NCBI GenBank assembly: GCA_043819495.1
Contig: JBDRET010000024.1
Coordinates: 7,177 to 71,176, forward strand
DNA: 64,000 nucleotides
DNA from: Candidatus Woesearchaeota archaeon
Lineage (GTDB): Archaea; Nanobdellota; Nanobdellia; Woesearchaeales; UBA11576
Direction: 5' to 3'
In this document: one piece after another, positions 1-64,000 of the stretch
How positions within the stretch are numbered: position 1 is the stretch's first letter
How the letters are laid out: each line of letters opens with the position of its first letter
The notes under the pieces: model-generated
The model's input: the letters and a program-made list of their open reading frames with translations, nothing else
The model's database searches: none
What the model was told of the DNA's origin: nothing
Translations under genes and position numbers: made by a program

Positions 1-152
1 TTTACACCAATCTTTGAGAGGCGTTTCTTCAAGACTTTAGCTGCAAGATACTCATCACCCGGAGGATTGACTGTCTTTGTCCTTATGAGGTCGCATAGAA
101 ATTTAGTGTAGATATCTTTTCTTTGATTGATGAACTCTGATTTGTCTGGCAT
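1..152 (-). CDS. Partial CDS (N-terminus only, gene runs off the window): M20-family peptidase / ArgE-DapE-like deacylase
   Basis: Minus-strand translation from ATG (revcomp of cat ~150-152) gives MPDKSEFINQRKDIYTKFLCDLIRTKTVNPPGDEYLAAKVLKKRLSKIG, which resembles the N-terminal region of M20 peptidases. Not in the ORF track because it leaves the window. Confidence 0.4.
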   Translation of the reverse strand, partial: MPDKSEFINQRKDIYTKFLCDLIRTKTVNPPGDEYLAAKVLKKRLSKIGV

Positions 153-200
153 TCCGATAGCCTTCCAGTAATTCACGCTGTAGCTGTACTGCTTGTGATC

Positions 201-791
201 TCAGCGTATCTTATCATTGAGCTTAAGACTCAGGACCAAGTCATCAAGTTTCTTCAGGTCATACTTGACTGAATCGAACTTCTTCCTCAGTTCGCCACCT
301 GCAAAATCGAAAAGCATGAGTTCGTCATAAAGATCAGACACAAGATCCTTCAGCTTGACAGAAGTATCGTACTCTCCTTTGATCGCTGAGTTTATCGCTT
401 TTCGTACCAGCTCTCCAGTAAGATCGATCAGGCCCATCAGATAGAATTCAGGGTCCAGCTTAAGCTGTGTATTGCTAGGTATCTTGTTGTTCTTTGTGAG
501 TTCATAGAAACATAATGCTTCAACATATTCCTGGACCGCTACCTTGTATGAGCCAGAACTCAGGAGTTTAGGGCTCTTTGCATATGATGTGAGCTTCTTG
601 AAGAGTGCAGCCATATCTTTTGTAGCTGCCCCTGCTGACTTCAGGTCATTCCTATGTACAGCATATATGACTGTCTTTGAGAGTTTGATTACCTCACGCG
701 AGGTCTTTATGACAGCATCCCTCTGCTTGTCACAAGCATCAATATCATTCTTTATCCGCTCTAAATCTTTTTTGTCAAGCATCGATAACAC
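201..791 (-). CDS. Translin-family protein (archaeal translin-like nucleic-acid binding protein)
   Basis: 196 aa, all-helical composition, with 'GLIDLTGELVRKA' resembling the translin 'DLTGEL' signature. Homology is recalled from memory and not searched. Confidence 0.4.
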   Translation of the reverse strand: MLSMLDKKDLERIKNDIDACDKQRDAVIKTSREVIKLSKTVIYAVHRNDLKSAGAATKDMAALFKKLTSYAKSPKLLSSGSYKVAVQEYVEALCFYELTKNNKIPSNTQLKLDPEFYLMGLIDLTGELVRKAINSAIKGEYDTSVKLKDLVSDLYDELMLFDFAGGELRKKFDSVKYDLKKLDDLVLSLKLNDKIR

Positions 792-832
792 CAGTTTTTA
801 AAAAGTCGCTGTGCCATTATAAATCTTACGTT

Positions 833-1465
833 TTGGCCCGTAATTCGGCAATGGCATCAAATCTGTCCAACGAAAGATTTATATACTCTATTTCACAATG
901 CAGGACTTATATGGACAGTACATTTAGAGGTGTAATCGAATTTTTTGTACGGTTAGGAATCTACGATGTAGTCCTGCCTTTCTTGCTCGTTTTCACTGTA
1001 GTTTTCGCAATAATGGAGAAGACACGCGTGCTTGGAGTTGAAAAGACTGGCAGCGGTGAATTCACGCGAAAGAACCTCAATTCGATGGTCGCGTTTGTAA
1101 TAGCGTTCTTAGTTGTAGCGTCTTCCAGGCTTGTGGCAATAATAAACGAGACAATGGCAAACATGGTTCTCCTGCTCATGTTGAGCGTGTGCTTCCTGAT
1201 ACTTATAGGGAGCTTCATGAAGGAGACAAAAGATGGAGTGTTTCTTGAAGGTAGTTGGGCAAAGTTATTTACAATTATCATGTTCGTCGGATTATTACTT
1301 ATATTCGCAAATGCGCTTGGTTGGCTTGAGCCTTCCTGGCAATATCTGTTACATAATTATGACAGCACTGTCATGGCATCACTCCTGCTTATCGCAGGAA
1401 TGGTCGGTTTCGTGTATTGGATAGTAAAAGATCCAAAAAAAGATGGGTCAGGGTCATCATCATAA
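833..1465 (+). CDS. Polytopic small membrane protein, paralog 1 of 3 in tandem; the true start may be the internal Met near 911
   Basis: 4-5 predicted TM helices. Shares the N-terminal motif 'DVVLPFLLVFTVVFAIMEKTRVLG' with the next two ORFs. Confidence 0.5.
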   Translation: MARNSAMASNLSNERFIYSISQCRTYMDSTFRGVIEFFVRLGIYDVVLPFLLVFTVVFAIMEKTRVLGVEKTGSGEFTRKNLNSMVAFVIAFLVVASSRLVAIINETMANMVLLLMLSVCFLILIGSFMKETKDGVFLEGSWAKLFTIIMFVGLLLIFANALGWLEPSWQYLLHNYDSTVMASLLLIAGMVGFVYWIVKDPKKDGSGSSS

Positions 1466-1506
1466 AAGTGATGGACTGATTATCATATTCAAAGGAGGTA
1501 AGAAAA

Positions 1507-2133
1507 ATGGCATATCCTTATGGTGGTTACGGAGGCAGTGGCGGTGGTTACTTCGCGAACCTTCTTGGCGTCCTGCAGACCTGGGGTCTTACAGACGTTA
1601 TCCTGCCGTTCATACTTGTGTTTACGATAGTCTTTGCGGTAATGCAGAAAGTAAAACCGCTCGGACCTGCAGATGGCAGGACCAAGCCGTTCAATGTAGT
1701 GATATCATTAGTCATGTCACTTTCAGTAGTCATACCTCACGTCATGGGTTATTATCCTCCTGGAGCTGATGTAGTCAATATCATAAATGCAGCATTGCCG
1801 CAGGTATCAGTAGTGCTTGTCGCAGTCCTCATGGTCTTGTTGATCGTTGGACTCTTCGGCGGCAAGGCAGAATGGGGCGGCCCACTTTCAGGCTGGCTGG
1901 CATTCTTCTCATTCATGCTTGTGATATTCATCTTCGGCAGGGCAGCAGGATGGTTCTATTATCTCCCAAGCTGGTTGTACTGGCTGGACAACCCTGACAC
2001 GCAAGCTATGCTCCTCGTGGTCGCAGTATTCGCGATAATCATCTGGTACATAACCAAGGATGACAGCAAGGAGCAGAAAGGTATGAAGGATTTCGGTGAT
2101 GCCTGGGGCAAGCTCTTTAAGGGCACCAAATAA
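1507..2133 (+). CDS. Polytopic small membrane protein, paralog 2 (Gly/Tyr-rich N-terminal tail)
   Basis: Contains 'DVILPFILVFTIVFAVMQKVKPLG', the same motif as paralogs 1 and 3, and is hydrophobic throughout. Confidence 0.55.
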   Translation: MAYPYGGYGGSGGGYFANLLGVLQTWGLTDVILPFILVFTIVFAVMQKVKPLGPADGRTKPFNVVISLVMSLSVVIPHVMGYYPPGADVVNIINAALPQVSVVLVAVLMVLLIVGLFGGKAEWGGPLSGWLAFFSFMLVIFIFGRAAGWFYYLPSWLYWLDNPDTQAMLLVVAVFAIIIWYITKDDSKEQKGMKDFGDAWGKLFKGTK

Positions 2134-2188
2134 TTTTTTAAATCATATTTCATATCATTTTTTTAATCTACAGTAAAAAGAGGTCAAC

Positions 2189-2761
2189 ATGGCGACATTT
2201 TTAGATATAGGACTTGCAGAACATTTCGCGATAATATTCCCTATACTTCTAGTCTTTGTGATAGTATTTGCACTACTTGAGAAATCTAAGATATTGGGAG
2301 ACAATAAAGGGTTACATTCGCTGATTGCATTATCTATAGCCATAATGATGATCTTTGTCCCGGGTCTTGTCCAGGTCGTGGTCATAATGGCACCTTGGTT
2401 TGTTATACTGTTTTTGTTGGTTACATTCTTCCTGCTGCTGCTCATGTCTTTTGGCACTAAGTGGGATGCGATATCAGGAGTGGCAAATGTCTGGCAGACA
2501 CCACATTGGTTTCTTCTTATCATATCCTTAATAGTATTTATCGGTGCATTAGCACAGGTATATGGTGGGGCTATGCTTCCATTCTCAGACGATGGCAGCG
2601 TGCAGGTGTCTTCAGCAGCTGATACTAACCTCACGACAGATACAGGGAATTTCAACCAGAATGTCGGCAGGGTGATATTCCATCCGAAGACTATTGGCCT
2701 GTTCTTCATGCTTATGGTAGGCGCACTCACGATAAAGCTTCTCGCATCAACTCCGAAGTGA
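2189..2761 (+). CDS. Polytopic small membrane protein, paralog 3
   Basis: Contains 'FPILLVFVIVFALLEKSKILG', the same motif, and is hydrophobic throughout. Confidence 0.55.
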   Translation: MATFLDIGLAEHFAIIFPILLVFVIVFALLEKSKILGDNKGLHSLIALSIAIMMIFVPGLVQVVVIMAPWFVILFLLVTFFLLLLMSFGTKWDAISGVANVWQTPHWFLLIISLIVFIGALAQVYGGAMLPFSDDGSVQVSSAADTNLTTDTGNFNQNVGRVIFHPKTIGLFFMLMVGALTIKLLASTPK

Positions 2762-2798
2762 ACTGTATAGTCCTGGTAGGTCTTTCTTGAAACTTTTA

Positions 2799-2818
2799 AG
2801 AAATAGCTAAACAAATAC
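2799..2818 (+). repeat. Solo copy of the 20-mer 'agaaatagctaaacaaatac' (identical to 26025-26044)
   Basis: Exact 20/20 match in an intergenic spacer between convergent genes. Confidence 0.5.
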
Positions 2819-2851
2819 AAAATATCAATAAAATATTATTTCTATTGATAA

Positions 2852-3598
2852 TTAATGCTTAGAAGGCGCATGTGCTTTCATGCTGTCAGTTATCCTTGAG
2901 AGCTCTGAGATATTCTCTATGAAGCCTGGCAGCACCTTCTGGAACACTTTCTCCAGTGCCTTGACCTCAGTGCCCACATCACCAATGTGTTTGTCATATT
3001 CCCCTACACGCTCAAGAATGCCTTGGTGCATCTTATCAAAGTCATCCTTCATCGCCTTCATCAAGGTCTCAAGCTGTATCAATCTTGTCTCGGTCTTATC
3101 CTTCCATTCTATTATTCGGTTGATGTTCTCCATCAAGTCATTCCATTTCTCTTCGATGATCGCTTCTGCAATCTCTTCGATACGCTCATTGCTACCGCTT
3201 GAGTCCATCATCGCAAGCTCTTCACCTGCGACAGGAGCGCCTGGATAGCCTCCTTGAGCTGACATGTCTGGAGGAAGATTCGGATCTGCCATATTACCAC
3301 CTGCGCCGTTAAACGGCATCTTTGTTTGCATCCTCATATCTGCCTGGTTCATGGCATCCAAGACCTGATTTGTATTGTACCCTTGTCTCTGTAGTGCTGT
3401 CACAATCTGATTATTTGAGAGGCCCTGTTGCCTCATGCTCAGAACAGCTTCTGTAGGGGTATCTTCTGGCATATTAATCCTCGAACCAAGCAATATGTCT
3501 ATCAAGGGTAATGCTGTTTTTAAAGGTTTCGTTAGGCCCGGGTGCATCAAGCAGGTTTTTTTCGTATCTGTTTCGTATCTGTTTCGACGAAAAAACAT
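2852..3598 (-). CDS. Coiled-coil protein with an N-terminal Q/N-rich region; the likely true start is the internal Met at ~3547 or ~3472
   Basis: The C-terminal half has heptad-like charged repeats. The ORF's 5' end overlaps a hairpin/direct-repeat region (3555-3596), so an internal start is favoured. Confidence 0.45.
   Translation of the reverse strand: MFFRRNRYETDTKKTCLMHPGLTKPLKTALPLIDILLGSRINMPEDTPTEAVLSMRQQGLSNNQIVTALQRQGYNTNQVLDAMNQADMRMQTKMPFNGAGGNMADPNLPPDMSAQGGYPGAPVAGEELAMMDSSGSNERIEEIAEAIIEEKWNDLMENINRIIEWKDKTETRLIQLETLMKAMKDDFDKMHQGILERVGEYDKHIGDVGTEVKALEKVFQKVLPGFIENISELSRITDSMKAHAPSKH
3555..3596 (+). promoter_or_regulatory. Hairpin (gtttttttcg / cgacgaaaaaac) enclosing the direct repeat 2x 'tcgtatctgtt', in the divergent region between the coiled-coil gene and the DUF87 ATPase gene
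   Basis: Read directly from the sequence. Confidence 0.4.
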
Positions 3599-3638
3599 TT
3601 AAATACTCAGAGCCATAATACATTAAGCAGAGGCGAAG

Positions 3639-4991
3639 ATGTCGGACGAGAAAAAAGAGCAGCAAAAAGAGGAAGACTTACCCATAGTAATAGGCAGAAG
3701 CCCTGCTGATGTGAAAAAGTACGGCAAGAAGGGCGCGATACTTCTTGGAAGACAATATGTGGAGAAGCTTGACAAGCTGTTCATGGATAAGACGGTGTAT
3801 ATGGATGTTGCAGGAGCGCATGTCATCCTCATATGCGGAAAGAGAGGTGGCGGAAAGTCTTATACCATGGGAGTGATAGCAGAAGGGCTTTCCATGCTTG
3901 AACCTGAGGTCCAACAGAACCTCAGCATAATACTTCTTGATACGATGGGAATCTATTGGACGATGGGGCATGCAAACAAGAAAGAGAAAGATCTCCTCGC
4001 ACCATATGGGATAACCCCACACCCTGTAGAGCTGAAGATATTCACTCCTGAAAAATTCTATTATGAATACAAGAAGAAAGGTATCAGGACTGATGAGCCG
4101 TTCTCGCTTGAGCCGCACATGATAACAGGAGATGACTGGTGTGTAGCGTTCAAGCAGGACAAGTATTCTCCAAATGGGCTGTACATACAGAAGATCATGG
4201 AAGAGGTCTCAGAGAAGAATGAAAAATACCAGATGAAAGATATCTTTGCTTATATCTCGGCAGATAAAGAGACTGATAACCAGGTAATCTCGGCAATAAA
4301 AAGCATGTTCACTACAGCTGAAGGATGGGGAGTGTTCTCAGAGAAAGGGACTCCCATAGAAGATCTTGCCAAAGGCGGGCAGATAACTGTACTTGATGTG
4401 AGCTGTTATGCTACCATGCCAGGAGGATGGGATGTCAAAGCGCTGGTGGTCGGGATCGTGTCAAAACACCTATTTCTCACAAGGATGGCATTCCGAAAAG
4501 AGGAAGAGCTGTCATCAATAAAATATCTTGAGGATTACTTCACAGACAAGACATCTGATGATGCGCAGAAACAGGATATGCCATTGGTTTGGCTGGTCAT
4601 CGACGAAGCACATGAGTTCCTGCCTAAAGATGAGAATGACGTGAATGCCGCGACAGAACCTCTCAAGATAATAATGAGAGAAGGAAGACAACCAGGAATA
4701 TCACTTATTGTCGCTACACAGCAACCTGGAAAGATACATACTGATGTCATGACGCAATGTGATACGGTGCTCTCGCATAGGATAACTGCGCGGCTTGATG
4801 TCCAGGCATTAGGCCTTCTTGCACAGAGTTATATGGAGCATGGGATCGAGCGCGCGATGAATGACCTTCCCACAATGAAAGGTACTGCAGTCGTCTTTGA
4901 TGATCTCAATGAGAAGATAATGATGATAAGGGTACGTCCGCGGTTCACATGGCACGGTGGCGCAAGCCCGTCCGCAATAAAAGACGACTAG
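3639..4991 (+). CDS. DUF87 / HerA-FtsK-like P-loop ATPase
   Basis: Walker A 'ICGKRGGGKSYT', Walker B 'WLVIDEAHEFLP', and 'ATQQPGKIHTDVMTQCDTVLSHRITARLD', which is typical of the HerA/VirB4-like 'ATQRP...' arginine-finger region. Confidence 0.6.
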   Translation: MSDEKKEQQKEEDLPIVIGRSPADVKKYGKKGAILLGRQYVEKLDKLFMDKTVYMDVAGAHVILICGKRGGGKSYTMGVIAEGLSMLEPEVQQNLSIILLDTMGIYWTMGHANKKEKDLLAPYGITPHPVELKIFTPEKFYYEYKKKGIRTDEPFSLEPHMITGDDWCVAFKQDKYSPNGLYIQKIMEEVSEKNEKYQMKDIFAYISADKETDNQVISAIKSMFTTAEGWGVFSEKGTPIEDLAKGGQITVLDVSCYATMPGGWDVKALVVGIVSKHLFLTRMAFRKEEELSSIKYLEDYFTDKTSDDAQKQDMPLVWLVIDEAHEFLPKDENDVNAATEPLKIIMREGRQPGISLIVATQQPGKIHTDVMTQCDTVLSHRITARLDVQALGLLAQSYMEHGIERAMNDLPTMKGTAVVFDDLNEKIMMIRVRPRFTWHGGASPSAIKDD

Positions 4992-5072
4992 TCAATCACT
5001 GGCCTTGTCGGTCAGTCTATCATCAGGACCAGAATCTATTGAACCAGAAATCTACTCTACTGAAACAGAACT

Positions 5073-5633
5073 CTATTGATTAAGCTTAAGGTCGCGTAAT
5101 ACCAGCTGGATCTGCTCTTTGATATATTTCTCTTCCTGAAGACGGATGTTGAGGTCCTTGAACTGTGCATCCACCTGTTCTGCAATCATCTTGGTCACGG
5201 TATCGCGGGTCACGAAGTTTATCGGTTCCCAAATATTGATGTATTTCTGGAGCACATCAACATCCTGCCTTTTTGCGCATTCCTTGAGCTCGCGCACTAT
5301 GATCTTCATCTTCTCTATGATGTCGTCAAGCTGTTTCTTAAAATCATCTAGCTGTGAATGCATGGTCTGGATCTCAGTCATGATCTTCTTGTTGCTGTTG
5401 AGCATGTTCTGGTCAGTCACTTGGGTCTTCTTCCGAAGGTTAGTATACCGTTCTTCTATGACCATCATCCTTCGGCCTAGATTATTGACCTCACCAGCTA
5501 TATCAGAAACAGATTTAGACAGGTCAGCACCAGGCTTAGGCTTGGGTGCAAACAGGCCTCCAGAAGGTTTAGGCGGGGCTGCCGCTTGCAAAGACGCTCC
5601 AACTCCTGGGGGTACAGACATCTGATCAGCCAT
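5073..5633 (-). CDS. Coiled-coil protein with a Pro/Gly-rich N-terminus (trimmed to start MADQMSVPPG; the ORF track extends to 5723)
   Basis: Long heptad-rich helical sequence (e.g. 'LRKKTQVTDQNMLNSNKKIMTEIQTMHSQLDDFKKQLDDIIEKMK'). No catalytic motifs. Confidence 0.45.
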   Translation of the reverse strand: MADQMSVPPGVGASLQAAAPPKPSGGLFAPKPKPGADLSKSVSDIAGEVNNLGRRMMVIEERYTNLRKKTQVTDQNMLNSNKKIMTEIQTMHSQLDDFKKQLDDIIEKMKIIVRELKECAKRQDVDVLQKYINIWEPINFVTRDTVTKMIAEQVDAQFKDLNIRLQEEKYIKEQIQLVLRDLKLNQ

Positions 5634-5920
5634 TTTTAAACATTCACCTTCATTTCCTGATATGTATTCAGTTGTTTGCTCGCCAGAGCAACAAGCTGTA
5701 TGCTGGCGATATAAATGTATCAAAACCTTTATTAAATCAGACCGGGTCTGATACTTGCTATCTATATAGTCTTAATATGTAGTATTAAGCCAATACTATT
5801 ATAATAAAGTTTGTGTGAGTATGTTTTAGTGGTGTAGCCGCAGTGTAGCTTTCAGTGCTGTAGCAATCAAGGCATCCTGCTAAGGCTGCCTGTCCCAATA
5901 TAAGAAAATGGTGAATCTGT

Positions 5921-8251
5921 ATGATGTTCCATGCCAACAAACCCCTATATTCCTATGAGGTAGTGCGTGAGGGAGAGGATAATGTCCTTCGTGTAAATTA
6001 CGAAGGTGCTCCTGTGGTCCCTTCTATGGAGAACAATCCTATTGTCATGTCAAGGGTCTGTGATAACCTTATCGAATCAAAGAATGCGACCAAGATAATA
6101 TTCACCCAGAAACGGGAATATGAGTATGATTATAATCAGACACTCCTGATCAAGGAGATTGCAGAGGTGTACGACAAGCTGTCCAAGCAGAAGGACATGT
6201 TCACCCTGACTGCACTTCAGGTGGATGAATCATCCAAGAGATTCGCCAATAGATGGTATACTGAGGTACAGACACTCATCTTCCAGACATTGAGGGCTGA
6301 CCCGATAGGGATGTATGTTGACCTCAAGAGAAAAGCGAGAGAAGAGAAGGTCAACTTCATCAAGATTGTCGACGAGAAGATAAAGCCCGGCATAAGCAAT
6401 TACATCAAGCTGCTGACATATGTCATAAATGTCATGGAGAAGACACGTCTGATTACCGTCGCAAAACCTTTCCTTTCCGGTTACCATATAGGTGACAGGG
6501 AGATCTACAGTAATTTCTTCCATCCCATGATAAAGCCTGACTTCATGTGGACAAAGCTCATGGCGAATTATCCTCCTGATGGGGAAGAGATGGACAGTTA
6601 CGTAATAGGTGATGATACAGAGATAGTGATATTCAGGTTGCAGGATTCTGTACAGTACATATATCACATGACCCCTCCAGAATTCAAGCTATCAGAGGAT
6701 AAATATGAACTTCTTGACATGGCACGTAACATCCTTGCCGAGCACAAGCCGAGCAAGCAGGAATTCACTGATCCTGAAAGGATGAGAGAGGTCTTCACCA
6801 ATGTAGGCAAGGATCTCATGGCTGAGCTTGTCGCATACAAGAATATGGAGATGTCACAGAGTGAGATAGAGAAGCTTGCCAATATTCTCGTCAGGTATAC
6901 CGTAGGTTTCGGTCTGGTCGAGGTCCTGCTTCAGGATGATAAGATCCAGGACATATCAGTGAACAGCCCGCAAGGCAGGCTCCCTATATTTGTCGTCCAT
7001 GCGGATGCTGCTGATTGTGTCACTAATGTCATCCCGACGAAGACAGAGGCAGAGAGCTGGGCAACAAAACTAAGGATGATATCAGGCAGACCTCTTGATG
7101 AGGCAAATGTAATCCTTGATACTGAACTTGAGATGCCGGGAGCATCCATAAGGGTGTCTACGATAACCCAGCCGCTCAACCCATCAGGACTCGCATTCTC
7201 GTTCAGAAGGCATAGGGACAAGCCATGGACGCTGCCGCTTTTCATGAAATACAAGATGATCAGCCCTCTTGCAGCAGGACTTCTCAGTTTTCTTGTGGAT
7301 GGTACAAGGAGCATGATGGTGTGCGGTACCAGGTCAAGCGGAAAGTCTGCTTTCTTATCTTCCCTTCTCATAGAGATCATGCGTAGATACAGGATAATAA
7401 CTGTAGAGGATACTCTGGAGCTTCCTACAACATCAATGCGTCGACTGGGATTCAACGTGCAGCCGATGAAGGTAGCGAGCGCACTTGCAAAAGGGAGCAG
7501 TGAGATGAGTGCAGAAGACGGCATAAGGAGCACGTTAAGGTTGGGTGACAGCGCGTTGATAGTCGGTGAAGTAAGGAGCAGTGAAGCCAAAGCACTATAC
7601 GAAGCTATGCGAGTAGGTGCTGCAGCTAACGTCGTTGCAGGAACTATCCATGCTGACAGCCCTTTTGGTCTTTTTGATAGGGTAGTCAATGACATAGGCA
7701 TCCCGAAGACCAGCTTTAAGGCGACTGATATAGTGATAATCGCGACCCCTATAAAATCCGCAGATGGCCTTCACAGGGTCAGGAGGGTGACACAGATAAC
7801 TGAGATCCGAAAGAGCTGGCAGGAAGATCCGATGCTCGAACACGGATTTGTCGACCTGATGAAATATGATGCAAAGACAGACAGTCTTGAGCCGACCGAT
7901 GAATTGCTCGACGGTGATGCAGAGGTCCTCAAGGCAATCGCCGCAAACATACCTGACTTCGCAGGCAATTGGGATGCTGTATGGGATAATATAGTCCTGC
8001 GAGGGGAACTCAAAGAGATATTGTTGAATAAAGCGATAGAACTTGATGATATGGACATGCTAGAAGCACCATTTGTCATAAAATCCAATGATAAGTTCCA
8101 TCTGCTTGTAGAAGAGGTCAAGAAAGACACAGGGACACAGGATAACAAAGAGCTGAAGCGACGATGGGAGAACTGGTTTGACCGTGAACTGAAGAAAAGA
8201 AAACTTAATAAAGGCAAAACCGACTTCAATCCGTATGGATTGAGCTATTGA
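5921..8251 (+). CDS. Type II/IV secretion-system ATPase of the FlaI/GspE/TadA family, unusually long (776 aa) with N- and C-terminal extensions
   Basis: Walker A 'CGTRSSGKSAF' (a variant of GxTGSGKT), Asp-box/Walker B 'IITVEDTLEL', and a 'VGEVRSSEA' His-box-like region. The domain order matches the FlaI N-domain followed by the ATPase domain. Confidence 0.75.
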   Translation: MMFHANKPLYSYEVVREGEDNVLRVNYEGAPVVPSMENNPIVMSRVCDNLIESKNATKIIFTQKREYEYDYNQTLLIKEIAEVYDKLSKQKDMFTLTALQVDESSKRFANRWYTEVQTLIFQTLRADPIGMYVDLKRKAREEKVNFIKIVDEKIKPGISNYIKLLTYVINVMEKTRLITVAKPFLSGYHIGDREIYSNFFHPMIKPDFMWTKLMANYPPDGEEMDSYVIGDDTEIVIFRLQDSVQYIYHMTPPEFKLSEDKYELLDMARNILAEHKPSKQEFTDPERMREVFTNVGKDLMAELVAYKNMEMSQSEIEKLANILVRYTVGFGLVEVLLQDDKIQDISVNSPQGRLPIFVVHADAADCVTNVIPTKTEAESWATKLRMISGRPLDEANVILDTELEMPGASIRVSTITQPLNPSGLAFSFRRHRDKPWTLPLFMKYKMISPLAAGLLSFLVDGTRSMMVCGTRSSGKSAFLSSLLIEIMRRYRIITVEDTLELPTTSMRRLGFNVQPMKVASALAKGSSEMSAEDGIRSTLRLGDSALIVGEVRSSEAKALYEAMRVGAAANVVAGTIHADSPFGLFDRVVNDIGIPKTSFKATDIVIIATPIKSADGLHRVRRVTQITEIRKSWQEDPMLEHGFVDLMKYDAKTDSLEPTDELLDGDAEVLKAIAANIPDFAGNWDAVWDNIVLRGELKEILLNKAIELDDMDMLEAPFVIKSNDKFHLLVEEVKKDTGTQDNKELKRRWENWFDRELKKRKLNKGKTDFNPYGLSY

Positions 8252-8263
8252 TCTTCCGATCCA

Positions 8264-8671
8264 TTGTTGATAAAAAGAGGCATCAATATGGCAGTACCGA
8301 CAGCACAGGCACCACAGAATTATTATTCCAAATCACCTCCAGGTGCAAGACCTGGACCTTCTTACGCCAAACAGATGCCTGTAAGTCCTGGCGCTGCACG
8401 TAGCCCTTCTCAGAACACTGGAACTGCAACTCCTCAGCAGAGTGTCAAGAAAGAGTTTGATATAAATCTCTATTTCAAGGCAGTAGGATTGTTCTTCAAT
8501 GATTTCTTCGGAAAGAAAATGCCTTACTTCTTCCAGAATATGGGGCCTGTGATGCAGAATGCGCCTAACTGGTGGAACAAGCTCCCTCAGGATGAACAGA
8601 TATCATATGGTGTTATGGTATTTGGAGGATTCCTTTTTGTTGCAGGGATAGTGCTTTTTGTAGTGCTGTGA
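8264..8671 (+). CDS. Small Pro/Gln-rich protein with a C-terminal TM anchor (start probably the Met at ~8288)
   Basis: Low-complexity N-terminus, then 'VMVFGGFLFVAGIVLFVVL' as the terminal helix. Confidence 0.4.
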   Translation: MLIKRGINMAVPTAQAPQNYYSKSPPGARPGPSYAKQMPVSPGAARSPSQNTGTATPQQSVKKEFDINLYFKAVGLFFNDFFGKKMPYFFQNMGPVMQNAPNWWNKLPQDEQISYGVMVFGGFLFVAGIVLFVVL

Positions 8672-8674
8672 TGA

Positions 8675-10309
8675 TCACTGCCGTACCATTCCCTTTACAT
8701 TATATACTTGAATAGGATTAGATTTTCCTTTCACTCTTATCGGTTCAAGCTCTTCACACTTGACGAGCTTCTTGACTTCTGCATGCGTGGTCGCGGTAAT
8801 GAGGATCTCATCTGCTTTTGCAGCTCCGCAAAGACGTGCGGCGACATTGACGCTGTTTCCTATGACTGTGTAATCCATGCGCTGCCTTGCGCCGACATTA
8901 CCTACGATCATCTCACCAGTATTGATGCCTATTCCGATATTTATGTCGATGCCATACTTCTTCTTGAACTTCTTGGATAATATCTTCTGTGCTGCCTGCA
9001 TCTCGACGGCAGTCTTCACTGCCTTGAGCGCATGCGCTTCGGTGCGGACTGGAGCGCCGAATATCGCCATTATCTCGTCACCTACAAACTTGTCTAGTGT
9101 CCCGTTGTTCTGGTGTATTATCTGCAACATCGTCTCGAAGTGCTCGTTGAGTATCTCTATTGTGTGTTCTGGTGCGAGCTGCTCTGACCATGCTGTGAAG
9201 TCACGCAGGTCTGAGAACAGTACGCTCATCTCACGTTTCTCTGTCCTGAGATAATTCTCTTCAGGGTTTGCAAGTATCTGCTTCATTACTTCAGGACTGA
9301 CGTAGCTCTGGAAGGCAGTCTTTATCTCGGTCTTTGCAAGATCCTCAAATACTGCTGAGTCTGCCTGCTTTGCGATAGCATTGAGAAGATTCTTGTCTAT
9401 CTTCGTGAACCCGTCAGATGAGCTTGAGTTTATCACTCCGAAGACACCCATAGTATCATCATTGAGCATGAATGGTGTACAGATAGCTGAGTCTATATCC
9501 TTGTTGACATTCTTGAACTCTGTAAGCTCTCCCTTGTTCAGTGTCGTACGTGCAGTATCATATAATGCATTTGAATTGTTATGGACAAATGTGGATGACT
9601 TGAGCTTGCCTGCGGTCTTGAGCTCCGTGGTGTTCATCTTCCTATTATTTATCATGAAGAATGCGAGCTTTGCATCTATGACATCAGTTATCTCCTGCAA
9701 TATCGCTTCCATCATCGTGTCAAAGTCTTTTATCGTGTCTCTGATCCGGTCTATGGCGTATATCGTCGAGAGCTCTTTGTCCTTCTCACTCAGTTCCCTG
9801 CGGCTCTTTGCGTGCTCGACAGCTACAGCAGTAAATTTACATATCATCCTGAAAAGTATGAGGTCCTTCTTCTTGAACAGTCTGCGGCTCTTGTTCATTA
9901 TCATGAAGACGCCGATCGGTTCTGATCCGTACATCAATGGCAATGCCATCACATTCTGTATCCTGCATCGTCTCATGCGCTTGTGCATACGGGTGTCATT
10001 CACTATTATCTGCTTCCCTGTCTTGACCAGGTTGTCACATATATCCCTGACCAATGCCTGATCCTCAAGCTGTTCGGAAGTGTTGGTCGCACCATACTCG
10101 AATGGGTTCATGTTGTCTTTGTTGTATAAGATTATGAATCCCAATTCTACTCCAATTGTCTTGACTGTCAGAAGAAGTATCTCCTTAAGGAGCTGGTAGA
10201 ATTCCTTTGTATTGGTCTCTATGGTCACCAATTCGCTCAATATGTATGAACGGGTATTCTGGGACCTGATCTTAGCTGCCAGTCTTTTGATCTTATCAGA
10301 GGATTTCAT
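8675..10309 (-). CDS. Class III adenylate/guanylate cyclase with two N-terminal GAF-like domains
   Basis: Cyclase homology domain motifs are present: 'VLFSDLRDFT', 'KFVGDEIMAIFGAP', 'INTGEMIVGNVG' and 'DYTVIGNSVNVAARL'. The N-terminal ~350 aa looks like tandem GAF sensor domains. Confidence 0.7.
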   Translation of the reverse strand: MKSSDKIKRLAAKIRSQNTRSYILSELVTIETNTKEFYQLLKEILLLTVKTIGVELGFIILYNKDNMNPFEYGATNTSEQLEDQALVRDICDNLVKTGKQIIVNDTRMHKRMRRCRIQNVMALPLMYGSEPIGVFMIMNKSRRLFKKKDLILFRMICKFTAVAVEHAKSRRELSEKDKELSTIYAIDRIRDTIKDFDTMMEAILQEITDVIDAKLAFFMINNRKMNTTELKTAGKLKSSTFVHNNSNALYDTARTTLNKGELTEFKNVNKDIDSAICTPFMLNDDTMGVFGVINSSSSDGFTKIDKNLLNAIAKQADSAVFEDLAKTEIKTAFQSYVSPEVMKQILANPEENYLRTEKREMSVLFSDLRDFTAWSEQLAPEHTIEILNEHFETMLQIIHQNNGTLDKFVGDEIMAIFGAPVRTEAHALKAVKTAVEMQAAQKILSKKFKKKYGIDINIGIGINTGEMIVGNVGARQRMDYTVIGNSVNVAARLCGAAKADEILITATTHAEVKKLVKCEELEPIRVKGKSNPIQVYNVKGMVRQ

Positions 10310-10699
10310 ATTATGGGTAATTTGTTATTCCACGCAAGTAGTAAACTTGTATAAGTTATATTTAAATGTTTTGTTTATTGGTTTTTTCCGGTGATCTGCC
10401 GGCCATTTTTTGCACGTGTTTAAACTGCTTTATTCTGTATTATTAGAGCTTCTATGGTTTTTTTATTGTGCTCTGTTTTACTATACTGCTTATTTTATTG
10501 TTGTTTTTAGTCTTTTATATTTATGTGCGAACAGAAAGATTTAAATATTGGTTTGTAGAGCTATTTAATATAGGCAGAAACAGTAACGGCTTTGGTTTAA
10601 TGACTTTCAGAGGATTCCGTTTGTTAAACGGTCTCCCTTTGCTATCGAATCGGGTTATTTCACCTTTAGCCGTACTGTGGTTTTATCTGCAAGCAAGAG

Positions 10700-11386
10700 G
10701 TGTTTGAAATGCCAGCCCCCACAAACAATGTTTTCAATAGTGTTGCAGCACAGTATCTGCAGAAAGACAGCGCATTCTATTCTAATGTGTCAAAAGCACA
10801 TGATATCTTATGTAAGGTCAGGAATCAGTCAGATGGACACGGCATAACATTTGTAGTGAGACGTAATGAGTATATGCCAAGTCTTGACCGTCGCCTCAGG
10901 AACGCAAAGCAGTATAACGAAGAATCACACCTGCTTGATGATCAGGATATAGTCGAAGTAGTTGCAGACCACCGTGAGGTCGACCTTGCGACCATAGTCA
11001 ATAATGAGGGTCAGATAACCGCTGCGAGCGTATACCTGCCTGCGGATGATCTCATGTATCAGGATAAGTATGGGATCCAATGCGACATCTCAACCTTCCT
11101 CGGTTATGCTCCGGATGAGGATGGTGCAGGTGGACGGGCGATAAGCTCTCTCTGTGCGTCAGATATGTTCAATGGTGACGTCGCCATATTGACACTTGGC
11201 GAGACATCGCCTACTGGGAAGAAAGGTGAGATAAACCTGTATTTCCAAGGTGATAGGCTGTATAACAGTAAAGGGAGAGCTGTACGTTGGGACCTTGCAG
11301 ATCCTTTGAGGTTACCTAAGACGCGGAGACAGTTGTACAGTATTCCTTACTTGAGTGAGAGCACCATTGCGCTCACTCCGTTTTAG
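10700..11386 (+). CDS. Hypothetical protein with a divergent DisA_N/DAC-like (diadenylate cyclase) domain
   Basis: Aligns by eye to the CdaA DAC core. 'IVNNEGQITAASVYLPADD' matches 'IIQGxxIAAAASYLPLSD', and 'GGRAISSLCASDMFNGDVAILTLGETSPTG' matches '[29 protein letters not shown]'. The catalytic DGA and RHR motifs are replaced by DLA and GGRA. Confidence 0.35.
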   Translation: MFEMPAPTNNVFNSVAAQYLQKDSAFYSNVSKAHDILCKVRNQSDGHGITFVVRRNEYMPSLDRRLRNAKQYNEESHLLDDQDIVEVVADHREVDLATIVNNEGQITAASVYLPADDLMYQDKYGIQCDISTFLGYAPDEDGAGGRAISSLCASDMFNGDVAILTLGETSPTGKKGEINLYFQGDRLYNSKGRAVRWDLADPLRLPKTRRQLYSIPYLSESTIALTPF

Positions 11387-11462
11387 GCATCGTCACTTTA
11401 TGCTGAACTGCATCAGCTTTTTCTTCTATTTTTTTTCAGCTCGCTAGGCAGTGGTGCTCTCA
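11356..11462 (+). repeat. Hairpin element family 1, copy A (107 nt)
   Basis: Terminal inverted repeat tgagagcacca / tggtgctctca, with internal 'ttgcgctcac ... aactgca ... cagctcgctaggcag'. It overlaps the last codons of the 10700-11386 ORF. Confidence 0.6.
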
Positions 11463-11535
11463 TTTATACAGTAATTCGGGTAGGTGTGTGGATCAGAACA
11501 TAATCTTTATAAGAAAACACTTCATCTTTGGGGTT

Positions 11536-12774
11536 ATGAGCATGAAGAAAGAGCTTGAGGCAGTCGTTGAGCAGATACGGCCTTCCGATAAGAAACTCCT
11601 TAAAGAAGTCAATGATTTCATCAAGAAGCTCAATGCAGAACTCAAGGTAAAAGGCATACGCGCAAAGACAGTCATGGGTGGGTCTATAGCTAAAGATACC
11701 TACCTGAAAGGTGACCATGATTGCGACCTATTTGTCAGGTTCCATAAGAGCTATGCTGACAAAGACATATCAAAACTTCTTGGAGCAGTACTAAAACCAT
11801 TCAGACCTGTCAAAGTACACGGAAGCAGAGATTATTATCATATAAAGAACGGTATCAATTATGAGATTGTCCCGGTACTCGAGATAACTGATGCAAAAGA
11901 TGCAGTGAATGTCACTGACATGAGCCCTATGCATGTCACCTGGGTGAAAGACCATCCTGGGTTGACTGATGAGATACGTCTCGCAAAACAGTTCTGCAAA
12001 GCAAGCGGAGTATATGGTGCAGAATCTTACATCAAAGGATTTTCCGGTCATGTTCTTGATATATTGGTCATACAGTACGGCGGTTTTGTCAATTTCCTGA
12101 AGGCAACTCAGAAATGGAAAGACAAGGAAGTGATAGACCCTGAGAAGCATTACAAAAAAGATGCGCTCCAAAAGCTAAACAGGTCAAAGATAGACAGTCC
12201 AATAATAGTCATAGATCCAGTATGTCCTGAAAGGAATGCTGCTGCTGCATTATCCGGAGAGAAACTAGATATGCTCAAAGCTGCTGCTGCAAAGTTCCTC
12301 AAGGAACCATCAAAGGATCTATTCGTCGTGCGTGAGAAGAGCACTGTTGACATAAAGACCGGCGCAGGCAAGAACAAGACAATAATGCTTGAGGTCACTG
12401 CGTTCCGCGGAAAAGAGGATGTTGTCGGTGCGAAATTGCTCAAGGCATTCCAGCAGATCCACAACCAGCTCAGGTTCTATGATTTTGAGGTCATCGATGC
12501 AGGATGGAAATGGAACAAGAAGGAGAAAGCGCTCTTCTGGTATGTGCTTGACCCAAAAGACCTGATCCAGATAAAGAAATGGATCGGACCTCCTCTGCGC
12601 GAGACAGAACGGATAAAGAATTTTGAGAGCAAGCACGGAAATACATTCGTCGAGGATGGCAGGGTATGCACTTACGTTAAGCGTAAGTATGTGAATGCAG
12701 AAGCGCTGATAGATGATATAATCAAGGATGATGAGCATCTATATGAAAAGGTGAAGAGGGTGGTCCGTAAATGA
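11536..12774 (+). CDS. cca: Archaeal CCA-adding enzyme (class I tRNA nucleotidyltransferase)
   Basis: 'GGSIAKDTYLKGDHDCDLFVRF' is the class-I polymerase-beta-like motif. Length ~412 aa. The track's start at 11488 is trimmed to the MSMKK Met. Confidence 0.85.
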   Translation: MSMKKELEAVVEQIRPSDKKLLKEVNDFIKKLNAELKVKGIRAKTVMGGSIAKDTYLKGDHDCDLFVRFHKSYADKDISKLLGAVLKPFRPVKVHGSRDYYHIKNGINYEIVPVLEITDAKDAVNVTDMSPMHVTWVKDHPGLTDEIRLAKQFCKASGVYGAESYIKGFSGHVLDILVIQYGGFVNFLKATQKWKDKEVIDPEKHYKKDALQKLNRSKIDSPIIVIDPVCPERNAAAALSGEKLDMLKAAAAKFLKEPSKDLFVVREKSTVDIKTGAGKNKTIMLEVTAFRGKEDVVGAKLLKAFQQIHNQLRFYDFEVIDAGWKWNKKEKALFWYVLDPKDLIQIKKWIGPPLRETERIKNFESKHGNTFVEDGRVCTYVKRKYVNAEALIDDIIKDDEHLYEKVKRVVRK

Positions 12775-13511
12775 AAGCGATAATACTTGCAGCAGGGTAT
12801 GCGACAAGGCTATATCCTTTGACATTGAATACCCCAAAACCACTGATTGAAGTGGGCCGGAAGAAGATGGTCGAGCACATCCTGCATAAGCTTGAGGAGC
12901 TTGATGGGCTTGATGAAGTGCATATAGTCACAAACTCAAAATTCTATCAACATTTTGTCGACTGGAGAAGAAGTTTCCCAAGTACGGTCAACATAAAGAT
13001 ACATGATGACGGTACTAAGACCAATGAAGACCGGCTCGGAGCTGTCGGTGATATACATTTTGTCGTACAGAAAGAGAAGATGGCAGATGATGTGGTGATA
13101 GTCGGCGGGGATAACCTGTTTGACTTCAGTCTCTTGGGCATGCGATCATTGTTTGACTCCAGGAAAGGGCCGGTGGTCGCTGCGCGCGATCTTGGTGATC
13201 CTGCAAAGCTTGCGAAAAAGTTTGGCACCATGGAGATTGATTCTTCCAATAAAGTGATCAGTTTTGAGGAGAAACCAGAAAAACCAAGATCATCTCTTGC
13301 TGCAACCTGCGTGTACATGTACACAAAGGAAGACATAGAAGAGCTTGAGCGACATGTCGAGAAAGAGGGCCTGCCAGATAATACTGGTGATTTTGTCAAG
13401 CATCTGATGAGCGTGCGTGATGTGTTCGCATATCCTTTCGAGGAGCACTGGTATGACATCGGCAGCCATGAGCAGCTCGAAGAGGCAAACTTGATATTCA
13501 AGGACAGGTAA
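12771..13511 (+). CDS. Sugar-phosphate nucleotidyltransferase (glucose-1-P thymidylyl/uridylyltransferase family)
   Basis: N-terminal 'MKAIILAAGYATRLYPLTLNTPKPL' matches the NTP-transferase GxGTRL motif. The start overlaps the cca stop (ATGA), suggesting an operon. Confidence 0.7.
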   Translation: MKAIILAAGYATRLYPLTLNTPKPLIEVGRKKMVEHILHKLEELDGLDEVHIVTNSKFYQHFVDWRRSFPSTVNIKIHDDGTKTNEDRLGAVGDIHFVVQKEKMADDVVIVGGDNLFDFSLLGMRSLFDSRKGPVVAARDLGDPAKLAKKFGTMEIDSSNKVISFEEKPEKPRSSLAATCVYMYTKEDIEELERHVEKEGLPDNTGDFVKHLMSVRDVFAYPFEEHWYDIGSHEQLEEANLIFKDR

Positions 13512-13709
13512 TTCTCTGTATTTTGCTGAGGAGTGTATTGAAGATAGGTAATGATATCCTATCATGATGATTTCATATTCCTAACAATACTATTTCTGAG
13601 GAGCCTGATTTTCATGTTCTGGTAAAAAAGTTGCGCGGCGCATGGCTTTCCGATATATAAACTTTCTCAGAAAAGGTATATAAGCGAGCAGCGCGTCAGA
13701 ATCTGGACA

Positions 13710-14741
13710 ATGAAACTCGCAGAACAACTACGGCAAGAATTCCTCGACCATGGGAGAGGATTCGAGAACATAATAGGACAGGACCCTGTCAAACAGCAGG
13801 TAAAGTCAGCACTCATCGCAGGAAGGCATATACTGATAGTAGGTCCTCCAGGGATAGGGAAGACAACTCTTGCAAAGAGCATCGCAGGACTGCTGCCTGA
13901 GACTGAGGTCAAGAACTGCCCTTACAACTGCCTGCCTGAAAGGCCTGTGTGCCCTGAATGCAAGACGGGTAGGACAGATGGAACAAAGATAGTCGCAGGT
14001 CTTGATTTTTTTGTAAGGGTACAGGGAAGCCCCGACCTTACTGCTGAAGATCTTATAGGTGATATCGATCCTGCAAAAGCGATGGAACACGGACCGCTCA
14101 GTATTGAAGCATTCACTCCAGGAAAGATATTCAAGGCAAACAATGGCGTGCTGTTCTTTGATGAGCTCAACAGGGCTCCGGAGAAACTCCAGAATGCACT
14201 GCTTCAGGCATTGCAGGAGAGGACAGTTACGATCGGCAGCTATGACGTTGACCTTGAGGCAAATTTCATATTCATAGCGACCATGAATCCTGATGATTCA
14301 AGTACAGAACCCCTCTCTGATGTCCTTCTTGACCGTTTTGATGTTGCATACATGGTATATCCTGAGAGCATCGAGAATGAGGTACGCATAGTAGAAGAGA
14401 ACTCCCAGCATTTTCTTGAGTTCCCTGAAAATGTACGCAATCTCACAGTGCTTTTTGTCAGGCTCCTGCGTGAGAGCGACAAGCTTGAGAAGCTTCCTAG
14501 TGTCAGGGCGTCAATAGGATTGTATGAACGGGCGCAGACAAATGCCCTGGTGAAAGGCAAACAAAAAGTAGAATGGCAAGATGTACAGGATGTTCTAGTG
14601 TCCGTGCTCAGCCATAGGATAAAACTCAAGCCATCTTCACAATATCTGCAGACCCCGCAGGAACTCATAAAGGAACAGCTCTCAAAGTTTGTGGAACAGC
14701 ACGGGATCCAGAGAGAAGCCGAAGAGGGTGATGTTCCCTAG
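13710..14741 (+). CDS. MoxR/magnesium-chelatase-like AAA+ ATPase with a zinc-ribbon insertion
   Basis: Walker A 'GPPGIGKTT', Walker B 'VLFFDELNRA', sensor 'ATMNPDD', and an inserted 'CPYNCLPERPVCPECKTG' zinc ribbon. Confidence 0.7.
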   Translation: MKLAEQLRQEFLDHGRGFENIIGQDPVKQQVKSALIAGRHILIVGPPGIGKTTLAKSIAGLLPETEVKNCPYNCLPERPVCPECKTGRTDGTKIVAGLDFFVRVQGSPDLTAEDLIGDIDPAKAMEHGPLSIEAFTPGKIFKANNGVLFFDELNRAPEKLQNALLQALQERTVTIGSYDVDLEANFIFIATMNPDDSSTEPLSDVLLDRFDVAYMVYPESIENEVRIVEENSQHFLEFPENVRNLTVLFVRLLRESDKLEKLPSVRASIGLYERAQTNALVKGKQKVEWQDVQDVLVSVLSHRIKLKPSSQYLQTPQELIKEQLSKFVEQHGIQREAEEGDVP

Positions 14742-15942
14742 TAGTGCTGAGGCAAAAGATAAGGATACTGTAAAACTCGATATCTCAAGCCTTACACCTC
14801 TACAGGAGATGGATGGCAAGCTTAAGCTTGACAATGTAGATGACAAGCTCATGCACTCTGTTCTTGAGAATGACCAGGAAGTCATAGATGAAGGTATGGT
14901 GATAGAAGAAGCCATAAACAGGGGAATAGGATCATTTAGCCCTGACATGATGTTCGAGAAGCTCGTCAAGAATTATACAATGGCAAAGAGCATCTTTGGA
15001 GAGGCTCTGATCAGAGCAATCTCAGGATACGATCCTGAATATCTGGACAAAAATATAGGCATACCTGAATTCCAAAGAGAGCTCAAGAAAAGGATCGAGG
15101 AAAAACTGGACAGATTCAAGAAAGATGGGATAATAGACAAACAGGGCATAATCACTGACAAAGGGATAGAACTCGCATCACTCATAATGTGCATCCAAGA
15201 GCTTGACAATATCGTACCCAAAGGGATATCTGGCGAGAGAGTGCACAAGAGACATTCTATATATGGCGGAAAGAGTGATGTGCGCAACTATAGGAAAGGT
15301 GACCGGTATCGTGATATCGCTGTCAAGATGTCTGCCAAGACTGCGATACGCAGAGGACATCACGAGATAGGTATGGGGGATCTCAAGACATACGAACGGC
15401 AGAGTAAGGGCGAAGTGTATCTCATCTATGCACTTGATGCTAGCGGAAGCATGAAAGGAGATAAGATAGGGGTGTGCAAGAAAGCAGGTGTTGCACTTGC
15501 GTATCGTGCTATCCAGGAGAAAGATAGGGTCGGGCTCATAGTTTTTGGCACAGATGTGAAAGAAGCGATACCACCGACAACAGATTTTTCATTATTGCTC
15601 AATTCCATAACACGAGTAAAAGCATCAGCAGAGACTGACATGGCAGCCACCATCAGAAGGGCTGTCGAACTTTTCCCCAATACTGATGTGACCAAGCATC
15701 TTCTTGTACTCAGTGATGCGCTGCCGACAAAAGGTGATGATCCAGAGAAAGAGACACTTGAAGCTGCAGCAGTCGCAAGGGCTGCAGGAGTGACAATATC
15801 ATTGATAGGAATAGACTTGGATGCCAAGGGCAAGAAGCTTGCAGAGAAACTTGTGGAACTCGGGAACGGGAAGCTCTATGTGGTCAAGGACCTGAAAGAT
15901 ATAGACAAGATAGTGCTTGAGGATTATTATAGTGTGATGTGA
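14731..15942 (+). CDS. von Willebrand factor A (vWA) domain protein partnered with the preceding AAA+ ATPase
   Basis: MIDAS-like 'YALDASGSMKGDK', then 'LIVFGTD' and 'LVLSDALPTKGDD'. The start overlaps the ATPase stop. This is the classic MoxR-vWA (ChlI/ChlD-like) pair. Confidence 0.65.
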   Translation: MFPSSAEAKDKDTVKLDISSLTPLQEMDGKLKLDNVDDKLMHSVLENDQEVIDEGMVIEEAINRGIGSFSPDMMFEKLVKNYTMAKSIFGEALIRAISGYDPEYLDKNIGIPEFQRELKKRIEEKLDRFKKDGIIDKQGIITDKGIELASLIMCIQELDNIVPKGISGERVHKRHSIYGGKSDVRNYRKGDRYRDIAVKMSAKTAIRRGHHEIGMGDLKTYERQSKGEVYLIYALDASGSMKGDKIGVCKKAGVALAYRAIQEKDRVGLIVFGTDVKEAIPPTTDFSLLLNSITRVKASAETDMAATIRRAVELFPNTDVTKHLLVLSDALPTKGDDPEKETLEAAAVARAAGVTISLIGIDLDAKGKKLAEKLVELGNGKLYVVKDLKDIDKIVLEDYYSVM

Positions 15943-15955
15943 GTCAGGTGTGATA

Positions 15956-16489
15956 TCATTCTTTGGGTATTAACCTGACCAGGAAATGAAAGTTGTAGTC
16001 TGAGAATGACTCTTCTTCTATCGGTTTCAACTGGTTGAATATGACTGATATTCCGCTTATTGTACCACCTAGCTGTTCAATGAGGGATATTGCAGATCTG
16101 CCTGTTTCACCAGACTCAAACCAATCATCAATCAGCAGTATCCTATCTGTTTTTTTGATGGATGACTTGAATAGTTCTATTGATTTTCTCTTGCCAGAAT
16201 AATCTATAAATCCTTCACCTTGAACTACAAGTTCGCGATCACCTATCTTCCCTCCTTTGAGAATAGGAACGAAGGGGACTTTCAGACGGTCTGCGATTAC
16301 AGGTCCATACATCAATCCTTTCATATCCAGTCCTACAACCTTGTTTATGTCTGAGTTCTTGAAGGGACTTGCCATCTGATTCAGCACTTTTTGGTATACT
16401 TCTGAATGACTTGGTATCAGGTAATCACTTTCAGAATCCTTAATCCTTAGAAGTTCTTTCTCCAGTTCTCTATTGATCATATTGTTCAC
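15956..16489 (-). CDS. Type I phosphoribosyltransferase (adenine/hypoxanthine PRT-like)
   Basis: PRPP-binding motif 'ILLIDDWFESGETGRSAISL'. Confidence 0.6.
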   Translation of the reverse strand: MNNMINRELEKELLRIKDSESDYLIPSHSEVYQKVLNQMASPFKNSDINKVVGLDMKGLMYGPVIADRLKVPFVPILKGGKIGDRELVVQGEGFIDYSGKRKSIELFKSSIKKTDRILLIDDWFESGETGRSAISLIEQLGGTISGISVIFNQLKPIEEESFSDYNFHFLVRLIPKE

Positions 16490-17010
16490 TTAAGAAGCTC
16501 AGGAGGCTTATACTTGTCATGCATGTGCTTATGCCTGTACTCTGCTGTGTGGAGCGCAAAGCCGAGCACGAGAATTACTATGAACATCCCTACTGCAGTA
16601 CTTACGAATTGGTTGGCCGCGACTTTCGATACACTGGTCACAGCAGCACCTGTGATTGTAGGGTCACTGAATAATATATAGAATGATGCTGTGAACAACA
16701 GTACTGCGGCACCGATCATCGTGTATGCAGTGAAAGGAAACTTTTCCTGGCGGTCAGTGCTTGATGTGATAAGATCAGTCACGTACTTCTGCTTGTAATA
16801 TCTCTGTTTGACATCTGAAAGAAGATCATCATAAGGCCGGTTGTAGTTTCCGAGCTTATTGAGACGTCCTTGTATCTCATCCATCTGCTTTATCAGCTGG
16901 TTGTCAGATCTTATGCGTTCTACTTTAAGTTTGAGGATGCGAGCTTCTTCTTTCCTCTTCTCTGCAGCGCTGGTATTCTTGCCTGATGCTTTCCTCTTTT
17001 TGGTTGGCAT
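16486..17010 (-). CDS. Membrane protein with an N-terminal basic/coiled-coil segment and two C-terminal TM helices
   Basis: Hydrophobic stretches 'MIGAAVLLFTASFYILF' and 'MFIVILVLGFAL'. A 4-nt overlap with the downstream PRT gene suggests an operon. Confidence 0.4.
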   Translation of the reverse strand: MPTKKRKASGKNTSAAEKRKEEARILKLKVERIRSDNQLIKQMDEIQGRLNKLGNYNRPYDDLLSDVKQRYYKQKYVTDLITSSTDRQEKFPFTAYTMIGAAVLLFTASFYILFSDPTITGAAVTSVSKVAANQFVSTAVGMFIVILVLGFALHTAEYRHKHMHDKYKPPELLK

Positions 17011-17118
17011 AGGGTATCCTATGCCCGGAGTATTTATAAACTTTATTCATTTCTTTTTCGGATACCCACAGTACTTATGCCCATATCTTTAGTACAATCA
17101 TCTGCGGAGCGGATAAAT

Positions 17119-17715
17119 ATGAAACTACTTGCATTCGTTGACCTGCATGGTTCTTTGAGCATGATAAAGAAGATCGCATCCACTGTGAAAAAAGAGGATG
17201 TGGATTGCATCATCTGCGCAGGAGATGTGACCATATTCGGAGATTCTATGAAGCAACTTGTGCGAAAGCTCGATGGAATAGGTCCAACAGTATTCATGCT
17301 GCATGGAAACCATGAAGACCGTATCTCTCTGAAGCGTGCCTGTGAAAATACAAAGAATGTCAAGTTCATGCATAAGGCAGTCTTTGAGACTGATGAATAT
17401 GTTATCATGGCTTATGGGGGAGGGGGCTTTTCCACAAAGGATGCAGAGTTTGAGAAATGGACAAAAGAGGCTATGAAAACAATCGGCAAGGACAAGAAGA
17501 TAATCCTTGTCACGCATGCTCCTCCTTATGGAACAAAGTTAGATCTCATACTTGACCAGCCTGCAGGTAATAAGTCGATACGTGCGTTCATAGAGAAAGA
17601 GAAGCCGGTATTGGCCATAAGCGGGCATCTGCATGAGAATTCTTATGTCAAGGATAAGATAGGTAAGACAATCATAGTCAACCCTGGACCTGGTGGGATG
17701 GTTTTTGAGGTATGA
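17119..17715 (+). CDS. Calcineurin-like metallophosphoesterase
   Basis: 'LAFVDLHGS', 'CAGDVTIFG', 'LHGNHED', 'THAPPYG' and 'ISGHLHE' are the canonical MPE motifs. The start is trimmed to MKLLAF. Confidence 0.7.
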   Translation: MKLLAFVDLHGSLSMIKKIASTVKKEDVDCIICAGDVTIFGDSMKQLVRKLDGIGPTVFMLHGNHEDRISLKRACENTKNVKFMHKAVFETDEYVIMAYGGGGFSTKDAEFEKWTKEAMKTIGKDKKIILVTHAPPYGTKLDLILDQPAGNKSIRAFIEKEKPVLAISGHLHENSYVKDKIGKTIIVNPGPGGMVFEV

Positions 17716-17830
17716 TCAGGAACAGTTTATGATGATAGATTATACAATGGAATTTATCAGAATCACATAATCCTTCCATCGACACGATAATTCTACCTTC
17801 GTATTTTATGATAACCGCATCTCCGGTAGA

Positions 17831-17894
17831 ATTGTGGGGTCAAGAACCCTGTGGCTATTTTATCATTCTACTGAATGAGGGTTCTTGACAATCT
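17831..17894 (+). repeat. Hairpin element family 2, copy 1
   Basis: 'attgtggggtcaagaaccc' + 29-nt loop + 'gggttcttgac'. It overlaps the 3' end of taw1. Confidence 0.5.
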
Positions 17895-18796
17895 TCTTTC
17901 ATCAGGAGGACAACTCTTGATGCTTCCTGCTCATCTATCATCTTATAGCCGCAGTGCTTGCAGAGCTCTTCTGCAAACTCTCTGACCTCTGGATGTAGAG
18001 GCATGTTCTCCATGGTAAGGCGTAGCTGTGAGGCCCCTACAAACATGTAAGCCTTCACCTCAACAAAGTGCGGCTCTGCCATCTGTATCAGTTCTGCGTA
18101 CTTTTCAGGGCTGTGCATATTCATCCCTTTGATGGTTGTGAGCCTCAAGCAGGTCCTGGTCCTATCCTTCATCTTATTCAGAATTGCCAAGCTTGTAAGC
18201 AGGCGCTTCCAGCTGTCATTACGCTCTGGTCTGCATATCTTCTTGTGAAGCTCTTCATCAGGAGCATCTATCGAGAGGTATATCTGTGTTGGTGGTTCGA
18301 GCTTTTCCATCACTTCTGGCAGCATGCCATTTGTCACGACAAATGATGAGAAGTTACGCTTCTTGAGCTCTCTTATGAATTCGCTGAGATGCGGGTAGTA
18401 GAGGGTCTCTCCTGTAAGTGATATCGCGAACTGATTAGGATTTTGGGCCTCTTCCAGTTTCTTCCTGTTTGTCTTCTCAAGCCCTCCAAAGCCTGAGATG
18501 AGCTTACGTTGGGCAGCTATGGCCTTATCAATCAGCGCCTTAGGATCGTCAATATTTGTGAATGGCTCATTGTAATGCTCGCGCCAGCAGTATACACAAT
18601 CCATGTCACAGTAATTGGTAGTCACAGACATCTGGCAGCAACGGTGGCAGCTGATGCCGTAGAACTTCTCCTTGTAGCATACTCCCTCATCTCTCAGGGA
18701 CTTCTTTGTCCAGGTACATATCTTGATAGCAGAATGGTCTCCTATGAACTTATACTGCTGTTTTTCTAGGAGTTTCTTGTGGGCTTCCTTGACCAT
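17855..18796 (-). CDS. taw1: tRNA 4-demethylwyosine synthase (Taw1/TYW1, radical SAM)
   Basis: 'GDHSAIKICTWTKKSL' together with the radical-SAM cluster 'CDMDCVYCWRE' is characteristic of TYW1. The start is trimmed to MVKEAH to avoid a 5' overlap with the divergent gene. Confidence 0.65.
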   Translation of the reverse strand: MVKEAHKKLLEKQQYKFIGDHSAIKICTWTKKSLRDEGVCYKEKFYGISCHRCCQMSVTTNYCDMDCVYCWREHYNEPFTNIDDPKALIDKAIAAQRKLISGFGGLEKTNRKKLEEAQNPNQFAISLTGETLYYPHLSEFIRELKKRNFSSFVVTNGMLPEVMEKLEPPTQIYLSIDAPDEELHKKICRPERNDSWKRLLTSLAILNKMKDRTRTCLRLTTIKGMNMHSPEKYAELIQMAEPHFVEVKAYMFVGASQLRLTMENMPLHPEVREFAEELCKHCGYKMIDEQEASRVVLLMKEDCQEPSFSRMIK

Positions 18797-18873
18797 TGCA
18801 TAGAGGAGTAGAGAGGGTTTTTTAAGGGTTGCGGCAGAGTAATATTTAAAAAGCAGAGGATATATAGCATCAT

Positions 18874-19302
18874 ATGCAAATAAAGTCCAAATCAATATTC
18901 ATCATTGTTTTAACATTGCTGCTGATTCTTATTATGGGTTGCAGCGTACCTGTGTGGAAATTAGAGTCAAAGCAGACAAGAAAGGTCTTGAATATCTATG
19001 TGGACGGCGGCTCAGGGGACGATGTCGGAGCCATACTCATATCAAAGATACGTATTGATTCCGGAAAGATAAACCTGACTATACTCGCTGAAGACCCACA
19101 GAACGACGTGCTCAAAGATGCGCTCAATGATATTGAATCCAAGGGCAACTTGTCTCTGACAGCAGAGAACATGGAAGGCGGCAATCTGGTGATGTTTGCG
19201 AAGCCTGTTGCTCCAGATGACCCTAATTATATATATGCTGTCAGCGAATCGCTCAGGATCGATTACGGTATCAGATCAGTGGTCGGAAAGGAAACTATTT
19301 AA
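18874..19302 (+). CDS. Small secreted protein / putative lipoprotein
   Basis: Signal peptide with a lipobox-like 'LILIMGC' sequence. Confidence 0.4.
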   Translation: MQIKSKSIFIIVLTLLLILIMGCSVPVWKLESKQTRKVLNIYVDGGSGDDVGAILISKIRIDSGKINLTILAEDPQNDVLKDALNDIESKGNLSLTAENMEGGNLVMFAKPVAPDDPNYIYAVSESLRIDYGIRSVVGKETI

Positions 19303-19355
19303 ACACTAAAAGCGGAGTGTCTTAGAGTTTCATAATATATCAAAAGAGGCACGAT

Positions 19356-21218
19356 ATGTCAAGATACGCAGGCATAACTATCATTCTTGTATTTCTGCTC
19401 TGTTTAAGTTCTGTATCTTTGACTGCTCTTGCACCAATACCTGATGTCGGACCGAGCGGATGCGTGCCTGCACCAGGGATGCCGTGCGGTTCGACAAGCG
19501 GAAGCAGCGGAACAAAGACAACAACCCAGCAGGCGACGCAGACAAAAACAACAACACCGCAGACTGGCGGATATACTGCAACAAAGCCGGATGAAGGAGA
19601 GAGGACAACCGATACAGGAATACCGCAGCATGTCGAGATAGCCATCAAGAATTATAAGAATCCTGGATGGGGAATTGTATACGATGTCTACACAGGAGAA
19701 CTTCCAGATGATCAAGCATGCCCTCCTGTCGATATAATGGATTGTTATAACCAATGCGGTGATCGTAAATATGGTGATTGTTTAGATCCCTGCGAGGAAT
19801 GGTATGAGCCTTTAGCAAAACAGTGGCAAGAGTGCTATGCTGCTTGGAACGCCAGACACAACCAGTTGATGGAAGCATATCTTATGCAAGAAAATCAGGG
19901 CTATGTGTGCTATGGGGATGATTGCTCTGATGAAGAAGAGATTGATGTTCCAGACGATCTAAAAGACTCTGTCTCAGATAACAAACGTGGCGCGTCATCT
20001 CCCATGGCTCAGCTTGTAGCGCAAATAATACTGCTGACAGATGAAGCAATGACTCCGGGGCAGACAAGAGACTTCACAGCACTTCTTGATCTGCTGAACA
20101 AGGCAGCGACCTCAAAGACAATGAGTGATGCAGAGCTTGAACATTTCATAGGTTCTCTGCAGAAATACCTTGCAGGAAGGATACCTTTTGTTACGGGTAC
20201 TGAAGATTACACTGCACTGACTTCTGCGATGGTCTCGCTTGGCGTGGCAATAGATGAGGCCAAAGCAAGAGGCAATACGCAACTTGTCAACAGGCTGCAG
20301 TCAGACTTTGAAAAAGCAGTGAATGACGTCATAATCACGATAGAAAAAAACAAGCTGGAGAAGGGCAGTCAACTTACAAAAGAACAGATAGGATGGGCCG
20401 ACAATGTGATAGATGGCATGACTCAGGGAGCGAAACAGATGAGGAACCTTGGCCAGAATGCCAATGCCGACAAGGCCCAGAAGCTGGCAAGTGATCTCAA
20501 AGGGGCTTTAGATACATCAGTCGGTAATGTGATGGATACCACAGAAGTGCAGCTTGATCTTGATGACTCAAAACAAAGGACAATCATAGAAGAGATGGAA
20601 CGCAAGCAGTCAAAACCGAGCGTGAACAAGAAGTACATAAACCAGAAACTCGATGAGGCCCGCGTAAGGGTGCAGGAGATGCTCGAAGCAAATTACAGGA
20701 AAACGATGACACTCGAGGAGTTTGAAGCAAAGAATGCTGATTACCAGGCAAGCAGGGATGCAGCAGTGAACATATTCAAGGAGGTCCTGAGCCAGGACAA
20801 AGGTAACACAGAAGCCAATTTTGCGCTTGGGACAATATACAGGAAAGAAAACAGGAAAGAAGACGCAAAAGAACTATATGAACGCGCAATACTGGGAGCA
20901 AGCCCTCAAGACAGGCAAATACTGATCAATGGAATGAAAGATCCTGAACTTACAGCACGGGTCCTGGAAGGAGCAGGATTGGCACAACTCCCAAATAAGG
21001 GCAAAGTCATGAATCACGTAAGGACTGATACAATAAATGAGAATGCCTATGCAGACAAAGCAAAAGAGGAACTGGCATACTTCACCACAAAGATAAGCAA
21101 AGGCCTTGCTATACTTGGAGACAATCCTTTCAGTAATGCCTATGGCACAGTCAAAGGACTGTTTGTAGAGCAGAGAGATAACGCGAATGTAAATGAGGTA
21201 GCGTATGGCACGCCATAA
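19356..21218 (+). CDS. Large secreted protein: signal peptide, Thr/Gln-rich linker, Cys-rich module, then a long helical/TPR-like region
   Basis: Signal peptide 'ITIILVFLLCLSSVSLTALA', then 'TKTTTQQATQTKTTTPQTGGYTATKP', then 10 Cys in ~120 aa, then a TPR-like 'NFALGTIYRKENRKEDAKELYERAILG'. Confidence 0.5.
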   Translation: MSRYAGITIILVFLLCLSSVSLTALAPIPDVGPSGCVPAPGMPCGSTSGSSGTKTTTQQATQTKTTTPQTGGYTATKPDEGERTTDTGIPQHVEIAIKNYKNPGWGIVYDVYTGELPDDQACPPVDIMDCYNQCGDRKYGDCLDPCEEWYEPLAKQWQECYAAWNARHNQLMEAYLMQENQGYVCYGDDCSDEEEIDVPDDLKDSVSDNKRGASSPMAQLVAQIILLTDEAMTPGQTRDFTALLDLLNKAATSKTMSDAELEHFIGSLQKYLAGRIPFVTGTEDYTALTSAMVSLGVAIDEAKARGNTQLVNRLQSDFEKAVNDVIITIEKNKLEKGSQLTKEQIGWADNVIDGMTQGAKQMRNLGQNANADKAQKLASDLKGALDTSVGNVMDTTEVQLDLDDSKQRTIIEEMERKQSKPSVNKKYINQKLDEARVRVQEMLEANYRKTMTLEEFEAKNADYQASRDAAVNIFKEVLSQDKGNTEANFALGTIYRKENRKEDAKELYERAILGASPQDRQILINGMKDPELTARVLEGAGLAQLPNKGKVMNHVRTDTINENAYADKAKEELAYFTTKISKGLAILGDNPFSNAYGTVKGLFVEQRDNANVNEVAYGTP

Positions 21219-21726
21219 AACTGAATCGCACAAGCAGGAACAGCATAAGCAGGAATTGCATAAGAAGGAACAGCATAAGCAGGAATCGCATGAGCAGGAA
21301 ATTGCTCCTGAGAAGCCCAAGCGCAAGATACATTTGGGGTTGCTCATATTAGGGCTATTTATCATATTCGTAGGGTGCACAATCATCGGTTATTTCGGTG
21401 GAACAGTCAAACTAGGCACATGCCAGAACGAGATTTGCTTCATCAATGCATCAGACCAGTGCCTGGTGGCAGACCTCAGATTGCAGGAAGACTTTGGCAT
21501 AGTGAAATATCACTCAGAAAACTGCACATTCCAGAAGACCATAGAACAGGTGACAGACCCTGATTCACAGGACCTGAAGCCTGTGCTTGAAGGCAAGACC
21601 ATGAACTGCACATATGAGAAAGACGATTTTGACGCGCAATGGGTATACTCACTCACTTCAGGAATTGAGAAGTGCGAGGGGGAACTCGTGACAACTATCG
21701 CGCAGCTGATTCTTCTAGCTGAATAG
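21205..21726 (+). CDS. Membrane-anchored Cys-containing extracytoplasmic protein with N-terminal HKQE repeats
   Basis: N-terminal tandem 'QHKQE(L/S)HK' repeats (15-nt DNA repeats at ~21225-21300), then a TM helix, then a Cys-rich domain. It overlaps the upstream gene by 14 nt. Confidence 0.5.
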   Translation: MARHKTESHKQEQHKQELHKKEQHKQESHEQEIAPEKPKRKIHLGLLILGLFIIFVGCTIIGYFGGTVKLGTCQNEICFINASDQCLVADLRLQEDFGIVKYHSENCTFQKTIEQVTDPDSQDLKPVLEGKTMNCTYEKDDFDAQWVYSLTSGIEKCEGELVTTIAQLILLAE

Positions 21727-21867
21727 GGGTAAAGTAAGTTAATGGTGTTAAGTGGGATGCAGCGCTCGCACAGCTTCTTTAATCGCTTCTATCTGCCCAA
21801 CTGCAATACTTACCGCTTATGTCCCCACAGCTCGCTAGGCGGCATCCCACTTAATCTTATTTTACCC
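21727..21867 (+). repeat. Hairpin element family 1, copy B (141 nt), flanked by 9-bp direct repeats
   Basis: Long imperfect terminal IR 'gggtaaagtaagttaa..ttaagtgggatgc / gcatcccacttaatcttattttaccc'. Core 'agcgctcgc ... aactgca ... cagctcgctaggcgg'. Direct repeat 'ctgaatagg' at 21719-21727 and 21867-21875. Confidence 0.6.
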
Positions 21868-21912
21868 TGAATAGGCAAAATATAAAAACCACAAGTCTTG
21901 TGCTTGTCTTTT

Positions 21913-22416
21913 ATGAAATCACTTGATGTAATAACCAAACTACGTGAACTGCAAAAGTTCAAGGAATGGAAGGAGAAGAATAAAGAATCGAATCTTGTCC
22001 ATCTGTTCATAATGATTGAACCAGGGAAGGATATCAAGTATGACATCGGTTTCTTTGATCTGAAGAAAAGTCTTATGACATCATTCCTTGTTGATGATAC
22101 AGTGAAAGACGCAGAAGTGACGGAGACCAAGGAAATATTCACGCAAGACAACCAGAAGATAACTCCACTTGAGCTGGAGAAGGTGAAGATAGGATTCGAG
22201 GAGGCTTTTGAGACTTCACGTACTCTGCAGAAAGAGAAGTACAGGCAGCACGAACCGCTCAAAAAGATAGTGATACTGCAGAATCTTCCAGATGGACAGG
22301 TCTGGAACATAACTTACATCACACAGACATTCCAGACACTGAACATGAAGATTGATGCAGAGACAGGACTTGTCGTCGAGGATTCACTGCACCAGATAAT
22401 CAGCTTCGATAAGTGA
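21913..22416 (+). CDS. Hypothetical protein
   Basis: Open frame with plausible composition. No recognisable motifs. Confidence 0.4.
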   Translation: MKSLDVITKLRELQKFKEWKEKNKESNLVHLFIMIEPGKDIKYDIGFFDLKKSLMTSFLVDDTVKDAEVTETKEIFTQDNQKITPLELEKVKIGFEEAFETSRTLQKEKYRQHEPLKKIVILQNLPDGQVWNITYITQTFQTLNMKIDAETGLVVEDSLHQIISFDK

Positions 22417-22949
22417 TCATTTTAAGATGTCACTGGCTTCATGTAAAGCAAAAACTTCTTCTTATTTTTTTACAAAATTCAAAACCATCATGCAGTGGTG
22501 CAATTCAGTTTCACTGAGTAATGATGTCGAACTGCAGACTATATGTTATTAACGATACTTTTCATCCTAGCTTAATTTAAATACCTGAATATCTTTTACG
22601 AAACATATCCGGTTCTGAATTCTTCATGATTTCAGGACCACCCCAACTTAAAGGCTTCGCTGGGAGAAAAAGAGCCTAAAAAAAGGAGGTTGGAAATTGG
22701 TTCCACAGAGTAACATAAGCTATAAAGATCAACAGAAATGCAAGACTCTTTTTGACTGCGTCGACATGAACTGCGTTGAAGTGGAAACTGAAAACGAAGA
22801 AGAATAAGTGATTACAGTGATATCATCCTTCTGAATCTTTTACCCAGCGGACTTTTTTATTCTCTTCCAACAGAGATTTTAGAATAACTTTCTTAGAAAG
22901 TGGAGAATTCAGATAGTCTGTTTTAACCTATACTCTCTGATCCTGATAT

Positions 22950-23834
22950 TCACTGTATAGGATAATTGAATTTTTGACCATCAGATAGCTTCCCTTCTTT
23001 GAACATCTCTAAGACCTTAAGTGCTGCAGAGACAGTATCCTCATGGCTTGTGGGCCTGTCAGTATTCACATACACGATCATTGACCCGTAAGAGTTTAGT
23101 AATGCCTTCAGCCACTCTGACCTGTACTTACCTTCAATCCTGCGCTGGAACTCAGGGACCTCAAATTTGCATTGGTCATCTTTGACCCTTTGAGCTTTCC
23201 GCTCCATAGCAGTATCTGCACTAAGATCGCATATCACGTAAAGATGAGGTGAATTCTCTGCAGCATAACTATTCCCTTGCATCCTCATTATATCATCAAC
23301 ACTGAGAGGATTGTCCATGGATGATTGGTATACTACGCTTGAGCAGAAGTTCCTTTCACAGTACACATCGATACCATCAAGTATTGCAGGCCTTATCAGC
23401 TTGGATATCAGTTCATGCCTATCCTCTGCATATGCTTCAGCAGCATCTTTTGCAGTATAACCAATGCCCTTCACTTCATGTATTATTTTTTTTCTTATCT
23501 TGAGCCCTATCCTGGCCCAGGTGGGTTCGCATACAAATAGTGTCTTGAGAGGCGCCCCGTTCTCATGCAGGTATCGCTCCTTGAGCATATTGTAATCAGG
23601 AATGATATCATCTGTGCCGTATATATCGTATAGTGAATTTCCTACTTCTGCAGGTATCTTCCCTTCTTCATCAGAAGGCCATAGAAGACGCATATCAAGG
23701 AAGCCATCACCTTCAGCTAAAAGCTTCTTCTTTATCGCATTTATTATGGAGCCTTTTCCGCCGCAGTCAATAGACTCTGCGACAAGGTATAATCCTGAAT
23801 CTTTCGAGTATCTTGAAATAGCCAGCATGATCAC
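22950..23834 (-). CDS. Thymidylate kinase-like P-loop kinase (long form, 294 aa)
   Basis: P-loop 'ESIDCGGKGS', 'FVCEPTWARIGLKIRKKI' (Tmk 'EPggt..g..iR'), and 'ERNFCSSVVYQSS' (Tmk DRY..S..AYQ). Confidence 0.5.
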   Translation of the reverse strand: MIMLAISRYSKDSGLYLVAESIDCGGKGSIINAIKKKLLAEGDGFLDMRLLWPSDEEGKIPAEVGNSLYDIYGTDDIIPDYNMLKERYLHENGAPLKTLFVCEPTWARIGLKIRKKIIHEVKGIGYTAKDAAEAYAEDRHELISKLIRPAILDGIDVYCERNFCSSVVYQSSMDNPLSVDDIMRMQGNSYAAENSPHLYVICDLSADTAMERKAQRVKDDQCKFEVPEFQRRIEGKYRSEWLKALLNSYGSMIVYVNTDRPTSHEDTVSAALKVLEMFKEGKLSDGQKFNYPIQ

Positions 23835-24034
23835 CGATTTATACTGTGATTCCCCTAATTCTCACCTCTCGTTCAAGGCGTATATAAACCTTTTCTTGAG
23901 ATATTTTCATGCTGGTTTTATGTCTTTTAAGTCAAACAAAAATCTTAAATATGCTCTAGAATCCGGTTGCTATACAGTTAGGGTAAGCATAGTGTATTAG
24001 GACATCGTGTTCATATGATGTCCAGATAAAAACG

Positions 24035-25801
24035 GTGCGATACAAGGGGTGTGACAGTTTGACAGAAGATATAGTGAACGATATTCTAGATTCAGAGGGA
24101 AATCTCAAACCGGGATTCAGTGGTATAGGTAAGCTAAGAGGCAAGACAGATTATACAAAAGATGAGGAGACAGTACTAAAGCATTTCTTCACCAATACGC
24201 ACTCAAATGTGTACTGCGCTACAGATAACATGCCAGGAGAGCTATGGGCATTGATAATGGGCCAGTATGCACGGAGCAGCATGACCGGAAGAGATAGGCT
24301 GCTCAAGCTGTTCACTGACATGGAAGAGAAAGGTGAAGCGATATCAGTATCCGAGCTAGCAGAGATGATACGATCTGGACGCGATGTCGCAGGAGCACTT
24401 CAAGCATACCTCAATAAAGCAGGGAATTTCATCGAGATATATGGTGTGAAGTACGGCCATGCATCACTACGAGATTCAGGTGTAATCAGAATATGTTTCG
24501 AAGGGGTGAGCCAGAGAGCCACCAAGTTCCTTGAGAGCGCCAGAGAGGGGGCATATCAGGAACAGTCTACCCGTGCCATCCCTTATGAGATGGAGAATCT
24601 TGGCGTCCCATATGAGATCCGTGACACCAAGTATGAGATCATCATACATGAGCTGGATGAGAAGCTCATCGAACTATACAATAAGATATACAATAAGCTG
24701 ATAGTATACCTGCCTAGTAAGTTTGCTCATCTCAGGGCCAAGGCCGATGAGAAGCTGGCTTCTGAGCTTGGCCGTGATGACGTGACGATAACTGACAGGG
24801 AGTGGAGCAGTATCATAGCTGCAAAGGCATTCGATGTCGCGAGATACCTGCTGCCTCAGAACATGACAACATCTTTAGGCATCACATTGAACACCCGAAG
24901 GTTCCAGGACAAGCTCACTGAATGGCAGTCCTCAGACATCATGGAGATGCAGGTGCTTGGAAAGGTGGCTCAGGTCGAGTCCATGAAGATAAGCCCTACG
25001 CTCATGAAGTACGGCAACAAGAGCCCGTATCATGTGAAGATACCTTCTGCACTTAAGGCGCTCAATAAGAAATTTGTAGTCAACAACAAGGCCTGTGCAG
25101 CTTTCCCTTACACACATTATGATGTCAGCTCAAAGATGATATCTGCCCCTGACGACCTGCAGGAACTGGTCCTTGCAAGCATACTGCTCAATGGTTCAGA
25201 TGGCAGTGTGAGCATGGATGAATTCAAGCAGATTGTAGGGAACATGTCATTTGATGAGAAACGTGAGGTCGCTGAGAGCGTAGCGTCAGATAAACCGTCT
25301 CATGACATATTCTCCAAGACGATGGAATGCGGATCAGTCATCTTTGAGAGAGTCTATGATATAGGTGCATTCAGGGACCTTCAGAGACAGAGAGGGGATA
25401 GGCAGCAATTCAACAGATATTCAGTCATAGGTTACAACATGCCTAAAGAGGTCGCAGAGATCGGTTTAAAGGCTGAGTTTGTCACTCTTATGAATGAAGT
25501 CAAGAATGTATATGATATGATGTGTGAAGAGGGTATCGCTGCGGCAGAGTATGTGCCTGTGATGGCAAATGTCCTGCGACACGTCGTCACAAAAGATCCT
25601 GTCCAGTGTTTCTATGAGGCGAAACTTAGAGCGCAGCCTGCAGGCATCGATTCTTACAGATCAATAGCTCAGCAGGAGATAACCCAACTTCTTGATGTGA
25701 TGCCTGTCTTCAAAGGTCTGGTACCCTACGATGCAGAATATTATAATCTTGGCAGGCTCGAAGAGACAGTCAATGGCAAGCTGAGGAAGCATAAGAAATA
25801 A
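24035..25801 (+). CDS. ThyX-like (flavin-dependent thymidylate synthase family) protein, tandem duplication of the ThyX domain with non-canonical RHR motifs
   Basis: First domain: 'GHASLRDSGVIRICFEG...FLESAREGAYQEQSTRA' aligns to ThyX 'GHETPFEHIVFTFHV...WFRHRIASYNELSGRY', and 'ARYLLPQNMTTSLGITLNTRRFQDKL' matches ThyX 'ARxvLPxNxxTxxxxTxNxRxLxxFL'. Second domain: 'AFRDLQRQRGDRQQFNRYS' and 'YVPVMANVLRHVVTKDPVQCFYEAKLR'. Confidence 0.45.
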   Translation: MRYKGCDSLTEDIVNDILDSEGNLKPGFSGIGKLRGKTDYTKDEETVLKHFFTNTHSNVYCATDNMPGELWALIMGQYARSSMTGRDRLLKLFTDMEEKGEAISVSELAEMIRSGRDVAGALQAYLNKAGNFIEIYGVKYGHASLRDSGVIRICFEGVSQRATKFLESAREGAYQEQSTRAIPYEMENLGVPYEIRDTKYEIIIHELDEKLIELYNKIYNKLIVYLPSKFAHLRAKADEKLASELGRDDVTITDREWSSIIAAKAFDVARYLLPQNMTTSLGITLNTRRFQDKLTEWQSSDIMEMQVLGKVAQVESMKISPTLMKYGNKSPYHVKIPSALKALNKKFVVNNKACAAFPYTHYDVSSKMISAPDDLQELVLASILLNGSDGSVSMDEFKQIVGNMSFDEKREVAESVASDKPSHDIFSKTMECGSVIFERVYDIGAFRDLQRQRGDRQQFNRYSVIGYNMPKEVAEIGLKAEFVTLMNEVKNVYDMMCEEGIAAAEYVPVMANVLRHVVTKDPVQCFYEAKLRAQPAGIDSYRSIAQQEITQLLDVMPVFKGLVPYDAEYYNLGRLEETVNGKLRKHKK

Positions 25802-25811
25802 TATTTTTATC

Positions 25812-26044
25812 GTATTTGTTTAGCCCTATACTCTTTGGCAGTGCCGCGCTGCTATGTATGCGTACCGGGAATAATGCGCAATCAGTCTTGCAGTGGCTAA
25901 AGCCAATCAGTCATCAATATGGCTACGCCCCGGTCTTCGTATCTTGACTCTACCGACGCTAAGCAGCGCCACACTACGTGCGGCTGGTCTTCGAGCATAG
26001 CTCAAAGGAGCGGCGGCACTGCCAGAAATAGCTAAACAAATACT
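25812..26044 (+). repeat. GC-rich 233-bp element bounded by 13-bp perfect inverted repeats (gtatttgtttagc / gctaaacaaatac) with extended imperfect inner IRs; candidate structured ncRNA or MITE
   Basis: Inner IR 'ctttggcagtgccgc' / 'gcggcactgccag'. The interior is GC-rich in an AT-rich genome and carries direct 'ggtcttcg' repeats. The right end's 20-mer 'agaaatagctaaacaaatac' recurs at 2799-2818. Confidence 0.5.
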
Positions 26045-26075
26045 TGTTATCTATTTTTTCTTCAGATATATATTA

Positions 26076-26891
26076 TCAACTGAGCGCTAATCTGGTCCTC
26101 ACATTTTTCTGTATCTGGTCTTTTCTCAGCCACCATACCCCCAGATAAGCGAATGGAGTGTCAAGCAGGGCGCAGAATATCTTGAATATCCAGAACGGAA
26201 CGATAAGAGATATGACAAATATTGCGTCCCACATAGGGGCGGTCTTGTAAAATGCCACAAACATGAACACTACACTGTCAATCAGTTGGCTCACTACCGT
26301 CGATGCGTTGTTACGCAGCCATAAGTGCTTACCTTCTGTCTTTCGTTTCCAGAACTCGAATGCCCACAGGTCATGCACCTGGGCGATGACAAATGCGAGT
26401 ATGCTTGCGATCGTCATGCGGATGGTCGCCTTGAATATCATAGAGAAACTGTTGTTGTCTATCGATCGTTCAGAAGCAGGGACTGCTATTGCGATAGATG
26501 TTATGACTATCATCAGAAGAAGCGCTATCACCCCTGTGGTGATGAACTCCATCACTTTCTTTTTCCCATGCACCTCAGCGATAATGTCAGTTATCAGGAA
26601 CATCAGAGGGACTGTGAGGATGCCTACAGAGACACTTATAGTATTGAAGAAGCCTAGTGATATCTCCCGTCCACCCATGGTGAGGAGGAAAGTCTTGAGA
26701 GCATATATTATCGGGAAGAACAGGATGTTGAGCGGTGTAGAAATGAATGAAGGCAGGTCAAACTGAGTTATCTTGCTGCCCAGCACATTCGCCAATATCA
26801 ATGAAGCGACAAATAGGCCTAATAATATGTTGGTCTTCTCTTTCATGTCAAACCGCATGTATCTAACCCCCGAATCAAGCAGTTTTGACAT
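26076..26891 (-). CDS. YhhQ/DUF165-family queuosine/archaeosine precursor (preQ0) transporter
   Basis: 7-TM protein with 'FLITDIIAEVHGKKK', 'ILANVLGSK' and 'FVIAQVHDLWAFEF', resembling YhhQ/QueT-family motifs. Confidence 0.55.
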   Translation of the reverse strand: MSKLLDSGVRYMRFDMKEKTNILLGLFVASLILANVLGSKITQFDLPSFISTPLNILFFPIIYALKTFLLTMGGREISLGFFNTISVSVGILTVPLMFLITDIIAEVHGKKKVMEFITTGVIALLLMIVITSIAIAVPASERSIDNNSFSMIFKATIRMTIASILAFVIAQVHDLWAFEFWKRKTEGKHLWLRNNASTVVSQLIDSVVFMFVAFYKTAPMWDAIFVISLIVPFWIFKIFCALLDTPFAYLGVWWLRKDQIQKNVRTRLALS

Positions 26892-27010
26892 TGATTATAA
26901 ACATTTCGCTTGGCTATTAAACTGCCATTTAAAAGTCATTTCAAGAATCAGCATTTTAATCCCATCTCGCCGGGTACATATTTAAATAAGGTCTTTTCTC
27001 TTCAGGTATC

Positions 27011-28195
27011 ATGGATGTCCAAATTACATATGATGATGTATTGAAGCACATGAACAGCATGGAGTTCTCAGGCATGAAGCTCGGGATAGAGCGGATACAG
27101 AACGCACTGGCCTTGCTTGGCAACCCTGAGAGACTGCTAAAGATAATACACATAACAGGCACGAATGGAAAAGGCTCTGTGGCAGCCATGCTGTCCACTA
27201 TGCTGAAGAATGCAGGCCATAGCGTGGGGATGTTCACTTCACCACATCTTGTCGATGTCAGGGAAAGGATACAGATAAATGATGTCCTTATCAGCAAAGA
27301 TGCTCTTAAAGAGACATTCCTGGAAGCAAAAGATGTACTGTCTGAACTGACGTTCTTTGAACTGTTCACATTGATGGCAGTGCTTTATTTTGTGAAGAAT
27401 AAAGTTGATTATGCAATATTTGAGGTAGGTCTCGGGGGCACTTACGATGCGACCAATTTCAAGAACTCTTTCATCTCAGTCATAACCAAGATTGCCCTTG
27501 ACCATACTGCAATATTAGGGGATTCTGTGGATCAGATAGCGCAGGACAAGTGCGGCATAATAAAACATGGCCAGAAGGTTGTCACGACGCAAGCTAACGA
27601 GCAGGTCATGGGGGTGATATCATCTGTTGCCAGGAAGAAAGAAGCACAACTCATTGTAGCCCGCAATACCGACAGACCCCTGTCGCTCAATGGACAGTTC
27701 CAAAGAGAGAATGCAGGAGTCGCAATCCAGGTTGCCAAAGAGTTATGCATACCTGATAAGGTAATATCCGATTCATTGCTTTCAGTCAGATGGCCTGGAA
27801 GGGCAGAATTCATAGAAAAGAATGTTCTGCTTGACTGTGCCCATAACCCTTCAGGTGTAGATGCATTGAGACATTATGTCGATACGCTGGACCATCAACG
27901 CATAATAATCGTTTTTGCTGTAAGCAAAAATAAGGACTATATGGAGATGCTTAGCTTGTTACCGAAGCATGATGAGCTCATATTTACACAATCCACAGTG
28001 ACCCGAAGGCTTCCGATAGAGGATATCCCTAAGGGCATATCATGTACGAGAATAAGTGATCCTATCAAGGCGCTTGAGCATGCAAAATCAATATCGAAAG
28101 AGGGAGACCTCATAGTCGTCTGTGGATCGATATTCCTGATAGGCGACATAAAAGCGGCACTAACCGACAAGCTTGTCCATGATATTGTTTCCTAA
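27011..28195 (+). CDS. folC: Folylpolyglutamate synthase / dihydrofolate synthase (Mur-ligase family)
   Basis: 'HITGTNGKGSVAAM' P-loop, 'TSPHL', and 'FEVGLGG' Mur-ligase motifs. Confidence 0.7.
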   Translation: MDVQITYDDVLKHMNSMEFSGMKLGIERIQNALALLGNPERLLKIIHITGTNGKGSVAAMLSTMLKNAGHSVGMFTSPHLVDVRERIQINDVLISKDALKETFLEAKDVLSELTFFELFTLMAVLYFVKNKVDYAIFEVGLGGTYDATNFKNSFISVITKIALDHTAILGDSVDQIAQDKCGIIKHGQKVVTTQANEQVMGVISSVARKKEAQLIVARNTDRPLSLNGQFQRENAGVAIQVAKELCIPDKVISDSLLSVRWPGRAEFIEKNVLLDCAHNPSGVDALRHYVDTLDHQRIIIVFAVSKNKDYMEMLSLLPKHDELIFTQSTVTRRLPIEDIPKGISCTRISDPIKALEHAKSISKEGDLIVVCGSIFLIGDIKAALTDKLVHDIVS

Positions 28196-28708
28196 ATCTA
28201 TGCAGGCCAGCTTTGTGTCTTCTTGTCTGTCGACATCTCCAGGGTCTTCTGCCTGTGCAATAACAGAGCCTACAGGGAGCACACCCATGACCTCGCAGTA
28301 TTTCTCGAGAATCTGTACAACGACCTTTGTCTCTTCTATGGCTCTGGCACCTACGCAAACTATTGCAGTAGCCTTCCCTTTGAGCAGTTGTGGATCTGAT
28401 AGCGGATTGGTACGGTCGATGAAATTCTTCATCAATCCAGTGACATTATCGAAGTAATTAGGGCTTCCAAAGACGATGGCATCAACTTCGAGCATCTTCG
28501 ATAACAACTGTTCCATGTCATCATTGATGACACAAGGACGTTCACTCCCGTAGCAGACGCCACAGCCATTGCAGAATTTTATATCAAAATCGCTGATCTT
28601 GATGATCTCGGTCTGGGCGTCACGTGCTCTGCAGGAATCCAGGATCCACGTGAGCAATCTTTTCGTGTTGCCTTCCTGCGGACTTCCACAGATGCCTAGG
28701 ACCTTCAT
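28160..28708 (-). CDS. NADPH-dependent FMN reductase / iron-sulfur flavoprotein-like
   Basis: '[14 protein letters not shown]', the Cys cluster '[14 protein letters not shown]', and '[10 protein letters not shown]'. Confidence 0.6.
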
Positions 28709-29985
28709 TCTATTAACCCTTCATATATCGGGAATCTCCTGCAGAGATCGAGTACTTCTGCTTTCACCTTTGATTTGGCATAGACATTATTCGGGTTCTT
28801 GATTATCTGTGATATGAATACGCCGATTATGCGCATCTCGTCTTCCTTCATGCCCCTTGTTGTCAGGGCAGGTGTGCCTATCCTTATCCCAGAAGGGTTG
28901 AATGGAGAACGGGTGTCAAAAGGTATCATGTTCTTGTTCGTGAATATCAATGCCTCATCAAGGGCTTTCTCAATCTCCTTTCCGCCGAATCCAGTCGGAG
29001 AGATATCGATGAGCATGAGGTGGTTATCAGTCCCACCTGAGACGAGCTTGACTCCTTGGTCCATGAGGGTCTCTGCAAGCACCTTAGCATTCTTGAGCAC
29101 TTGTCTCTGGTAAACATTGAAATCAGGATGGAGCGCCTCTCCGAAAGCTACTGCCTTTGCAGCTATTATGTGATCAAGAGGTCCGCCCTGCATGCCAGGG
29201 AACACTGCAGAATCTATCTTCTGGGCCAGGTTCTTCTTATCATCAGGTCTCAGCTTGTCATCTATCTTAGAGAGTATCATAGCGCCTCTTGGTCCTCTCA
29301 GTGTCTTGTGTGTCGTAGTGGTAACTACATCACAGAAAGGCACAGGATTCTGGTGGAGTCCTGCTGCGATGAGGCCTGCAATGTGAGCGATATCTGCCAT
29401 GTGGTATGCACCTACCTCATCAGCGATCTCCTGGAATTCCTCGAAGTCAAGCTTCCGCGGATATGCGCTGAAACCTGACAGTATGAGCTTTGGTCTTTCT
29501 CTCTTTGCTATCTTCCTTACCTGGTCCATGTCCAGGCGATGCGTCTTTGGGTCGACGCCATAGCTTGTAAAATTGTAGAACTTTCCAGAGAAATTGACCG
29601 GGCTGCCATGAGTGAGGTGACCTCCATGCGCAAGGTCCATACCTAGAATCTTATCACCCAGGTTAAGAAGTGCGAAGTACGCCTCCATATTGGCCTGTGA
29701 TCCTGCATGCGGCTGAACATTTGCATGCTCTGCACCGAACAGCATCTTTGCCCTGTCAATCGCGAGCTTTTCAGATACATCTATGTGCTCATTGCCAGCA
29801 TAGTAGCGCTTTCCTGCGTATCCCTCACTGTACTTGTTCGTGAGGACAGAACCCATCGCCTGCATGACAGCTTTAGAGACATAATTCTCAGATGCTATGA
29901 GCTCAACGCCCTTCCTCTGCCTGGCCAGCTCATTCTTCACGACGGAGAATATTTCAGGATCTTTCTCTTCCAGATTTCGCATCAT
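28705..29985 (-). CDS. glyA: Serine hydroxymethyltransferase
   Basis: 'LIASENYVS', the PLP-lysine region '[16 protein letters not shown]', and '[13 protein letters not shown]'. 4-nt overlap with the downstream flavoprotein gene. Confidence 0.9.
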
Positions 29986-30032
29986 CTTGTGTCAAAGGTC
30001 CAGTACAGAATATTTATACCTTTCTATTAGGT

Positions 30033-30096
30033 ATCTATCAAGATATCAGGCATCTATCAAGATATCAGGCATCTATCAAGGCATCTATCATGCAGG
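30033..30096 (+). repeat. Tandem direct repeats 'atctatcaagatatcaggc' (two full and two partial units) in the divergent glyA / kinase-deaminase promoter region
   Basis: Each 19-bp unit contains a 'gatatc' palindrome. The repeats lie between the divergent starts at 29985(-) and 30188(+). Confidence 0.55.
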
Positions 30097-30187
30097 TTTG
30101 GGCAGGTGATCTATCCTGTTTTCTTGGTGTCTTTTAAACTGAAGGTTTTTGTCTCCCTGTCTGGACAACACAACAAATAAATAAAAT

Positions 30188-31252
30188 ATGAAATCCTGTC
30201 AAAAGATGATAATCGGACTTGTCGGCATGTATGCATCAGGAAAGGATTCTGTCGCAGAGCATCTTGTCGAGAAAGGATTCACACATCTTTCCCTTTCTGA
30301 TATGTTACGAGAAGAGCTGAGGAAGAGAGGTCTAGATATAACCCGTGATAACCTTATAAATGTAGGAAACGAATTAAGAACGGTTCACGGGCATGGCGTG
30401 CTGGGGAAAAGAGCATTAGAGAACATAAAAGGCAAAGAAGGTGATTTTGTAGTCAGTTCTATCAGACATCCTGCAGAAGTAAAAGAGCTCATGCAGCATG
30501 GACATTTCTTCCTTGTTGACGTGCGGGCACCGATCAAGACGCGTTTTAAATGGATAAAGAAACGCAATAGGGAGAACGATCCTAAGACCCTGTCTGATCT
30601 AAAGGCAAAAGAAGCTCTTGAGAGTCAGAAAGAAGGACCTGGACAGCAGCTGACTAATACTATGAAGCTTGCGACGTTTGTGTTGTCCAATGACAGCACA
30701 CTCAAGAAACTTCAGGATAAGACTGACAAACTGGCCGTAGACCTCAAGAAGAAGGCTGAGACTATGTCAGAGTATGTGCGGCCTAGTTGGGATGAGTATT
30801 TCATGGGTATAATGGAAGCGGTCGCAGTGAGAGCAACATGTGCCCGTGGAAGGACCGCTTCAGTCATAGTCAAGGATAAGAGGATACTTGCGACAGGATA
30901 TGTCGGAAGTCCTGTAGGAGTACCTCATTGTGATGAGGCAGGTCATGAGTTCAAGCGGATGATACATGATGATGGAAGTGTCTCCCAGCACTGTGTCAGG
31001 ACAAGCCATGCAGAGCAGAACGCAATCTGTCTTGCAGCAAGGAATGGTGTTGCGATAGATGGAGCGACAATTTATTGCAAACTTGCCCCTTGCTATACCT
31101 GTGCAAAGATGATAATCAACTCAGGGATAGTAAGAGTGGTCTGCAAGATGAGATATCATGCAGATAAGGATAGCATGCGCATCTTCAAGCAGGCAGGCAT
31201 AGATATTGTCGTGTTGAATGATGATGTAGCTACATATGATGGGATGAAGTGA
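30188..31252 (+). CDS. Fusion protein: N-terminal UPF0200-like P-loop (d)NMP kinase, C-terminal dCMP deaminase
   Basis: N-terminal 'MIIGLVGMYASGKDS'. C-terminal zinc motifs 'HAEQNAI' and 'APCYTCAKMI' (CMP/dCMP deaminase). Confidence 0.65.
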   Translation: MKSCQKMIIGLVGMYASGKDSVAEHLVEKGFTHLSLSDMLREELRKRGLDITRDNLINVGNELRTVHGHGVLGKRALENIKGKEGDFVVSSIRHPAEVKELMQHGHFFLVDVRAPIKTRFKWIKKRNRENDPKTLSDLKAKEALESQKEGPGQQLTNTMKLATFVLSNDSTLKKLQDKTDKLAVDLKKKAETMSEYVRPSWDEYFMGIMEAVAVRATCARGRTASVIVKDKRILATGYVGSPVGVPHCDEAGHEFKRMIHDDGSVSQHCVRTSHAEQNAICLAARNGVAIDGATIYCKLAPCYTCAKMIINSGIVRVVCKMRYHADKDSMRIFKQAGIDIVVLNDDVATYDGMK

Positions 31253-31308
31253 CTTTTTAGATAGCTTCATAAATATTTATAAACTCCATTTCTTTTTGCA
31301 TGATTGAT

Positions 31309-31884
31309 ATGATAATCGCTATCACAGGCACGATAAGTTCCGGCAAAGGCAAAGTCGCAGAGCTGTTCCGGGACAAGGGATTCAAGCATCATAGTTTTTC
31401 TTCTGAGATACGTCAGGTCGCAAAGGAACATGGTATCGAGATAAACAGGAAGAACCTGAGCAAGCTTGGGCACGATTTGCGAGTCGAGAGTCCAAAAGAG
31501 TCAATTCTTGGTAAGCGGCTTCTTGATAAAATATTGAAAGAGATCGATAAGGGTGAGAAGAACTTTGTCATTGAGGGGTTGCGTGATTCTGATGAGGTTG
31601 ACATGTTTAGGAAGCACGAACTTGAGCGACCAGAGCAACGTTTCATACTCATCGGTGTCGATGCTCTGCAGGAAGTGCGTTTTGAACGGATGAAGAAGCG
31701 CGGAAGGCATGGTGAGCCAGAGACATTCGAGGAATTCAAGGCCATCGATGACCACGAATTGCTCGGTGACCAGGGACAGGAAGTCGGGAAGACGCTGAAT
31801 ATGTCTGATTATGTGATACAGAATGATAAGGGTCTCGAAGAGCTCAAGCAGAAGGTCGAGGATATCTCTTCGGAGATACTATAG
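31309..31884 (+). CDS. UPF0200-family P-loop kinase (paralog of the N-domain of the previous gene)
   Basis: 'MIIAITGTISSGKGKVAELFRDKGF' parallels 'MIIGLVGMYASGKDSVAEHLVEKGF'. 'tttataaa' lies ~30 nt upstream. Confidence 0.55.
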   Translation: MIIAITGTISSGKGKVAELFRDKGFKHHSFSSEIRQVAKEHGIEINRKNLSKLGHDLRVESPKESILGKRLLDKILKEIDKGEKNFVIEGLRDSDEVDMFRKHELERPEQRFILIGVDALQEVRFERMKKRGRHGEPETFEEFKAIDDHELLGDQGQEVGKTLNMSDYVIQNDKGLEELKQKVEDISSEIL

Positions 31885-32955
31885 TCTGCTGTCAGTAGCT
31901 CCAGTCTGTTCATTGTACTGTGATTTATCTTTATCTTCTAGTTCCCATGGCGAGTGCAGATAATACAGATGGAAATCTGCGAGCCGTTCTCCAGGTCTTA
32001 TTGTCACATCAGTCATAGCATAATTCTCGAATGTTATCTTACCACTGAATCTTGGGAATGGATCTATCTTTGGCGCACCTGCATGCGTCTGGAGCGAAGA
32101 GTGTCGTGAATACTCGTGGATGCCTGGCCCCACATATCCTGAAGTCGGCATCAGGTGATTCCATTCATGCACCCAACCCACAAAATGCTTGTCGATGCTT
32201 ACCTCTTCAGCGCTTGCTGAGAGAAAGAAAGTACCTGCTTTGATATATGTTCCTCTGTTTGCGAGCCTTCTCTCTTTAAACCATGTCGGGCTAGGCTCCT
32301 TTGGGTCGATTACCTCTCCGGTGTATATCTTTATTATCGGATCATGGGTAAGGGTGAATCCGCTGTTCATCTTCCTGCCGCCGGGAACTTTGGCACCTAC
32401 CTTGTATCCTTCATCTATTGCAAAAGTCTGCACAAGACGTTGTATCTCTTTACCTCGTCTTGTTATCTTCAGCTGTCCTGTCTTAATCTCTTCCCTGAGA
32501 ACATCGTCCAGAGCAGGGATGAAACCTCCGAACGCTATATGTGCCTGGGCAATCGTATCGCCAGGTCTTATCTTCACAGTCGTTCCGAGAGTGCGTATGC
32601 TGCAGATCACCTTGCCATAGAAATCACCATGCGGTTCAGAGAACTCATCGTGGACATCTGCAGATGCAACACCATACCTTGCCCAGCTGCTACGTGAGTT
32701 TATCTTACCATGGAACCAGTGTGAGAACCTGAATCTCTCTACTGTCTCGTATAAGAAAAAATCTCCTGGTTTCAGGAGCCAATATTCACCATCAATGAGA
32801 GGGACTTCTTTCATATCTTTACGGTCCTGAGAAGGAGTGAGAAGCTGACCTATCCGTACATCAAGAGAAGTCGCATTGATTTCTGTAATGCCTTCTATAT
32901 CTATAAGACCATGGTCTCTTGCAGCAGTCATATCTTGTTTACAGAGTATAGGCAT
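31879..32955 (-). CDS. Tandem dCTP deaminase/dUTPase-fold protein (Dcd-like, duplicated)
   Basis: 'INSRSSWARYGV' (Dcd 'RSSLARxGL'), 'VHDEFSEPHGDFYGKVICSIRTLG', and a second degenerate copy 'GAPKIDPFPRFSGKITFEN...IRPGERLADF'. Confidence 0.5.
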   Translation of the reverse strand: MPILCKQDMTAARDHGLIDIEGITEINATSLDVRIGQLLTPSQDRKDMKEVPLIDGEYWLLKPGDFFLYETVERFRFSHWFHGKINSRSSWARYGVASADVHDEFSEPHGDFYGKVICSIRTLGTTVKIRPGDTIAQAHIAFGGFIPALDDVLREEIKTGQLKITRRGKEIQRLVQTFAIDEGYKVGAKVPGGRKMNSGFTLTHDPIIKIYTGEVIDPKEPSPTWFKERRLANRGTYIKAGTFFLSASAEEVSIDKHFVGWVHEWNHLMPTSGYVGPGIHEYSRHSSLQTHAGAPKIDPFPRFSGKITFENYAMTDVTIRPGERLADFHLYYLHSPWELEDKDKSQYNEQTGATDSRL

Positions 32956-33003
32956 TTCAGGAGCCTCGATGTGTCATTGACTATAATCTTGTGGCGTGTC
33001 GGT

Positions 33004-33246
33004 TCAAGAGAATTGTATGACTTTCTCTCTTGACCTGGCACCTGCCTTGAGTTCACATCTTTTTCCTGTCTGCCTCTTCAAGAATTTGAGGAGTTCAGTG
33101 TTCGCTTTGTCCTTGTCAGGGACTGCTGCGACGGCGATACGCAGCATCTGTTTGTTCTCATCCCAACCTATGACTTCTGTTTTTGGAGCGTTGGGTTTGA
33201 CTACTACTTTTAGGATGTTGTTGTTGATATGATTGGTGATGTCCAT
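33004..33246 (-). CDS. DUF167/YggU-family small protein
   Basis: 'LRIAVAAVPDKDKANTELLKFLKRQTGKRCELKAGARSREKV' matches the UPF0235 pattern. Confidence 0.5.
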   Translation of the reverse strand: MDITNHINNNILKVVVKPNAPKTEVIGWDENKQMLRIAVAAVPDKDKANTELLKFLKRQTGKRCELKAGARSREKVIQFS

Positions 33247-33255
33247 CTTTTACAC

Positions 33256-33359
33256 GTCAGCACCGCAGCGCTCGCTTTGCGTATTCTTTTGAATATTCAT
33301 GCACAACTGCATCTTTAATCGTATATATCATTGTCAGCTCGCTAGGCGGCGGTGCTGAC
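33256..33359 (+). repeat. Hairpin element family 1, copy C (104 nt)
   Basis: Terminal IR gtcagcaccgc / gcggtgctgac. Core 'agcgctcgc ... aactgca..ctttaatcg ... cagctcgctaggcgg'. Confidence 0.6.
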
Positions 33360-33392
33360 TTTGTAAGTGGAACTTGCGTTGCTGTTTGACTA

Positions 33393-33710
33393 TCAGTCGT
33401 AATCACGCCAGGTGTGCCTACATTTGGTACATCTCAGGAACTTAGTCATCGCTTCATCTGCAGAACGGGTCTGGATGAGCCAATAGTATGCGCCATTATT
33501 GCCGCATTTTGGACAATCTTCTTTTGCGATCGGAAGGGTCTCAAAATCCTGTTCAACGACCTCTATTTCTGCAGTCGCTTTGACGGTCTCCTTCAGAGAA
33601 CCTGCATTGCTCCCTTCGCTTGTATAACCACATGAGCAGTGCAAGACAACCTTATCACCTTCTTTCTGTGGCCTGAGTATCGATTTGCATTTTGGACAGA
33701 ATTGTATCAT
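33393..33710 (-). CDS. tfs: Transcription factor S / RNA polymerase subunit M
   Basis: N-terminal Zn ribbon 'CPKCKS...CSCG' and C-terminal TFIIS-type ribbon 'CPKCGNNGAYYWLIQTRSADEAMTKFLRCTKCRHTW'. Confidence 0.8.
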   Translation of the reverse strand: MIQFCPKCKSILRPQKEGDKVVLHCSCGYTSEGSNAGSLKETVKATAEIEVVEQDFETLPIAKEDCPKCGNNGAYYWLIQTRSADEAMTKFLRCTKCRHTWRDYD

Positions 33711-33726
33711 CTTTGAAACCCCTAAC

Positions 33727-34353
33727 TTATAGCACACCTATGATCTGCATGAGCCTGACAAAACTTATCTTTATGTAACCTACCCAAGGTATCCGTACCA
33801 CTGCTTTTCCGATGTAGTTCTGCTCCATTATGCCAGTCTCAAATGCGAATGATGCAGGGTTATTATCTCCTTTTGTGGTGAACAGTCTTCCTTTCTCACC
33901 ATCTTCTATGATTATTATCCTGTGGATTATCGGATCAGGCCTTCCCGCATTGAATACTATCACGTCACCCACATTGAGCAGTGAGGGGTCAGTCCGGTAT
34001 AGGATCATTATATCTCCTTTATTGAAACCATTGCTGAACCTGAATTCCTGGAAGTTCTCTTTTGTGTACCCCAGAGCAAAATAGAACCTTCCCTGAGTGC
34101 AGTCGTATCTCTGCTCACAGTTCGCTTTCTGCTGCCACCAATACTCAAAGCCTCCATCATGCTCCATAGAGCTTGAGACCACTGCAACAATAGGGTGTGT
34201 TGTGGCGAGAACAAGACCCAGCGTTGGGTAGACTACAAACTTTATAAGTACAAATGCGAGTATTACGTTCACGAACCAGCTTGCCCAGCTGTCATCTTCC
34301 CAAATGAAATACCATACCTGCTTCCATGTATTCTTGGCCTTTTTCCAGTCCAT
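33727..34353 (-). CDS. Archaeal signal peptidase I (SEC11-like)
   Basis: 'IVAVVSSSMEH' carries the catalytic Ser. 'GDVIVFNAGRPDPIIHRIIII' and 'TKGDNNP' are present. The start is trimmed to MDWKK. Confidence 0.65.
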   Translation of the reverse strand: MDWKKAKNTWKQVWYFIWEDDSWASWFVNVILAFVLIKFVVYPTLGLVLATTHPIVAVVSSSMEHDGGFEYWWQQKANCEQRYDCTQGRFYFALGYTKENFQEFRFSNGFNKGDIMILYRTDPSLLNVGDVIVFNAGRPDPIIHRIIIIEDGEKGRLFTTKGDNNPASFAFETGIMEQNYIGKAVVRIPWVGYIKISFVRLMQIIGVL

Positions 34354-34396
34354 CCTTATTATGTCTCTGGAAAGTTTTAATAAGGTTTCGGTTAAC

Positions 34397-35182
34397 ATGA
34401 CCTGCATGAGATTCTGTCCAAAATGCGGTAAGAACGGCATACAAGGAGATTTCTGCAGTGAATGCGCTGAAAAAGAGCTTGACCTAACATTCAATGAGGT
34501 AGTCATCAAGAAATGCATCAGCTGTGCTAGATTCATGCTCCGTAATAGCTGGAAAGAGTTCAGGAACCTTGATGAAGGCATAATACGTGCAGCACATATC
34601 AAGATAAAGAACCCAAAGAATGCCGTGCTTGATATAACGCCAGATTACAAGGAATTGAAGAACAAACCAGGCGCAAAGCAGGAAATAAACCTTGAGATAG
34701 TTGCAGAGGGTCAGGATTTCGTCATACCTGCCACTATAGAGTTCACTTATTGCGACAAATGCGCAAAAGCAGGAACTCAGTATTTTGAAGGGGTGCTCCA
34801 GTTACGAGACGCAACTCCTGAACTGCTTGCTTTTGTCGAGAAAGATATAGCTGCTAATGTGAATGAAGGTGCGCATGTAACAACAAAGACCGGAAAAGGT
34901 GGTAATATCGATTTCATCATGACCTCTACAAAGTACATGCTTGCATTGGGGAAGAGGCTAAATCAGAAATTCAATGGTGAGCTCACTGTCACAGCAAAGC
35001 TATTTTCGCGGAACAGGCAGACAAGCAAGGAAGTATTTAGGACCAGTATACTGTTCAGGATGAGGACGTATAAGATCGGTGAGATAATCGAGACTCGAGG
35101 GAAAAAAATCAAGATAACAACCATAGGAAAGAAAGTGTCAGGCATAGATACAGAGACAGGGAAGAAAGTGTTTGTGGATTGA
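34397..35182 (+). CDS. NMD3-family (60S export adapter-like) zinc-binding protein
   Basis: N-terminal CxxC pairs 'CPKCG', 'CSEC', 'CISC', 'CDKC'. Basic C-terminus. Confidence 0.35.
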   Translation: MTCMRFCPKCGKNGIQGDFCSECAEKELDLTFNEVVIKKCISCARFMLRNSWKEFRNLDEGIIRAAHIKIKNPKNAVLDITPDYKELKNKPGAKQEINLEIVAEGQDFVIPATIEFTYCDKCAKAGTQYFEGVLQLRDATPELLAFVEKDIAANVNEGAHVTTKTGKGGNIDFIMTSTKYMLALGKRLNQKFNGELTVTAKLFSRNRQTSKEVFRTSILFRMRTYKIGEIIETRGKKIKITTIGKKVSGIDTETGKKVFVD

Positions 35183-35741
35183 TAATGTGAATGAGGAAAT
35201 CGAGATAAAGGTGGCATTGAAGAATCCTGAAGAGGTTCTCAATAAGTTAAGCCATTCAGCTAAGTTTGTGAAAGATAAGAGACAGAAAGATGAATACTTT
35301 GTACCTAAGCATAATGACTTCTTCGCTGTCAAGAATACAGTTGAATATCTGCGTATACGATCTCAAGATGGAAAGGCTGAGATAGGATACCACTTCTGCC
35401 ATCTGGCGCCTGATGGAAGTCTCCTGAAAACGGACGAGTACGAGACCAAAGTAGATGACCCCCAGATGATGTCAACAATACTCAAGAAATTAGATATGAT
35501 ACTCAAGGTGACAGTTACTAAGGACAGGAAATACTTTGACTATAAAGATTTCGAAGTGCTTGTGGATAATGTAGAGAATCTAGGGTATTTTCTTGAGGTA
35601 GAGGCCAAGAATGTTGTGGGTGATATAGGCGCAGTCAAAAAAAGTTGTTATGTTGTCCTGGATGAGTTGGGTGTAAAATGGGAGAAATTACCTGATATGG
35701 GTTATCCTGACCTGCTTCTTGAGAAGATGAGTGAGAATTAA
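35172..35741 (+). CDS. CYTH-domain protein (CyaB/thiamine-triphosphatase-like triphosphate tunnel enzyme)
   Basis: N-terminal 'EIEIKVAL', and 'YLRIR' and 'EYETKV' acidic tunnel motifs. ~190 aa. Confidence 0.55.
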   Translation: MWIDNVNEEIEIKVALKNPEEVLNKLSHSAKFVKDKRQKDEYFVPKHNDFFAVKNTVEYLRIRSQDGKAEIGYHFCHLAPDGSLLKTDEYETKVDDPQMMSTILKKLDMILKVTVTKDRKYFDYKDFEVLVDNVENLGYFLEVEAKNVVGDIGAVKKSCYVVLDELGVKWEKLPDMGYPDLLLEKMSEN

Positions 35742-35771
35742 ATAAAATAAAAATTAATTTAAAATATTTCT

Positions 35772-37586
35772 TTATCCGCATCCACCTGCATCAGAAGCAG
35801 GTGCAGGTTCATCACCAGCAAGAGCTGCTAATTTAGCAGGGTTACATGCGTCAGGAGCTGTTGTGAATCCCTGACATAAGGCCTGTGCAAATCCTGCAGC
35901 AGCCCTAGATCCTGAGTAAGCAGCACCTTCAACAAATACTGTCGGTGAACCGCTCACACCAAGCGCCTTGTTCAATGCCAGCTCTCCAGCAAGAATAGTT
36001 TCCCATTCGTCAGCTTCACATCCCTTTATCTTTGCGACATCAAGTCCAAGACCCTTTGCGACAGGCTCCCAGCAGCTGTCTGCATTACTTGCACTGCACT
36101 TCTTGTTCATCTCCAATACGAACTTGAAGTATGCATCGATACCGATGTACTTGTCTACACATAGCTCGCGCAGTCCCTGGTTAAGCTCCTGCACCCCATG
36201 CATGGAACAGTACTTACTCTCTTTGTCAAGGCAGAAATTAGGTCCTCCGCCCTGGTAGTTCGAGTATATCACATAATGCGGGTTGAAGTCTGCCTTGCCT
36301 TTCAGCAGCTGATATGCAGGTTCTATCGCTTCTTCTGCCATATTACCATATGGGCAATAGCTCATGACATAGAAATCTATCTGTGGCCTGTTATCTCCTT
36401 TCGTGACTCCAGTCAGCTTCTCTATCTCGTCTCTCTTCTTCTTATCGAGAATATATGTAGCTCCGCTCGCATCATCCAGGATGATGAACTTTTCACCGAC
36501 CTTCCTGAATGCATTAGGTATGTTAGGGTTGTTCTGCCAAGAATAGGTCTCGCTCACATCTCCTGTGAAAACATATGCTGGTGCCTTCTCTAAGTTCAGG
36601 CTTTTTACCAATGCAGCTCCTTCTACATTTGATGCATCAACCTCTTCAACTTCCATGTTCAGGAAGACTTGACTGAGAACTGCTACTAGCTGGGATGCAT
36701 CACAGTTGAGGCATTCTTTACTGCTTACGACAGTCAGCTTGACCTCTGCGTCATCCTTGTAAGTGCATGTTGCGTCAGCTTTTCCAGGATTATTACATAC
36801 TCCTACCTTTCCTGGCTCTCCAGCGCATTCAACATCATTTGCGCAGGCAGGCATGTTTGCACAGACAGGGTGTTCACCTAGTCCTTGGCATATGGTCCTC
36901 TTGAATGAGGTCTCATCTCTCTGGCCTTGGTATAGCTTGCCGTCGATATATATTGTCGGGCTTCCTTGCGCATTGACTTCCATGCTCTTTGAGATAGATT
37001 CAGACATCAGTTTTTTGCCCTGAGCACCTTCAAAACAGGATCTTATCTTATCTGCATCTGCACCGATCTGTTTAGCGCATTTATCTATGGATCCTACAAG
37101 GTCCCTGACATCCTTGTTCTGACATACTACAAACTCAATCAGTCTTTCAGGATACTGCTCCTGTACACAGAGCTGGATTATATCTCCGTCAACTTCTGGC
37201 TGGCCGTGAAGGCTTTGGAATCCTCCATCCACTTCACCTGCTATGAATTCTAACCGGAAATCGATATTTGTGCCGATCTCTTTCATTACAGGTTCAATAG
37301 CATCCTCTACCTGAGTCCCATAAGGACATTGACTCATCACATAGAAAGTGACAGGAACAGATCCATACTGATCAGCATCAGTCACTTCAATATGTCTGGA
37401 CATAGATTGTGATAGTATCACTACAATCAGAACCAATACGATACCACCGATGATGTATTTAGTATAATTGCACTTCTTTTTTCTCTTCTTGTGTACATGA
37501 CTGTGTGTCTTGTGCGTATTCTTATGCGCATGTTCAGCTCCCTTGTGATGGCTTTCTGTATGCGCGGTCTTATCATGCTCTGTCAT
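35772..37586 (-). CDS. Membrane-anchored protein with a His-rich N-tail and two thioredoxin/DsbA-like domains
   Basis: 'FYVMSQCPYG' and 'FYVMSYCPYG' (single-Cys CPYG motif), 'GSPTIYIDG' and 'GSPTVFVEG' cis-Pro loops, and an N-terminal 'HTESHHKGAEHAHKNTHKTHSHVH'. Confidence 0.45.
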   Translation of the reverse strand: MTEHDKTAHTESHHKGAEHAHKNTHKTHSHVHKKRKKKCNYTKYIIGGIVLVLIVVILSQSMSRHIEVTDADQYGSVPVTFYVMSQCPYGTQVEDAIEPVMKEIGTNIDFRLEFIAGEVDGGFQSLHGQPEVDGDIIQLCVQEQYPERLIEFVVCQNKDVRDLVGSIDKCAKQIGADADKIRSCFEGAQGKKLMSESISKSMEVNAQGSPTIYIDGKLYQGQRDETSFKRTICQGLGEHPVCANMPACANDVECAGEPGKVGVCNNPGKADATCTYKDDAEVKLTVVSSKECLNCDASQLVAVLSQVFLNMEVEEVDASNVEGAALVKSLNLEKAPAYVFTGDVSETYSWQNNPNIPNAFRKVGEKFIILDDASGATYILDKKKRDEIEKLTGVTKGDNRPQIDFYVMSYCPYGNMAEEAIEPAYQLLKGKADFNPHYVIYSNYQGGGPNFCLDKESKYCSMHGVQELNQGLRELCVDKYIGIDAYFKFVLEMNKKCSASNADSCWEPVAKGLGLDVAKIKGCEADEWETILAGELALNKALGVSGSPTVFVEGAAYSGSRAAAGFAQALCQGFTTAPDACNPAKLAALAGDEPAPASDAGGCG

Positions 37587-37716
37587 ATTATACCCCTCTA
37601 TATGTGTAGATTTGTAGTCAGCACATATGTGCTTTTTTAAATCTTTCTAAACACAGAAGGCCGTTTAATACGGCAATCCCCCCAGTGTACTCACGGGTGG
37701 TTTGAATGTCTGTTGG

Positions 37717-37791
37717 ATTGTGGAGTCAAGAACCACTTGACAGAATATCCTGTAATACCTGGCACCAGTCTATTTGACCGGTGGTTCTTGA
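37717..37791 (+). repeat. Hairpin element family 2, copy 2
   Basis: 'attgtggagtcaagaaccac' + 44-nt loop + 'gtggttcttga'. It shares the first 20 nt with copy 1 at 18/20 identity. Confidence 0.5.
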
Positions 37792-37956
37792 TATATTAAC
37801 AATCGTTTCAAGGGGTTGCGAACTGCAGACCTGTGAGAATATTTTTTAATCCCCACCATAGAAGAAGTATAGCAAGTGTGAGCAAGACATAATTCCAGAT
37901 GTCTTTAATATCAAAATTCAGATACCATTTCAGGAATTCCGTGACTTTTCCCAATT

Positions 37957-38187
37957 TTACCTCTTCTTCTGCTTCTTTAGCTGCATCTCTTTAGGGTGAT
38001 GTATAGTCTCATCTGCAATCTTCACTTTTTTCGTACGGAGCAGCCGTTTTAGGAATGACTCTTCTTTCTTCAGCACAGTATCTTCTTTGTCCAATTCAGG
38101 AAGCTTTGAAAGTTCTTTATCTTCCTGTTTCAGATGATCTATCTTCCGCTTATCGGGTCGTGTCATTTTTTCTCCTCGATAGTTCAT
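37957..38187 (-). CDS. Small Lys-rich hypothetical protein
   Basis: ORF only. Low complexity. Confidence 0.25.
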   Translation of the reverse strand: MNYRGEKMTRPDKRKIDHLKQEDKELSKLPELDKEDTVLKKEESFLKRLLRTKKVKIADETIHHPKEMQLKKQKKR

Positions 38188-38196
38188 ATGTCCTGT

Positions 38197-38541
38197 TCAT
38201 AACATCGGCAGCTTTCCTGTCACCTTATCTATAGCATCTTCGTTATCAGGGCCGATACCGACACAGGTCTTTGTCCCTGGAGCTATACAGGTCTTGCCGG
38301 CATCAGTTATGACTGCTGCGACAAGTTTTTCTGTCTTTGCCTGATTGACATAGCTGAGCATAGTTTTCTCATCCGGGACTTTCAGCACAATCTTCTTCTG
38401 ACCTTGAGAACGCCATTCATCAATTTTAGAACTGGATGATTTCAGAGTCGCTTCGACTGCTGCGTGCGCTACCTGAGCTGCAAGCTTACCTTTAGGTAAC
38501 TTAAGATCTTGCCTTACCAGAATGACCAGTTTCATATCCAT
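38197..38541 (-). CDS. pth2: Peptidyl-tRNA hydrolase, archaeal/eukaryotic type
   Basis: 'MKLVILVRQDLKLPKGKLAAQVAHAA' is the PTH2 signature. Confidence 0.8.
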   Translation of the reverse strand: MDMKLVILVRQDLKLPKGKLAAQVAHAAVEATLKSSSSKIDEWRSQGQKKIVLKVPDEKTMLSYVNQAKTEKLVAAVITDAGKTCIAPGTKTCVGIGPDNEDAIDKVTGKLPML

Positions 38542-38612
38542 CGATTAACAACCTCTGATACAACAGATAATGTGATATTATACTACAATATCTTACAACA
38601 TCTGATGACCCT

Positions 38613-39695
38613 TTAAAAACTAAGCAAGCTTTTAAAAGTTTGGTTTTTCGGGGTGTACTTCGGCTTGTTCAGTGACTGCATCTCTTTTACAATATCAAGA
38701 TGCTCTATGCCTATCTTACCAACATAAAGGTCATTGATAGAACCTCCTTCTGCAAGATACTTCTTCACCTTAAGATACCCATCTATGTAGACATAGTCTT
38801 TCTGGCAGCCTCCAGGTCTTGATGTATCTGCGATGCCGCGTTTGACCCTTGTGGTTATCCTGAATGCTGTCGATGGCTGGAAGAACTGAAGAAGATACTT
38901 ATATATCTCTGAGAAGCTCTTAGTGAGTGCCATCTGGACAGCGACTGCTCTTGCGGCATAATTCTTGATATTCTCATTATTCAACAGTCCGAATCGCTCT
39001 TCATTGACTACTGCAAGTCCCTCTTCTGTAGCGAGATAATCAGGGAATCCGTGGAAGAACATCATGAATGGCTGTTCCCTGCCGTTCTCAGCGCGAAGGA
39101 CATGAGTACCTATCTCGTGTATCACCAGCCTTTTGATGAAATTGTCTGAGAACATGAAATTATCTTTGATGAATATCTTTTTTTTTGATACCAACACTGC
39201 AGCGCTTGCGCTCATGTTCTTTGTATCGACATCATAACCGAAACCGTAATGGTTGACTTCTGCCTGTATCCTATGCTTAGCAGTGATTGGATCTATGGTC
39301 TTTGCTTCTTTCTCGCATTCAAGTGTGAGAAGGTTTGCGGAATGATCAAGGGCTTCATTTGAGGGAGTCCCATACACTTTACGAGAGAACACTGTGAATT
39401 TCTTTGATCCTCTATTGTTCAACATCTCGCACTTGTCTATGAAAAGGTTACGTTTCCTGCTCAAGAGCTCTCCAAAAGCAGAATCATGATCATCTATAGA
39501 ATTCAGCCTGGACTGTACTGCATCATAATCAAAATCAAGCTCAGGGTATATGAAATACGGGTCATAATCAGGATCCGCAAGCACTTTAATCTTTTCAGAT
39601 TCGTTGTTTATCGGATTTATCTCGAAAAAGCTGACTGGATTGATCACTTGCTGTAGACTTGCATCTATGTTCTTGAGTTTGAAAAAATCTGCCAT
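38613..39695 (-). CDS. DUF1704-family putative zinc metallopeptidase (HExxH plus QEGLA-type motif), paralog 1
   Basis: 'HEIGTH' and 'TEEGLAVV'. Confidence 0.5.
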   Translation of the reverse strand: MADFFKLKNIDASLQQVINPVSFFEINPINNESEKIKVLADPDYDPYFIYPELDFDYDAVQSRLNSIDDHDSAFGELLSRKRNLFIDKCEMLNNRGSKKFTVFSRKVYGTPSNEALDHSANLLTLECEKEAKTIDPITAKHRIQAEVNHYGFGYDVDTKNMSASAAVLVSKKKIFIKDNFMFSDNFIKRLVIHEIGTHVLRAENGREQPFMMFFHGFPDYLATEEGLAVVNEERFGLLNNENIKNYAARAVAVQMALTKSFSEIYKYLLQFFQPSTAFRITTRVKRGIADTSRPGGCQKDYVYIDGYLKVKKYLAEGGSINDLYVGKIGIEHLDIVKEMQSLNKPKYTPKNQTFKSLLSF

Positions 39696-39798
39696 CGTCC
39701 CTGAAATTATCCGCTTTCTTCAATATATAAACTTGTTGTTTTATTCTCCTCGAGAGTAGGGACAAAAGTTTAAATAGCGTATAACCCAGTTCCAAAGT

Positions 39799-40740
39799 AT
39801 GATAGATATATATTACAGGCCTGAAAATCGGGTGGTTCAGGGCAAACTCAAGAACCTGAAATCACGGAAGACTGTCTGGGTAGATTGTTTTAACCCTTCG
39901 AAGCAGGAGATTGATGATGTCTGTGCTATTGCAGGGATTCCCAAGCAAGAGTTCAAGGAACATCTTCTTGGATACGAACGTCCAACAACACTTGAGACAG
40001 AGGATTATTCTCTAGTCGTATTCGGTGCACCTATACAGCGAGGCAATACCCGCGTAAGTTCTCTAGCGTTATTCATATGCAAGAACCAGACTGTTGTAAC
40101 ACTCAGGACTGCAGAGATAGACGCTCTGGCAAGGGTCAAGCGCGAGATGCTTGATAAGAACCCAAAGTATCTTGATTCTTCTACTGCATTATTACAGATC
40201 ATCCTTGAAAGGATAATAAGCAGCTATTTTGAACATATGGAGCGATTCCAGGAGCATACGGATCATATAGAGGCAATAGTGTTCAAGGCTCCTCAGAAAG
40301 AAGCAGTCGAAGAGACCTTCAAGATCCGTAAATCAGTGCTCCTTTTCCAGAAAGCGCTGGTGGCAAACAAGGAAGCGATACTTTCAATAGAAAAAGGCAA
40401 TCTTAGCAGACTTTCAAAGAAAGATGTTGTTGATTTCAGGGATATACGAGAAGATGTTATGCAGCTGATAGATTCCGGTGATACCCAAAGGATAATTCTT
40501 ACAGGAGTGCTTGACATCTATACCTCTTCAGTGTCAAACCAGATGAGTGAAGTCATAAAGAAGCTGACAGTCGTCGCATCTTATGTTCTCATCCCTACGC
40601 TCATAGCAAGCATCTATGGCATGAACTTCAAGAACATGCCTGAACTGTCCTGGCAGTGGGGATACCCTTTCTCAATGGGAGTCATGGCGCTTTCCATATT
40701 CTCGGTATGGTATTATTTCAGGAAGTCAAAGATGATATGA
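39799..40740 (+). CDS. corA: CorA-family magnesium transporter
   Basis: 'YGMNFKNMPEL' (GMN motif) followed by two C-terminal TM helices. Confidence 0.8.
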   Translation: MIDIYYRPENRVVQGKLKNLKSRKTVWVDCFNPSKQEIDDVCAIAGIPKQEFKEHLLGYERPTTLETEDYSLVVFGAPIQRGNTRVSSLALFICKNQTVVTLRTAEIDALARVKREMLDKNPKYLDSSTALLQIILERIISSYFEHMERFQEHTDHIEAIVFKAPQKEAVEETFKIRKSVLLFQKALVANKEAILSIEKGNLSRLSKKDVVDFRDIREDVMQLIDSGDTQRIILTGVLDIYTSSVSNQMSEVIKKLTVVASYVLIPTLIASIYGMNFKNMPELSWQWGYPFSMGVMALSIFSVWYYFRKSKMI

Positions 40741-41115
40741 GTTTTTGTGTCAAATGCATTTTCTTCAGTTATTTGAGTTACTGATAGAGTGAAAAAGCCG
40801 ATGACGCCAATATTCAGTCATTCTATGTGCTGAAATTAATCACATAAAATAATCAATAAATAATGAACCCCTTCGGGGAAATTTCTAATTTACGTCCTAG
40901 AGCGTGCGTGGCGCTTGCAAACTTATTTGTAAGCTCAATAATTCCGATAAGTTTGTGAGTGTAACGAGCAAGCGAATTAGGTCTTAGTTGAGTGATCAGA
41001 GCTGAAAAGCTTGAGTTGGCTTTTTATTTCGATATCAGACAAAACCTTTATATTGTACTGTGGTGCTCCATATACTGACGACTTGCTGTTGTAGGGCAGG
41101 TCAGGAGGTAATAAG

Positions 41116-43008
41116 ATGGTAATAGTTAAGTTCCCTGATGGGGCAACCAAGGAATACACTGTTGGTACCACGGGCCTACAGATTGCTGAAGATATCTCTT
41201 CAGAACTTGCTTCTCAAGCAGTCGCGATGAAGCTCAATGATAAGGTTGTAGAGTTATCTACGCCAGTGGTCGAAGATTCTGAAGTGAAGATAATGACACC
41301 AAAAGACCCTGAAGGAATGGACGTCTTTAGGCACAGTACAGCACACCTTCTCGCGCACGCAGTAACTGAACTTTATCCTTATGCAAAACTTACTATAGGT
41401 CCTGTTGTCCAGGAAGGATTCTATTATGACATAGATCATGAGCCGTTCCAGCCTGCTGACATGAAGAAAATCGAGCAGAAGATGCATGAGATCATGAAGC
41501 AGAAGCAGCCGATAATCCGACATGAATTATCAAAGAATGATGCTCTTGAGCTGTTCAAGGATAATGAGTTTAAGGTTGAGATGATCAATGATCTTGAAGA
41601 TGGGACACTTACAGTATATCGACAGGGAAGTTTTGTCGACTTGTGTAGAGGACCACATGTCAGGCATACAGGGATGATAAAAGCATTCAAGCTCACGAAG
41701 ATTGCAGGTGCGTATTGGAGAGCCGATGCAAAGAACAAGCAGCTCCAGAGGATATACGGTATAAGCTTCCCTACAAAAGAAGAGCTGAAAGAATACTTGA
41801 GACTTCTTGAAGAGGCAGAGAAACGCGATCACAGGAAGATAGGGAAGAAGCTTGACCTGTTCAGTTTCCATGAAGAGGCTCCAGGAATGGCATTCATGCA
41901 TGCAAAAGGTATGGTCATGTGGAATGAGCTTATGAAATTCTGGCGTGAAAAGCATTCTAAAGCAGGATATGTCGAGACGAGGACACCAATAATGCTCAAT
42001 AAGTCTCTTTGGGAGACTAGCGGGCATTGGGATAACTATCGGGAGAACATGTACATCACTAAGGTCGATGAAGTAGAGTATGCGATAAAACCTATGAACT
42101 GTCCTGGCGGCATGTTGCTATACAAAGAAAAAGTGCATTCTTATCGTGAGTTCCCATTGAAAGTCGCTGAGATCGGTCTTGTACATAGGCATGAACTCAG
42201 CGGGGTAATCGGTGGGATGCTGCGAGTAAGAGAGTTTCATCAAGATGATGCGCATATATTCATGACAGAGTCCCAGATTGTCCAAGAAGTACTTGGTGTA
42301 ATCAATCTGTGTGAAGAGATGTATTCTGTGTTTGGGCTGGAATATAATCTGGAGCTTTCTACAAGGCCTGAGAAATCAATAGGCACAGATGAACAATGGG
42401 AGAAAGCGACAGAAGGTCTGAGAAAAGCGCTTGAAGAAAAAGGAAAGGAGTATGTCCTCAATGAAGGTGATGGTGCTTTTTATGGTCCGAAAATTGATTT
42501 CCATCTTAAGGATGCTCTAGGAAGGACGTGGCAATGCGCAACAATACAGCTGGATATGTCTTTGCCAGAAAGATTCGACTTGAATTATGAGGGAGAAGAT
42601 GGCAAGAAACATAGGCCGGTAATGATACATAGGACAGTATATGGTGGAATCGAAAGGTTCTTAGGAGTGCTTATCGAGCATTATGCAGGAAAGTTCCCTC
42701 TCTGGCTCAGCCCAGTACAGGTTCGCGTGCTTACTGTGGCAGACAGGCATGATGGATATGCAGAAGATATCCGCAAGAGATTCTTTGATGCAGGTATACG
42801 GGCAGAGCTTGACTCACGTTCTGAATCTATATCTAAGAAGGTGAGAGAAGCGCAGATACAGCAGGTGAACTACATCCTGGTCATAGGCGATACTGAATTG
42901 GAGAATGGGACTGTGAATGTCCGGACTCGTGATAATATTGTACATGGTGAGAAGAAGCCTGAAGAGTTCATGGATTCTGTGCTTGGTGAGATAAAAGGAA
43001 GAAAGTAA
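41116..43008 (+). CDS. thrS: Threonyl-tRNA synthetase
   Basis: N-terminal TGS domain, class II motifs 'FRHSTAHLLAHA' and 'HRTVYGGIERFLG', and a C-terminal anticodon-binding domain. 630 aa. Confidence 0.9.
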   Translation: MVIVKFPDGATKEYTVGTTGLQIAEDISSELASQAVAMKLNDKVVELSTPVVEDSEVKIMTPKDPEGMDVFRHSTAHLLAHAVTELYPYAKLTIGPVVQEGFYYDIDHEPFQPADMKKIEQKMHEIMKQKQPIIRHELSKNDALELFKDNEFKVEMINDLEDGTLTVYRQGSFVDLCRGPHVRHTGMIKAFKLTKIAGAYWRADAKNKQLQRIYGISFPTKEELKEYLRLLEEAEKRDHRKIGKKLDLFSFHEEAPGMAFMHAKGMVMWNELMKFWREKHSKAGYVETRTPIMLNKSLWETSGHWDNYRENMYITKVDEVEYAIKPMNCPGGMLLYKEKVHSYREFPLKVAEIGLVHRHELSGVIGGMLRVREFHQDDAHIFMTESQIVQEVLGVINLCEEMYSVFGLEYNLELSTRPEKSIGTDEQWEKATEGLRKALEEKGKEYVLNEGDGAFYGPKIDFHLKDALGRTWQCATIQLDMSLPERFDLNYEGEDGKKHRPVMIHRTVYGGIERFLGVLIEHYAGKFPLWLSPVQVRVLTVADRHDGYAEDIRKRFFDAGIRAELDSRSESISKKVREAQIQQVNYILVIGDTELENGTVNVRTRDNIVHGEKKPEEFMDSVLGEIKGRK

Positions 43009-43045
43009 AATATTTAAATATTTTTTTCACCTTTTTTTGATTCTT

Positions 43046-43186
43046 ATCTGTGAAGTCTTTCTCTACTCCAACGCAGCGCTTGTTTTGCATATCATCTCTA
43101 TTCAGTCAGCCCTACTGCGATATCTATCGCTCAAGTCATCGTAAACTCGCTAGGCAGCGTTGGCGTCTGTATCGACTTCACAGATT
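43046..43186 (+). repeat. Hairpin element family 1, copy D (141 nt)
   Basis: Terminal IR atctgtgaagtc / gacttcacagat plus an inner ccaacgc / gcgttgg pair. Core 'agcgct ... ctactgcga ... aactcgctaggcag'. Confidence 0.55.
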
Positions 43187-44729
43187 ATGCTGCTTTTCTG
43201 TATTCTCTTAGCGAGGGTAGGGGTGGTGGTATCATTGCGCTCCACAACTTGACTTCATTCCCTTTCTGCTTCTGCATAGATGGCAACAGATACTGCACCC
43301 ATACAGGTGCAATGTTCCTGGTCTGGATCTTCCTGTGCTTTTGGGCCTGTTCCTTTTGTCTCATCTGCCTATGCTCTGCAAGGGATATTATCCTGCTTTC
43401 CACATCTTTCTTTGTACGTACGCTTGCCAGATAACTCTCAGGTAATGGTGGCGGAGTCTGTGATGCTTTTCTTGCTCTCACTTCATTCAGGTATGATTCT
43501 GGCAGGGGTGGTGGTGTCTGTATCGCTCTTTTTGCCTGTATGCTGTCCAAGTATGCTTTTGGCAATGGCAGGGGCATCATCTGCTGCGCTTTCTTCACCC
43601 TGACTTCATTCAGGTATGATTCTGGCAGGGGTGGCGGTGTTATCGTTATCTTGCTCGTGACTGCACGTGCACCTACAGGTGCATCCTTGTAAGGACTTTC
43701 TGATTTTACCTGTTCGAGCAGCAAGAGATTATCCCTCAGAGACTGCCTGTCATGCTTCACATATCTCCTGTTTGACAGTGTAGTTATCACATCAAGGGAT
43801 CTCTTCAGCTCATCACCTTTGAAATAAGTCTTTGCCAGTTCATATGCATCAGCGATGCTGTTTTCATCATTCTTGAAGATGAGTGTCTTGTACATCTGCC
43901 TTACAATCTTCTCGCATGATTCTGCAGCATCTTCTTTTGTGAAGTATTCTTTTGCTATCTTCATCGCTCTTTTCAGGTCATCAATCTGCCCGCTCTTCAT
44001 TATAGAGTCATACGTGCGTATTGCAGACATAGCCTCTTTGACATATTCTTTTGATGTCCTTCGGCCTTTAGATCCTCTGTTTTCAGAGACTACATATCTG
44101 AATTCCATACTTTCATTACCTTTGTTTTCAGGATCTGTCGAATAGTCAATGCTCAATCCGAGCTCTTTCCTTGACTTGAATATCTTGTCATAGATGCTGG
44201 CCTCAAAGAATCTTGCAGTCTTCTTCGGATTGTCATATCTGTTGGCTGTATCCACAACATCATCCGTCTTGACAGCTGATCTGCTATCCATCTCTTCAAG
44301 TATATCTGATATCTCATTACCCAGATTGTAGGTGCTGCGTACAGCTCTTTCTCTATTCATTCCGTCCATCTTAATTCCCTCATTATCTCTACCTTTTGCA
44401 GATATTGCCTGATTGCGAATCTCTGTATCTACCAGTATCGGTCTGATTCCTTCCTGTGTCAAGACTTGGCTTAAGCTTCCCATCTTCTTGTATGCAGTAT
44501 TTCCTATCCCTTTGATTATCGGCGTGTCTTCCCTGCATAGTTCTGGTACGTAAGAATTGATGATTGCAAGAGTCCGTGCATCATTGCAGAATATACCTTT
44601 AGCATATATCTCTCCTTTCTCTCTCCTGTCATCAGGGCTGTTCAGCTTTAATATCCAGTCTCCTGTAGTTGAGAGCAAATCGTACAAGTTTGGTTTTTCT
44701 GTTTCCATTTTGTCATACATCTCCTTCAC
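43185..44729 (-). CDS. Hypothetical protein with C-terminal tandem 'PPLPESYLNEVRxKKAxQ' repeats
   Basis: ~105-nt DNA tandem repeats at ~43380-43680 encode four or more 'PPPLPESYL' units. Confidence 0.45.
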   Translation of the reverse strand: MKEMYDKMETEKPNLYDLLSTTGDWILKLNSPDDRREKGEIYAKGIFCNDARTLAIINSYVPELCREDTPIIKGIGNTAYKKMGSLSQVLTQEGIRPILVDTEIRNQAISAKGRDNEGIKMDGMNRERAVRSTYNLGNEISDILEEMDSRSAVKTDDVVDTANRYDNPKKTARFFEASIYDKIFKSRKELGLSIDYSTDPENKGNESMEFRYVVSENRGSKGRRTSKEYVKEAMSAIRTYDSIMKSGQIDDLKRAMKIAKEYFTKEDAAESCEKIVRQMYKTLIFKNDENSIADAYELAKTYFKGDELKRSLDVITTLSNRRYVKHDRQSLRDNLLLLEQVKSESPYKDAPVGARAVTSKITITPPPLPESYLNEVRVKKAQQMMPLPLPKAYLDSIQAKRAIQTPPPLPESYLNEVRARKASQTPPPLPESYLASVRTKKDVESRIISLAEHRQMRQKEQAQKHRKIQTRNIAPVWVQYLLPSMQKQKGNEVKLWSAMIPPPLPSLREYRKAA

Positions 44730-45156
44730 CTTCGCTTGTTTTTTTTTTGCTCCCCTATGGCATAGCTCACGCTATTCCTGGACATTGTCCGATCTGTTGC
44801 AAAACCCCCTACTATGCAGCTCAGGAACCTGGAGAAAGCGAAAAAGATCAGAAGGTTGTCCTTGCGAACAACCCCTGATATCGAGCTATCTCCGAAGAGC
44901 ATGATAGTATGTATTGTCTACTTTGTTTGTTGGTGATAGCTCGATTTATGGAACCGGTCTTAGGTGTGGAAACTTAGGACCATCTTCCATATACCCCTCT
45001 AAGGCTTGACAAGTATATAAGCACTTCTGTGATTATTTTTGCTAAAATCTTTATTTTTTTAGTATTATCCATATTTAGTAAATTTATTGGTTATTAATTT
45101 ACTTATTAACCTAATGCTTGATTGTCGCACCATATATACGAGAAGGGAGTTCTTCG

Positions 45157-47046
45157 TTATCTTTTTACGGCAAGATCATTGATGTCCTTCTTCTTGGAAG
45201 GTTCTGAAGCTGTAAGACTTGCTTTAGCCTTGTCCCTGAGCTTTATGTTCCCGAAGTGTATGCTGTTGAAATGTGTGAATGAAAGCCTGCGTAATGCGTT
45301 CTGCATGATGATGAGAAGTACGAAGATCCCTATAGCATATGCCATAAGCATAGATAATCCATGAAGCAGGACATCAAATCCTGAGTTGAATATTATCGCC
45401 TGTTTCAATGCATTCTCGCTGATCACGAATGGATTGAGCAAAGCCAGGCTCTTCAGGTATCCTGGAAGGCTCTCAAGTGGGATGACTACTCTTGAGAATA
45501 GCATGAATACTGAAATGAGGGTTATCGCTGCAAGGTTGGATGTCTCTTCAGTCTTGAAGATGAACCCCACAAACATCCCTATGCAGATGAATACTGTGGC
45601 AGTCAACAGGACTATCAGCAGAATCATGAGTATCGATGCCAATACCTGTGTCTCAAAGAACACTGCACTCACGCTCACGAACAGCAAGAGCTGTATGAAC
45701 AGGACAGTGAGTGAAGTCAGGTAGGTGGATATGTTGAACGTGAAATATGATGTCGGCGTGAAATTGTTCCTGAAAAAAGATCTTGATTTCTTCTCTACCA
45801 TGACTAAAGTGGTGGACAGGAGTATCCCTGTTATCATCATTATCAACACAATAAGTGTCGGGAAAAGTGAATTGAAATGTGTCTTCTGGGTCGCAAGGGG
45901 TTCTATCTTGGTGGTTATCGGTGTCGATATCCCTTCTGCACTTTTGCCTTTCACTGCTTTTATCTTCTGCAGAGCCTCATCAAGCGTCCCCTGCAGTGAG
46001 GTCATGCTGGTCACCATACTGTCTATCTCTGTAGATGTCTGGTCGAACTGTGGGAGCAGCTCATCCCTCTTCTGTTTGATCGTGGTTATCTTTGACTGTG
46101 TCTCTGAAATCTTCTGACCTATCGCATCAAGAGAGGATCTTATCGTCACCAGTCGTGAAGAAGCATTATCTGCATCAGAGCGTATCAATGCAATAGCATC
46201 ATCGATCGTATCCTGTATCTCATCAGTATCTTGGTCTATATCATCAAGCTCATCCAAGACTCCAGACTCATTCGTCAGAGATTGTGCAGATGCGGCAGAA
46301 TTCTCGATGCTATCGATCACATCGTTGATGCTGTCTGAGAGGTTAGCTGCCTGGCTCCTTATTGCAGCAAGGTCCGTCTCTAATCTATCTGATATCCCCT
46401 TATCATTCTGGATATCAATATTGTTGAAATCTACTGATATGTCAAGCTCTTTGATGCCTGCCTGCGTAGAGCTGCTCTTTGTCTTTAACCCATCGCTCTT
46501 TGTCCGCATCTCTCCCAAGGTCTTCTGGCCATAGCTGATCCTTTCCTCTACAAACCACATCCTTTCAAGAAGGTCTGCGGTCATCTCCTTGGACAGTTCC
46601 GAAGACCGTTCAGATATGCGGGCAGACATGACATCCAGCATGAGCCATACAAGGTTTATCTGTGAATAATCGACATAGAACGTAAGCTCATTGCTCTGTC
46701 CGGTATTAATGTCCATACCTGCAGGGAACAATACGCACGCCTGTGATTCTCCAGTCTTCACTGCACTTATGCAATCATCCTCTGAATCCAGGCGCAGTAT
46801 GTCGAAGTTCTGGTTCGTCATCTTAGTTATCAATGATTCTGAAAGTTCAGTGTATCCTTCTGAGTATATCGATGCTGTGAGAGAAAATCCGCTCGATTGG
46901 CTGAACGCAAGACCGAGTAGAGTCACGAGCAGGAGCGGACCTATGAATATGACAAGTGAAGATATCTTAGCCCTTACCAGGAGCTTGAAATTCTTCTTCA
47001 ACATCTCTAATAGTCCTTTCATATCACATACCTTCTTATCCATCAC
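45157..47046 (-). CDS. ABC-2/YhgE-type transporter permease with a large extracytoplasmic coiled-coil domain
   Basis: N-terminal TM, then a ~350-aa helical domain, then five C-terminal TM helices. Overlaps the upstream ABC ATPase gene. Confidence 0.6.
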   Translation of the reverse strand: MMDKKVCDMKGLLEMLKKNFKLLVRAKISSLVIFIGPLLLVTLLGLAFSQSSGFSLTASIYSEGYTELSESLITKMTNQNFDILRLDSEDDCISAVKTGESQACVLFPAGMDINTGQSNELTFYVDYSQINLVWLMLDVMSARISERSSELSKEMTADLLERMWFVEERISYGQKTLGEMRTKSDGLKTKSSSTQAGIKELDISVDFNNIDIQNDKGISDRLETDLAAIRSQAANLSDSINDVIDSIENSAASAQSLTNESGVLDELDDIDQDTDEIQDTIDDAIALIRSDADNASSRLVTIRSSLDAIGQKISETQSKITTIKQKRDELLPQFDQTSTEIDSMVTSMTSLQGTLDEALQKIKAVKGKSAEGISTPITTKIEPLATQKTHFNSLFPTLIVLIMMITGILLSTTLVMVEKKSRSFFRNNFTPTSYFTFNISTYLTSLTVLFIQLLLFVSVSAVFFETQVLASILMILLIVLLTATVFICIGMFVGFIFKTEETSNLAAITLISVFMLFSRVVIPLESLPGYLKSLALLNPFVISENALKQAIIFNSGFDVLLHGLSMLMAYAIGIFVLLIIMQNALRRLSFTHFNSIHFGNIKLRDKAKASLTASEPSKKKDINDLAVKR

Positions 47047-48142
47047 TCTTCTTTGTCAATCTCTCAAATATCTCAGTCAGTGTAGAGTCAGATACATCCA
47101 GGCTGACCAGCCTCTCCTTACACGACTCTACTGCTTTTATCACGCGTCGTATTGTCAGGTCATCGCCTGATACAAAAACAATAAGCTCATTGTCCTGTTC
47201 AGATGTCCTTTCTACTCCCTTCACTTTCTTCAGCTTCTTTCTGAGCGCATCATACCTGTTATCATCAAACATAACCTTGACGATACGACCTTTCTTGAAC
47301 ATATCCTTGAGCTCTTTTAATGTACCATGGCCCAGGATTTTCCTATCATGCAGTATCGCGACTTTAGTACATAGCTGCTCGACCTCATCCAGTATGTGCG
47401 AGGCTATGACAATGGTCGTACCCTGTGAATTTATCTGTTTGATCAGACGCCATATCTGTTTGCGCATGACAGGATCAAGGTCAGATGTCGGTTCGTCAAG
47501 GAACAGCATCTTAGGTTCATGTATGAGAGAGCATGCGATATCCAGGCGTCTCTGCATACCTCCTGAAAGCTCTGCAGCTATGCTGTCCCTGTCTTCAGTC
47601 AGGTCAACAAGACGCAGGAGCTTTTCCATGTTCTCCATTATCCTCTTCTTCTTCAGGCCATATAAAGAGCCATAGAACATGAGGTTCTCTTCGACAGTCA
47701 AGTGATCGTAGAAAGAAGGTATCTGTGAAGCGAAGCCGAAATTCTGCTTGACACGTGATTGATTCCTTAATACAGAGACATAATCAGGTGAGTCACTCTT
47801 ATTATCGAAAAGAAGATCATTCCTGACAAGGACATCACCTGATTGTGGGTTGAGTATGCCCGACATAAGCTGGAATATCGTCGTCTTTCCAGAACCGCTC
47901 ATACCGATGATGCCAAATATATCTTTATGGAAGATGTCAAAGTCCACATCTTTGAGCACAAGCTTGTCCTTGTAGCTCTTTGAGACCTTTCTTAGCATCA
48001 GGACTGGCTGGTTACTTGGAGATATTGCTTTCTTGAGACTCTCAGATATCGGTTTAATCTCTTCAGCCTTATCTTTATTTTCTTTAGAATTATCTTTAGA
48101 CTTAGAACTACCTGCCTTTTCACCCTCTTTTTTCCAAAACAT
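47036..48142 (-). CDS. ABC transporter ATP-binding protein
   Basis: 'GIIGMSGSGKTT', 'LSGGMQRRLDIA', 'LFLDEPTSDLD'. The track ORF extends to 48565 as an antisense read-through of SRP54 and is trimmed to MFWKKEG. Confidence 0.75.
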   Translation of the reverse strand: MFWKKEGEKAGSSKSKDNSKENKDKAEEIKPISESLKKAISPSNQPVLMLRKVSKSYKDKLVLKDVDFDIFHKDIFGIIGMSGSGKTTIFQLMSGILNPQSGDVLVRNDLLFDNKSDSPDYVSVLRNQSRVKQNFGFASQIPSFYDHLTVEENLMFYGSLYGLKKKRIMENMEKLLRLVDLTEDRDSIAAELSGGMQRRLDIACSLIHEPKMLFLDEPTSDLDPVMRKQIWRLIKQINSQGTTIVIASHILDEVEQLCTKVAILHDRKILGHGTLKELKDMFKKGRIVKVMFDDNRYDALRKKLKKVKGVERTSEQDNELIVFVSGDDLTIRRVIKAVESCKERLVSLDVSDSTLTEIFERLTKKSDG

Positions 48143-48224
48143 TTTGTTTAAAAATGCTGATTGGAGTTTATAAAGTTTTTGGTGATTTTGCTGCTCTTTC
48201 TTTGGAAATCCGTCTTCGAAAACC

Positions 48225-48232
48225 TTTATAAA
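48225..48232 (+). promoter_or_regulatory. TATA-box-like 'tttataaa' ~23 nt upstream of the SRP54 start (leaderless-type promoter)
   Basis: The same 'tttataaa(c)' octamer sits 20-70 nt upstream of other starts: ~17031 (metallophosphoesterase), ~31276 (kinase), ~56409 (mscS), ~60968 (eIF5A). 'ttttatata' at 58936 precedes aRF1. Confidence 0.35.
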
Positions 48233-48254
48233 CATTATACCATTCGTAGATACT

Positions 48255-51200
48255 ATGGTACTTGAGAAACTTGGAACTTCACTCAGAGACACACTCCACA
48301 AGATAAGTAAAGCAGTCTTTGTAGATGAAAAACTGGTCAATGAGCTGGTCAAGGATATCCAGCGGGCCCTTCTCCAGTCAGATGTCAATGTCAAGATGGT
48401 ATTTGAGCTCTCCAAGAAGATAAAGGAGAGGCTGATGAATGATGATGCACCTCCAGGCCTGACAAAGAAAGAATTCCTCATAAAGATAGTGTATGAAGAG
48501 CTTGTGAACTTCCTTGGGGCTGAAGCATCAACTATAGAGATAACGAAGAAACCAACTAAGATCATGATGGTAGGACTTTTTGGTCATGGAAAATGTGTAC
48601 ATAAGGACAGCAACATACTTCTTTTTGACGGTACAACTGTCGGGGTGCAGCAACTATACGACTCCTACAGGTGCAATGGGGAGGTCGACATAGAGGATGG
48701 ATGTATCATACCTCTTGATGCAGAGCTTTCTGTCCCTTCGATGAACACAAAAAGCCTGAAGATCGAGAAAAAGAGAGTGACTCATCTCTGGAAACTGAAA
48801 TCAAAAGACCTGATGGCTGTATCGCTCGATATGGGAAATGACTTCAACGTCAAGACCACCTGTGAGCACCCGTTCTTTGTACTGAAAGATGGCTTGGTGG
48901 AGCAAAGAAGGGCAGATGAATTAAGGAGAGGGGATTATGTAGCAATACCTGCGAAGGTCACTACAGAATCTGGCAGCATCAACTTTGAGGACTCTCTGAA
49001 GAGACTCAACCTCAACGTGAAGATATCTGATGATAAGACCTTAAGAACACTCAAGAAAAAGATAATAGCAGAACATGGAACACTGATGCGCGCAGCTTAC
49101 TCACTCCCCCATAAACGTAATTATGCTGTATTTACGAGTTCCTTAAAGAAAGGAGAGATCCCAATCCAGCTATGTGGCCTCGGAACATCTGATGCTGTGC
49201 ACTTAAAGCTGCAGAACTCCCAAGATTATATCGATTTTCCCACAAGATCAACACCTGAAATGGCAGAATTCTTGGGCTACATCATAGGCGATGGTCATCT
49301 TTCCCATAATAGTGTCAACATATCAAATAAGGACCCTGAAATAATCGAGAGACTGAAAACATTGTCGAAAGACCTCTTCGGCAGGGAGCTGAAGCTTACC
49401 CCCTGCAAAAGGTCCAAAGGATTGTATGATCTCAGGATAAACTCTAAGACCCTTGTCACGCTCATACATGGGCTGTTCGGCATACCGATAGGAAAGAAAG
49501 GGACTGGACTGGAAGTCCCTCAACTCGTACAACTGTCTTCGCAAGATGTAATCTCCAGATTCCTGAGGGCTTATTTCGATTGCGATGGGTATTTCTGCCG
49601 TACCCAAAGGCAGATTGAAGCAGTATCTGAAAGCAGAGTGCTGCTAAGACAGATACAGCATATGCTGCTAAGGTTCGGGATTGTCGCGAAGATGATCAAT
49701 AAGAGAACCGATGGGAAGGACTATTCCAGGCTAATGGTGCAGGCGAGGGATACTGTCATATTCGGTGAGAGGATAGGCGCATCAATCGCAAGGAAAAGGG
49801 AAGCGCTTGAGAACCATGTTATCATGACCATCAAGCAAGGTGATGGAAAGAAAGACATGATACCGGTCGGCAGCCTCCTGAGAGAATTAAGGGAAATGTC
49901 CGGTTTCTCTTTAAGCCAGATACAGGATGCTGTAAGTTCATATGGCCTGTACGAGAAGAAAGGCATGATATCCAGGACACAATTACGCAATGTCGTCTGT
50001 TTCTATGAGCGTGGCGAGAGCGGCAATTTCCGTAAGTTGATAGGCCTGGTGGAGAACTCGCAAAAAGACAAGCTCAGCGAACAGCTACGGATAAGCCAAC
50101 CATTGGTAAACGCGCTTGTGGGAGAGCTGAGGAACAGAAACATGATCGCAGAAGTCACGAACTCACCTACCAGACTTGTCCTTACAGAAAAAGGGAGTAA
50201 GTATTTTGATGGCATGAAACGATCCTCGGACAGACTGTTCGGGATCCTGAGAACCCTTGCGTATGCTGATGTCTGCTGGGCCAAAGTCAAAGACGTCTCT
50301 AAAGTCAAGAATGACCATCCATATGTGTATGATCTCACTGTCGAGGACAGCCATAACTTCATCGCTGATGGCATTGTGGTGCATAATACGACGACTGCCG
50401 CTAAGTTAGCTAAATACTACCAGAAACGTGGCAATAAATTGGCATTGATATCCACAGATACCTGGAGGCCGGCAGCATTTGAGCAATTGAGACAGTTAGG
50501 TGCGCAGATAAACGTCCCGGTATTCGGAAATCCTAAAGCAAAGAGTCCTGTAGCGATATACAAAGAATTCGAAGACAAGCTTGGCGAGTTTGATCTTGTC
50601 ATCATAGATACTGCAGGAAGGGATGCATTGTCTGATGAGCTCATCAGGGAACTGAATGATATCAATAATGCTGTGCAGGCAGATGAGAAACTTCTTGTCA
50701 TAGGCGGTGATGTCGGGCAGGCTGCGGAAAGGCAGGCACAGACATTCCACGATACCTGTAATGTGACTGGTGTGATAATAACAAAGCTTGAAGGTACAGC
50801 AAAAGGTGGCGGTGCACTGATAGCATGCTCCGTGACCGGCGCAAAAGTAAAGTTCATAGGAGTAGGAGAGAAGATTGATGACCTTGAAGTGTACTCTCCT
50901 GAAAGGTTCGTCGGAAAGATGCTTGGCATGGGCGATCTTGAAGGCCTCCTTGAGAAAGCACGTGAAGCGATAACAGAAGAAGATGCACAGGACCTCGGTA
51001 AGAAACTCCTGAAAGGTGATTTTAACCTCCTTGACCTTTATGAGCAGATGCAGGCGATGAAGAAGATGGGGCCTTTGGGCAAGGTGATGGACATGATACC
51101 TGGCTTTGGTCAGATCAAGCTGCCAAAGGATGCATTGAAAGTCCAAGAAGAGAAGATCAAGAAATGGAAATTCATACTCGACAGCTGCACCAAAGAGGAG

Positions 51201-51437
51201 CTGGAAGACCCTGACAGCAACATGAGCGCACAGCGCATCGACAGGATATCAAAAGGCTCAGGTGTCGGGCCTGGAGAGATACGCGAACTGCTTAAACAGT
51301 ACAAACAGAGCAAGAAGATGATGAAGTCACTGAAAGGACTGGGTGGAGGATCACCTGCGCAGATGGAAAAGATGATGAAGCGCATGGGTGGCGGGATGCC
51401 TGGGATGAAAGATGGAAAGAACATGATGTTCAAGTAA
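48255..51437 (+). CDS. srp54: Signal recognition particle protein SRP54 interrupted by an intein (extein ~462 aa)
   Basis: N domain, then P-loop 'GLFGHGK' + [intein] + 'TTTAAKLA', then 'DTAGR', 'TKLEGTAKGG' and the M domain 'GMGDLEGLLEK...MKKMGPLGKVMDMIPG'. Confidence 0.85.
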   Translation: MVLEKLGTSLRDTLHKISKAVFVDEKLVNELVKDIQRALLQSDVNVKMVFELSKKIKERLMNDDAPPGLTKKEFLIKIVYEELVNFLGAEASTIEITKKPTKIMMVGLFGHGKCVHKDSNILLFDGTTVGVQQLYDSYRCNGEVDIEDGCIIPLDAELSVPSMNTKSLKIEKKRVTHLWKLKSKDLMAVSLDMGNDFNVKTTCEHPFFVLKDGLVEQRRADELRRGDYVAIPAKVTTESGSINFEDSLKRLNLNVKISDDKTLRTLKKKIIAEHGTLMRAAYSLPHKRNYAVFTSSLKKGEIPIQLCGLGTSDAVHLKLQNSQDYIDFPTRSTPEMAEFLGYIIGDGHLSHNSVNISNKDPEIIERLKTLSKDLFGRELKLTPCKRSKGLYDLRINSKTLVTLIHGLFGIPIGKKGTGLEVPQLVQLSSQDVISRFLRAYFDCDGYFCRTQRQIEAVSESRVLLRQIQHMLLRFGIVAKMINKRTDGKDYSRLMVQARDTVIFGERIGASIARKREALENHVIMTIKQGDGKKDMIPVGSLLRELREMSGFSLSQIQDAVSSYGLYEKKGMISRTQLRNVVCFYERGESGNFRKLIGLVENSQKDKLSEQLRISQPLVNALVGELRNRNMIAEVTNSPTRLVLTEKGSKYFDGMKRSSDRLFGILRTLAYADVCWAKVKDVSKVKNDHPYVYDLTVEDSHNFIADGIVVHNTTTAAKLAKYYQKRGNKLALISTDTWRPAAFEQLRQLGAQINVPVFGNPKAKSPVAIYKEFEDKLGEFDLVIIDTAGRDALSDELIRELNDINNAVQADEKLLVIGGDVGQAAERQAQTFHDTCNVTGVIITKLEGTAKGGGALIACSVTGAKVKFIGVGEKIDDLEVYSPERFVGKMLGMGDLEGLLEKAREAITEEDAQDLGKKLLKGDFNLLDLYEQMQAMKKMGPLGKVMDMIPGFGQIKLPKDALKVQEEKIKKWKFILDSCTKEELEDPDSNMSAQRIDRISKGSGVGPGEIRELLKQYKQSKKMMKSLKGLGGGSPAQMEKMMKRMGGGMPGMKDGKNMMFK
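48594..50387 (+). mobile_element. Intein (~598 aa) with a LAGLIDADG homing-endonuclease domain, inserted in the SRP54 P-loop
   Basis: Begins Cys ('K|CVHKDSNILLFDG'), ends 'VVHN|T'. Block B 'THLW'. LAGLIDADG motifs 'LGYIIGDGHL' and 'YFDCDGYF'. Confidence 0.8.
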
Positions 51438-51449
51438 TTATTTCCTAAG

Positions 51450-51944
51450 ATGGTCAAGATACGCAAAGCAAAAAGAGAAGACCTTCAAGGTGTATACAAC
51501 CTATTTCTTGAACTTTGTGACTCAGAAGATTCTTCTGAACTAAAAATCGCAAAACACCTCAAAAGCATGAGGAAGAGAAGACCTGACTTTGAGAAAAGCG
51601 CTAAACGAGCACTACTTAAGTCAATATCAGATAGAAAGGCACTTTATCTTGTCGCTGAGAATGAAGGTGAACTTCTCGGTTATGGTTATGGGACTGTCCT
51701 CTCTGCCAAAGACAGTTTCTTCATCTCTCAAAAGATAGGATGCCTCAATGCGTTGGTAGTCAGCAGAAAACATAGAGGTAAAGGTGTCGCTTCAGGATTG
51801 CATGCTGAACTTCTCGATTGGTTCAGAAAAAAAGGGTGTTCATCTGCATCTCTTGAGGTGTTTACCACTAATGCTGCGCAAGATATCTACAAGAAGTGGG
51901 GATATAGTTCTTTTACTTGTAAGATGAATAAGAAGTTGAAATAA
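51450..51944 (+). CDS. GNAT-family N-acetyltransferase
   Basis: 'LVVSRKHRGKGVASGL' acetyl-CoA binding motif. Confidence 0.65.
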   Translation: MVKIRKAKREDLQGVYNLFLELCDSEDSSELKIAKHLKSMRKRRPDFEKSAKRALLKSISDRKALYLVAENEGELLGYGYGTVLSAKDSFFISQKIGCLNALVVSRKHRGKGVASGLHAELLDWFRKKGCSSASLEVFTTNAAQDIYKKWGYSSFTCKMNKKLK

Positions 51945-52053
51945 TATCCTTTGAAAATGTTGATCTTTGTTGCCCGGAGCTTTTACCGTTGTTGTCGGAA
52001 TATCTCCCGTAAATGTTCACAGGACAGTATACATTAAGACGTGAAATATATAA

Positions 52054-52920
52054 ATGACTATCGCTTACATAAGGACTATGGCTGATGACTCTGGTACTTT
52101 AGCAGTCTTTCAAGGGAAACGCATACGAAAGACTTGGCAAGTTGACGAATGGTGGTTCGTGATAGAGGATATTATCGTTGCGTTGACTGATTCTCATGAC
52201 CCTAAACAGTATATCCAGAAGATGAAACAGAGGGATGAAGAGTTGGCTAAAGGGTGGGTACAGATTGTACGTACCCTTTCAATAAAAACCTCTGGGGGCT
52301 CTCAGAACATGAATTGTACCAATACTGAAGGCGCTTTCAGGATAATACAATCTATACCGTCCCAAAAAGCAGAGCCGTTCAAGCTTTGGCTTGCAAAGGT
52401 AGGTCATGAACGTGTACAGGAGATAGAAAATCCGGAAATCGCACAGAAACGCATGAAAGAGCTTTATAGGCAGAAAGGCTATTCTGACGATTGGATTGAG
52501 AAAAGAGTGCGTGGAATCGCCATAAGGGATGAGCTCACTGACCAATGGAGTACAAGAGGAGTCAAAGAAGAAAAGGAATACGCGATACTCACTGCGCAGA
52601 TATCGAAGGCAACATTCGGGATGACCCCGTCAGAGTATCAAAAGTTCAAAGGTCTGAAACGGCAAAACTTAAGGGATCACATGAACGATCTCGAACTCAT
52701 ATTCTCCATGCTTGGCGAAAGGGCGACAACAGAGATAGCAGTCACTAAGGATGCACAAGGATTCCTTCAAAATGAACAGGCAGCAAAGAAAGGTGGGACT
52801 ATCGCAGGTGATGCTCGAGAGAAACTAGAGGTTGAGACCGGAAAAAGAGTATCTACGCCTCTGAATTATCGTGATGAACCCGAAAACGTGAAGAAAATTG
52901 AAGCAAAGAAAAAAAGATGA
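52054..52920 (+). CDS. DinD-like (DNA-damage-inducible protein D family) with a Bro-N/KilA-N-like N-domain
   Basis: N-terminal 'FQGKRIRKTWQVDEWWFVIEDIIVAL' (Bro-N-like). The C-terminal 'KGLKRQNLRDHMNDLELIFSMLGERATTE' is recalled as similar to E. coli DinD 'KGLKKNQKILDHMGSTELAANLFRATQTE'. Confidence 0.45.
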   Translation: MTIAYIRTMADDSGTLAVFQGKRIRKTWQVDEWWFVIEDIIVALTDSHDPKQYIQKMKQRDEELAKGWVQIVRTLSIKTSGGSQNMNCTNTEGAFRIIQSIPSQKAEPFKLWLAKVGHERVQEIENPEIAQKRMKELYRQKGYSDDWIEKRVRGIAIRDELTDQWSTRGVKEEKEYAILTAQISKATFGMTPSEYQKFKGLKRQNLRDHMNDLELIFSMLGERATTEIAVTKDAQGFLQNEQAAKKGGTIAGDAREKLEVETGKRVSTPLNYRDEPENVKKIEAKKKR

Positions 52921-53302
52921 TGCTCATATACCTGTATTCGTCGTACAAGAGCACCATGCGAGAAATTTACATTGGGACTTCCGCTTAGAGATTGATGGCG
53001 TGCTGAAAAGCTGGGCAGTGCCTAAAGAACCGCCGCTGGAACCCGGCGTGAAAAGAATTGCAGTCGCAGTCCCTGACCATGAATTATCTTATGCAGACTT
53101 CCAGGGCGAGATACCTGAAGGACAGTACGGCGCAGGCGAAGTAAAGAGATGGGACAAAGGCACATACAAGATGATCAGCGAGCACAAGTCAAAGATGGTG
53201 TTCGAGCTCAAAGGCAAGAAGATGAAAGGAGAGTACGTGCTGCTGAAGTTCGCTAAGGCAGGAGAGAAAGATTGGTTATTGTTCAAGAAGCAGGAAGAAT
53301 GA
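52898..53302 (+). CDS. Stand-alone DNA ligase D 3'-phosphoesterase (LigD PE) domain protein
   Basis: 'FVVQEHHARNLHWDFRLEIDGVLKSWAVPKEPP' is the canonical LigD phosphoesterase N-terminus. Confidence 0.7.
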   Translation: MKQRKKDDAHIPVFVVQEHHARNLHWDFRLEIDGVLKSWAVPKEPPLEPGVKRIAVAVPDHELSYADFQGEIPEGQYGAGEVKRWDKGTYKMISEHKSKMVFELKGKKMKGEYVLLKFAKAGEKDWLLFKKQEE

Positions 53303-53451
53303 GGTGGTGCTGATGGACATTTTCAAGAGAAAAAAAGGAAAGACTAAACTTGAGGACGAGGTCGATGAGCTGTACGAGGTCGATGAGGACAGCGACCTGC
53401 CAGTCCATGAGCCACGCACCAAGCAGAAGAAGATACGGACGCTGAAATAAC

Positions 53452-54093
53452 ATGGATTATGATGCGAAAAGGCGTGACATGGTAGCTACACAGCTGAAAG
53501 CACGCGACATAGTAGATGCAGCTGTGCTCAAAGCGATGAGCGAGGTACCGCGTCATGAATTTCTCCCTCCTGAACTGCGCGACATAGCATATTCTGATGT
53601 CCCTCTTCCGATAGGGGAGGACCAGACAATATCGCAGCCTTATATCGTCGCATTGATCACTCAGGAACTATCATTGAAACCAGGATACAAGGTGCTTGAG
53701 ATCGGTGCGGGCTGTGGATATCAGGCAGCAGTATTGTCAAGGATAGTCGATAAGGTATATTCTGTCGAGAGGATACCTGCACTCGCTGCACATGCAGAGA
53801 GCATGATGAAAAAGATGTGCTACATGAACGTCACTATCATTGTCGGTGATGGCACTCTAGGACTTGCGAAGAATGCACCATATGATGCGATAATCGTGAG
53901 TGCTGCTGCACCACAGGTACCGGGCGCTCTTGTCGAGCAATTGAAAGTCGGTGGCAGGTTGATCATCCCTGTCGGAGAGATGTTCGGCCAACAGCTGCTT
54001 AAGCTGACTAAGACAAAAGAAGGTGTTGACAAGAAAAAGATATGTGATTGTGCATTTGTCCCTCTTATAGGGGAGGATGGATGGCATGAATAA
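53452..54093 (+). CDS. pcm: Protein-L-isoaspartate O-methyltransferase
   Basis: 'VLEIGAGCGYQAAVL' SAM motif and 'DAIIVSAAAPQVP'. Confidence 0.85.
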   Translation: MDYDAKRRDMVATQLKARDIVDAAVLKAMSEVPRHEFLPPELRDIAYSDVPLPIGEDQTISQPYIVALITQELSLKPGYKVLEIGAGCGYQAAVLSRIVDKVYSVERIPALAAHAESMMKKMCYMNVTIIVGDGTLGLAKNAPYDAIIVSAAAPQVPGALVEQLKVGGRLIIPVGEMFGQQLLKLTKTKEGVDKKKICDCAFVPLIGEDGWHE

Positions 54094-54114
54094 TTCTGAA
54101 TCATCCAGGATAGC

Positions 54115-55182
54115 CTACTCAGTTTCAAGAATCTTAGGAAAATATACTGGAGGTCTAAGAATTCCTTTTTTCAGCAGATTCCTTACAAGAGTCAGGTCAT
54201 CTAGTCCGATTGCACCTGCGTACAATGTCTTGAAATCACCATCCTCTTCTGCGAACTTCCGTATCTTTACAAGACCTTGAAGATATATGTGATCCTTGAT
54301 GTAGCCCCCTCCCCTGAAAACCCTAAACGTCAGATCCCACGCCTGATCATCACTAAGACCTTCTGTTTTCATGATGTCAAATGTCTTTCGGAAATCCTTA
54401 CCTTTCATGACAGAGTCAACCGCCACTACACGGAGTGCGCAGTCCCTTAACCTTTCAGTGCTCAGAGTGCCTGTCTTTTCCTCCAGAAACGATGCGAGCC
54501 CTTCTTCTGTGTCCAAGTAGCCTGGAAGACCCAGGCCCATTATCTTCAAGGGTTGGGCGTATCCATTTGCACACCTGAACACATGCCCCAGGACTTCATG
54601 GATGCAAATCCTTGCGAGCTCAGCTTCACTCACGACGCGATCCCTACCGACACCAATCTTATTTTCAGCAGAATAAACTGTGGTAAGCCTCTTGTCAGAA
54701 AGTTCCACTTTCCACCCGATGAGCTTATTTTCCCTAAGAACAGTCTCAATCTTCTCTTTTATCCTTGATGCCGGAATTGTATTCTCCTGTTCAGCTGGGG
54801 GAGTCTCTTTTGATATTTTTAGAGAGTACTCCAGAAGATATTTAGAAGGATATCCATAAAGCTGCATTGTCAGCTCTTTTATTTTTTCGCTTCTCCCAAT
54901 ATTCATCACTATTGTATTCGCAGTCAGAAGTTCTGTTCTTTTTCTCTCAAATATGTCCTTGAGATCACACTCCGGAATCGTGATATCCTGCAGCAGGTCA
55001 TTGATTGCAGATGGATCGTACCCAATCTTGCGGTATTGGAACTCTGGCGCTTCAATTTCTCCTCTCAGAAACCTGCTTTTTTGTTGTGCTCCATTGAGGG
55101 GAGTACAATAAAGCAACGGTTTTATCTGCTCAGAGCATCCTTTCAAGATGTCTGTAATCCTGTTGAGGTGGTCTATGTTCAT
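54115..55182 (-). CDS. DUF1704-family putative zinc metallopeptidase, paralog 2
   Basis: 'HEVLGH' and 'TEEGLASF'. Paralog of 38613-39695. The start is trimmed to MNIDHL. Confidence 0.5.
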   Translation of the reverse strand: MNIDHLNRITDILKGCSEQIKPLLYCTPLNGAQQKSRFLRGEIEAPEFQYRKIGYDPSAINDLLQDITIPECDLKDIFERKRTELLTANTIVMNIGRSEKIKELTMQLYGYPSKYLLEYSLKISKETPPAEQENTIPASRIKEKIETVLRENKLIGWKVELSDKRLTTVYSAENKIGVGRDRVVSEAELARICIHEVLGHVFRCANGYAQPLKIMGLGLPGYLDTEEGLASFLEEKTGTLSTERLRDCALRVVAVDSVMKGKDFRKTFDIMKTEGLSDDQAWDLTFRVFRGGGYIKDHIYLQGLVKIRKFAEEDGDFKTLYAGAIGLDDLTLVRNLLKKGILRPPVYFPKILETE

Positions 55183-55184
55183 TT

Positions 55185-56339
55185 TCACTTCAGGAATATC
55201 TGTACAACATCCCCGTCCTGGAGGACATGATTCAGCATGAGCCGCTGACCTGGGAACTTCGCGCTCTTGCCCCATACTTTTGAGAAGCGGAACTTTGTCA
55301 CGAAATCTTTATGTAGTTTTGAACACATATCTCGTATGGTGTTCCCGTTCCGCATTATGAGCGGTTCTTCAAGATCTGCTTTCTTCCCTCCTTCCTTGCA
55401 GTAGATGCGTATGAAATTGAGTTTCTGGAATATGGCGTCCTTCAGCTCTTCGATATTGATCTTTTCTTCAGCAGATATGCATATGTCCGGATTTATCTCT
55501 GCCTTTATCTCTGCTAGGCGTTGCTCATCGATAAGGTCTATCTTGTTCAGGACAATGAGGCCTGGGATGTAGACCCTGTTTCCTTCAAGTACATCGATCA
55601 GGTCATCGACGCCGATCTCTGAACGTATCAGTATCTCCGCATTGTTGATTCGCATCTCTTTACATATTGCCTTGATGGTTTCATCTGAAAGCGTGTCGAG
55701 CTTCACAGTCTTACCTACCCTGATACCATCTTTTGATTTCTTCGTTATCTTGACATCAGGTTTTCGTATATTTAACCTGAGGTGAGCATCACGTACCTCT
55801 TTGAGTATCACCTTGTATGCGTTCGGCCGCAGGGCATCCACCAGTATGATGCCAAGATCAGCGTTCTGCATGACTGATAGGACTTCTCTTCCTCTTCCTC
55901 TGCCTGATGCTGCTCCGTATACGATACCAGGGACATCAAGGATCTGGATCTTTGCCTGTTTGTATTCCAGAAGTCCTGGAACGACTGAAAGAGTGGTGAA
56001 CTCATATGCGCCTACGGGGGAGTCTGCATTCGTGATTATGTTAAGGAGACTTGATTTGCCTGCAGATGGGAACCCGACAAGTATGACTGTAGCATCACCG
56101 CTCTTTCTCACAGAATATCCTGAAGTTGCAGGACCTTTCCTTTGGCGGAGCTCATCTTTCTTCTTAAGTTCAGCTATCTTCGCACGTACCAGCCCATAAT
56201 GATGCTGGGTCCGTTTATTGTACTGCATCTTACTGAGTTCAGCTTCCATTTCCTGGATACGATCCCAGTTAGATGCTTTCTTCTTGTTAGACTCAGGTTT
56301 CTCTTTCGTGCTTACCTGCTTAGTTTTCTTTTCAGCCAT
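55185..56339 (-). CDS. DRG/Obg-family GTPase with a C-terminal TGS domain
   Basis: G1 'GFPSAGKSS', G3 'DVPG', 'NKID', and a C-terminal TGS-like 'GDVVQIFLK'. Confidence 0.75.
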   Translation of the reverse strand: MAEKKTKQVSTKEKPESNKKKASNWDRIQEMEAELSKMQYNKRTQHHYGLVRAKIAELKKKDELRQRKGPATSGYSVRKSGDATVILVGFPSAGKSSLLNIITNADSPVGAYEFTTLSVVPGLLEYKQAKIQILDVPGIVYGAASGRGRGREVLSVMQNADLGIILVDALRPNAYKVILKEVRDAHLRLNIRKPDVKITKKSKDGIRVGKTVKLDTLSDETIKAICKEMRINNAEILIRSEIGVDDLIDVLEGNRVYIPGLIVLNKIDLIDEQRLAEIKAEINPDICISAEEKINIEELKDAIFQKLNFIRIYCKEGGKKADLEEPLIMRNGNTIRDMCSKLHKDFVTKFRFSKVWGKSAKFPGQRLMLNHVLQDGDVVQIFLK

Positions 56340-56432
56340 GCTGTGAAATTGAGAATAAGGGTATTTAATGCTTTCTGTGGGTTTTATGTCAAAACTCCTT
56401 CAATAAAATTTATAAACCCTGTACTTCTTAGA

Positions 56433-57050
56433 ATGGCCATGGCTGAATTTGCGGATGTTGTGGCGAGCGCGTATGAGACTGTGAAACAGTCAACTTCAGG
56501 CATATTCTATAAGTTCCTGGTATCCATAGTCCTGCTGCTCATAGGATTCATAATAGGCAAGATACTCGGTAGGCTGATATTCAAGTTCCTCCATAGCTTT
56601 GAGGTCGATGAGACGTTCTCAAAGCTTACCGGCACCTCACTCAAGATTGAGGTCATTGCAGAGTCATTCACAACATACTTCGTCTACTTCGTGACCATCG
56701 TAATAGTGCTGCAGCAGCTCGGACTCGCATCGACCATATTGAACATGATCGCAGCAGGTGTCCTGATACTGATAATACTCTCCACGTTCCTGGGAATAAA
56801 GGATTTTGTCCCGAATGCAATCTCAGGATTCATACTCCAGAACAAGAAAAAGTTCAAGATCGGTCAGCTCATAAAGGTCAAGGGTATGCAGGGAAAGATA
56901 ATAGAGATCACTCTCCTTGAGACTAAAATAGAGACAAAGAGTGGAGACATAATATTCATACCTAATTCAGTCCTGAGCAAGACAGAAGTAACTTATGTGA
57001 AAGCGAAACAGAGAAATTCTAAGAAGACAGTTAAGCGAAAAGAAGATTGA
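56433..57050 (+). CDS. MscS-family small-conductance mechanosensitive channel
   Basis: Three TM helices followed by a beta-rich MscS domain, 'IGQLIKVKGMQGKIIEITLLETKIETKSGDIIFIPNSVL'. The start is trimmed from 56142. 'tttataaa' at ~56409. Confidence 0.65.
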   Translation: MAMAEFADVVASAYETVKQSTSGIFYKFLVSIVLLLIGFIIGKILGRLIFKFLHSFEVDETFSKLTGTSLKIEVIAESFTTYFVYFVTIVIVLQQLGLASTILNMIAAGVLILIILSTFLGIKDFVPNAISGFILQNKKKFKIGQLIKVKGMQGKIIEITLLETKIETKSGDIIFIPNSVLSKTEVTYVKAKQRNSKKTVKRKED

Positions 57051-57059
57051 ATCTTTGGA

Positions 57060-57308
57060 TCATATCATCTCAAGCAGGCTCGCTATATTCCATATCTGGG
57101 TCCTAGTGTAAGCCTGTATATTGGTATCATCAGAAATCTCGTCGAGTGTGCTAAGGACCTTGTTGATCTTCATCGACATGTCTTCTCCATTCTCTTCTTT
57201 TAGGATAGAGACGATCTCTTCGACCTTGGACTTTACGTTTCGTGGAACAGTATTATCATTGGCAAGCTCTTCTAAAGACTCGATGATGTTGCCAATCTTT
57301 TCATCCAT
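57060..57308 (-). CDS. Small archaeal protein, possibly UPF0147 family
   Basis: 82 aa, acidic and helical. Assignment is by size and composition only. Confidence 0.3.
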   Translation of the reverse strand: MDEKIGNIIESLEELANDNTVPRNVKSKVEEIVSILKEENGEDMSMKINKVLSTLDEISDDTNIQAYTRTQIWNIASLLEMI

Positions 57309-57345
57309 ATTGTGTTCCCCGTAGTTAGCATAAGAATGTCCATTC

Positions 57346-57711
57346 TCAGCTTGACATCTCCTTCATGACTTCAGCCTGTAGTGCTGCTGTCTTCTCTCGC
57401 ATCTTCTCTTCCTGCCTCTCAAGGCTCTTCACCCGTAATTCGGCAGTCTCTTTCTTCTGTGAAAGGTCTTTTGTAAGTTCATCCTTATTTGATCTGACCA
57501 TGACATTACCTATTATCTTGTAGGCTTCTTCAGATGTCTTGAGCTCTTCCAGTGCTGATGTTATCTCCATAAGTTGTGCCTGGAATGCCTGTTTCTGTGC
57601 CAAGAAATTCTGCAAGGAATGTTCCATTGTAGAAAGCTTGTTTATCTTCTCCTGAACATCTGTCTTGACATCATCCATCTTACTTCTTCTCCTCCTTAGC
57701 CGCGCCTTCAA
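57346..57711 (-). CDS. pfdB: Prefoldin beta subunit
   Basis: Coiled coil, beta-hairpin, coiled coil in ~120 aa. 'VMVRSNKDELTKDLSQKKE' forms the hairpin region. Confidence 0.7.
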   Translation of the reverse strand: MKARLRRRRSKMDDVKTDVQEKINKLSTMEHSLQNFLAQKQAFQAQLMEITSALEELKTSEEAYKIIGNVMVRSNKDELTKDLSQKKETAELRVKSLERQEEKMREKTAALQAEVMKEMSS

Positions 57712-57910
57712 ACACGATAAGGAGCTGTGATATTGAATTCAATGTCGCACGCAGAGCGACTGCATCATTAGCGGTTATGTCAAACTCCACGCCATCATCT
57801 TTTTTCGTGACTGTGAATGATGATCTGTCAAAGGAAGTCTCTTCCGGCACAAGGCATTCCAATAGCCTGCCAGGAGCCCCCTTTGCGAAAAGCTTTGCAG
57901 CATAATCCAT
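57680..57910 (-). CDS. KEOPS subunit Pcc1-like
   Basis: ~76 aa with 'NDAVALRATLNSISQLLIV', matching the Pcc1 'ALRASLNS' motif. Located in a conserved archaeal L37ae/RpoP/prefoldin neighbourhood. Confidence 0.45.
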   Translation of the reverse strand: MDYAAKLFAKGAPGRLLECLVPEETSFDRSSFTVTKKDDGVEFDITANDAVALRATLNSISQLLIVFEGAAKEEKK

Positions 57911-57913
57911 GTT

Positions 57914-58051
57914 TTACCTTGCCTTGATCTTAGTCGAGACAAGCCTTGGCTTGAATAGCATCTTACTGCCGCAGTAAGGGCATCGCACTTTCTTGCGGAT
58001 ATACTCCATACCGACTTTCTTGTTGCAGTCAAAGCACTTGTATTCAACCAT
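57914..58051 (-). CDS. rpoP: DNA-directed RNA polymerase subunit P (Rpb12 homolog), 45 aa; missed by the ORF track (too short)
   Basis: Minus-strand ATG translates to MVEYKCFDCNKKVGMEYIRKKVRCPYCGSKMLFKPRLVSTKIKAR, with two CxxC pairs. The frame depends on the length of a T-run near 58018-58022; this call follows the ORF track's implied sequence. Confidence 0.55.
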   Translation of the reverse strand: MVEYKCFDCNKKVGMEYIRKKVRCPYCGSKMLFKPRLVSTKIKAR

Positions 58052-58052
58052 C

Positions 58053-58463
58053 TTATGCTACCTCTGCATCCTCGGCAGGTGTTTTTTGCTCTTCCAGCTC
58101 TGGAGGGATGTCTGATTCTGGTGCTGATGCTTCTTTCTCTTCTTCAGCATCTTGGTCGTCCTCTAAATCTTCCTCTTCTGTGACCTCTTCCTGGATGACC
58201 TCGACCTCTTCTGCCTTGATTATATCCCTTGCAGAAGCTTTCTTAACTTGTTCGTAAGTGTAAGCCTTACCAGCGAACTTTGCTTTGCATTTATCACAGA
58301 ACCAGATGCCTCTTGATTCCCTTTTAACCTTTACATAATTACAGAAAGGGCATTTATGAAGTCCTCTGTGTCCTTTCTCTATTGCAGCGACTTTTTCTTT
58401 GTTTCTACGACCGTATCTTGGTCCATATCGATTTGTAGAACCTGAATTTGTTTTTTTAGCCAT
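58053..58463 (-). CDS. rpl37ae: Ribosomal protein L37Ae with an acidic C-terminal extension
   Basis: 'GPRYGRRNKEKV...HKCPFCNY...GIWFCDKCKAKFAGKAYT' zinc ribbon. Confidence 0.8.
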   Translation of the reverse strand: MAKKTNSGSTNRYGPRYGRRNKEKVAAIEKGHRGLHKCPFCNYVKVKRESRGIWFCDKCKAKFAGKAYTYEQVKKASARDIIKAEEVEVIQEEVTEEEDLEDDQDAEEEKEASAPESDIPPELEEQKTPAEDAEVA

Positions 58464-58599
58464 TTTAACCCTTTAATGTTTTTAAACTGTCTTTTTGACC
58501 GTTATTTTGGATATTATTTGCTTTTTAGTCATTAAAAGCAGATATTGTGTCAATTTTTGTTTGTTTATAAAATTTGCTTGATTTGTTGTGGTTTGAGGG

Positions 58600-58760
58600 A
58601 ATATAAATGCAAAAATCCTCAAAATCCTGTTAGGGATTTTGGGATGCCAAAACGTTTTCGTTTTGAGCATAATCTCGATTCCCTGCGGTCATCGGGATTG
58701 TTGAGCATATAAAAACACAAAATCCCGACTCGCAAGCTCATCGGAATTTTGTCTTTCTTA
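58600..58760 (+). repeat. Three related hairpin repeats ('aaaatcc(c/t)g ... (c)ggatttt') between the tRNA and the rpl37ae start
   Basis: 'aaaatcctgttagggatttt', a 'gattccctgcggtcatcgggatt' region, and 'aaaatcccgactcgcaagctcatcggaatttt'. Confidence 0.35.
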
Positions 58761-58763
58761 AAT

Positions 58764-58873
58764 GGGGCTACCCGGATTTGAACCGGGGTCACATGGCCCC
58801 AAACCACGAATGATAGTTGCTTCAACGTAACCCAGTAAACTGGTTTACGCTGGCCAAGCTACACCATAGCCCC
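58764..58873 (-). tRNA. Intron-containing tRNA (110 nt; anticodon not resolved, GAA/Phe is one candidate)
   Basis: Minus strand: acceptor 5' GGGGCUA paired with 3' UAGCCCC-A, T-arm CCCGG-UUCAAAU-CCGGG, and ~35 extra nt in the anticodon/variable region that imply one or more non-canonical introns. A possible anticodon loop 'UUGAAGC' has G37. Confidence 0.6.
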
Positions 58874-58967
58874 ATATGTCTTTCTGGGTTTTTGAGGCGG
58901 TATTTAAAGGTTTTGTAGTTAGGTTCAGTCTAATGTTTTATATACCACCTTTTTCTCTTGTTGATAC

Positions 58968-60074
58968 GTGGCACAGATCGATGAGATTCAGAGGTATCAC
59001 CTCAAGAAATTCGTGAAAGAGTTAAGCAAGCATAGAGGCAGGCATACAGAGCTTGTCAGCGTGTATATCCCTGCAGGCTATGACCTCAACCTCATCATGA
59101 ACCATATCTCTCAGGAGCAGGGTACAGCCTCCAATATCAAGAGTAAGCAGACAAGGGAGAATGTAATAGGTGCACTTGAGAGGATAATCCAGCATCTGAG
59201 ACTGTTCAAGAAGACTCCAACGAACGGACTTGCAGTATTTGCAGGGAATGTTGCAGAGAAAGAAGGACAGGAAAATCTGCAGGTATGGAGCATAGAGCCA
59301 CCAGTGCCTCTGAAATTCCGGACATACAGATGTGACAAGGAATTCGTCATCGAACCGCTACGTGACATGCTTGATAATAAAGAAGTATATGGGCTGGTAG
59401 TGCTTGACAGAAGGGATGCGATGCTTGCACTGCTGAAAGGCAAAGCACTCATACCGATGCGCAAGACACATTCAGAAGTCCCTGGAAAGATGCGGGCAGG
59501 AGGACAGTCTGCACCAAGGTTCGCCCGTCTAAGGGAAGGAGCGATCAAGGACCATTACAAGAAAGTTGCAGAATACATGAAAGAGGAATTTCTCAAGCTC
59601 GAAGGCCTTAAGGGCATAATCATAGGAGGGCCTGGAGTCACCATAAATGATTTCATAGGTCATGATTACCTGACAGGTGACCTGAAGAAGAAGATCATCG
59701 GGACAAAAGACCTGTCATACACAGAAGAGTTCGGACTTCAAGAGCTGCTTGAGAAGAGCGAGGACCTGCTTTCCGCAGAAGAGGTCTCTGCAGAGAAGAA
59801 GATAGTCAGCCAGTTCCTCCAGTATCTTGCAAAGAGTCCCGAGATGGTCAGCTACGGGCAAGACCATGTCAAGAAAGTGCTTGCGATGGGCGCTGTTAAC
59901 ATTTTGCTCCTTTCTGAAAGTCTAGACGAAGATGAACTTGAAGCGTTTGAGGAAGATGCAAAGAAAGTAGGATCTGAAGTCAGGATAATCTCGGTCGATA
60001 CCCGTGAAGGGGTGCAGCTCCGTGAACTTGGCAAGATTGCTGCGATATTGCGATACCCAGTCAGCACAGAGTAG
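58968..60074 (+). CDS. prf1: Peptide chain release factor aRF1
   Basis: 'GGQSAPRFARL' (GGQ motif) and NIKS-like 'TASNIKS'. GTG start ~24 nt downstream of 'ttttatata'. Confidence 0.9.
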   Translation: MAQIDEIQRYHLKKFVKELSKHRGRHTELVSVYIPAGYDLNLIMNHISQEQGTASNIKSKQTRENVIGALERIIQHLRLFKKTPTNGLAVFAGNVAEKEGQENLQVWSIEPPVPLKFRTYRCDKEFVIEPLRDMLDNKEVYGLVVLDRRDAMLALLKGKALIPMRKTHSEVPGKMRAGGQSAPRFARLREGAIKDHYKKVAEYMKEEFLKLEGLKGIIIGGPGVTINDFIGHDYLTGDLKKKIIGTKDLSYTEEFGLQELLEKSEDLLSAEEVSAEKKIVSQFLQYLAKSPEMVSYGQDHVKKVLAMGAVNILLLSESLDEDELEAFEEDAKKVGSEVRIISVDTREGVQLRELGKIAAILRYPVSTE

Positions 60075-60076
60075 AG

Positions 60077-60841
60077 GTGTGCACACTAACAGATAAAATG
60101 GAAGATACCAACCTCGCGGAAACTGCGTACAGGTCATTGTTCCCTGATTCTACATTTAACTATACTTTTATCGTTACATATTCCGGCCGATTGAAAGATT
60201 ATGGTGCGTATGTCTCAATGAAAGGCACGTTGCTTGAATTCAAGATGTCCTGTCTATGGTATCAGATATCACCCGAGATACAGATGGGTCTGATGCAGGA
60301 ACTGATATTGAAATTATTCAAGCGGAAGAAGTCATCGATGTATATCGATCTGTATAACAGTTTCGTGAAGAATCTGCATATCGCAGTGCCTAAGGATGAT
60401 GTCGATCCTGAGCTTCAGCAGTGTTTTGACAGGGTGAATGAAAGGTATTTTTTGGGTCTTGTCGAGATGCCTAATCTTGTATGGGGAAAGTTCGCTACGA
60501 CCACATTCGGCAGCTATGATTTCAAGTGTGACAGGATCACAATCAGCAGAGTGTTCAAGGAGATCGATGATCAGCAGTATATCGATTACATAATGTTCCA
60601 TGAGATGCTGCATAAGCAGAGAAAATTCTTCAAGTCAGGAGCACGCACATATTACCATGACAAGAAGTTCAAGAGGCTTGAGAAAGTGTTTGAGCAGGGC
60701 CCTCAGATAGAGAAAGACCTGAGCAGAGTTGTTGCAAGGGCAAAGGCAACAGCTGCGTACAGGGACAGGACTGTAAAGAAGAAGGATGATTCAATATCAA
60801 GACAGAAGACGACTATGGGTAGGTTGTTTGGGTGGCTGTGA
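60077..60841 (+). CDS. YgjP/DUF45 (SprT/WLM-like) metal-dependent hydrolase
   Basis: 'FGSYDFKCDRITISRVF' then 'IDYIMFHEMLHK' (HExxH) then 'HDKKF'. Confidence 0.5.
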   Translation: MCTLTDKMEDTNLAETAYRSLFPDSTFNYTFIVTYSGRLKDYGAYVSMKGTLLEFKMSCLWYQISPEIQMGLMQELILKLFKRKKSSMYIDLYNSFVKNLHIAVPKDDVDPELQQCFDRVNERYFLGLVEMPNLVWGKFATTTFGSYDFKCDRITISRVFKEIDDQQYIDYIMFHEMLHKQRKFFKSGARTYYHDKKFKRLEKVFEQGPQIEKDLSRVVARAKATAAYRDRTVKKKDDSISRQKTTMGRLFGWL

Positions 60842-61037
60842 GCCAGTTTTTATGTCCCTTTTATGTTATCTTAATCTTGTTTTATATCATAATTCTGCTT
60901 TATACTGCAATTATGCTTTGATCGCATCACCTAATTAATAGTATATTTGTGCAATCCACCAAAATATTTATAAACATGGTCAGAAAAAGGGTTTGTAGGT
61001 TCTTTATTACTGAAAAACGGATTATTAAGGGATATAT

Positions 61038-61448
61038 ATGGAAACAGAGGGAGAAACCAAGAAAGCAAGTGTAGGCGGTCTGCAGAAAGGTGCATACATC
61101 GTTGTTGATGGTGTAGCATGCAAGATAGTCTCTACAGCGACTTCCAGACCTGGAAAACACGGCCATGCGAAAGTTAATCTGATGGCTGTAGGTATACTTG
61201 ATGGCAAGAAAAGGAACATGATACTTCCAGGGCATGATAGTGTTGACGTTCCTATAATAGGTAAGATGAGCGCACAGGTGCTCTCAATAACCGGTGACAA
61301 AGCAAGTGTAATGGATATCGAGACATATGAGACATTCGATCTGGATATACCTGATGAGCTGAAAGGTCAGATAACTGAAGGTGCAGAGGTACTGTACTGG
61401 GTCGTGCTGACTGAGCGAGTCATGAAGCAGGTCAAAGGCGCTGAGTAA
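61038..61448 (+). CDS. eif5a: Translation initiation factor 5A
   Basis: Hypusination loop 'TSRPGKHGHAKVNL'. Confidence 0.9.
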   Translation: METEGETKKASVGGLQKGAYIVVDGVACKIVSTATSRPGKHGHAKVNLMAVGILDGKKRNMILPGHDSVDVPIIGKMSAQVLSITGDKASVMDIETYETFDLDIPDELKGQITEGAEVLYWVVLTERVMKQVKGAE

Positions 61449-61461
61449 GGAGTGAATAAAA

Positions 61462-61623
61462 ATGGCAAAATTCGATGAGGCTATAGCAAGAAAATTCGCA
61501 AATATCTTCGTATGCAGAAGGTGCAAGTCAAAGGTCCGGGCCCCTAACCTGAAAGTGATTGCAGGCAAGGTAAGCTGCAGGAAGTGCGGAACCAAAGCTC
61601 TCAAGCCTAAGAGAAGGAAGTAA
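61462..61623 (+). CDS. rpl40e: Ribosomal protein L40e (53 aa; missed by the ORF track)
   Basis: Translates to MAKFDEAIARKFANIFVCRRCKSKVRAPNLKVIAGKVSCRKCGTKALKPKRRK, a C4 zinc ribbon. It starts 14 nt after the eIF5A stop. Confidence 0.6.
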   Translation: MAKFDEAIARKFANIFVCRRCKSKVRAPNLKVIAGKVSCRKCGTKALKPKRRK

Positions 61624-61684
61624 ACATCCTATTCATAAATAGTTAAATATTTTCTAGTATCTAAAAAAGAAGTGAATTGATAAA

Positions 61685-62878
61685 ATGGGATTTTTCCAAG
61701 ACTACCGCTGGGTCATCTTATTCTATTCTACTATCATATTGTTGGTCTATATCTTCAGGAAGAAATTTGATGTGCATCATAAGTTCCTTGCGATGTACCG
61801 GACCAAGGTCGGCATCAAGCTGATGGATAAGATTGGGGTGAAGCACTCAGAGACTGTAAAGCTGCTGGGCTATATAGGGATTGGTGTCGGGTACAGCGGT
61901 CTTGTATTGATAGTATATTACCTTATGAAGAACCTGTTCAATCTTCTTACAGTACCTACTGCGACTTCTGCAATAAGCCTGGTCATTCCGGGAGTCAAGA
62001 TCCCGGGCAGTCCGATAATGATACCTTTGATAACCGGATGGATAGCGTTATTCATTGTCATACTCGTGCATGAATTCTCTCATGGTGTTGTCGCTCGCGC
62101 ACATAAGATCCCTGTCAAGTCATCAGGAATATTCTTCATGGGACCTCTCATGGGTGCGTTTGTCGAGCCTGAAGAGAAAAAACTGAGAAAAGCATCTGAC
62201 ACGACACAATATTCAGTATATGCTGCAGGACCTTTCTCTAATGTCCTGCTCGCAATGCTCTGCCTGTTCATGCTCACTTATGCATTTGATCCTGTACTTA
62301 GTTCAATGTCAACAGAAGTCGGGGTATCTGTTGTTGGCGTCACTGAAGGATACCCTGCAATGGATGCCGGACTTGAAGGAGGCATGGTGATAACTGCAGT
62401 AAATGATGTCTCAATAACAAATCATGCAAAGTTCACTGAAACCATGCAGGATATAGGTCCTGGAGAAGAGATCACGATAACTACTGACAGTGCTGTGTAT
62501 GATATAGTGACTGTTGAAAATCCTTCAGATGCGAAGAAAGGATACATAGGTATAATGGCCTCGACTAAGTCAAAGACTGAGCTGAACAACCAGGCATCAT
62601 ACTATAAGATATTGCATAGGATACTCATGTGGTTAGGAGAGCTCATGGCCATAACAGGACTATTGAGCCTCGGTATAGGTCTTGCAAACCTGCTGCCTCT
62701 TGGTCCTGTAGATGGCGGAAGGATGCTACAGGTATCTTTAGAGAAGATAAAAGGACTAGAGACAGGCGAATCATGGTGGCGGAAAGTAAGTGTCGCTACA
62801 TTATGCCTGTTGGCAATAAACATATTCTGGCCTGTGATAAAATGGGTTACAGGACAGATAGGAAAGATATTCCTTTAA
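61685..62878 (+). CDS. Site-2 protease (M50 family) with a PDZ domain
   Basis: 'ILVHEFSHGVVA' (HExxH within a TM helix), PDZ 'GMVITAVNDVSITN', and 'LANLLPLGPVDGGRM'. Confidence 0.7.
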   Translation: MGFFQDYRWVILFYSTIILLVYIFRKKFDVHHKFLAMYRTKVGIKLMDKIGVKHSETVKLLGYIGIGVGYSGLVLIVYYLMKNLFNLLTVPTATSAISLVIPGVKIPGSPIMIPLITGWIALFIVILVHEFSHGVVARAHKIPVKSSGIFFMGPLMGAFVEPEEKKLRKASDTTQYSVYAAGPFSNVLLAMLCLFMLTYAFDPVLSSMSTEVGVSVVGVTEGYPAMDAGLEGGMVITAVNDVSITNHAKFTETMQDIGPGEEITITTDSAVYDIVTVENPSDAKKGYIGIMASTKSKTELNNQASYYKILHRILMWLGELMAITGLLSLGIGLANLLPLGPVDGGRMLQVSLEKIKGLETGESWWRKVSVATLCLLAINIFWPVIKWVTGQIGKIFL

Positions 62879-62908
62879 TTCCTGCATCATCATAGAGGTA
62901 TTTTTGAT

Positions 62909-63763
62909 ATGATACACATAATACTTCTCGAACCTGTAATCCCTGGAAATGTTGGAGCGATAGCAAGGGTGATGAAGAACTTCGGTTTTGAAAAGCTCGT
63001 CCTTGTCGGGCCGCATTGTGACCATCTTTGTGATGAAGCCAGGAACAGGGCAAAGCACGCGCAGGAGATACTTGATAATGCTGAAGTGTCTGAATTCTTT
63101 GTGGTGGAAGAATATGATTATCTTATCGCGACGACAGCGAAGATGGGGAGCGAGTACAACATCTCACGGTCTCCATTGACTCCTGAGGAACTGGCAAGAA
63201 AAGTCAAGGGGATCGACCCTAATAAGAGGATCGCTTTGGTCATAGGCCGTGAAGGTCCTGGAATGTTCAACGAAGAGATCGCAAAATGTGACTTCATAAC
63301 GACTATACCTGCGGATCCTGCCTACCCGACGCTGAACATATCACATTCTGTTGCGGTGCTGCTCTACGCATTGCATAGTGAGCTTGCAGCGAACAGTTCC
63401 GCAAGCCATGTCATCCCGATAGGTAAGCAGGAGAAGGATCATCTGCTCCGCATGTTCAATGAACTTTTTGACAGGCTGCACTGGGAGACTCCTGAACGCA
63501 GAGAGACCCAGGAGACGCTCTGGAAGCGAGTGCTCGGAAAGGCGATGTTGACTAAGCGAGAAGCGTTTGCTGTGATGGGGTTGTTGACAAAAGTGCTGTA
63601 TAAGATAGGGGATGGTAATCCTAAACCCGTATTGAAATCATCATCTAAACCAAAGCAGAAGCAAAGACCTCAGGCAAAGCCAAATAAGCCAACACTGAAG
63701 ACAAATACCCTGACAAAGGTAAGAAAGCCTGTTCACAAGAAAAATGGCAAAAGATATAAATAA
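62909..63763 (+). CDS. SPOUT-class RNA 2'-O-methyltransferase (TrmJ-like) with a Lys-rich C-terminal tail
   Basis: 'ILLEPVIPGNVGAIARVMKNFGF', 'LVIGREGPG' and 'ISHSVAVLLYAL' are SpoU motifs. Confidence 0.6.
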   Translation: MIHIILLEPVIPGNVGAIARVMKNFGFEKLVLVGPHCDHLCDEARNRAKHAQEILDNAEVSEFFVVEEYDYLIATTAKMGSEYNISRSPLTPEELARKVKGIDPNKRIALVIGREGPGMFNEEIAKCDFITTIPADPAYPTLNISHSVAVLLYALHSELAANSSASHVIPIGKQEKDHLLRMFNELFDRLHWETPERRETQETLWKRVLGKAMLTKREAFAVMGLLTKVLYKIGDGNPKPVLKSSSKPKQKQRPQAKPNKPTLKTNTLTKVRKPVHKKNGKRYK

Positions 63764-63799
63764 TCGCCAGACAATATCGCACACTATCAAGGTAATAAA

Positions 63800-64000
63800 A
63801 TGGCAGATGAGAAGGAAAACAAGGGAATAACCGTCAAGAAGTCAGAGAATTTCTCTGAATGGTATACTCAGACCATACAGAAAGCAGAGCTTGCTGATTA
63901 CTCAAAAGTCTCAGGGTGTATGATATTTCGGCCTCGTGCATATTCTATGTGGGAAGTTGTCCAGCAGGTTGTAGGAAATGAGTTCAAACGTGCAGGCATA
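63800..64000 (+). CDS. proS: Partial CDS (N-terminus only): archaeal-type prolyl-tRNA synthetase
   Basis: Translates to MADEKENKGITVKKSENFSEWYTQTIQKAELADYSKVSGCMIFRPRAYSMWEVVQQVVGNEFKRAGI. Runs off the window. Confidence 0.65.
   Translation, partial: MADEKENKGITVKKSENFSEWYTQTIQKAELADYSKVSGCMIFRPRAYSMWEVVQQVVGNEFKRAGI

Follow-up and report, generated by a model that had tools for sequence, protein, structure and literature searches.

A fused two-domain ThyX-family protein with its active-site residues divided between the halves in a Woesearchaeota-type archaeon

ThyX, the FAD-dependent thymidylate synthase (FDTS), is of interest both as a target for antimicrobials and for the study of flavin-mediated methylene transfer, for which it serves as a model, and the Chlamydia trachomatis protein CT632 is reportedly an active FDTS. 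The residues lining a ThyX active site are drawn from several subunits: the RHR motif and Arg199 of the Mycobacterium tuberculosis enzyme (Mtb; Arg174 in Thermotoga maritima, Tm) come from subunit A, Ser71 and Arg190 (Mtb) from subunit B, and Arg87, Ser105, Arg107 and Tyr108 (Mtb) from subunit C (review PMC6514825). Likewise, the paper on the PBCV-1 ThyX structure places Ser88 on one monomer and Gln75 together with the Arg174 equivalent on another. Tyr91 is described as a strictly conserved and catalytically critical lid or general acid, and in T. maritima ThyX the Y91A substitution slows the dUMP-triggered step more than 100-fold (PMC11940539, PMC8316439). Among the papers covered by a full-text literature search there was no report of a fused ThyX architecture or of thymidylate synthesis in DPANN archaea. 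We describe here a fused ThyX homologue of a DPANN clade, encoded in a window of 64 kb (the whole stretch of DNA analysed), and compare its residues, relatives and genomic surroundings with those of the known enzymes.

Domain layout, family assignment and distribution

The features discussed below are listed in Table 1. An identical protein has been deposited (P0001, 'Candidatus Woesearchaeota archaeon'), with a start eight codons later than that of our ORF, and is annotated as FAD-dependent thymidylate synthase. The Pfam model Thy1 (PF02511) scored 63.8 bits on the whole protein against a cutoff of 24.8 and matched it in two stretches, which disposes of the possibility, raised along with the original prediction, that an HMM search would lead to an unrelated family. 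Separate scans of the halves gave 44.6 bits for the N-half and, slightly below the same cutoff, 22.5 bits for the C-half. The NCBIfam equivalog model for thyX, TIGR02170, did not reach its cutoff (18.2 versus 87.9 bits), and phmmer against PDB sequences gave only marginal matches for the fused protein. Despite the failure of the equivalog model, the name 'FAD-dependent thymidylate synthase' is a reasonable one.

Table 1. Positions of the fused thyX gene, its domains and active-site segments, and neighbouring genes in the window
Feature	Position	Strand	Remarks
Fused two-domain ThyX ORF	24035..25801	+	588 aa from GTG 24035; deposited protein 580 aa from TTG 24059
Clade-specific N-terminal extension, residues 1-39	24035..24151	+	Conserved 'PGFSGIGxxRG(R/K)'
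N-half ThyX domain, residues ~40-345	24152..25069	+	dUMP-loop side; Thy1, HMMER, hhalign 93.8%
H142-A-S144	24458..24466	+	Tm His53-x-Thr55 (Mtb His69/Ser71); His in 26/26 clade, Ser in 49/49 fused
S168-A169-R170	24536..24544	+	Degenerate N-half 'RHR' position; HMMER, hhalign, alignment
E176-Q-S178-T-R180-A181	24560..24577	+	dUMP loop (Tm Glu86, Ser88, Arg90, Tyr91); E, S, R in 49/49
R270	24842..24844	+	Tm Arg147 equivalent; N-half; 49/49
R288	24896..24898	+	Tm Arg165 / Mtb Arg190, third-subunit FAD phosphate ligand; 26/26 clade
E296-W297	24920..24925	+	N-half Arg174 position, degenerate; hhalign, alignment
C-half ThyX domain, residues 353-588	25091..25798	+	RxR/Arg174 side; complete ThyX fold when modelled alone
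R447-D-L-Q-R451-Q452-R453	25373..25393	+	Tm Arg74 ... Arg78-His79-Arg80; R451, R453 in 49/49
L531-R532	25625..25630	+	Tm Leu173-Arg174, uracil-activating Arg; 49/49
dTMP-kinase-like gene, 294 aa	22950..23834	-	Divergent to thyX
FolC, folylpolyglutamate/dihydrofolate synthase family	27011..28195	+	TIGR01499, 335 bits versus 162.65
NADPH-dependent FMN reductase	28160..28708	-	4-nt overlap with upstream SHMT gene
Serine hydroxymethyltransferase (SHMT)	28705..29985	-	Maker of the CH2-THF methylene donor
P-loop kinase and dCMP/cytidine deaminase fusion	30188..31252	+	Candidate dUMP supply
dCTP-deaminase-like protein, 358 aa	31879..32955	-	Two DCD stretches

Against a canonical ThyX profile of 120 sequences, hhalign aligned the N-half with a probability of 93.8% (E = 1.8e-7) and placed S168-A169-R170 on T. 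maritima R78-H79-R80; HMMER against M. tuberculosis ThyX likewise put these three residues on the RHR position. The C-half alignment was weak (E = 0.0023, and uninformative with a single T. maritima sequence in place of the profile), yet it ran end to end (Tm 6-216) and set R451-Q452-R453 on R78-H79-R80. Given this weakness, the placement of the C-half rests on the fold search and on collinear bacterial homologues, which read 'RDLQRHR' at the triad and support the position given to R451-Q452-R453.

The full-length AF2 model had a pLDDT of 92.1 and a pTM of 0.90, with the N-terminal extension well ordered, and the C-half modelled alone (pLDDT 91.2) gave whole-length matches only to ThyX structures (TM 0.60-0.66). 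All significant PDB matches listed by Foldseek were members of the ThyX family, with TM values of about 0.6-0.74, and no solved structure in the PDB fold search spanned both halves of the full-length model. Both halves have the ThyX fold. The original prediction of a 588-aa tandem ThyX fusion was therefore upheld by the two Pfam stretches, by hhalign and by the models; the alignment and structure model that it had proposed as checks yielded a ThyX residue mapping and a ThyX fold for both halves, and two segments that it had singled out, 'AYQEQSTRA' (residues 173-181) and ARYLLPQNMTTSLGITLNTRRF (residues 269-290), are both present in the N-half.

By tblastn, collinear fused homologues were found in at least 580 species-representative genomes, in taxa including Chlamydia crocodili, Sorangium, Chloroflexus, cyanobacteria, Acidobacteriota, Patescibacteria and other DPANN; the match in C. 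crocodili (L066, 534 aa) covers residues 39-577 of the window protein. An exhaustive search gave 1310 50%-identity representatives, and the pattern of N-half and C-half motifs was detected in 75 of 80 loci. The fused, split-site ThyX architecture is of an already known kind, as in Chlamydia.

Active-site residues in the two halves

Conservation was counted over 49 aligned fused homologues, comprising 26 orthologues from the clade and 23 others. Without exception, their C-half carries the equivalents of R78, R80 and R174, which the N-half lacks, and their N-half those of E86, S88, R90 and R147, which the C-half lacks. The contiguous motif RHRxxSxxxxSxR(Y) occurs in neither domain and is complete only when both halves are combined: the N-half reads SAR....S.RA, and in the C-half RQR precedes a loop shorter by two residues and lacking Ser88. 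The residues in contact with dUMP and FAD (R78, R80, S88, R90, R147, R165, R174, H53 and T55/S) each have one equivalent per chain, in one half or the other, and are fixed in the clade.

The placement of the residues that subunit B contributes in the canonical site (role B) is not uniform across the family, as the Arg165 equivalent lies in the N-half in the clade and in the C-half in bacteria, and most bacterial fused forms have Gln at the position of R288. The 'NTRR' segment holds this Arg165 equivalent according to both the T. maritima residue count and hhalign, and on the same grounds an assignment of Arg174 to the segment was rejected.

The original prediction had read SAR in domain 1 (S168-A-R170) and RQR in domain 2 (R451-Q-R453), which HMMER and hhalign confirm and orthologues share. 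Its picture of an asymmetric fused ThyX pair thus holds as far as the structure goes, but the novel substrate chemistry or regulatory paralogue that it drew from the asymmetry does not follow, because the halves keep complementary subsets of residues from different tetramer subunits, and asymmetry alone is no pointer to new chemistry.

What is unusual in the clade is the replacement of Tyr91 and His79 within an otherwise known kind of enzyme. The Tyr91 position is Ala (A181) in 26/26 clade orthologues and Tyr in all 23 other fused forms, and position 452 (His79) is Gln in 25 of the 26 and His in 21 of the 23, with sporadic replacement of His79 by Q or N in other fused ThyX. A third change affects the His of the C-half motif 'G-H-x-x-Y-R', which has become Ile or Ala in 23/26 clade members. 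The resulting signature, STRA / RDLQRQR / G-(I/A)-D-S-Y-R, contrasts with STRY / RDLQRHR / G-H-x-x-Y-R in the non-clade members examined; STRY/RHR is kept in 75/75 other fused ThyX scanned, and G-H in all 70 of those where the third motif could be located. Strict covariation of the His79-to-Gln change with loss of G-H was considered and rejected, since P0065 combines RHR with G-I, and P0050, P0062 and P0066 combine RQR with G-H. Polar residues flanking the site (R146, S148, D455, R456, Q458, H516 and Y441) are also fixed specifically in the clade. The original prediction had set 'STRA' beside 'SGRY' without flagging the loss of Tyr91.

Genomic context, proposed function and alternatives

The surroundings of thyX, with genes for a dTMP kinase, FolC, SHMT, FMN reductase and dCMP/dCTP deaminase-like proteins, form a cluster that fits thymidylate synthesis. 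The order tmk / thyX / folC / FMN reductase / SHMT / kinase-dCMP deaminase is seen again in two further genomes (L001 and L002), whose ThyX is 67-69% identical; elsewhere, tmk lies directly downstream of thyX (L082), or tmk and a dCTP-deaminase gene lie near it (L081). No other ThyA or ThyX was found in the 64-kb window by tblastn with T. maritima ThyX and an approximate E. coli ThyA query, a search insensitive to very divergent forms, as the T. maritima query gives no match to the fused gene at E < 10.

We favour, with a probability of about three in four, the reading that the protein is a fused two-domain ThyX/FDTS of a Woesearchaeota-type DPANN archaeon, with complementary decay of its halves, that works as a half-of-sites dimer and converts dUMP to dTMP. 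An ancient duplication and fusion would have been followed by the decay of each half in a complementary way. In the C-half, R451-x-R453 would bind the phosphate, ribityl and isoalloxazine moieties of FAD as well as the dUMP phosphate, and R532 would polarise the uracil; the N-half would provide another subunit's share, namely the dUMP loop E176/S178/R180, along with R270. In the clade it bears H142/S144/R288, the residues of the third subunit, as well. Two such chains would dimerise into a pseudo-tetramer with two complete and two vestigial active sites, each live site spanning both chains. It is from this division of residues that we infer a dimer holding two complete sites where the canonical tetramer has four, although the quaternary topology is only tentative given the non-uniform placement of role-B residues. 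Thymidylate synthase activity of the fused protein is likewise inferred: with FAD, a reductant and the CH2-THF made by the neighbouring SHMT, the enzyme would methylate dUMP to dTMP, which would then pass to the adjacent dTMP kinase. In weighing this reading we counted against it Ala181 in place of Tyr91, Gln in place of His79, the equivalog score of 18.2 against 87.9 bits and the non-uniform role-B placement.

The loss of Tyr91 in the clade leaves a small opening for an altered mechanism. The protein could still be a flavin- and folate-dependent enzyme modifying pyrimidines at C5, with its chemistry or product changed by the loss of Tyr91 and His79, for example if it used another proton donor, had another rate-limiting step, depended on the neighbouring FMN reductase, released a hydroxymethyl intermediate or accepted UMP or dCMP. 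Such a change would accord with the critical role of Tyr91 (PMC11940539, PMC8316439) and with the fixation of Ala181 (26/26), Gln452 (25/26) and the Ile or Ala replacing the G-H His (23/26) at positions that other fused ThyX keep, as well as with the clade-fixed polar residues near the site, the N-terminal extension and the conservation of the FMN reductase in the cluster. Substrate shifts also occur in this fold, as PolB, a UMP/dUMP methylase, is among the best Foldseek matches, but the PolB match is a fold-level one, at 13-14% identity and barely above that of T. maritima ThyX. The equivalents of R78, R80, E86, S88, R90, R147, R165, R174, H53 and T55 are all intact, the context is one of dTMP kinase, SHMT, FolC and dUMP-generating deaminases, and cells need a source of dTMP, of which no other was seen in the 64-kb window. 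On balance, we regard an altered mechanism or product as rather unlikely. It is doubtful to a somewhat greater degree that the clade forms a mechanistically distinct subclass, in which a half-of-sites fused enzyme lacking the Tyr91 gate or acid and His79 would use another proton donor or flavin gating, possibly coupled to the neighbouring FMN reductase, or make another product.

If the protein were a degenerate relative of ThyX with a non-catalytic or regulatory role and had ceased to make dTMP, this would explain why the ThyX motif is intact in neither half, why the equivalog score falls below its threshold and why Tyr91 is missing. However, the losses are exactly complementary rather than random, and the remaining residues are invariant across archaea and bacteria. 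Chlamydia, tabulated without ThyA and Tdk, has the same architecture, and here the gene is syntenic with thymidylate-cycle genes in a window with no other thymidylate synthase, so that we consider such a paralogue very improbable. That two adjacent thyX genes were joined, or the motif variants created, by sequencing or assembly error is next to impossible, since dozens of independent assemblies carry one unbroken ORF of unchanged length and order, at least 580 reference genomes contain it, the single-chain model reaches a pTM of 0.90, and the 26 orthologues conserve the SAR and RQR motifs (Arg170 equivalent 26/26, Ala169 22/26, Gln452 25/26) where the original prediction had allowed for a canonical RHR.

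Read as a fused ThyX, the protein represents a natural experiment in which the contributions of different subunits to one site have been parted onto two linked domains. The split of residues independently backs the three-subunit model of the active site and predicts a two-site enzyme, and the natural absence of Tyr91 in the DPANN clade provides a ready test of whether this residue is required or can be bypassed. The finding would also indicate that the dTMP cycle stays compact and self-contained in these reduced DPANN genomes.

Comparison with known ThyX-fold enzymes

Among other divergent members of the fold, PolB, the polyoxin UMP/dUMP C5-methylase (PDB 4P5A/4P5B), was the top-ranked Foldseek match of both the whole protein and the C-half. 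It is a single-domain protein, its match to the fused ThyX is barely better than those of ordinary ThyX, and it belongs to a secondary-metabolite context, in contrast to the thymidylate/folate cluster found here. The atypical ThyX of Corynebacterium glutamicum (PDB 3FNN/3GE9) is also noncanonical, being not required for thymidylate synthesis according to the PDB titles, and offers a precedent for a divergent ThyX; it is, however, a single-domain protein that occurs alongside ThyA, whereas no co-resident thymidylate synthase was seen in the 64-kb window.

Each half of the fused protein has the same fold as the canonical homotetrameric ThyX (T. maritima TM0449, PDB 1O26; M. tuberculosis, PDB 2AF6/3GWC), the ten canonical residues listed above as intact all have equivalents somewhere in the chain, and the same FAD/CH2-THF/dUMP chemistry is expected. 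In contrast to the four canonical sites, each at a three-subunit interface, there are here two domains per chain, RHR...S.R(Y) is split between them, and two sites are predicted. Further differences are Ala for Tyr91, Gln for His79, the 39-residue N-terminal extension and a score below the TIGR02170 cutoff.

The bacterial fused ThyX of Chlamydia, Acidimicrobiia, Chloroflexota and cyanobacteria, among others, are collinear with the window protein over about 88-95% of the length at 23-33% identity, with values of 27-33% over 86-95% of the query in one of the searches. They have no N-terminal extension, unlike the DPANN clade, and carry STRY, RHR and G-H where the clade has STRA, RQR and G-I/A. 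Their N-half has Asp at the His53 position and Gln at that of Arg165, whose equivalent lies in the C-half, whereas the N-half of the DPANN clade has the canonical H/S/R. In neither group does the N-half contain RHR; in both it has E-x-S-(T/S)-R together with the Arg147 equivalent, and RDLQR-x-R and L-R are found in the C-half.

A tandem pair of ThyX domains

The ORF encodes 588 aa when counted from the GTG at 24035, and its product is identical to a deposited sequence (P0001, 'FAD-dependent thymidylate synthase [Candidatus Woesearchaeota archaeon]') whose start is the TTG at 24059, giving 580 aa (N-terminus MTEDIV...). The start codon is ambiguous, the TTG fitting the N-termini of orthologs better. 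The whole protein matched Pfam Thy1 (PF02511) in two stretches at 63.8 bits (gathering score 24.8); scanned apart, the N-half (residues ~40-345) scored 44.6 bits and the C-half (353-588) 22.5 bits, and the NCBIfam ThyX equivalog model gave 18.2 bits for the protein against a cutoff of 87.9. In the AlphaFold2 full-length model (input 49 homologs; pLDDT 92.1, pTM 0.90), the order of strands and helices occurs twice. All significant PDB matches listed by Foldseek were ThyX-family structures, each ~230 columns long and none covering both halves, and the C-half modelled alone (pLDDT 91.2) matched only ThyX structures, with the full length of the C-half covered (TM 0.60-0.66). Because of this repeated fold order, the restriction of PDB matches to ThyX, and the matches of the C-half model, both halves are predicted to be complete ThyX domains, in agreement with the tandem fold that had been proposed. 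Membership of the fused two-domain ThyX family is practically certain.

A 39-residue N-terminal extension with a conserved 'PGFSGIGxxRG(R/K)' is found only in the window's DPANN clade and is modelled with high confidence.

Complementary halves and the predicted active sites

A single ThyX active site is assembled from three subunits (PMC6514825). Subunit A supplies the RHR motif, which binds FAD phosphates, ribityl and isoalloxazine and whose first Arg also touches dUMP, together with a further dUMP contact, Arg199 in M. tuberculosis (Arg174 in T. maritima); subunit B supplies the FAD contacts Ser71 and Arg190 (Thr55 and Arg165 in T. maritima); and subunit C supplies Arg87, Ser105, Arg107 and Tyr108 (T. 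maritima equivalents Ser88, Arg90 and Tyr91) (PMC6514825). The PBCV-1 ThyX paper concurs: Gln75 and the Arg174 equivalent belong to a different monomer from Ser88.

Residues were numbered on T. maritima ThyX, whose sequence was checked to be identical to PDB 1KQ4/1O26. HMMER against M. tuberculosis ThyX and hhalign against a profile built from 120 canonical ThyX sequences (93.8% probability) placed N-half H142 at His53, S144 at Thr55, S168-A169-R170 at Arg78-His79-Arg80, E176 at Glu86, S178 at Ser88, R180 at Arg90, A181 at Tyr91, R270 at Arg147 and R288 at Arg165, the Arg174 position being occupied by E296/W297. The C-half hhalign was weak (E 0.0023) yet end to end, and agreed with bacterial fused homologs, which have 'RDLQRHR' and 'ELR' at the matching places: R447 corresponds to Arg74, R451-Q452-R453 to Arg78-His79-Arg80 and L531-R532 to Leu173-Arg174, while E505 lies at Arg147, V523 at Arg165, and the dUMP loop is two residues shorter, without Ser88. 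The original prediction had read the RHR position as SAR in the N-half and RQR in the C-half. Both readings are borne out by this mapping, and their retention in 26 orthologs (43-74% identity; R170 in 26/26, A169 in 22/26, Q452 in 25/26) shows that they are not errors.

The two halves divide these roles between them. Only subunit-A residues remain in the C-half, whereas the N-half keeps those of subunit C and, in the window clade, also those of subunit B. With 26 fused proteins from DPANN and 23 from bacteria aligned, the C-half equivalents of R78, R80, L173 and R174 are invariant (49/49) and absent from the N-half, and the N-half equivalents of E86, S88, R90 and R147 are just as invariant and absent from the C-half. 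Since the residues sort by half in this manner, the sequences indicate that complementary subfunctionalisation after duplication and fusion, not haphazard motif loss, accounts for the asymmetry. Complementary halves thus replace the altered chemistry that the original prediction had drawn from it.

Two N-halves and two C-halves would occupy the four positions of the D2 ThyX tetramer, and a live site would draw role A from a C-half and role C from an N-half. When the three two-fold operations are enumerated, each dimer of fused chains comes out with exactly two complete sites and two vestigial ones, regardless of which half fills role B; such a two-site dimer is likely. Within the window clade, H142, S144 and R288 are each present in the N-half in 26/26, where the C-half has F/Y/N, K and V; this placement would favour both N-halves serving each live site. 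However, in bacterial forms it is the C-half that carries the Arg165 equivalent (23/23), the N-half having Gln there (18/23), and their second pair of sites is far less decayed than that of the window clade, which makes this arrangement of halves tentative.

In these bacterial proteins (the Acidimicrobiia type, P0077-P0120, and Chlamydia, L066), the N-half has x-G-R, sometimes R-G-R, with Arg at the Arg174 column in 17/23, and the C-half has the Arg90 equivalent in 18/23. Their partly decayed second sites might retain a ligand-binding role.

Departures from STRY and RHR are limited to the window's clade (L001-L003) among 75 fused ThyX from reference genomes, as are departures from G-H among the 70 loci that yielded this motif. 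In the 49-protein alignment, the Tyr91 position is Ala in 26/26 of the window clade versus Tyr in 23/23 elsewhere, and the His79 position Gln in 25/26 versus His in 21/23; in a C-half insertion, Ile/Ala replaces His in 23/26 (His in 23/23 elsewhere). The literature treats Tyr91 as critical and strictly conserved; its mutation lowers flavin oxidation ~1000-fold, and the reduced flavin is gated by a hydrogen bond between Tyr91 and His53 (PMC11940539). The window clade has kept His53 and lost Tyr91, whereas the Chlamydia/Acidimicrobiia type has kept Tyr91 and has Asp at His53. It is this clade-wide loss of both Tyr91 and His79, and not the SAR/RQR asymmetry, that leaves a modest probability of a mechanism or product different from standard ThyX, which we consider unlikely. 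The loss could be compensated by polar residues fixed in the clade near the site (R146, S148, Y441, D455, R456, Q458, H516) or by the N-terminal extension. Thymidylate synthase is by far the best functional assignment, and we put the probability that the protein makes dTMP at about 0.8.

A thymidylate/one-carbon gene cluster

Features of the window around the fused ThyX gene
Feature	Coordinates	Strand	Remark
Radical-SAM protein, wyosine-base-formation domain (TYW1/Taw1-like)	17855-18895	-	
dTMP-kinase-like (Tmk)	22950-23834	-	divergent from thyX
Fused ThyX	24035-25801	+	
N-terminal extension of ThyX	24035-24151	+	
Vut_1/queuosine-precursor-transporter family	26076-26891	-	
FolC	27011-28195	+	
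NADPH-dependent FMN reductase	28160-28708	-	PF03358; 4-nt overlap with stop of upstream SHMT
SHMT	28705-29985	-	
P-loop kinase fused to dCMP/cytidine deaminase	30188-31252	+	
Stand-alone paralog of the fusion's kinase domain	31300-31884	+	
dCTP-deaminase-like	31879-32955	-	

The gene lies in a compact thymidylate/one-carbon cluster, and no ThyA or canonical ThyX was found within the 64-kb window. Two genomes representing other species, L001 and L002 (ThyX 67-69% identical), keep these genes in the sequence tmk, thyX, folC, FMN reductase, SHMT, kinase-deaminase; of two more genomes, L082 has Tmk directly downstream of thyX, and L081 has it near thyX, beside a dCTP-deaminase gene. Because SHMT would provide CH2-THF, the deaminases possibly dUMP, and Tmk would use dTMP, the cluster is predicted to cover the full ThyX cycle, with no requirement for DHFR.

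The FMN reductase-SHMT pair stands beside folC and thyX in three genomes (the window, L001 8981-10806 and L002 7149-8974), and the reductase might serve ThyX as a flavin reductase or stand in for a missing folate reductase. The kinase-deaminase fusion, also present in L001 and L002, is sub-threshold for both NCBIfam 'anti-phage dCTP deaminase' (102 bits, cutoff 400) and ComEB dCMP deaminase (114, cutoff 219), and could be a housekeeping source of dUMP or a defence-like enzyme. The dCTP-deaminase-like protein (358 aa, ~2x the usual length) has two DCD stretches, and a 389-aa DCD_N/DCD/DCD_C/DCD protein is encoded near the ThyX ortholog at L081 (13959-15128); the dCTP-deaminase-like protein may be a second duplicated-and-fused enzyme of the pathway. 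The dTMP-kinase-like protein is long (294 aa; orthologous neighbours 285-365 aa), with a Pfam match beginning only at residue 87, an atypical P-loop 'DCGGKGS' and a TIGR00041 score of 71.5, under the cutoff of 83.25. The Vut_1 gene separates thyX from folC in the window genome only, folC following thyX directly in L001 and L002. The TYW1/Taw1-like gene is consistent with an archaeal origin of the window.

Distribution and comparison with known fused ThyX

The fused two-domain family is known and widespread. In a search with each species represented by a single genome, fused relatives were confirmed in at least 580 genomes, including Chlamydia crocodili, uncultured Chlamydiae, Sorangium cellulosum, Chloroflexus, Roseiflexus, Calothrix, Prochloron, Acidimicrobiia, Acidobacteriota, Patescibacteria, Micrarchaeia and other Woese-, Pace- and Nanoarchaeota. 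An exhaustive search (E <= 1e-3) returned 1310 representatives at 50% identity, the window's clade reducing to a few of these. Other DPANN archaea (L004-L009 and L025, from Woese-, Pace- and Nanoarchaeota) have a subtype with GH(S/D)S, STRY and RHR; as it differs in these motifs and shares only 25-31% identity with the window protein, the sequences point to two or more deeply diverged fused lineages within DPANN.

Chlamydia is tabulated without ThyA and Tdk, and the C. trachomatis ThyX was reportedly shown by Griffin and colleagues in 2005 to be an active FDTS. The Chlamydia fused protein (534 aa) has 'DAR...EKSSRY' in its N-half and 'RDLQRHR...ELRSQIQGH' in its C-half.

Follow-up and report, generated by a model that had tools for sequence, protein, structure and literature searches.

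A probable miniature inverted-repeat transposable element between convergent genes of a Woesearchaeota archaeon, and a related family of hairpin elements

Results

A GC-rich element occupies the spacer between thyX and a convergent transporter gene

Within the 64,000-nucleotide window (the whole stretch of Woesearchaeota DNA analysed here), thyX (24035-25801, +) converges on a gene for a Vut_1/YhhQ-type transporter (26076-26891, -), beyond which lie FolC-like and SHMT genes. The stop codons of thyX and the transporter gene are both intact, and a GC-rich element fills the spacer between them (Table 1). ThyX in the window and in all relatives is ~580-600 aa long, more than twice the usual length, with its Thy1 domain matched in two stretches.

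The element is bounded by terminal inverted repeats, gtatttgtttagc (25812-25824) and gctaaacaaatac (26031-26043), which are reverse complements at 13 of 13 positions. Because the complementarity is perfect over exactly these intervals, the element is 232 bp long and ends at 26043 rather than 26044: the perfect 13-bp ends given in a preliminary description of this DNA stand, and its length of 233 bp was one base too long. A second inverted repeat of 11 bp, set 12 nt (left) and 7 nt (right) inside the first, pairs ggcagtgccgc at 25837-25847 with its complement at 26013-26023, as had been proposed. Immediately outside the 13-bp ends we found an 8-bp direct repeat, TTTTTATC/TTGTTATC, matching at 7 of 8 positions, that had gone unseen. 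GC content is 56% in the core, 51% in the whole element and 44% in the window; the interior is GC-rich as described, and calling the surrounding genome AT-rich was an overstatement. The interior carries short internal direct repeats (CAATCAGTC and GGTCTTCG, each present twice). The longest open reading frame in the element is 43 aa, and a six-frame peptide search returned no protein homologues or mis-called reading frames. Excising the element together with one copy of the duplication in silico leaves a T-rich convergent spacer of ~34 bp, TATTTTTATCTATTTTTTCTTCAGATATATATTA, which is typical of this compact genome.

Table 1. Coordinates of the element, of its copies and of the related hairpins. 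Positions are those of the window unless a locus is named.
Feature	Position	Strand	Remarks
Left putative target-site duplication TTTTTATC	25804-25811		7/8 against 26044-26051; L018 homologues have perfect 8-bp duplications
Left terminal inverted repeat GTATTTGTTTAGC	25812-25824	+	Identical 13-mer bounds the L018, L008 and L024 elements
Left linker, T-rich, 12 nt, cctatactcttt	25825-25836	+	T-rich linker of 7-12 nt in other copies (alignment A6)
Left subterminal inverted repeat GGCAGTGCCGC (ggcagtgccgc)	25837-25847	+	Closing helix, second tier; cores of all copies start (G/A)GCAG(C/T)(G/A)C
GC-rich interior	25848-26012		No protein-coding potential; 56% GC over 25838-26018
Right subterminal inverted repeat GCGGCACTGCC (gcggcactgcc)	26013-26023	-	Pairs with 25837-25847, 11 bp
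Right linker AGAAATA (TATTTCT on - strand)	26024-26030	-	7-mer also present after the terminal repeat at L018 12052 and in the solo copy at 2799
Right terminal inverted repeat GCTAAACAAATAC	26031-26043	-	Perfect reverse complement of left repeat
Right putative target-site duplication TTGTTATC	26044-26051		7/8 against 25804-25811
Whole element	25812-26043		Flanks TTTTTATC (25804-25811) and TTGTTATC (26044-26051), 7/8
Solo truncated right end	2799-2826	+	20-nt linker and terminal repeat, then AT-rich 8-mer AAAATATC; expected GGCAG... core absent
Element copy, thyX-folC spacer	L018 12052-12223		Flanks AAAATCTT/AAAATCTT, 8/8
Element copy, between CBS-domain gene and 186-aa gene	L018 3055-3226		Flanks GATTATTT/GATTATTT, 8/8
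~107-nt hairpin	11356-11462	+	Window copy
~107-nt hairpin	21748-21854	+	Window copy
~107-nt hairpin	33255-33360	+	Window copy
~107-nt hairpin	43062-43168	+	Window copy; outer inverted repeat 43046-43185
~107-nt hairpin	L013 5244-5351		Covariance model from the four window copies
~107-nt hairpin	L008 16-120		Covariance model from the four window copies
~107-nt hairpin	L008 11256-11362		Covariance model from the four window copies
~107-nt hairpin	L015 18460-18564		Covariance model from the four window copies
~107-nt hairpin	L022 about 6130-6235	-	Identified by eye

Several other features of the window lie outside this spacer. An intein containing a LAGLIDADG homing-endonuclease domain splits the SRP54 gene (48255-51437, +; product 1060 aa). 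This DPANN archaeon also encodes two MATCAP-family paralogues (PF08014, microtubule-associated tyrosine carboxypeptidase), at 38613-39695 (-) and 54115-55275 (-). Three tandem 19-bp repeats, TATYAGGYATCTATCAAGA (30025-30081), occupy the divergent spacer between the SHMT and dCMP deaminase genes and may constitute an operator or iteron-like site.

The folding signal resides in the inverted ends

Relative to shuffled sequences, the whole element folds with z = -5.0 (RNA, +), -5.5 (RNA, -) and -5.1 (DNA), values that support the prediction of a long hairpin in RNA or single-stranded DNA, or of a cruciform in duplex DNA. When both tiers of inverted repeat are removed, the remaining 159-nt interior (25849-26007) gives z = -0.66 (+) and -0.75 (-). 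The decisive result is this last one: the trimmed interior is indistinguishable in folding from shuffled sequence, which leaves the two-tier inverted ends as the source of the entire signal. The self-complementarity had earlier been taken to suggest a stable RNA or a cruciform; the hairpin or cruciform is upheld at z of about -5, and an SRP-like or RNase P-like RNA gene is not, given the interior z of about -0.7 and the lack of any Rfam match.

In DPANN assemblies, the RNAs of SRP and RNase P are frequently difficult to locate. Like the element, archaeal SRP and RNase P RNAs are 200-300 nt long, richer in GC than their genome and paired between their 5' and 3' ends; the element differs from them in having no Rfam match, no GNAR-capped helix 8, no P4 motif and no conservation at its locus. 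Across the whole window no Rfam 15 family reached its gathering score. Under permissive settings (E up to 10) the 701-nt locus returned noise only, the best being snoCD11 with 17 bits (gathering score, 60); five related loci gave no Rfam match, and ARAGORN found no tRNA or tmRNA in the window. Archaeal SRP RNA (RF01857) has no covariance-model match at the element: an AAGCAGC segment is present, with no GNAR hairpin before it, and we agree with the preliminary description, which had considered SRP RNA and could not support it. RNase P RNA of archaeal types A, M and T has no match even under permissive settings, and there is no P4 motif.

Further candidates were considered and rejected. A box C/D sRNA or K-turn is suggested by UGAUGA and two CUGA motifs on the - strand, whose flanking stem is unpaired and whose spacing (0 and 25 nt) is wrong. 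An integron attC site was considered as well: the outer arms read GTATTTG...CAAATAC, and R boxes of the required polarity are missing. On inspection, the bulges in the closing helix do not fit a bulge-helix-bulge processing motif. A BRE/TATA promoter in the AGAAATAATATTTT flank was rejected in view of its varying spacing to the 13-mer; this flank is AT-rich target DNA.

The element might nevertheless be the gene of a new structured non-coding RNA, or else an RNA module of a 3'-UTR, whose inverted ends would be the closing helix of a functional RNA. A GC-rich core in a genome of 44% GC and the folding of the whole element speak for such an RNA, but its interior folds no better than shuffled sequence, Rfam offers no match, no BRE/TATA of this genome's type (consensus RAAAG-nTTTAWATA) is present, and the closest relative lacks the element at this locus. 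Nor do mismatches in the element's helices single out one strand: around CACACUACGUGCGG and CUUCGAGC/GCUCAAAG the pairing is better on the - strand, whereas the + strand suits the linker helix better. We consider a functional RNA of this kind improbable.

A second, truncated end lies 23 kb away

The 20-mer agaaatagctaaacaaatac (also given as AGAAATAGCTAAACAAATAC), composed of the right linker and terminal repeat at 26024-26043, recurs exactly at 2799-2818, in the convergent spacer between open reading frames at 2189-2761 (+) and 2852-3598 (-). This recurrence, which the preliminary description had pointed out, exceeds chance: with as many as 3 mismatches permitted, 100 shuffles yielded no match at all. 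For the 13-mer by itself, with up to 2 mismatches, the 3 occurrences in the window do not differ significantly from the 1.4 expected. The solo end motif is likewise real, in that linker and terminal repeat are followed directly by an AT-rich 8-mer, AAAATATC, with the core missing. This 8-mer resembles the other target sites (TTTTTATC, AAATAATC, AAAATCTT), and the 20-mer at 2799-2818 is best read as the truncated, decayed right end of a second copy. The window holds one full copy and one solo end in 64 kb.

The two 20-mers lie in direct orientation 23 kb apart, an arrangement that could also be produced by an integrated element with the 20-mers as its attachment sites and the GC-rich core as the RNA gene it had targeted. 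The 23 kb between them, however, consist of core genes (CCA-adding enzyme, MoxR/VWA, wyosine radical-SAM enzyme, thymidylate kinase and ThyX) that are syntenic with relatives lacking the repeats, and the interval contains no integrase. To attachment sites we assign a negligible probability.

Identical ends bound divergent elements with their own 8-bp duplications

Among the fetched loci from other genomes, the exact 13-mer always occurs as inverted pairs around a GC-rich core. It bounds four further elements on three other contigs: L018 3055-3226, L018 12052-12223, L008 2932 and L024 9950-10130. L018, a further Woesearchaeota contig, encodes a ThyX with 69% identity to that of the window, and its two copies of the element are flanked by perfect 8-bp duplications (Table 1). 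Given the AT-rich composition of these spacers, we estimate a probability of ~1e-4 that two 8-mers at set positions agree completely; two perfect duplications together with one of 7/8 cannot be due to chance. The L008 copy (2932-2986) is an internally deleted, degenerate mini copy in the spacer after a 195-aa reading frame, and the flanking 8-mers of the degenerate copies in L008 and L024 match at 5 of 8 positions. Copies lie in the ThyX spacer (window and L018), in the spacer after a CBS-domain gene (L018), in that after the 195-aa reading frame (L008) and, as a solo end, at 2799.

In alignment A6 the copies have in common a T-rich linker, a core start of (G/A)GCAGYRC, and short boxes towards either end (UAUGCG..CG on the left, GCRUAGCU on the right). 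The subterminal inverted repeat is GC-rich, and its sequence differs between copies while remaining complementary within each. The interior of the window copy is largely unrelated to those of the L018 copies, with neither blastn nor nhmmer detecting anything beyond the ends. These comparisons also weigh on an RNA reading: the sequence of the outer helix does not vary between genomes, and target duplications flank it, as expected of a protein-recognised transposon end and not of an RNA helix.

L024 (IMG/VR IMGVR_UViG_3300042864_000849) is a predicted viral contig of 43-44% GC that includes a GIY-YIG endonuclease gene. Its element (9950-10130), which neighbours genes for a T4-type RNA ligase, a kinase and a phosphatase, consists of the 13-bp pair enclosing 155 bp of unrelated sequence. 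It has no clean duplication and may reflect a virus-host link through a shared transposase recognition site. Viral scans with the 20-mer and the core 19-mer gave no matches, a viral scan with the inner inverted-repeat pair gave only chance matches in GC-rich phage coding regions, and blastn against phage and plasmid collections found no match. A metagenome scan with the internal repeated motif TGATGACTGATTG..AGACTGATTG, a poorly chosen pattern, returned three matches, all by chance, and the terminal-repeat sequence appears in the literature only in unrelated primers.

Relatives end the same genes without the element

The window's ThyX is identical to a protein annotated on a 126-kb contig of a Candidatus Woesearchaeota MAG, and the assembly GCA_043805635.1 is 100% identical to the window over 12 kb; these matches place the host among the DPANN archaea. 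In the closest relative available, L001 (ThyX 90% identical at the protein level), thyX, the transporter gene and folC are retained with synteny on both sides, and a different 1-kb insert with a TrmB-family gene lies between the two stop codons; because this nearest relative is rearranged at the ThyX spot, a clean empty site was not recovered. In L006, L007, L008, L013 and L022, thyX stands directly before folC with a spacer of ~35-55 bp and no element, such that the ThyX site is without a copy in six relatives (these five and L001). The thyX-folC spacers of L015 and L018 are occupied by other GC-rich hairpin elements.

These loci bear on whether the palindrome arose at this site to serve the two convergent genes as a bidirectional terminator or insulator. 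Its position exactly between two stop codons, the T-rich tracts on both sides (including T6 at 26052-26057) and the third end-motif copy, which likewise follows a stop codon, would suit a terminator. Yet relatives terminate the same genes without the element, only three copies of the 13-mer are found across the window's ~50 gene ends, and identical 13-mer pairs with their own 8-bp duplications lie at unrelated loci elsewhere, including a spacer between genes on the same strand. An origin in place as a terminator is thus very improbable.

A related hairpin family lacks terminal repeats

The window further contains four copies of a ~107-nt hairpin, and a covariance model built from them, together with inspection by eye, located others in related loci (Table 1). 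The closing helix of 13-16 bp differs in sequence between copies and keeps its complementarity; inside it lie a 5' box, GCAGCGCTCGC, a 3' box, CAGCTCGCTAGGCRGC, and an unstructured AU-rich interior with CAACTGCAT. Across eight aligned sequences, 16 of 23 pairs are changed on both sides, a level reached in none of 500 shuffles, and sliding the 3' partners destroys the covariation signal. Members of the family have no shared terminal repeats, no target duplications and no Rfam match, and one site, between DUF167 and TFIIS genes, is the same in three genomes. We rejected a + strand call based on G.U pairs: since G.U and A.C mismatches are equal, at 6 each, no strand can be assigned to the family. 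Covarying stems in these modules without terminal repeats, which the GC-rich core at thyX resembles, hint at structural constraint beyond transposition and count against reading the element as a transposon alone.

The cores of the 13-bp-ended elements resemble this family in layout and in their short boxes. The pattern CGCTARGCRGC, which was derived after the sequences had been seen, matches exactly the ~107-nt elements and the element at thyX, against 0.08 matches expected. Core-like copies without terminal repeats also occur in L018. For a functional RNA at thyX, the likeness is a point in favour: a model of the related family (the R2 model) aligns to the core on the + strand at 12.3 bits with E = 0.0044, in a search of only 451 nt, and the closing helices of that family covary as described above.

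GC-rich hairpin-closed modules are packed into the spacer after thyX and into other spacers of related Woesearchaeota (L018 11756-12585 and 3266-3400; L015 11778-12017; L001 925-1085). Some are nested or interrupted, and several include hairpins whose loops are c(UUCG)g or c(UACG)g tetraloops. In L001, a ~160-nt element is syntenic to the window copy at 21748-21854. A 3-kb segment at this place (window 18833-21925 against L001 894-1211) is missing from L001; it comprises a 142-aa reading frame, a gene for a 620-aa TPR protein and a 173-aa reading frame, with a ~107-nt hairpin element at its right edge.

Discussion

The GC-rich palindrome after thyX is very probably a miniature inverted-repeat transposable element (MITE), that is, a non-autonomous cut-and-paste DNA transposon. 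This identification follows from its terminal repeats, a duplication of constant length, its small size, its lack of coding capacity and copies at non-homologous sites that are present in some relatives and absent from others. The terminal repeats exceed 10 bp (13/13), an 8-bp duplication accompanies each full copy, the 232 bp include no transposase reading frame, and multiple copies lie at non-homologous sites with presence and absence between relatives. As read from the sequences, these copies establish both mobility between loci and genomes and a non-autonomous, cut-and-paste anatomy.

Prokaryotic MITEs (the Correia/NEMIS elements of Neisseria, Sulfolobus SM1-SM4 and those of a published census, PMC11602168) have the same build: 50-800 bp, terminal repeats of at least 10-15 bp, a short duplication, no transposase gene, an intergenic position, several diverged or truncated copies, and a hairpin when transcribed. 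The family described here departs from them in two respects, namely the very divergent interiors of copies with the same ends (unrelated in L024) and a second, GC-rich subterminal inverted repeat. Because the census counts ~105 MITEs per Mb in a Woesearchaeal genome (PMC11602168), an element of this kind is to be expected in the lineage. The family is a new one in Woesearchaeota and an ordinary kind of mobile DNA already known.

Neither the window, with ~50 reading frames compared with Pfam, nor ~250 kb of fetched loci yielded a transposase or an autonomous element with these ends. The preliminary description had held that a match to a known IS terminal repeat would speak against its structured element; this came about in spirit, as the ends act as transposon ends with duplications, and no named IS was matched. 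In the ISfinder table, IS families with 8-bp duplications include IS6, IS66, ISL3, IS256, IS1595 and ISH6, and the ends of IS66 begin with GTA, as do those of the element. With its 8-bp duplication and short terminal repeats, the element would be compatible with these families.

We propose that a DDE-type transposase encoded elsewhere would bind the 13-bp ends (GTATTTGTTTAGC) in trans. Staggered cuts of 8 bp in AT-rich, terminator-like DNA would allow insertion, and repair would leave the 8-bp direct repeat; the target here would have been the short T-rich terminator spacer between the convergent thyX and transporter genes. The self-complementarity stems from the two-tier inverted ends (13 bp, linker, 11 bp) rather than from a folded interior. 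Transcripts reading through from thyX or the transporter gene would then carry an interrupted hairpin of ~24 bp or more, which, by analogy with Correia and ERIC elements, could serve as a 3'-end stabiliser or insulator. Correia and ERIC elements in bacteria are described as stabilising or insulating transcripts.

REP/BIME, ERIC and RUP palindromes are likewise intergenic, often at the 3' ends of genes, able to form stem-loops and able to stabilise or insulate transcripts. REP elements differ in having no signature of terminal repeats with target duplication and in being mobilised by RAYT (Y1) transposases. The likeness applies more to the window's hairpin family without terminal repeats than to the MITE.

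An ordinary explanation is thereby available for a conspicuous GC-rich palindrome, which averts its annotation as an RNA gene in DPANN assemblies. The MITE family is defined by the 13-bp GTATTTGTTTAGC, an 8-bp duplication and AT-rich targets, is common to several Woesearchaeota genomes and offers a handle for tracing the active transposase. Since it occurs in several Woesearchaeota genomes and the same ends lie on a predicted viral contig, it is also a possible lineage or virus-host marker.

The covarying hairpin family without terminal repeats is the more interesting and more puzzling lead. The MITE could be a transposon 'shell' around a hairpin-closed, GC-rich module of a clade-wide Woesearchaeota superfamily, an idea that we hold to be doubtful and offer tentatively. 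If it were true, and if the modules acted as functional RNA or single-stranded DNA (in REP-like 3'-end stabilisation, insulation or protein binding), they would represent an undescribed interspersed element system in DPANN archaea, made up of regulatory or architectural elements that a transposon can disseminate.

Follow-up and report, generated by a model that had tools for sequence, protein, structure and literature searches.

A LAGLIDADG intein in the nucleotide-binding loop of an archaeal SRP54 GTPase, and its relatives

P-loop inteins and the closest described systems

The Walker A P-loop is a recognised hot spot for intein insertion, with examples that include MCM-a, DnaB-b, RFC-a, RecA/RadA and VirB11 in the survey of Novikova et al. 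2016 (PMC4760082). The intein analysed here lies in the SRP54 gene of an uncultured Woesearchaeota (DPANN) archaeon, within a 64-kb stretch of DNA that was analysed as a whole and is called the window below, and it occupies the same place in the Walker A motif as those P-loop inteins. The hosts treated there function in replication or repair, whereas the host of the window intein functions in protein targeting, and SRP54 and FtsY are absent both from the main text of the survey and from its Tables 1-3. A search of the full-text literature found no report of an intein in archaeal SRP54 or FtsY.

At the level of profiles, the best-scoring intein-containing model was that of the P-loop intein of the archaeal translation initiation factor IF-2, aIF2/aIF5B (NF011418 / PRK14845; 150 bits, E 6e-44, over intein residues 1-598), and the P-loop flanks align as well, with precursor residues 103-719 falling on profile positions 13-482. 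Like the window intein as it is read here, the aIF2/aIF5B intein is a class-1 LAGLIDADG element between GK and T of a translation-type GTPase P-loop (HGK/TT; here and below the first slash marks the insertion point), with aIF5B as host in the one case and SRP54 in the other. The IF-2 intein covers about 450 profile positions against the 598 residues of the window intein, and the latter therefore has extra modules. The likeness is confined to the profile level, since IF-2 proteins were absent among single-sequence matches at E <= 1e-5. An intein is proposed to have passed between the SRP receptor and IF-2P in the fungus Rhizophagus (PMC10710043).

The closest solved structures, by sequence and by fold, are the V-ATPase subunit A inteins of Thermococcus litoralis and Pyrococcus horikoshii (7qss, 7qsu, 7qst), which share with the window intein the Hint plus LAGLIDADG architecture and an archaeal NTPase host. 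The T. litoralis intein (TliVMA) was matched by sequence at E 2.5e-25, with endonuclease residues 213-386 aligned to 146-315, and by Foldseek at E 2.7e-25 and TMt 0.84 (7qss). The V-ATPase inteins nevertheless differ in length (at most 432 residues, versus 598 here) and share only 16-19% overall identity with the window intein, which is longer by about 70 residues between the N-terminal Hint part and the endonuclease, and by about 95 residues after the endonuclease. PI-PfuI (1dq3) and PI-PkoII (2cw7) took ranks 2 and 4 in the Foldseek search. Each of these two enzymes has an additional subdomain, called the Stirrup in PI-PfuI, that follows the endonuclease and precedes the C-terminal Hint segment; it aids DNA binding, and residues 396-558 of the window intein occupy the equivalent position. 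The Stirrup, and likewise the DRR of PI-SceI, extends the DNA contact surface.

The interrupted SRP54 gene and the parts of its intein

The host protein is, on the evidence of its sequence, SRP54, the archaeal signal recognition particle GTPase, as an initial annotation of the DNA had it. The N domain, the SRP-type G domain and the methionine-rich M domain all score above the Pfam cut-offs (PF02881, 55.6 bits; PF00448, 196 bits; PF02978, 98.8 bits), and proteins named Srp54 by NCBI and JGI share 84-87% identity with the extein. Removal of the intein leaves a single unbroken match to Ffh, residues 4-426 on profile positions 2-427/428. The spliced protein scores below the NCBIfam equivalog cut-offs of TIGR00959 (Ffh; 415 vs 473.2 bits) and TIGR01425 (SRP54_euk; 403.7 vs 576.25 bits), which are a bacterial and a eukaryotic equivalog model, and the host here is archaeal; because the alignment to the Ffh/SRP54 models is full-length, these scores are no argument against an archaeal SRP54. 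An NCBI protein from a Candidatus Woesearchaeota MAG (P0001) matches the precursor (Table 1) with 100% identity.

Table 1. Features of the interrupted SRP54 gene, in window positions
Feature	Position	Strand	Evidence or detail
SRP54 precursor ORF with intein	48255..51437	+	1060 aa + stop; Pfam SRP54_N, SRP54 GTPase, SRP_SPB, Intein_splicing, LAGLIDADG_3
N-extein, aa 1-113: N domain and first half of P-loop, ending GLFGHGK	48255..48593	+	Translation, Pfam, Ffh match
Intein, 598 aa, Cys1 to His597-Asn598	48594..50387	+	Translation; Pfam/NCBIfam; AlphaFold2/Foldseek; DNA break relative to intein-free L001
N-terminal Hint subdomain, intein aa 1-122; block A (C1), block B T89-x-x-H92 at nt 48858-48869	48594..48959	+	TIGR01445 at aa 1-96; beta-rich in model
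Accessory helical/linker module between N-Hint and endonuclease, intein aa 123-212 (predicted)	48960..49229	+	Model secondary structure
LAGLIDADG homing endonuclease domain, intein aa 213-395 (predicted)	49230..49778	+	LAGLIDADG_3 twice; aligns to TliVMA 146-315; Foldseek I-DmoI
Motif 1 LGYIIGDGHL, intein aa 227-236	49272..49301	+	Within LAGLIDADG_3 stretch
Motif 2 YFDCDGYF, intein aa 327-334	49572..49595	+	Within LAGLIDADG_3 stretch
Accessory HTH + winged-helix module, intein aa 396-558 (predicted)	49779..50267	+	Sub-model pLDDT 88.5; weak MarR-family fold matches
C-terminal Hint subdomain, intein aa 559-598; block F (D580, H587), block G (H597-N598)	50268..50387	+	TIGR01443 at aa 577-598
C-extein: +1 nucleophile Thr first (TTTAAKLAKYY), then remaining G domain and M domain	50388..51437	+	Translation, Pfam, Ffh match
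Intein-less site, synthetic form: ATGATGGTAGGACTTTTTGGTCATGGAAAA/ACGACGACTGCCGCTAAGTTAGCTAAATAC			

The initial annotation had described a P-loop split as GLFGHGK/TTT by an element of about 598 residues at 48594-50387, beginning with Cys and ending with His-Asn before Thr. Translation shows both the coordinates and the length to be exact: the insertion lies in the Walker A motif between GK and T, the Cys that follows GLFGHGK (codon at nt 48594-48596) is residue 114 of the precursor, and the Asn that precedes TTT is residue 711 (nt 50387). The scores of the intein models are far above chance expectation, with Intein_splicing at E 1.8e-29 (103 bits vs a cut-off of 35.8), TIGR01445 for the N-terminal region at 39.1 bits (cut-off 24.5) and TIGR01443 for the C-terminal region at 37.5 bits (cut-off 15.6). 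No essential splicing residue is missing from blocks A, B, F or G, block B reading T89-C-E-H92. Across 81 homologous inteins C1, H92, D580, H587, H597 and N598 are kept without exception, T89 is kept in 80, and the +1 residue is always Thr. Furthermore, the Hint fold is predicted in an AlphaFold2 model of the intein (pLDDT 94.7, pTM 0.93), which in Foldseek searches matched intein crystal structures at E values down to 2.7e-25, and also the mini-inteins of RadA, CDC21 and TFIIB with rmsd 2.1-2.6 Å. Sequence and model alike thus point to a canonical class-1 (Cys1/Thr+1) intein that is apparently intact, and the reading of the insertion as an intein has held up.

Both of the LAGLIDADG motifs named in the initial annotation are present, and they lie within the two stretches that match LAGLIDADG_3 in Pfam (E 1.8e-23). 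The acidic residues of the two motifs (D233 and D331) are intact in the window copy, as is K302; D233 and K302 are kept in 81/81 homologues and D331 in 79/81. The secondary structure of the model over residues 221-395 fits an alpha-beta-beta-alpha-beta-beta-alpha pseudo-dimeric fold, and Foldseek matched I-DmoI and I-Tsp061I with TMt 0.65-0.74 (about 0.7 for I-DmoI). Mean pairwise identity is 48% in this domain versus 52-60% in the Hint parts, so that the endonuclease is about as well conserved as the splicing domain. The domain is therefore best read, from its motifs and predicted fold, as a monomeric double-motif LAGLIDADG homing endonuclease that would cleave DNA, although the endonuclease of the window copy could be inactive despite its intact motifs.

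The model suggests that the extra length of the intein stems from two accessory modules, which lends backing to the earlier proposal of an added DNA-binding or other domain. The module at residues 123-212, where TliVMA has just about 20 residues, is the least conserved segment of the intein (31% mean pairwise identity), and one related intein (P0075) lacks residues 149-201 of it. The model of residues 396-558 suggests a helix-turn-helix plus winged-helix fold; the closest PDB structures, matched weakly, belong to MarR-family winged-helix repressors (Foldseek E about 5e-3, TM about 0.4), the window intein itself has a faint Pfam match to TrmB at residues 487-528, and homologues of the module match the HTH_45 and MarR_2 models. 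Another related intein (P0005) lacks residues 482-547. Among 1.84 billion representatives, a profile of this module retrieved solely SRP54-intein proteins and one FG-GAP repeat protein (P0246), which matched through a GDGKxD-like repeat and was rejected as spurious. The intein had been called unusually long, and it is long, but at 598 residues it is not exceptional within its family, whose members span 531-603 residues with a median of 590.

Presence, absence and spread of the intein

The 120 best-scoring homologues of the extein (446-498 residues) are all intein-free, and the best of them are 84-87% identical to it; the exteins of the intein-bearing homologues are at most 68% identical to that of the window. 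The comparison with intein-less SRP54 orthologues can be carried to the DNA at a syntenic intein-free locus (L001), in which the genes for ThrRS, a hypothetical protein, an ABC-2 permease, an ABC ATPase and SRP54 lie together. The DNA alignment with this locus runs to window position 48592 and restarts at 50385, a precise presence/absence polymorphism of the intein. Recent invasion or repeated loss may, as alternatives, account for the intein-free sister lineages. The nearest sampled intein is 56% identical to the window intein. No foreign signature was found in the base composition of the intein, whose GC content is 0.458 versus 0.462 for the extein, with GC3 of 0.528 versus 0.509, and this equality suggests that the intein has long resided in a similar genome and is not a fresh import.

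The initial annotation had also held that this SRP54 site is not commonly reported. That stands for the literature, but the allele is not rare in the databases, where clustering at 90% identity gives about 90 clusters that contain it; its carriers represent at least 33 GTDB species and belong to several DPANN phyla and to Thermoplasmata. Inteins also occur in two FtsY paralogues and fall with one SRP54-intein subclade (neighbour-joining bootstrap 96/100, bipartition test), and in one pair of proteins (P0041 and P0072) the exteins are about 99% identical and the inteins 56%, so that divergence is limited to the intein; both observations argue that the family is mobile. The identities of intein and extein nevertheless correlate across pairs (r = 0.71), which indicates that much transmission is vertical or within lineages. 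Remote matches of the window intein include the MCM, RFC, DnaB, EF-2 and V-ATPase inteins. The matches in phage records are distant and confined to the endonuclease domain (at most 33% identity and 45% coverage), and they do not identify a viral vector. The window intein is a mobile element of an ordinary kind, in a host protein and at a site for which no description was found in the literature, with about 90 relatives that have gone unrecognised in public databases.

A more far-reaching proposal is that this is an undescribed family specialised on the P-loop of SRP-type GTPases, moving between SRP54 and its receptor FtsY, the two paralogous partners in the targeting cycle, by way of the shared GK/TT(T/S)IAKLA coding sequence and carrying a lineage-restricted HTH/winged-helix module of its own. 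In its strongest version, splicing would be a checkpoint that sets how much active SRP GTPase is available in DPANN archaea and Thermoplasmata. This proposal is doubtful, and we put it forward as a long shot.

Proposed homing cycle and competing explanations

The preferred reading, which we hold at a probability of about 0.9, is that of a class-1 Cys1/Thr+1 intein with a monomeric double-motif LAGLIDADG homing endonuclease, inserted in the P-loop (GxxxxGK/T) of the single SRP54 gene of the window. The 1060-residue precursor would be translated with a divided P-loop and would not bind GTP. The Hint domain would then excise itself through an N-S acyl shift at Cys1, transesterification to Thr+1, cyclisation of Asn598 and an O-N shift, rejoining GLFGHGK-TTT to give a normal 462-residue SRP54 and a free 598-residue endonuclease. 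The endonuclease, we infer, would cut intein-free srp54 alleles at the sequence coding for the P-loop, and repair would copy the intein into them (homing). Such cleavage has indirect support in the sporadic distribution of the intein, in the replacement of inteins between near-identical exteins and in the jump to FtsY. By analogy with the Stirrup of PI-PfuI and the DRR of PI-SceI, the two accessory modules most likely widen the DNA contact surface.

The alternative that carries the most weight, although it is still unlikely, accepts a splicing-competent intein and supposes that its endonuclease is dead, so that the element is no longer mobile and is passed on vertically, a passenger at a late stage of the homing cycle, kept because imprecise deletion would wreck an essential P-loop. 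The host-like composition, the distance to the nearest sampled intein, the broad co-divergence of intein and extein and the natural variants with deletions in the accessory modules (P0005 and P0075) would all fit such a passenger. The catalytic residues, however, are intact in the window copy and nearly invariant in the family, the endonuclease domain is conserved like the splicing domain, and mini-intein derivatives of about 150-200 residues, some of which degeneration should have yielded, are absent among the about 90 clusters. Another supposition is that the gene is a pseudogene, interrupted by a degenerate, non-splicing insertion or by an artefact of assembly or binning. The sequence does belong to a metagenome-assembled genome, and P0001, its copy at NCBI, is an incomplete protein from a contig of 12.6 kb. 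Even so, the reading frame is open over 3183 nt with all splicing residues in place, the same architecture recurs independently in the homologous clusters from many samples and assemblers, the boundaries are exact relative to the syntenic intein-free locus, and no second srp54 was found in the 64-kb window; the homologue clusters, the boundaries and the residue conservation effectively refute this supposition.

It is also conceivable that the intein has been domesticated, and that conditional splicing (for example through redox control of Cys1, or in response to temperature or substrate) controls how much SRP54, and in some lineages FtsY, is active, tuning co-translational membrane targeting in small-genome archaea; the endonuclease and winged helix might then act as a DNA-binding factor and not as a homing enzyme. 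With the intein in the nucleotide-binding loop, the precursor must be inactive until it is spliced, and the allele has persisted over several DPANN phyla and Thermoplasmata with correlated intein and extein identities and a conserved MarR-like accessory module. Consistent with this suggestion, Novikova et al. 2016 argue that selective retention of P-loop inteins is possible (PMC4760082). Against it, the closest relatives of the host are all intein-free, which argues that the intein is dispensable; the endonuclease keeps its catalytic residues, as expected of a homing enzyme; the replacement of inteins between 99%-identical exteins, like the jump to FtsY, is the mark of a selfish mobile element; and the intein showed no sequence feature peculiar to conditional splicing. 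We therefore consider regulation by conditional splicing very improbable.

With the window intein, the list of intein hosts gains a protein outside the usual set of replication, repair and nucleotide metabolism, and the finding of yet another insertion at a Walker A loop strengthens the view of P-loops as general landing pads for inteins. The family also offers clean natural cases of presence and absence in syntenic loci, of replacement within 99%-identical host genes, and of ectopic transfer from SRP54 to its paralogue FtsY; formal descriptions of transfer between paralogues have until now come mainly from eukaryotes (PMC10710043). Two tools may come of the family: a new rare-cutting specificity, from the endonuclease with its private winged-helix module, and a splicing tool of mesophilic archaeal origin, from the Hint domain.

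In the rest of the window no further intein was found, the long ORFs (a T2SSE ATPase of 776 residues, a ThyX-like protein of 588 residues, ThrRS and others) being without intein domains, and no RNA genes were detected in the window by Rfam or ARAGORN. Minus-strand ORFs of 89-123 residues inside the intein were taken to be frame shadows of the long plus-strand ORF. In public annotation, most intein-bearing SRP54 genes are labelled "LAGLIDADG family homing endonuclease" or as a receptor subunit, and mislabelling of this essential gene can distort the analysis of DPANN genomes where it relies on marker genes or estimates completeness.

The SRP54 precursor and its intein

The SRP54 gene is interrupted within the codons for its P-loop. 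In the translation, MMVGLFGHGK is followed by a Cys at aa 114 (nt 48594), and the insertion runs to ...FIADGIVVHN at aa 711 (nt 50387), after which SRP54 resumes with TTTAAKLAKYY. This gives the insertion a length of 598 aa, and its ends are exactly the ones proposed in the initial annotation; both LAGLIDADG-type motifs quoted there were also found, at intein aa 227-236 and 327-334. In Pfam, the flanks match SRP54_N, the SRP54 GTPase domain and SRP_SPB, while the insertion matches Intein_splicing (E 1.8e-29) and, in two stretches, LAGLIDADG_3 (E 1.8e-23). The NCBIfam models for the intein N-terminal and C-terminal regions both score above cut-off, and the top whole-intein match is NF011418, a model of intein-bearing aIF-2 (150 bits) that also aligns with the flanking P-loop residues; the aIF-2 P-loop intein is the nearest modelled allele. 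Removal of the intein in silico leaves a 462-aa protein with a single contiguous Ffh match.

Features of the window and of the intein (nt, window positions; aa, intein positions)
Feature	Position	Strand	Length
SRP54 precursor ORF	nt 48255-51437	+	1060 aa
Intein	nt 48594-50387	+	598 aa
N-terminal Hint	aa 1-122		
Helical linker module	aa 123-212		
LAGLIDADG endonuclease	aa 213-395		
Helical accessory module	aa 396-558		
C-terminal Hint	aa 559-598		
ThyX-like ORF	nt 24035-25801	+	588 aa
ABC ATPase ORF, as mechanically listed	nt 47036-48565	-	509 aa
GAF and class III adenylate/guanylate cyclase protein	nt 8675-10309	-	
MATCAP/DUF1704-like metallopeptidase	nt 54115-55275	-	

A search with the intein returned an identical protein (P0001, from an NCBI Candidatus Woesearchaeota MAG; 100%) and about 90 more clusters with identical architecture at 32-56% identity. 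The junction pattern GxxxxGK/C...HN/T occurs in all 81 inteins whose ends could be delimited. The residues C1 and H3 (block A), H92 (block B), D580 and H587 (block F), and H597 and N598 (block G) are kept in 81/81, T89 of block B in 80/81, and the endonuclease residues D233 and K302 in 81/81, with D331 in 79/81. Since the block A, B, F and G residues are conserved in 80-81 of the 81, the insertion is not missing the residues essential for splicing. The intein had been called unusually long, and it is longer than solved inteins (432-537 aa), though not extremely so; within its own family, with a median of 590 aa, it is typical.

The intein was modelled with AlphaFold2 from 77 sequences at very high confidence (pLDDT 94.7, pTM 0.93). 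The top Foldseek matches of the model in the PDB are archaeal endonuclease-containing inteins, namely TliVMA (7qss, TMt 0.84), PI-PkoII (2cw7) and PI-PfuI (1dq3), followed by PI-SceI, mini-inteins and the free enzyme I-DmoI; phmmer against PDB sequences aligned intein aa 213-386 with TliVMA 146-315. Relative to the 432-aa TliVMA intein, the endonuclease is preceded by about 70 extra residues and followed by about 95, in line with the earlier suggestion of an extra inserted domain. Modelled separately, the accessory module behind the endonuclease (pLDDT 88.5) gave best PDB matches that were uniformly MarR-family winged-helix repressors, all weak (E ~5e-3, TM ~0.4); there is a faint TrmB match at aa 487-528, and homologues touch the HTH_45 and MarR_2 models. 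A profile of the module, run exhaustively against 1.84 billion representative proteins, matched no more than 22: SRP54 inteins or fragments of them, apart from three short matches (unscanned or without a Pfam match) and one FG-GAP protein, rejected as spurious. Natural variants carry clean deletions in each of the two accessory modules, of 482-547 in P0005 and of 149-201 in P0075, a pattern that fits modular, dispensable add-ons.

Inheritance and mobility of the intein

Comparison with intein-less orthologs, as the initial annotation had proposed, found the intein absent from the best 120 matches to the spliced extein, all of them SRP54s of 446-498 aa. The closest, from Woesearchaeota or Nanoarchaeota MAGs, are 84-87% identical, and for intein-bearing homologues the identity to the extein in the window never exceeds 68%. 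The contig encoding one intein-free relative (P0112; GCA_018830225.1, loci L001/L002) shares the upstream order ThrRS, hypothetical gene, ABC-2 permease, ABC ATPase and SRP54. BLASTN aligns window 46525-48592 with L001 3333-5338 and window 50385-51444 with L001 5337-6402, leaving the intein as the sole disruption inside srp54.

Across the family, pairwise intein and extein identities correlate (r = 0.71), which indicates inheritance largely within lineages. Clear exceptions exist. Two Thermoplasmata SRP54 precursors (P0041 and P0072) have exteins about 99% identical and inteins only 56% identical, with the divergence bounded by the splice junctions; this is a clean intein allele replacement in near-identical host genes. 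On TIGR00064 (cut-off 260.7), two further carriers from Woesearchaeota-type MAGs (P0021, at locus L016, and P0061) reach 275 and 259 bits; they also have no M domain, and on these grounds are classed as FtsY, the SRP receptor, rather than SRP54. Their P-loops are interrupted at the corresponding point by an intein of this family (FGINGSGK/TTSIAKLA in P0021). Their inteins are 52-56% identical to those of one SRP54-intein subclade, with which both cluster in 96/100 replicates of a bootstrapped neighbor-joining tree, while extein identity to SRP54 is only about 25%. This grouping implies transfer of the intein between the paralogues, and because the FtsY site DNA (encoding GK/TTSIAKLA) also resembles the SRP54 sites of that subclade, ectopic homing from SRP54 into FtsY is a plausible route. 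A single accessory-domain pattern, scanned over one genome per GTDB species, marks at least 33 species as carriers of the intein, all represented by MAGs of Woese-, Pace-, Nano- or Aenigmatarchaeota, Thermoplasmatales or Thermoplasmatota. Phage records gave distant endonuclease matches only.

On the best-supported reading the element is selfish yet harmless. With Cys1, Thr+1 and Asn598 as the reacting residues, the intein would leave the precursor through the usual four steps of class-1 splicing, and this would restore the P-loop, which cannot function as long as it is interrupted. The freed LAGLIDADG enzyme would then cleave P-loop-coding DNA in empty alleles, with the accessory modules probably assisting this targeting as DNA-binding units. 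An intein that still splices but whose endonuclease is dead seems unlikely: the catalytic residues are intact, conservation of the endonuclease is Hint-like (48% versus 52-60%), and no mini-intein derivatives were seen in the family. Retention of the intein for regulation is harder still to credit, given that the closest relatives manage without it. The chance of a pseudogene or assembly artefact is negligible, with the reading frame open and the same architecture recurring independently.

Known inteins and annotation

The element belongs to a textbook class, the P-loop inteins, alongside those of MCM-a, DnaB-b, RFC-a, V-ATPase and aIF2 (PMC4760082). P-loop-to-P-loop transfers in a eukaryote, and SRP-receptor/IF-2P intein transfer in Rhizophagus, were reported in a paper on Anaeramoeba (PMC10710043). 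The open-access full-text literature yielded no description of an archaeal SRP54 or FtsY intein (an earlier listing elsewhere, such as in InBase, is possible), in agreement with the view that the site is not commonly reported. What appears new is the host protein and intein allele, the lineage-restricted accessory module and the instructive signs of mobility, rather than the P-loop intein as such. In NCBI, P0001-P0091 are mostly named "LAGLIDADG family homing endonuclease", "hypothetical protein" or "signal recognition particle receptor subunit alpha"; essential SRP54 genes are systematically mis-annotated because of the intein.

Other features of the window

The neighbours are ordinary DPANN chromosomal genes (ThrRS, ABC transporter, GNAT, PCMT, SHMT, CCA-adding enzyme, M50 protease). 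No second intein was found in the 64-kb window, nor, over 1-64000, any tRNA gene (ARAGORN) or Rfam family at gathering score. The slot immediately 3' of srp54 differs between the syntenic relatives: in the window (51450-52920) it encodes a GNAT acetyltransferase and a protein with a Bro-N domain, and in the intein-free L001 (6432-8288) it is taken up by an EFTU_D2 fragment, a gene for a free-standing LAGLIDADG_2 endonuclease and a LigD_N gene, with synteny returning at PCMT. The listed ABC ATPase ORF overlaps the srp54 start; because its homologues are 354-372 aa long, its true start is probably near 48150, which would leave a divergent intergenic region of about 100 bp with low GC (0.35) before srp54. 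At about twice the length usual for ThyX, the ThyX-like ORF contains two Thy1 stretches, with no match to an intein or any other domain; it may represent a tandem duplication or fusion of ThyX. The GAF and class III adenylate/guanylate cyclase protein and the MATCAP/DUF1704-like metallopeptidase encoded here are both of kinds generally uncommon in archaea.
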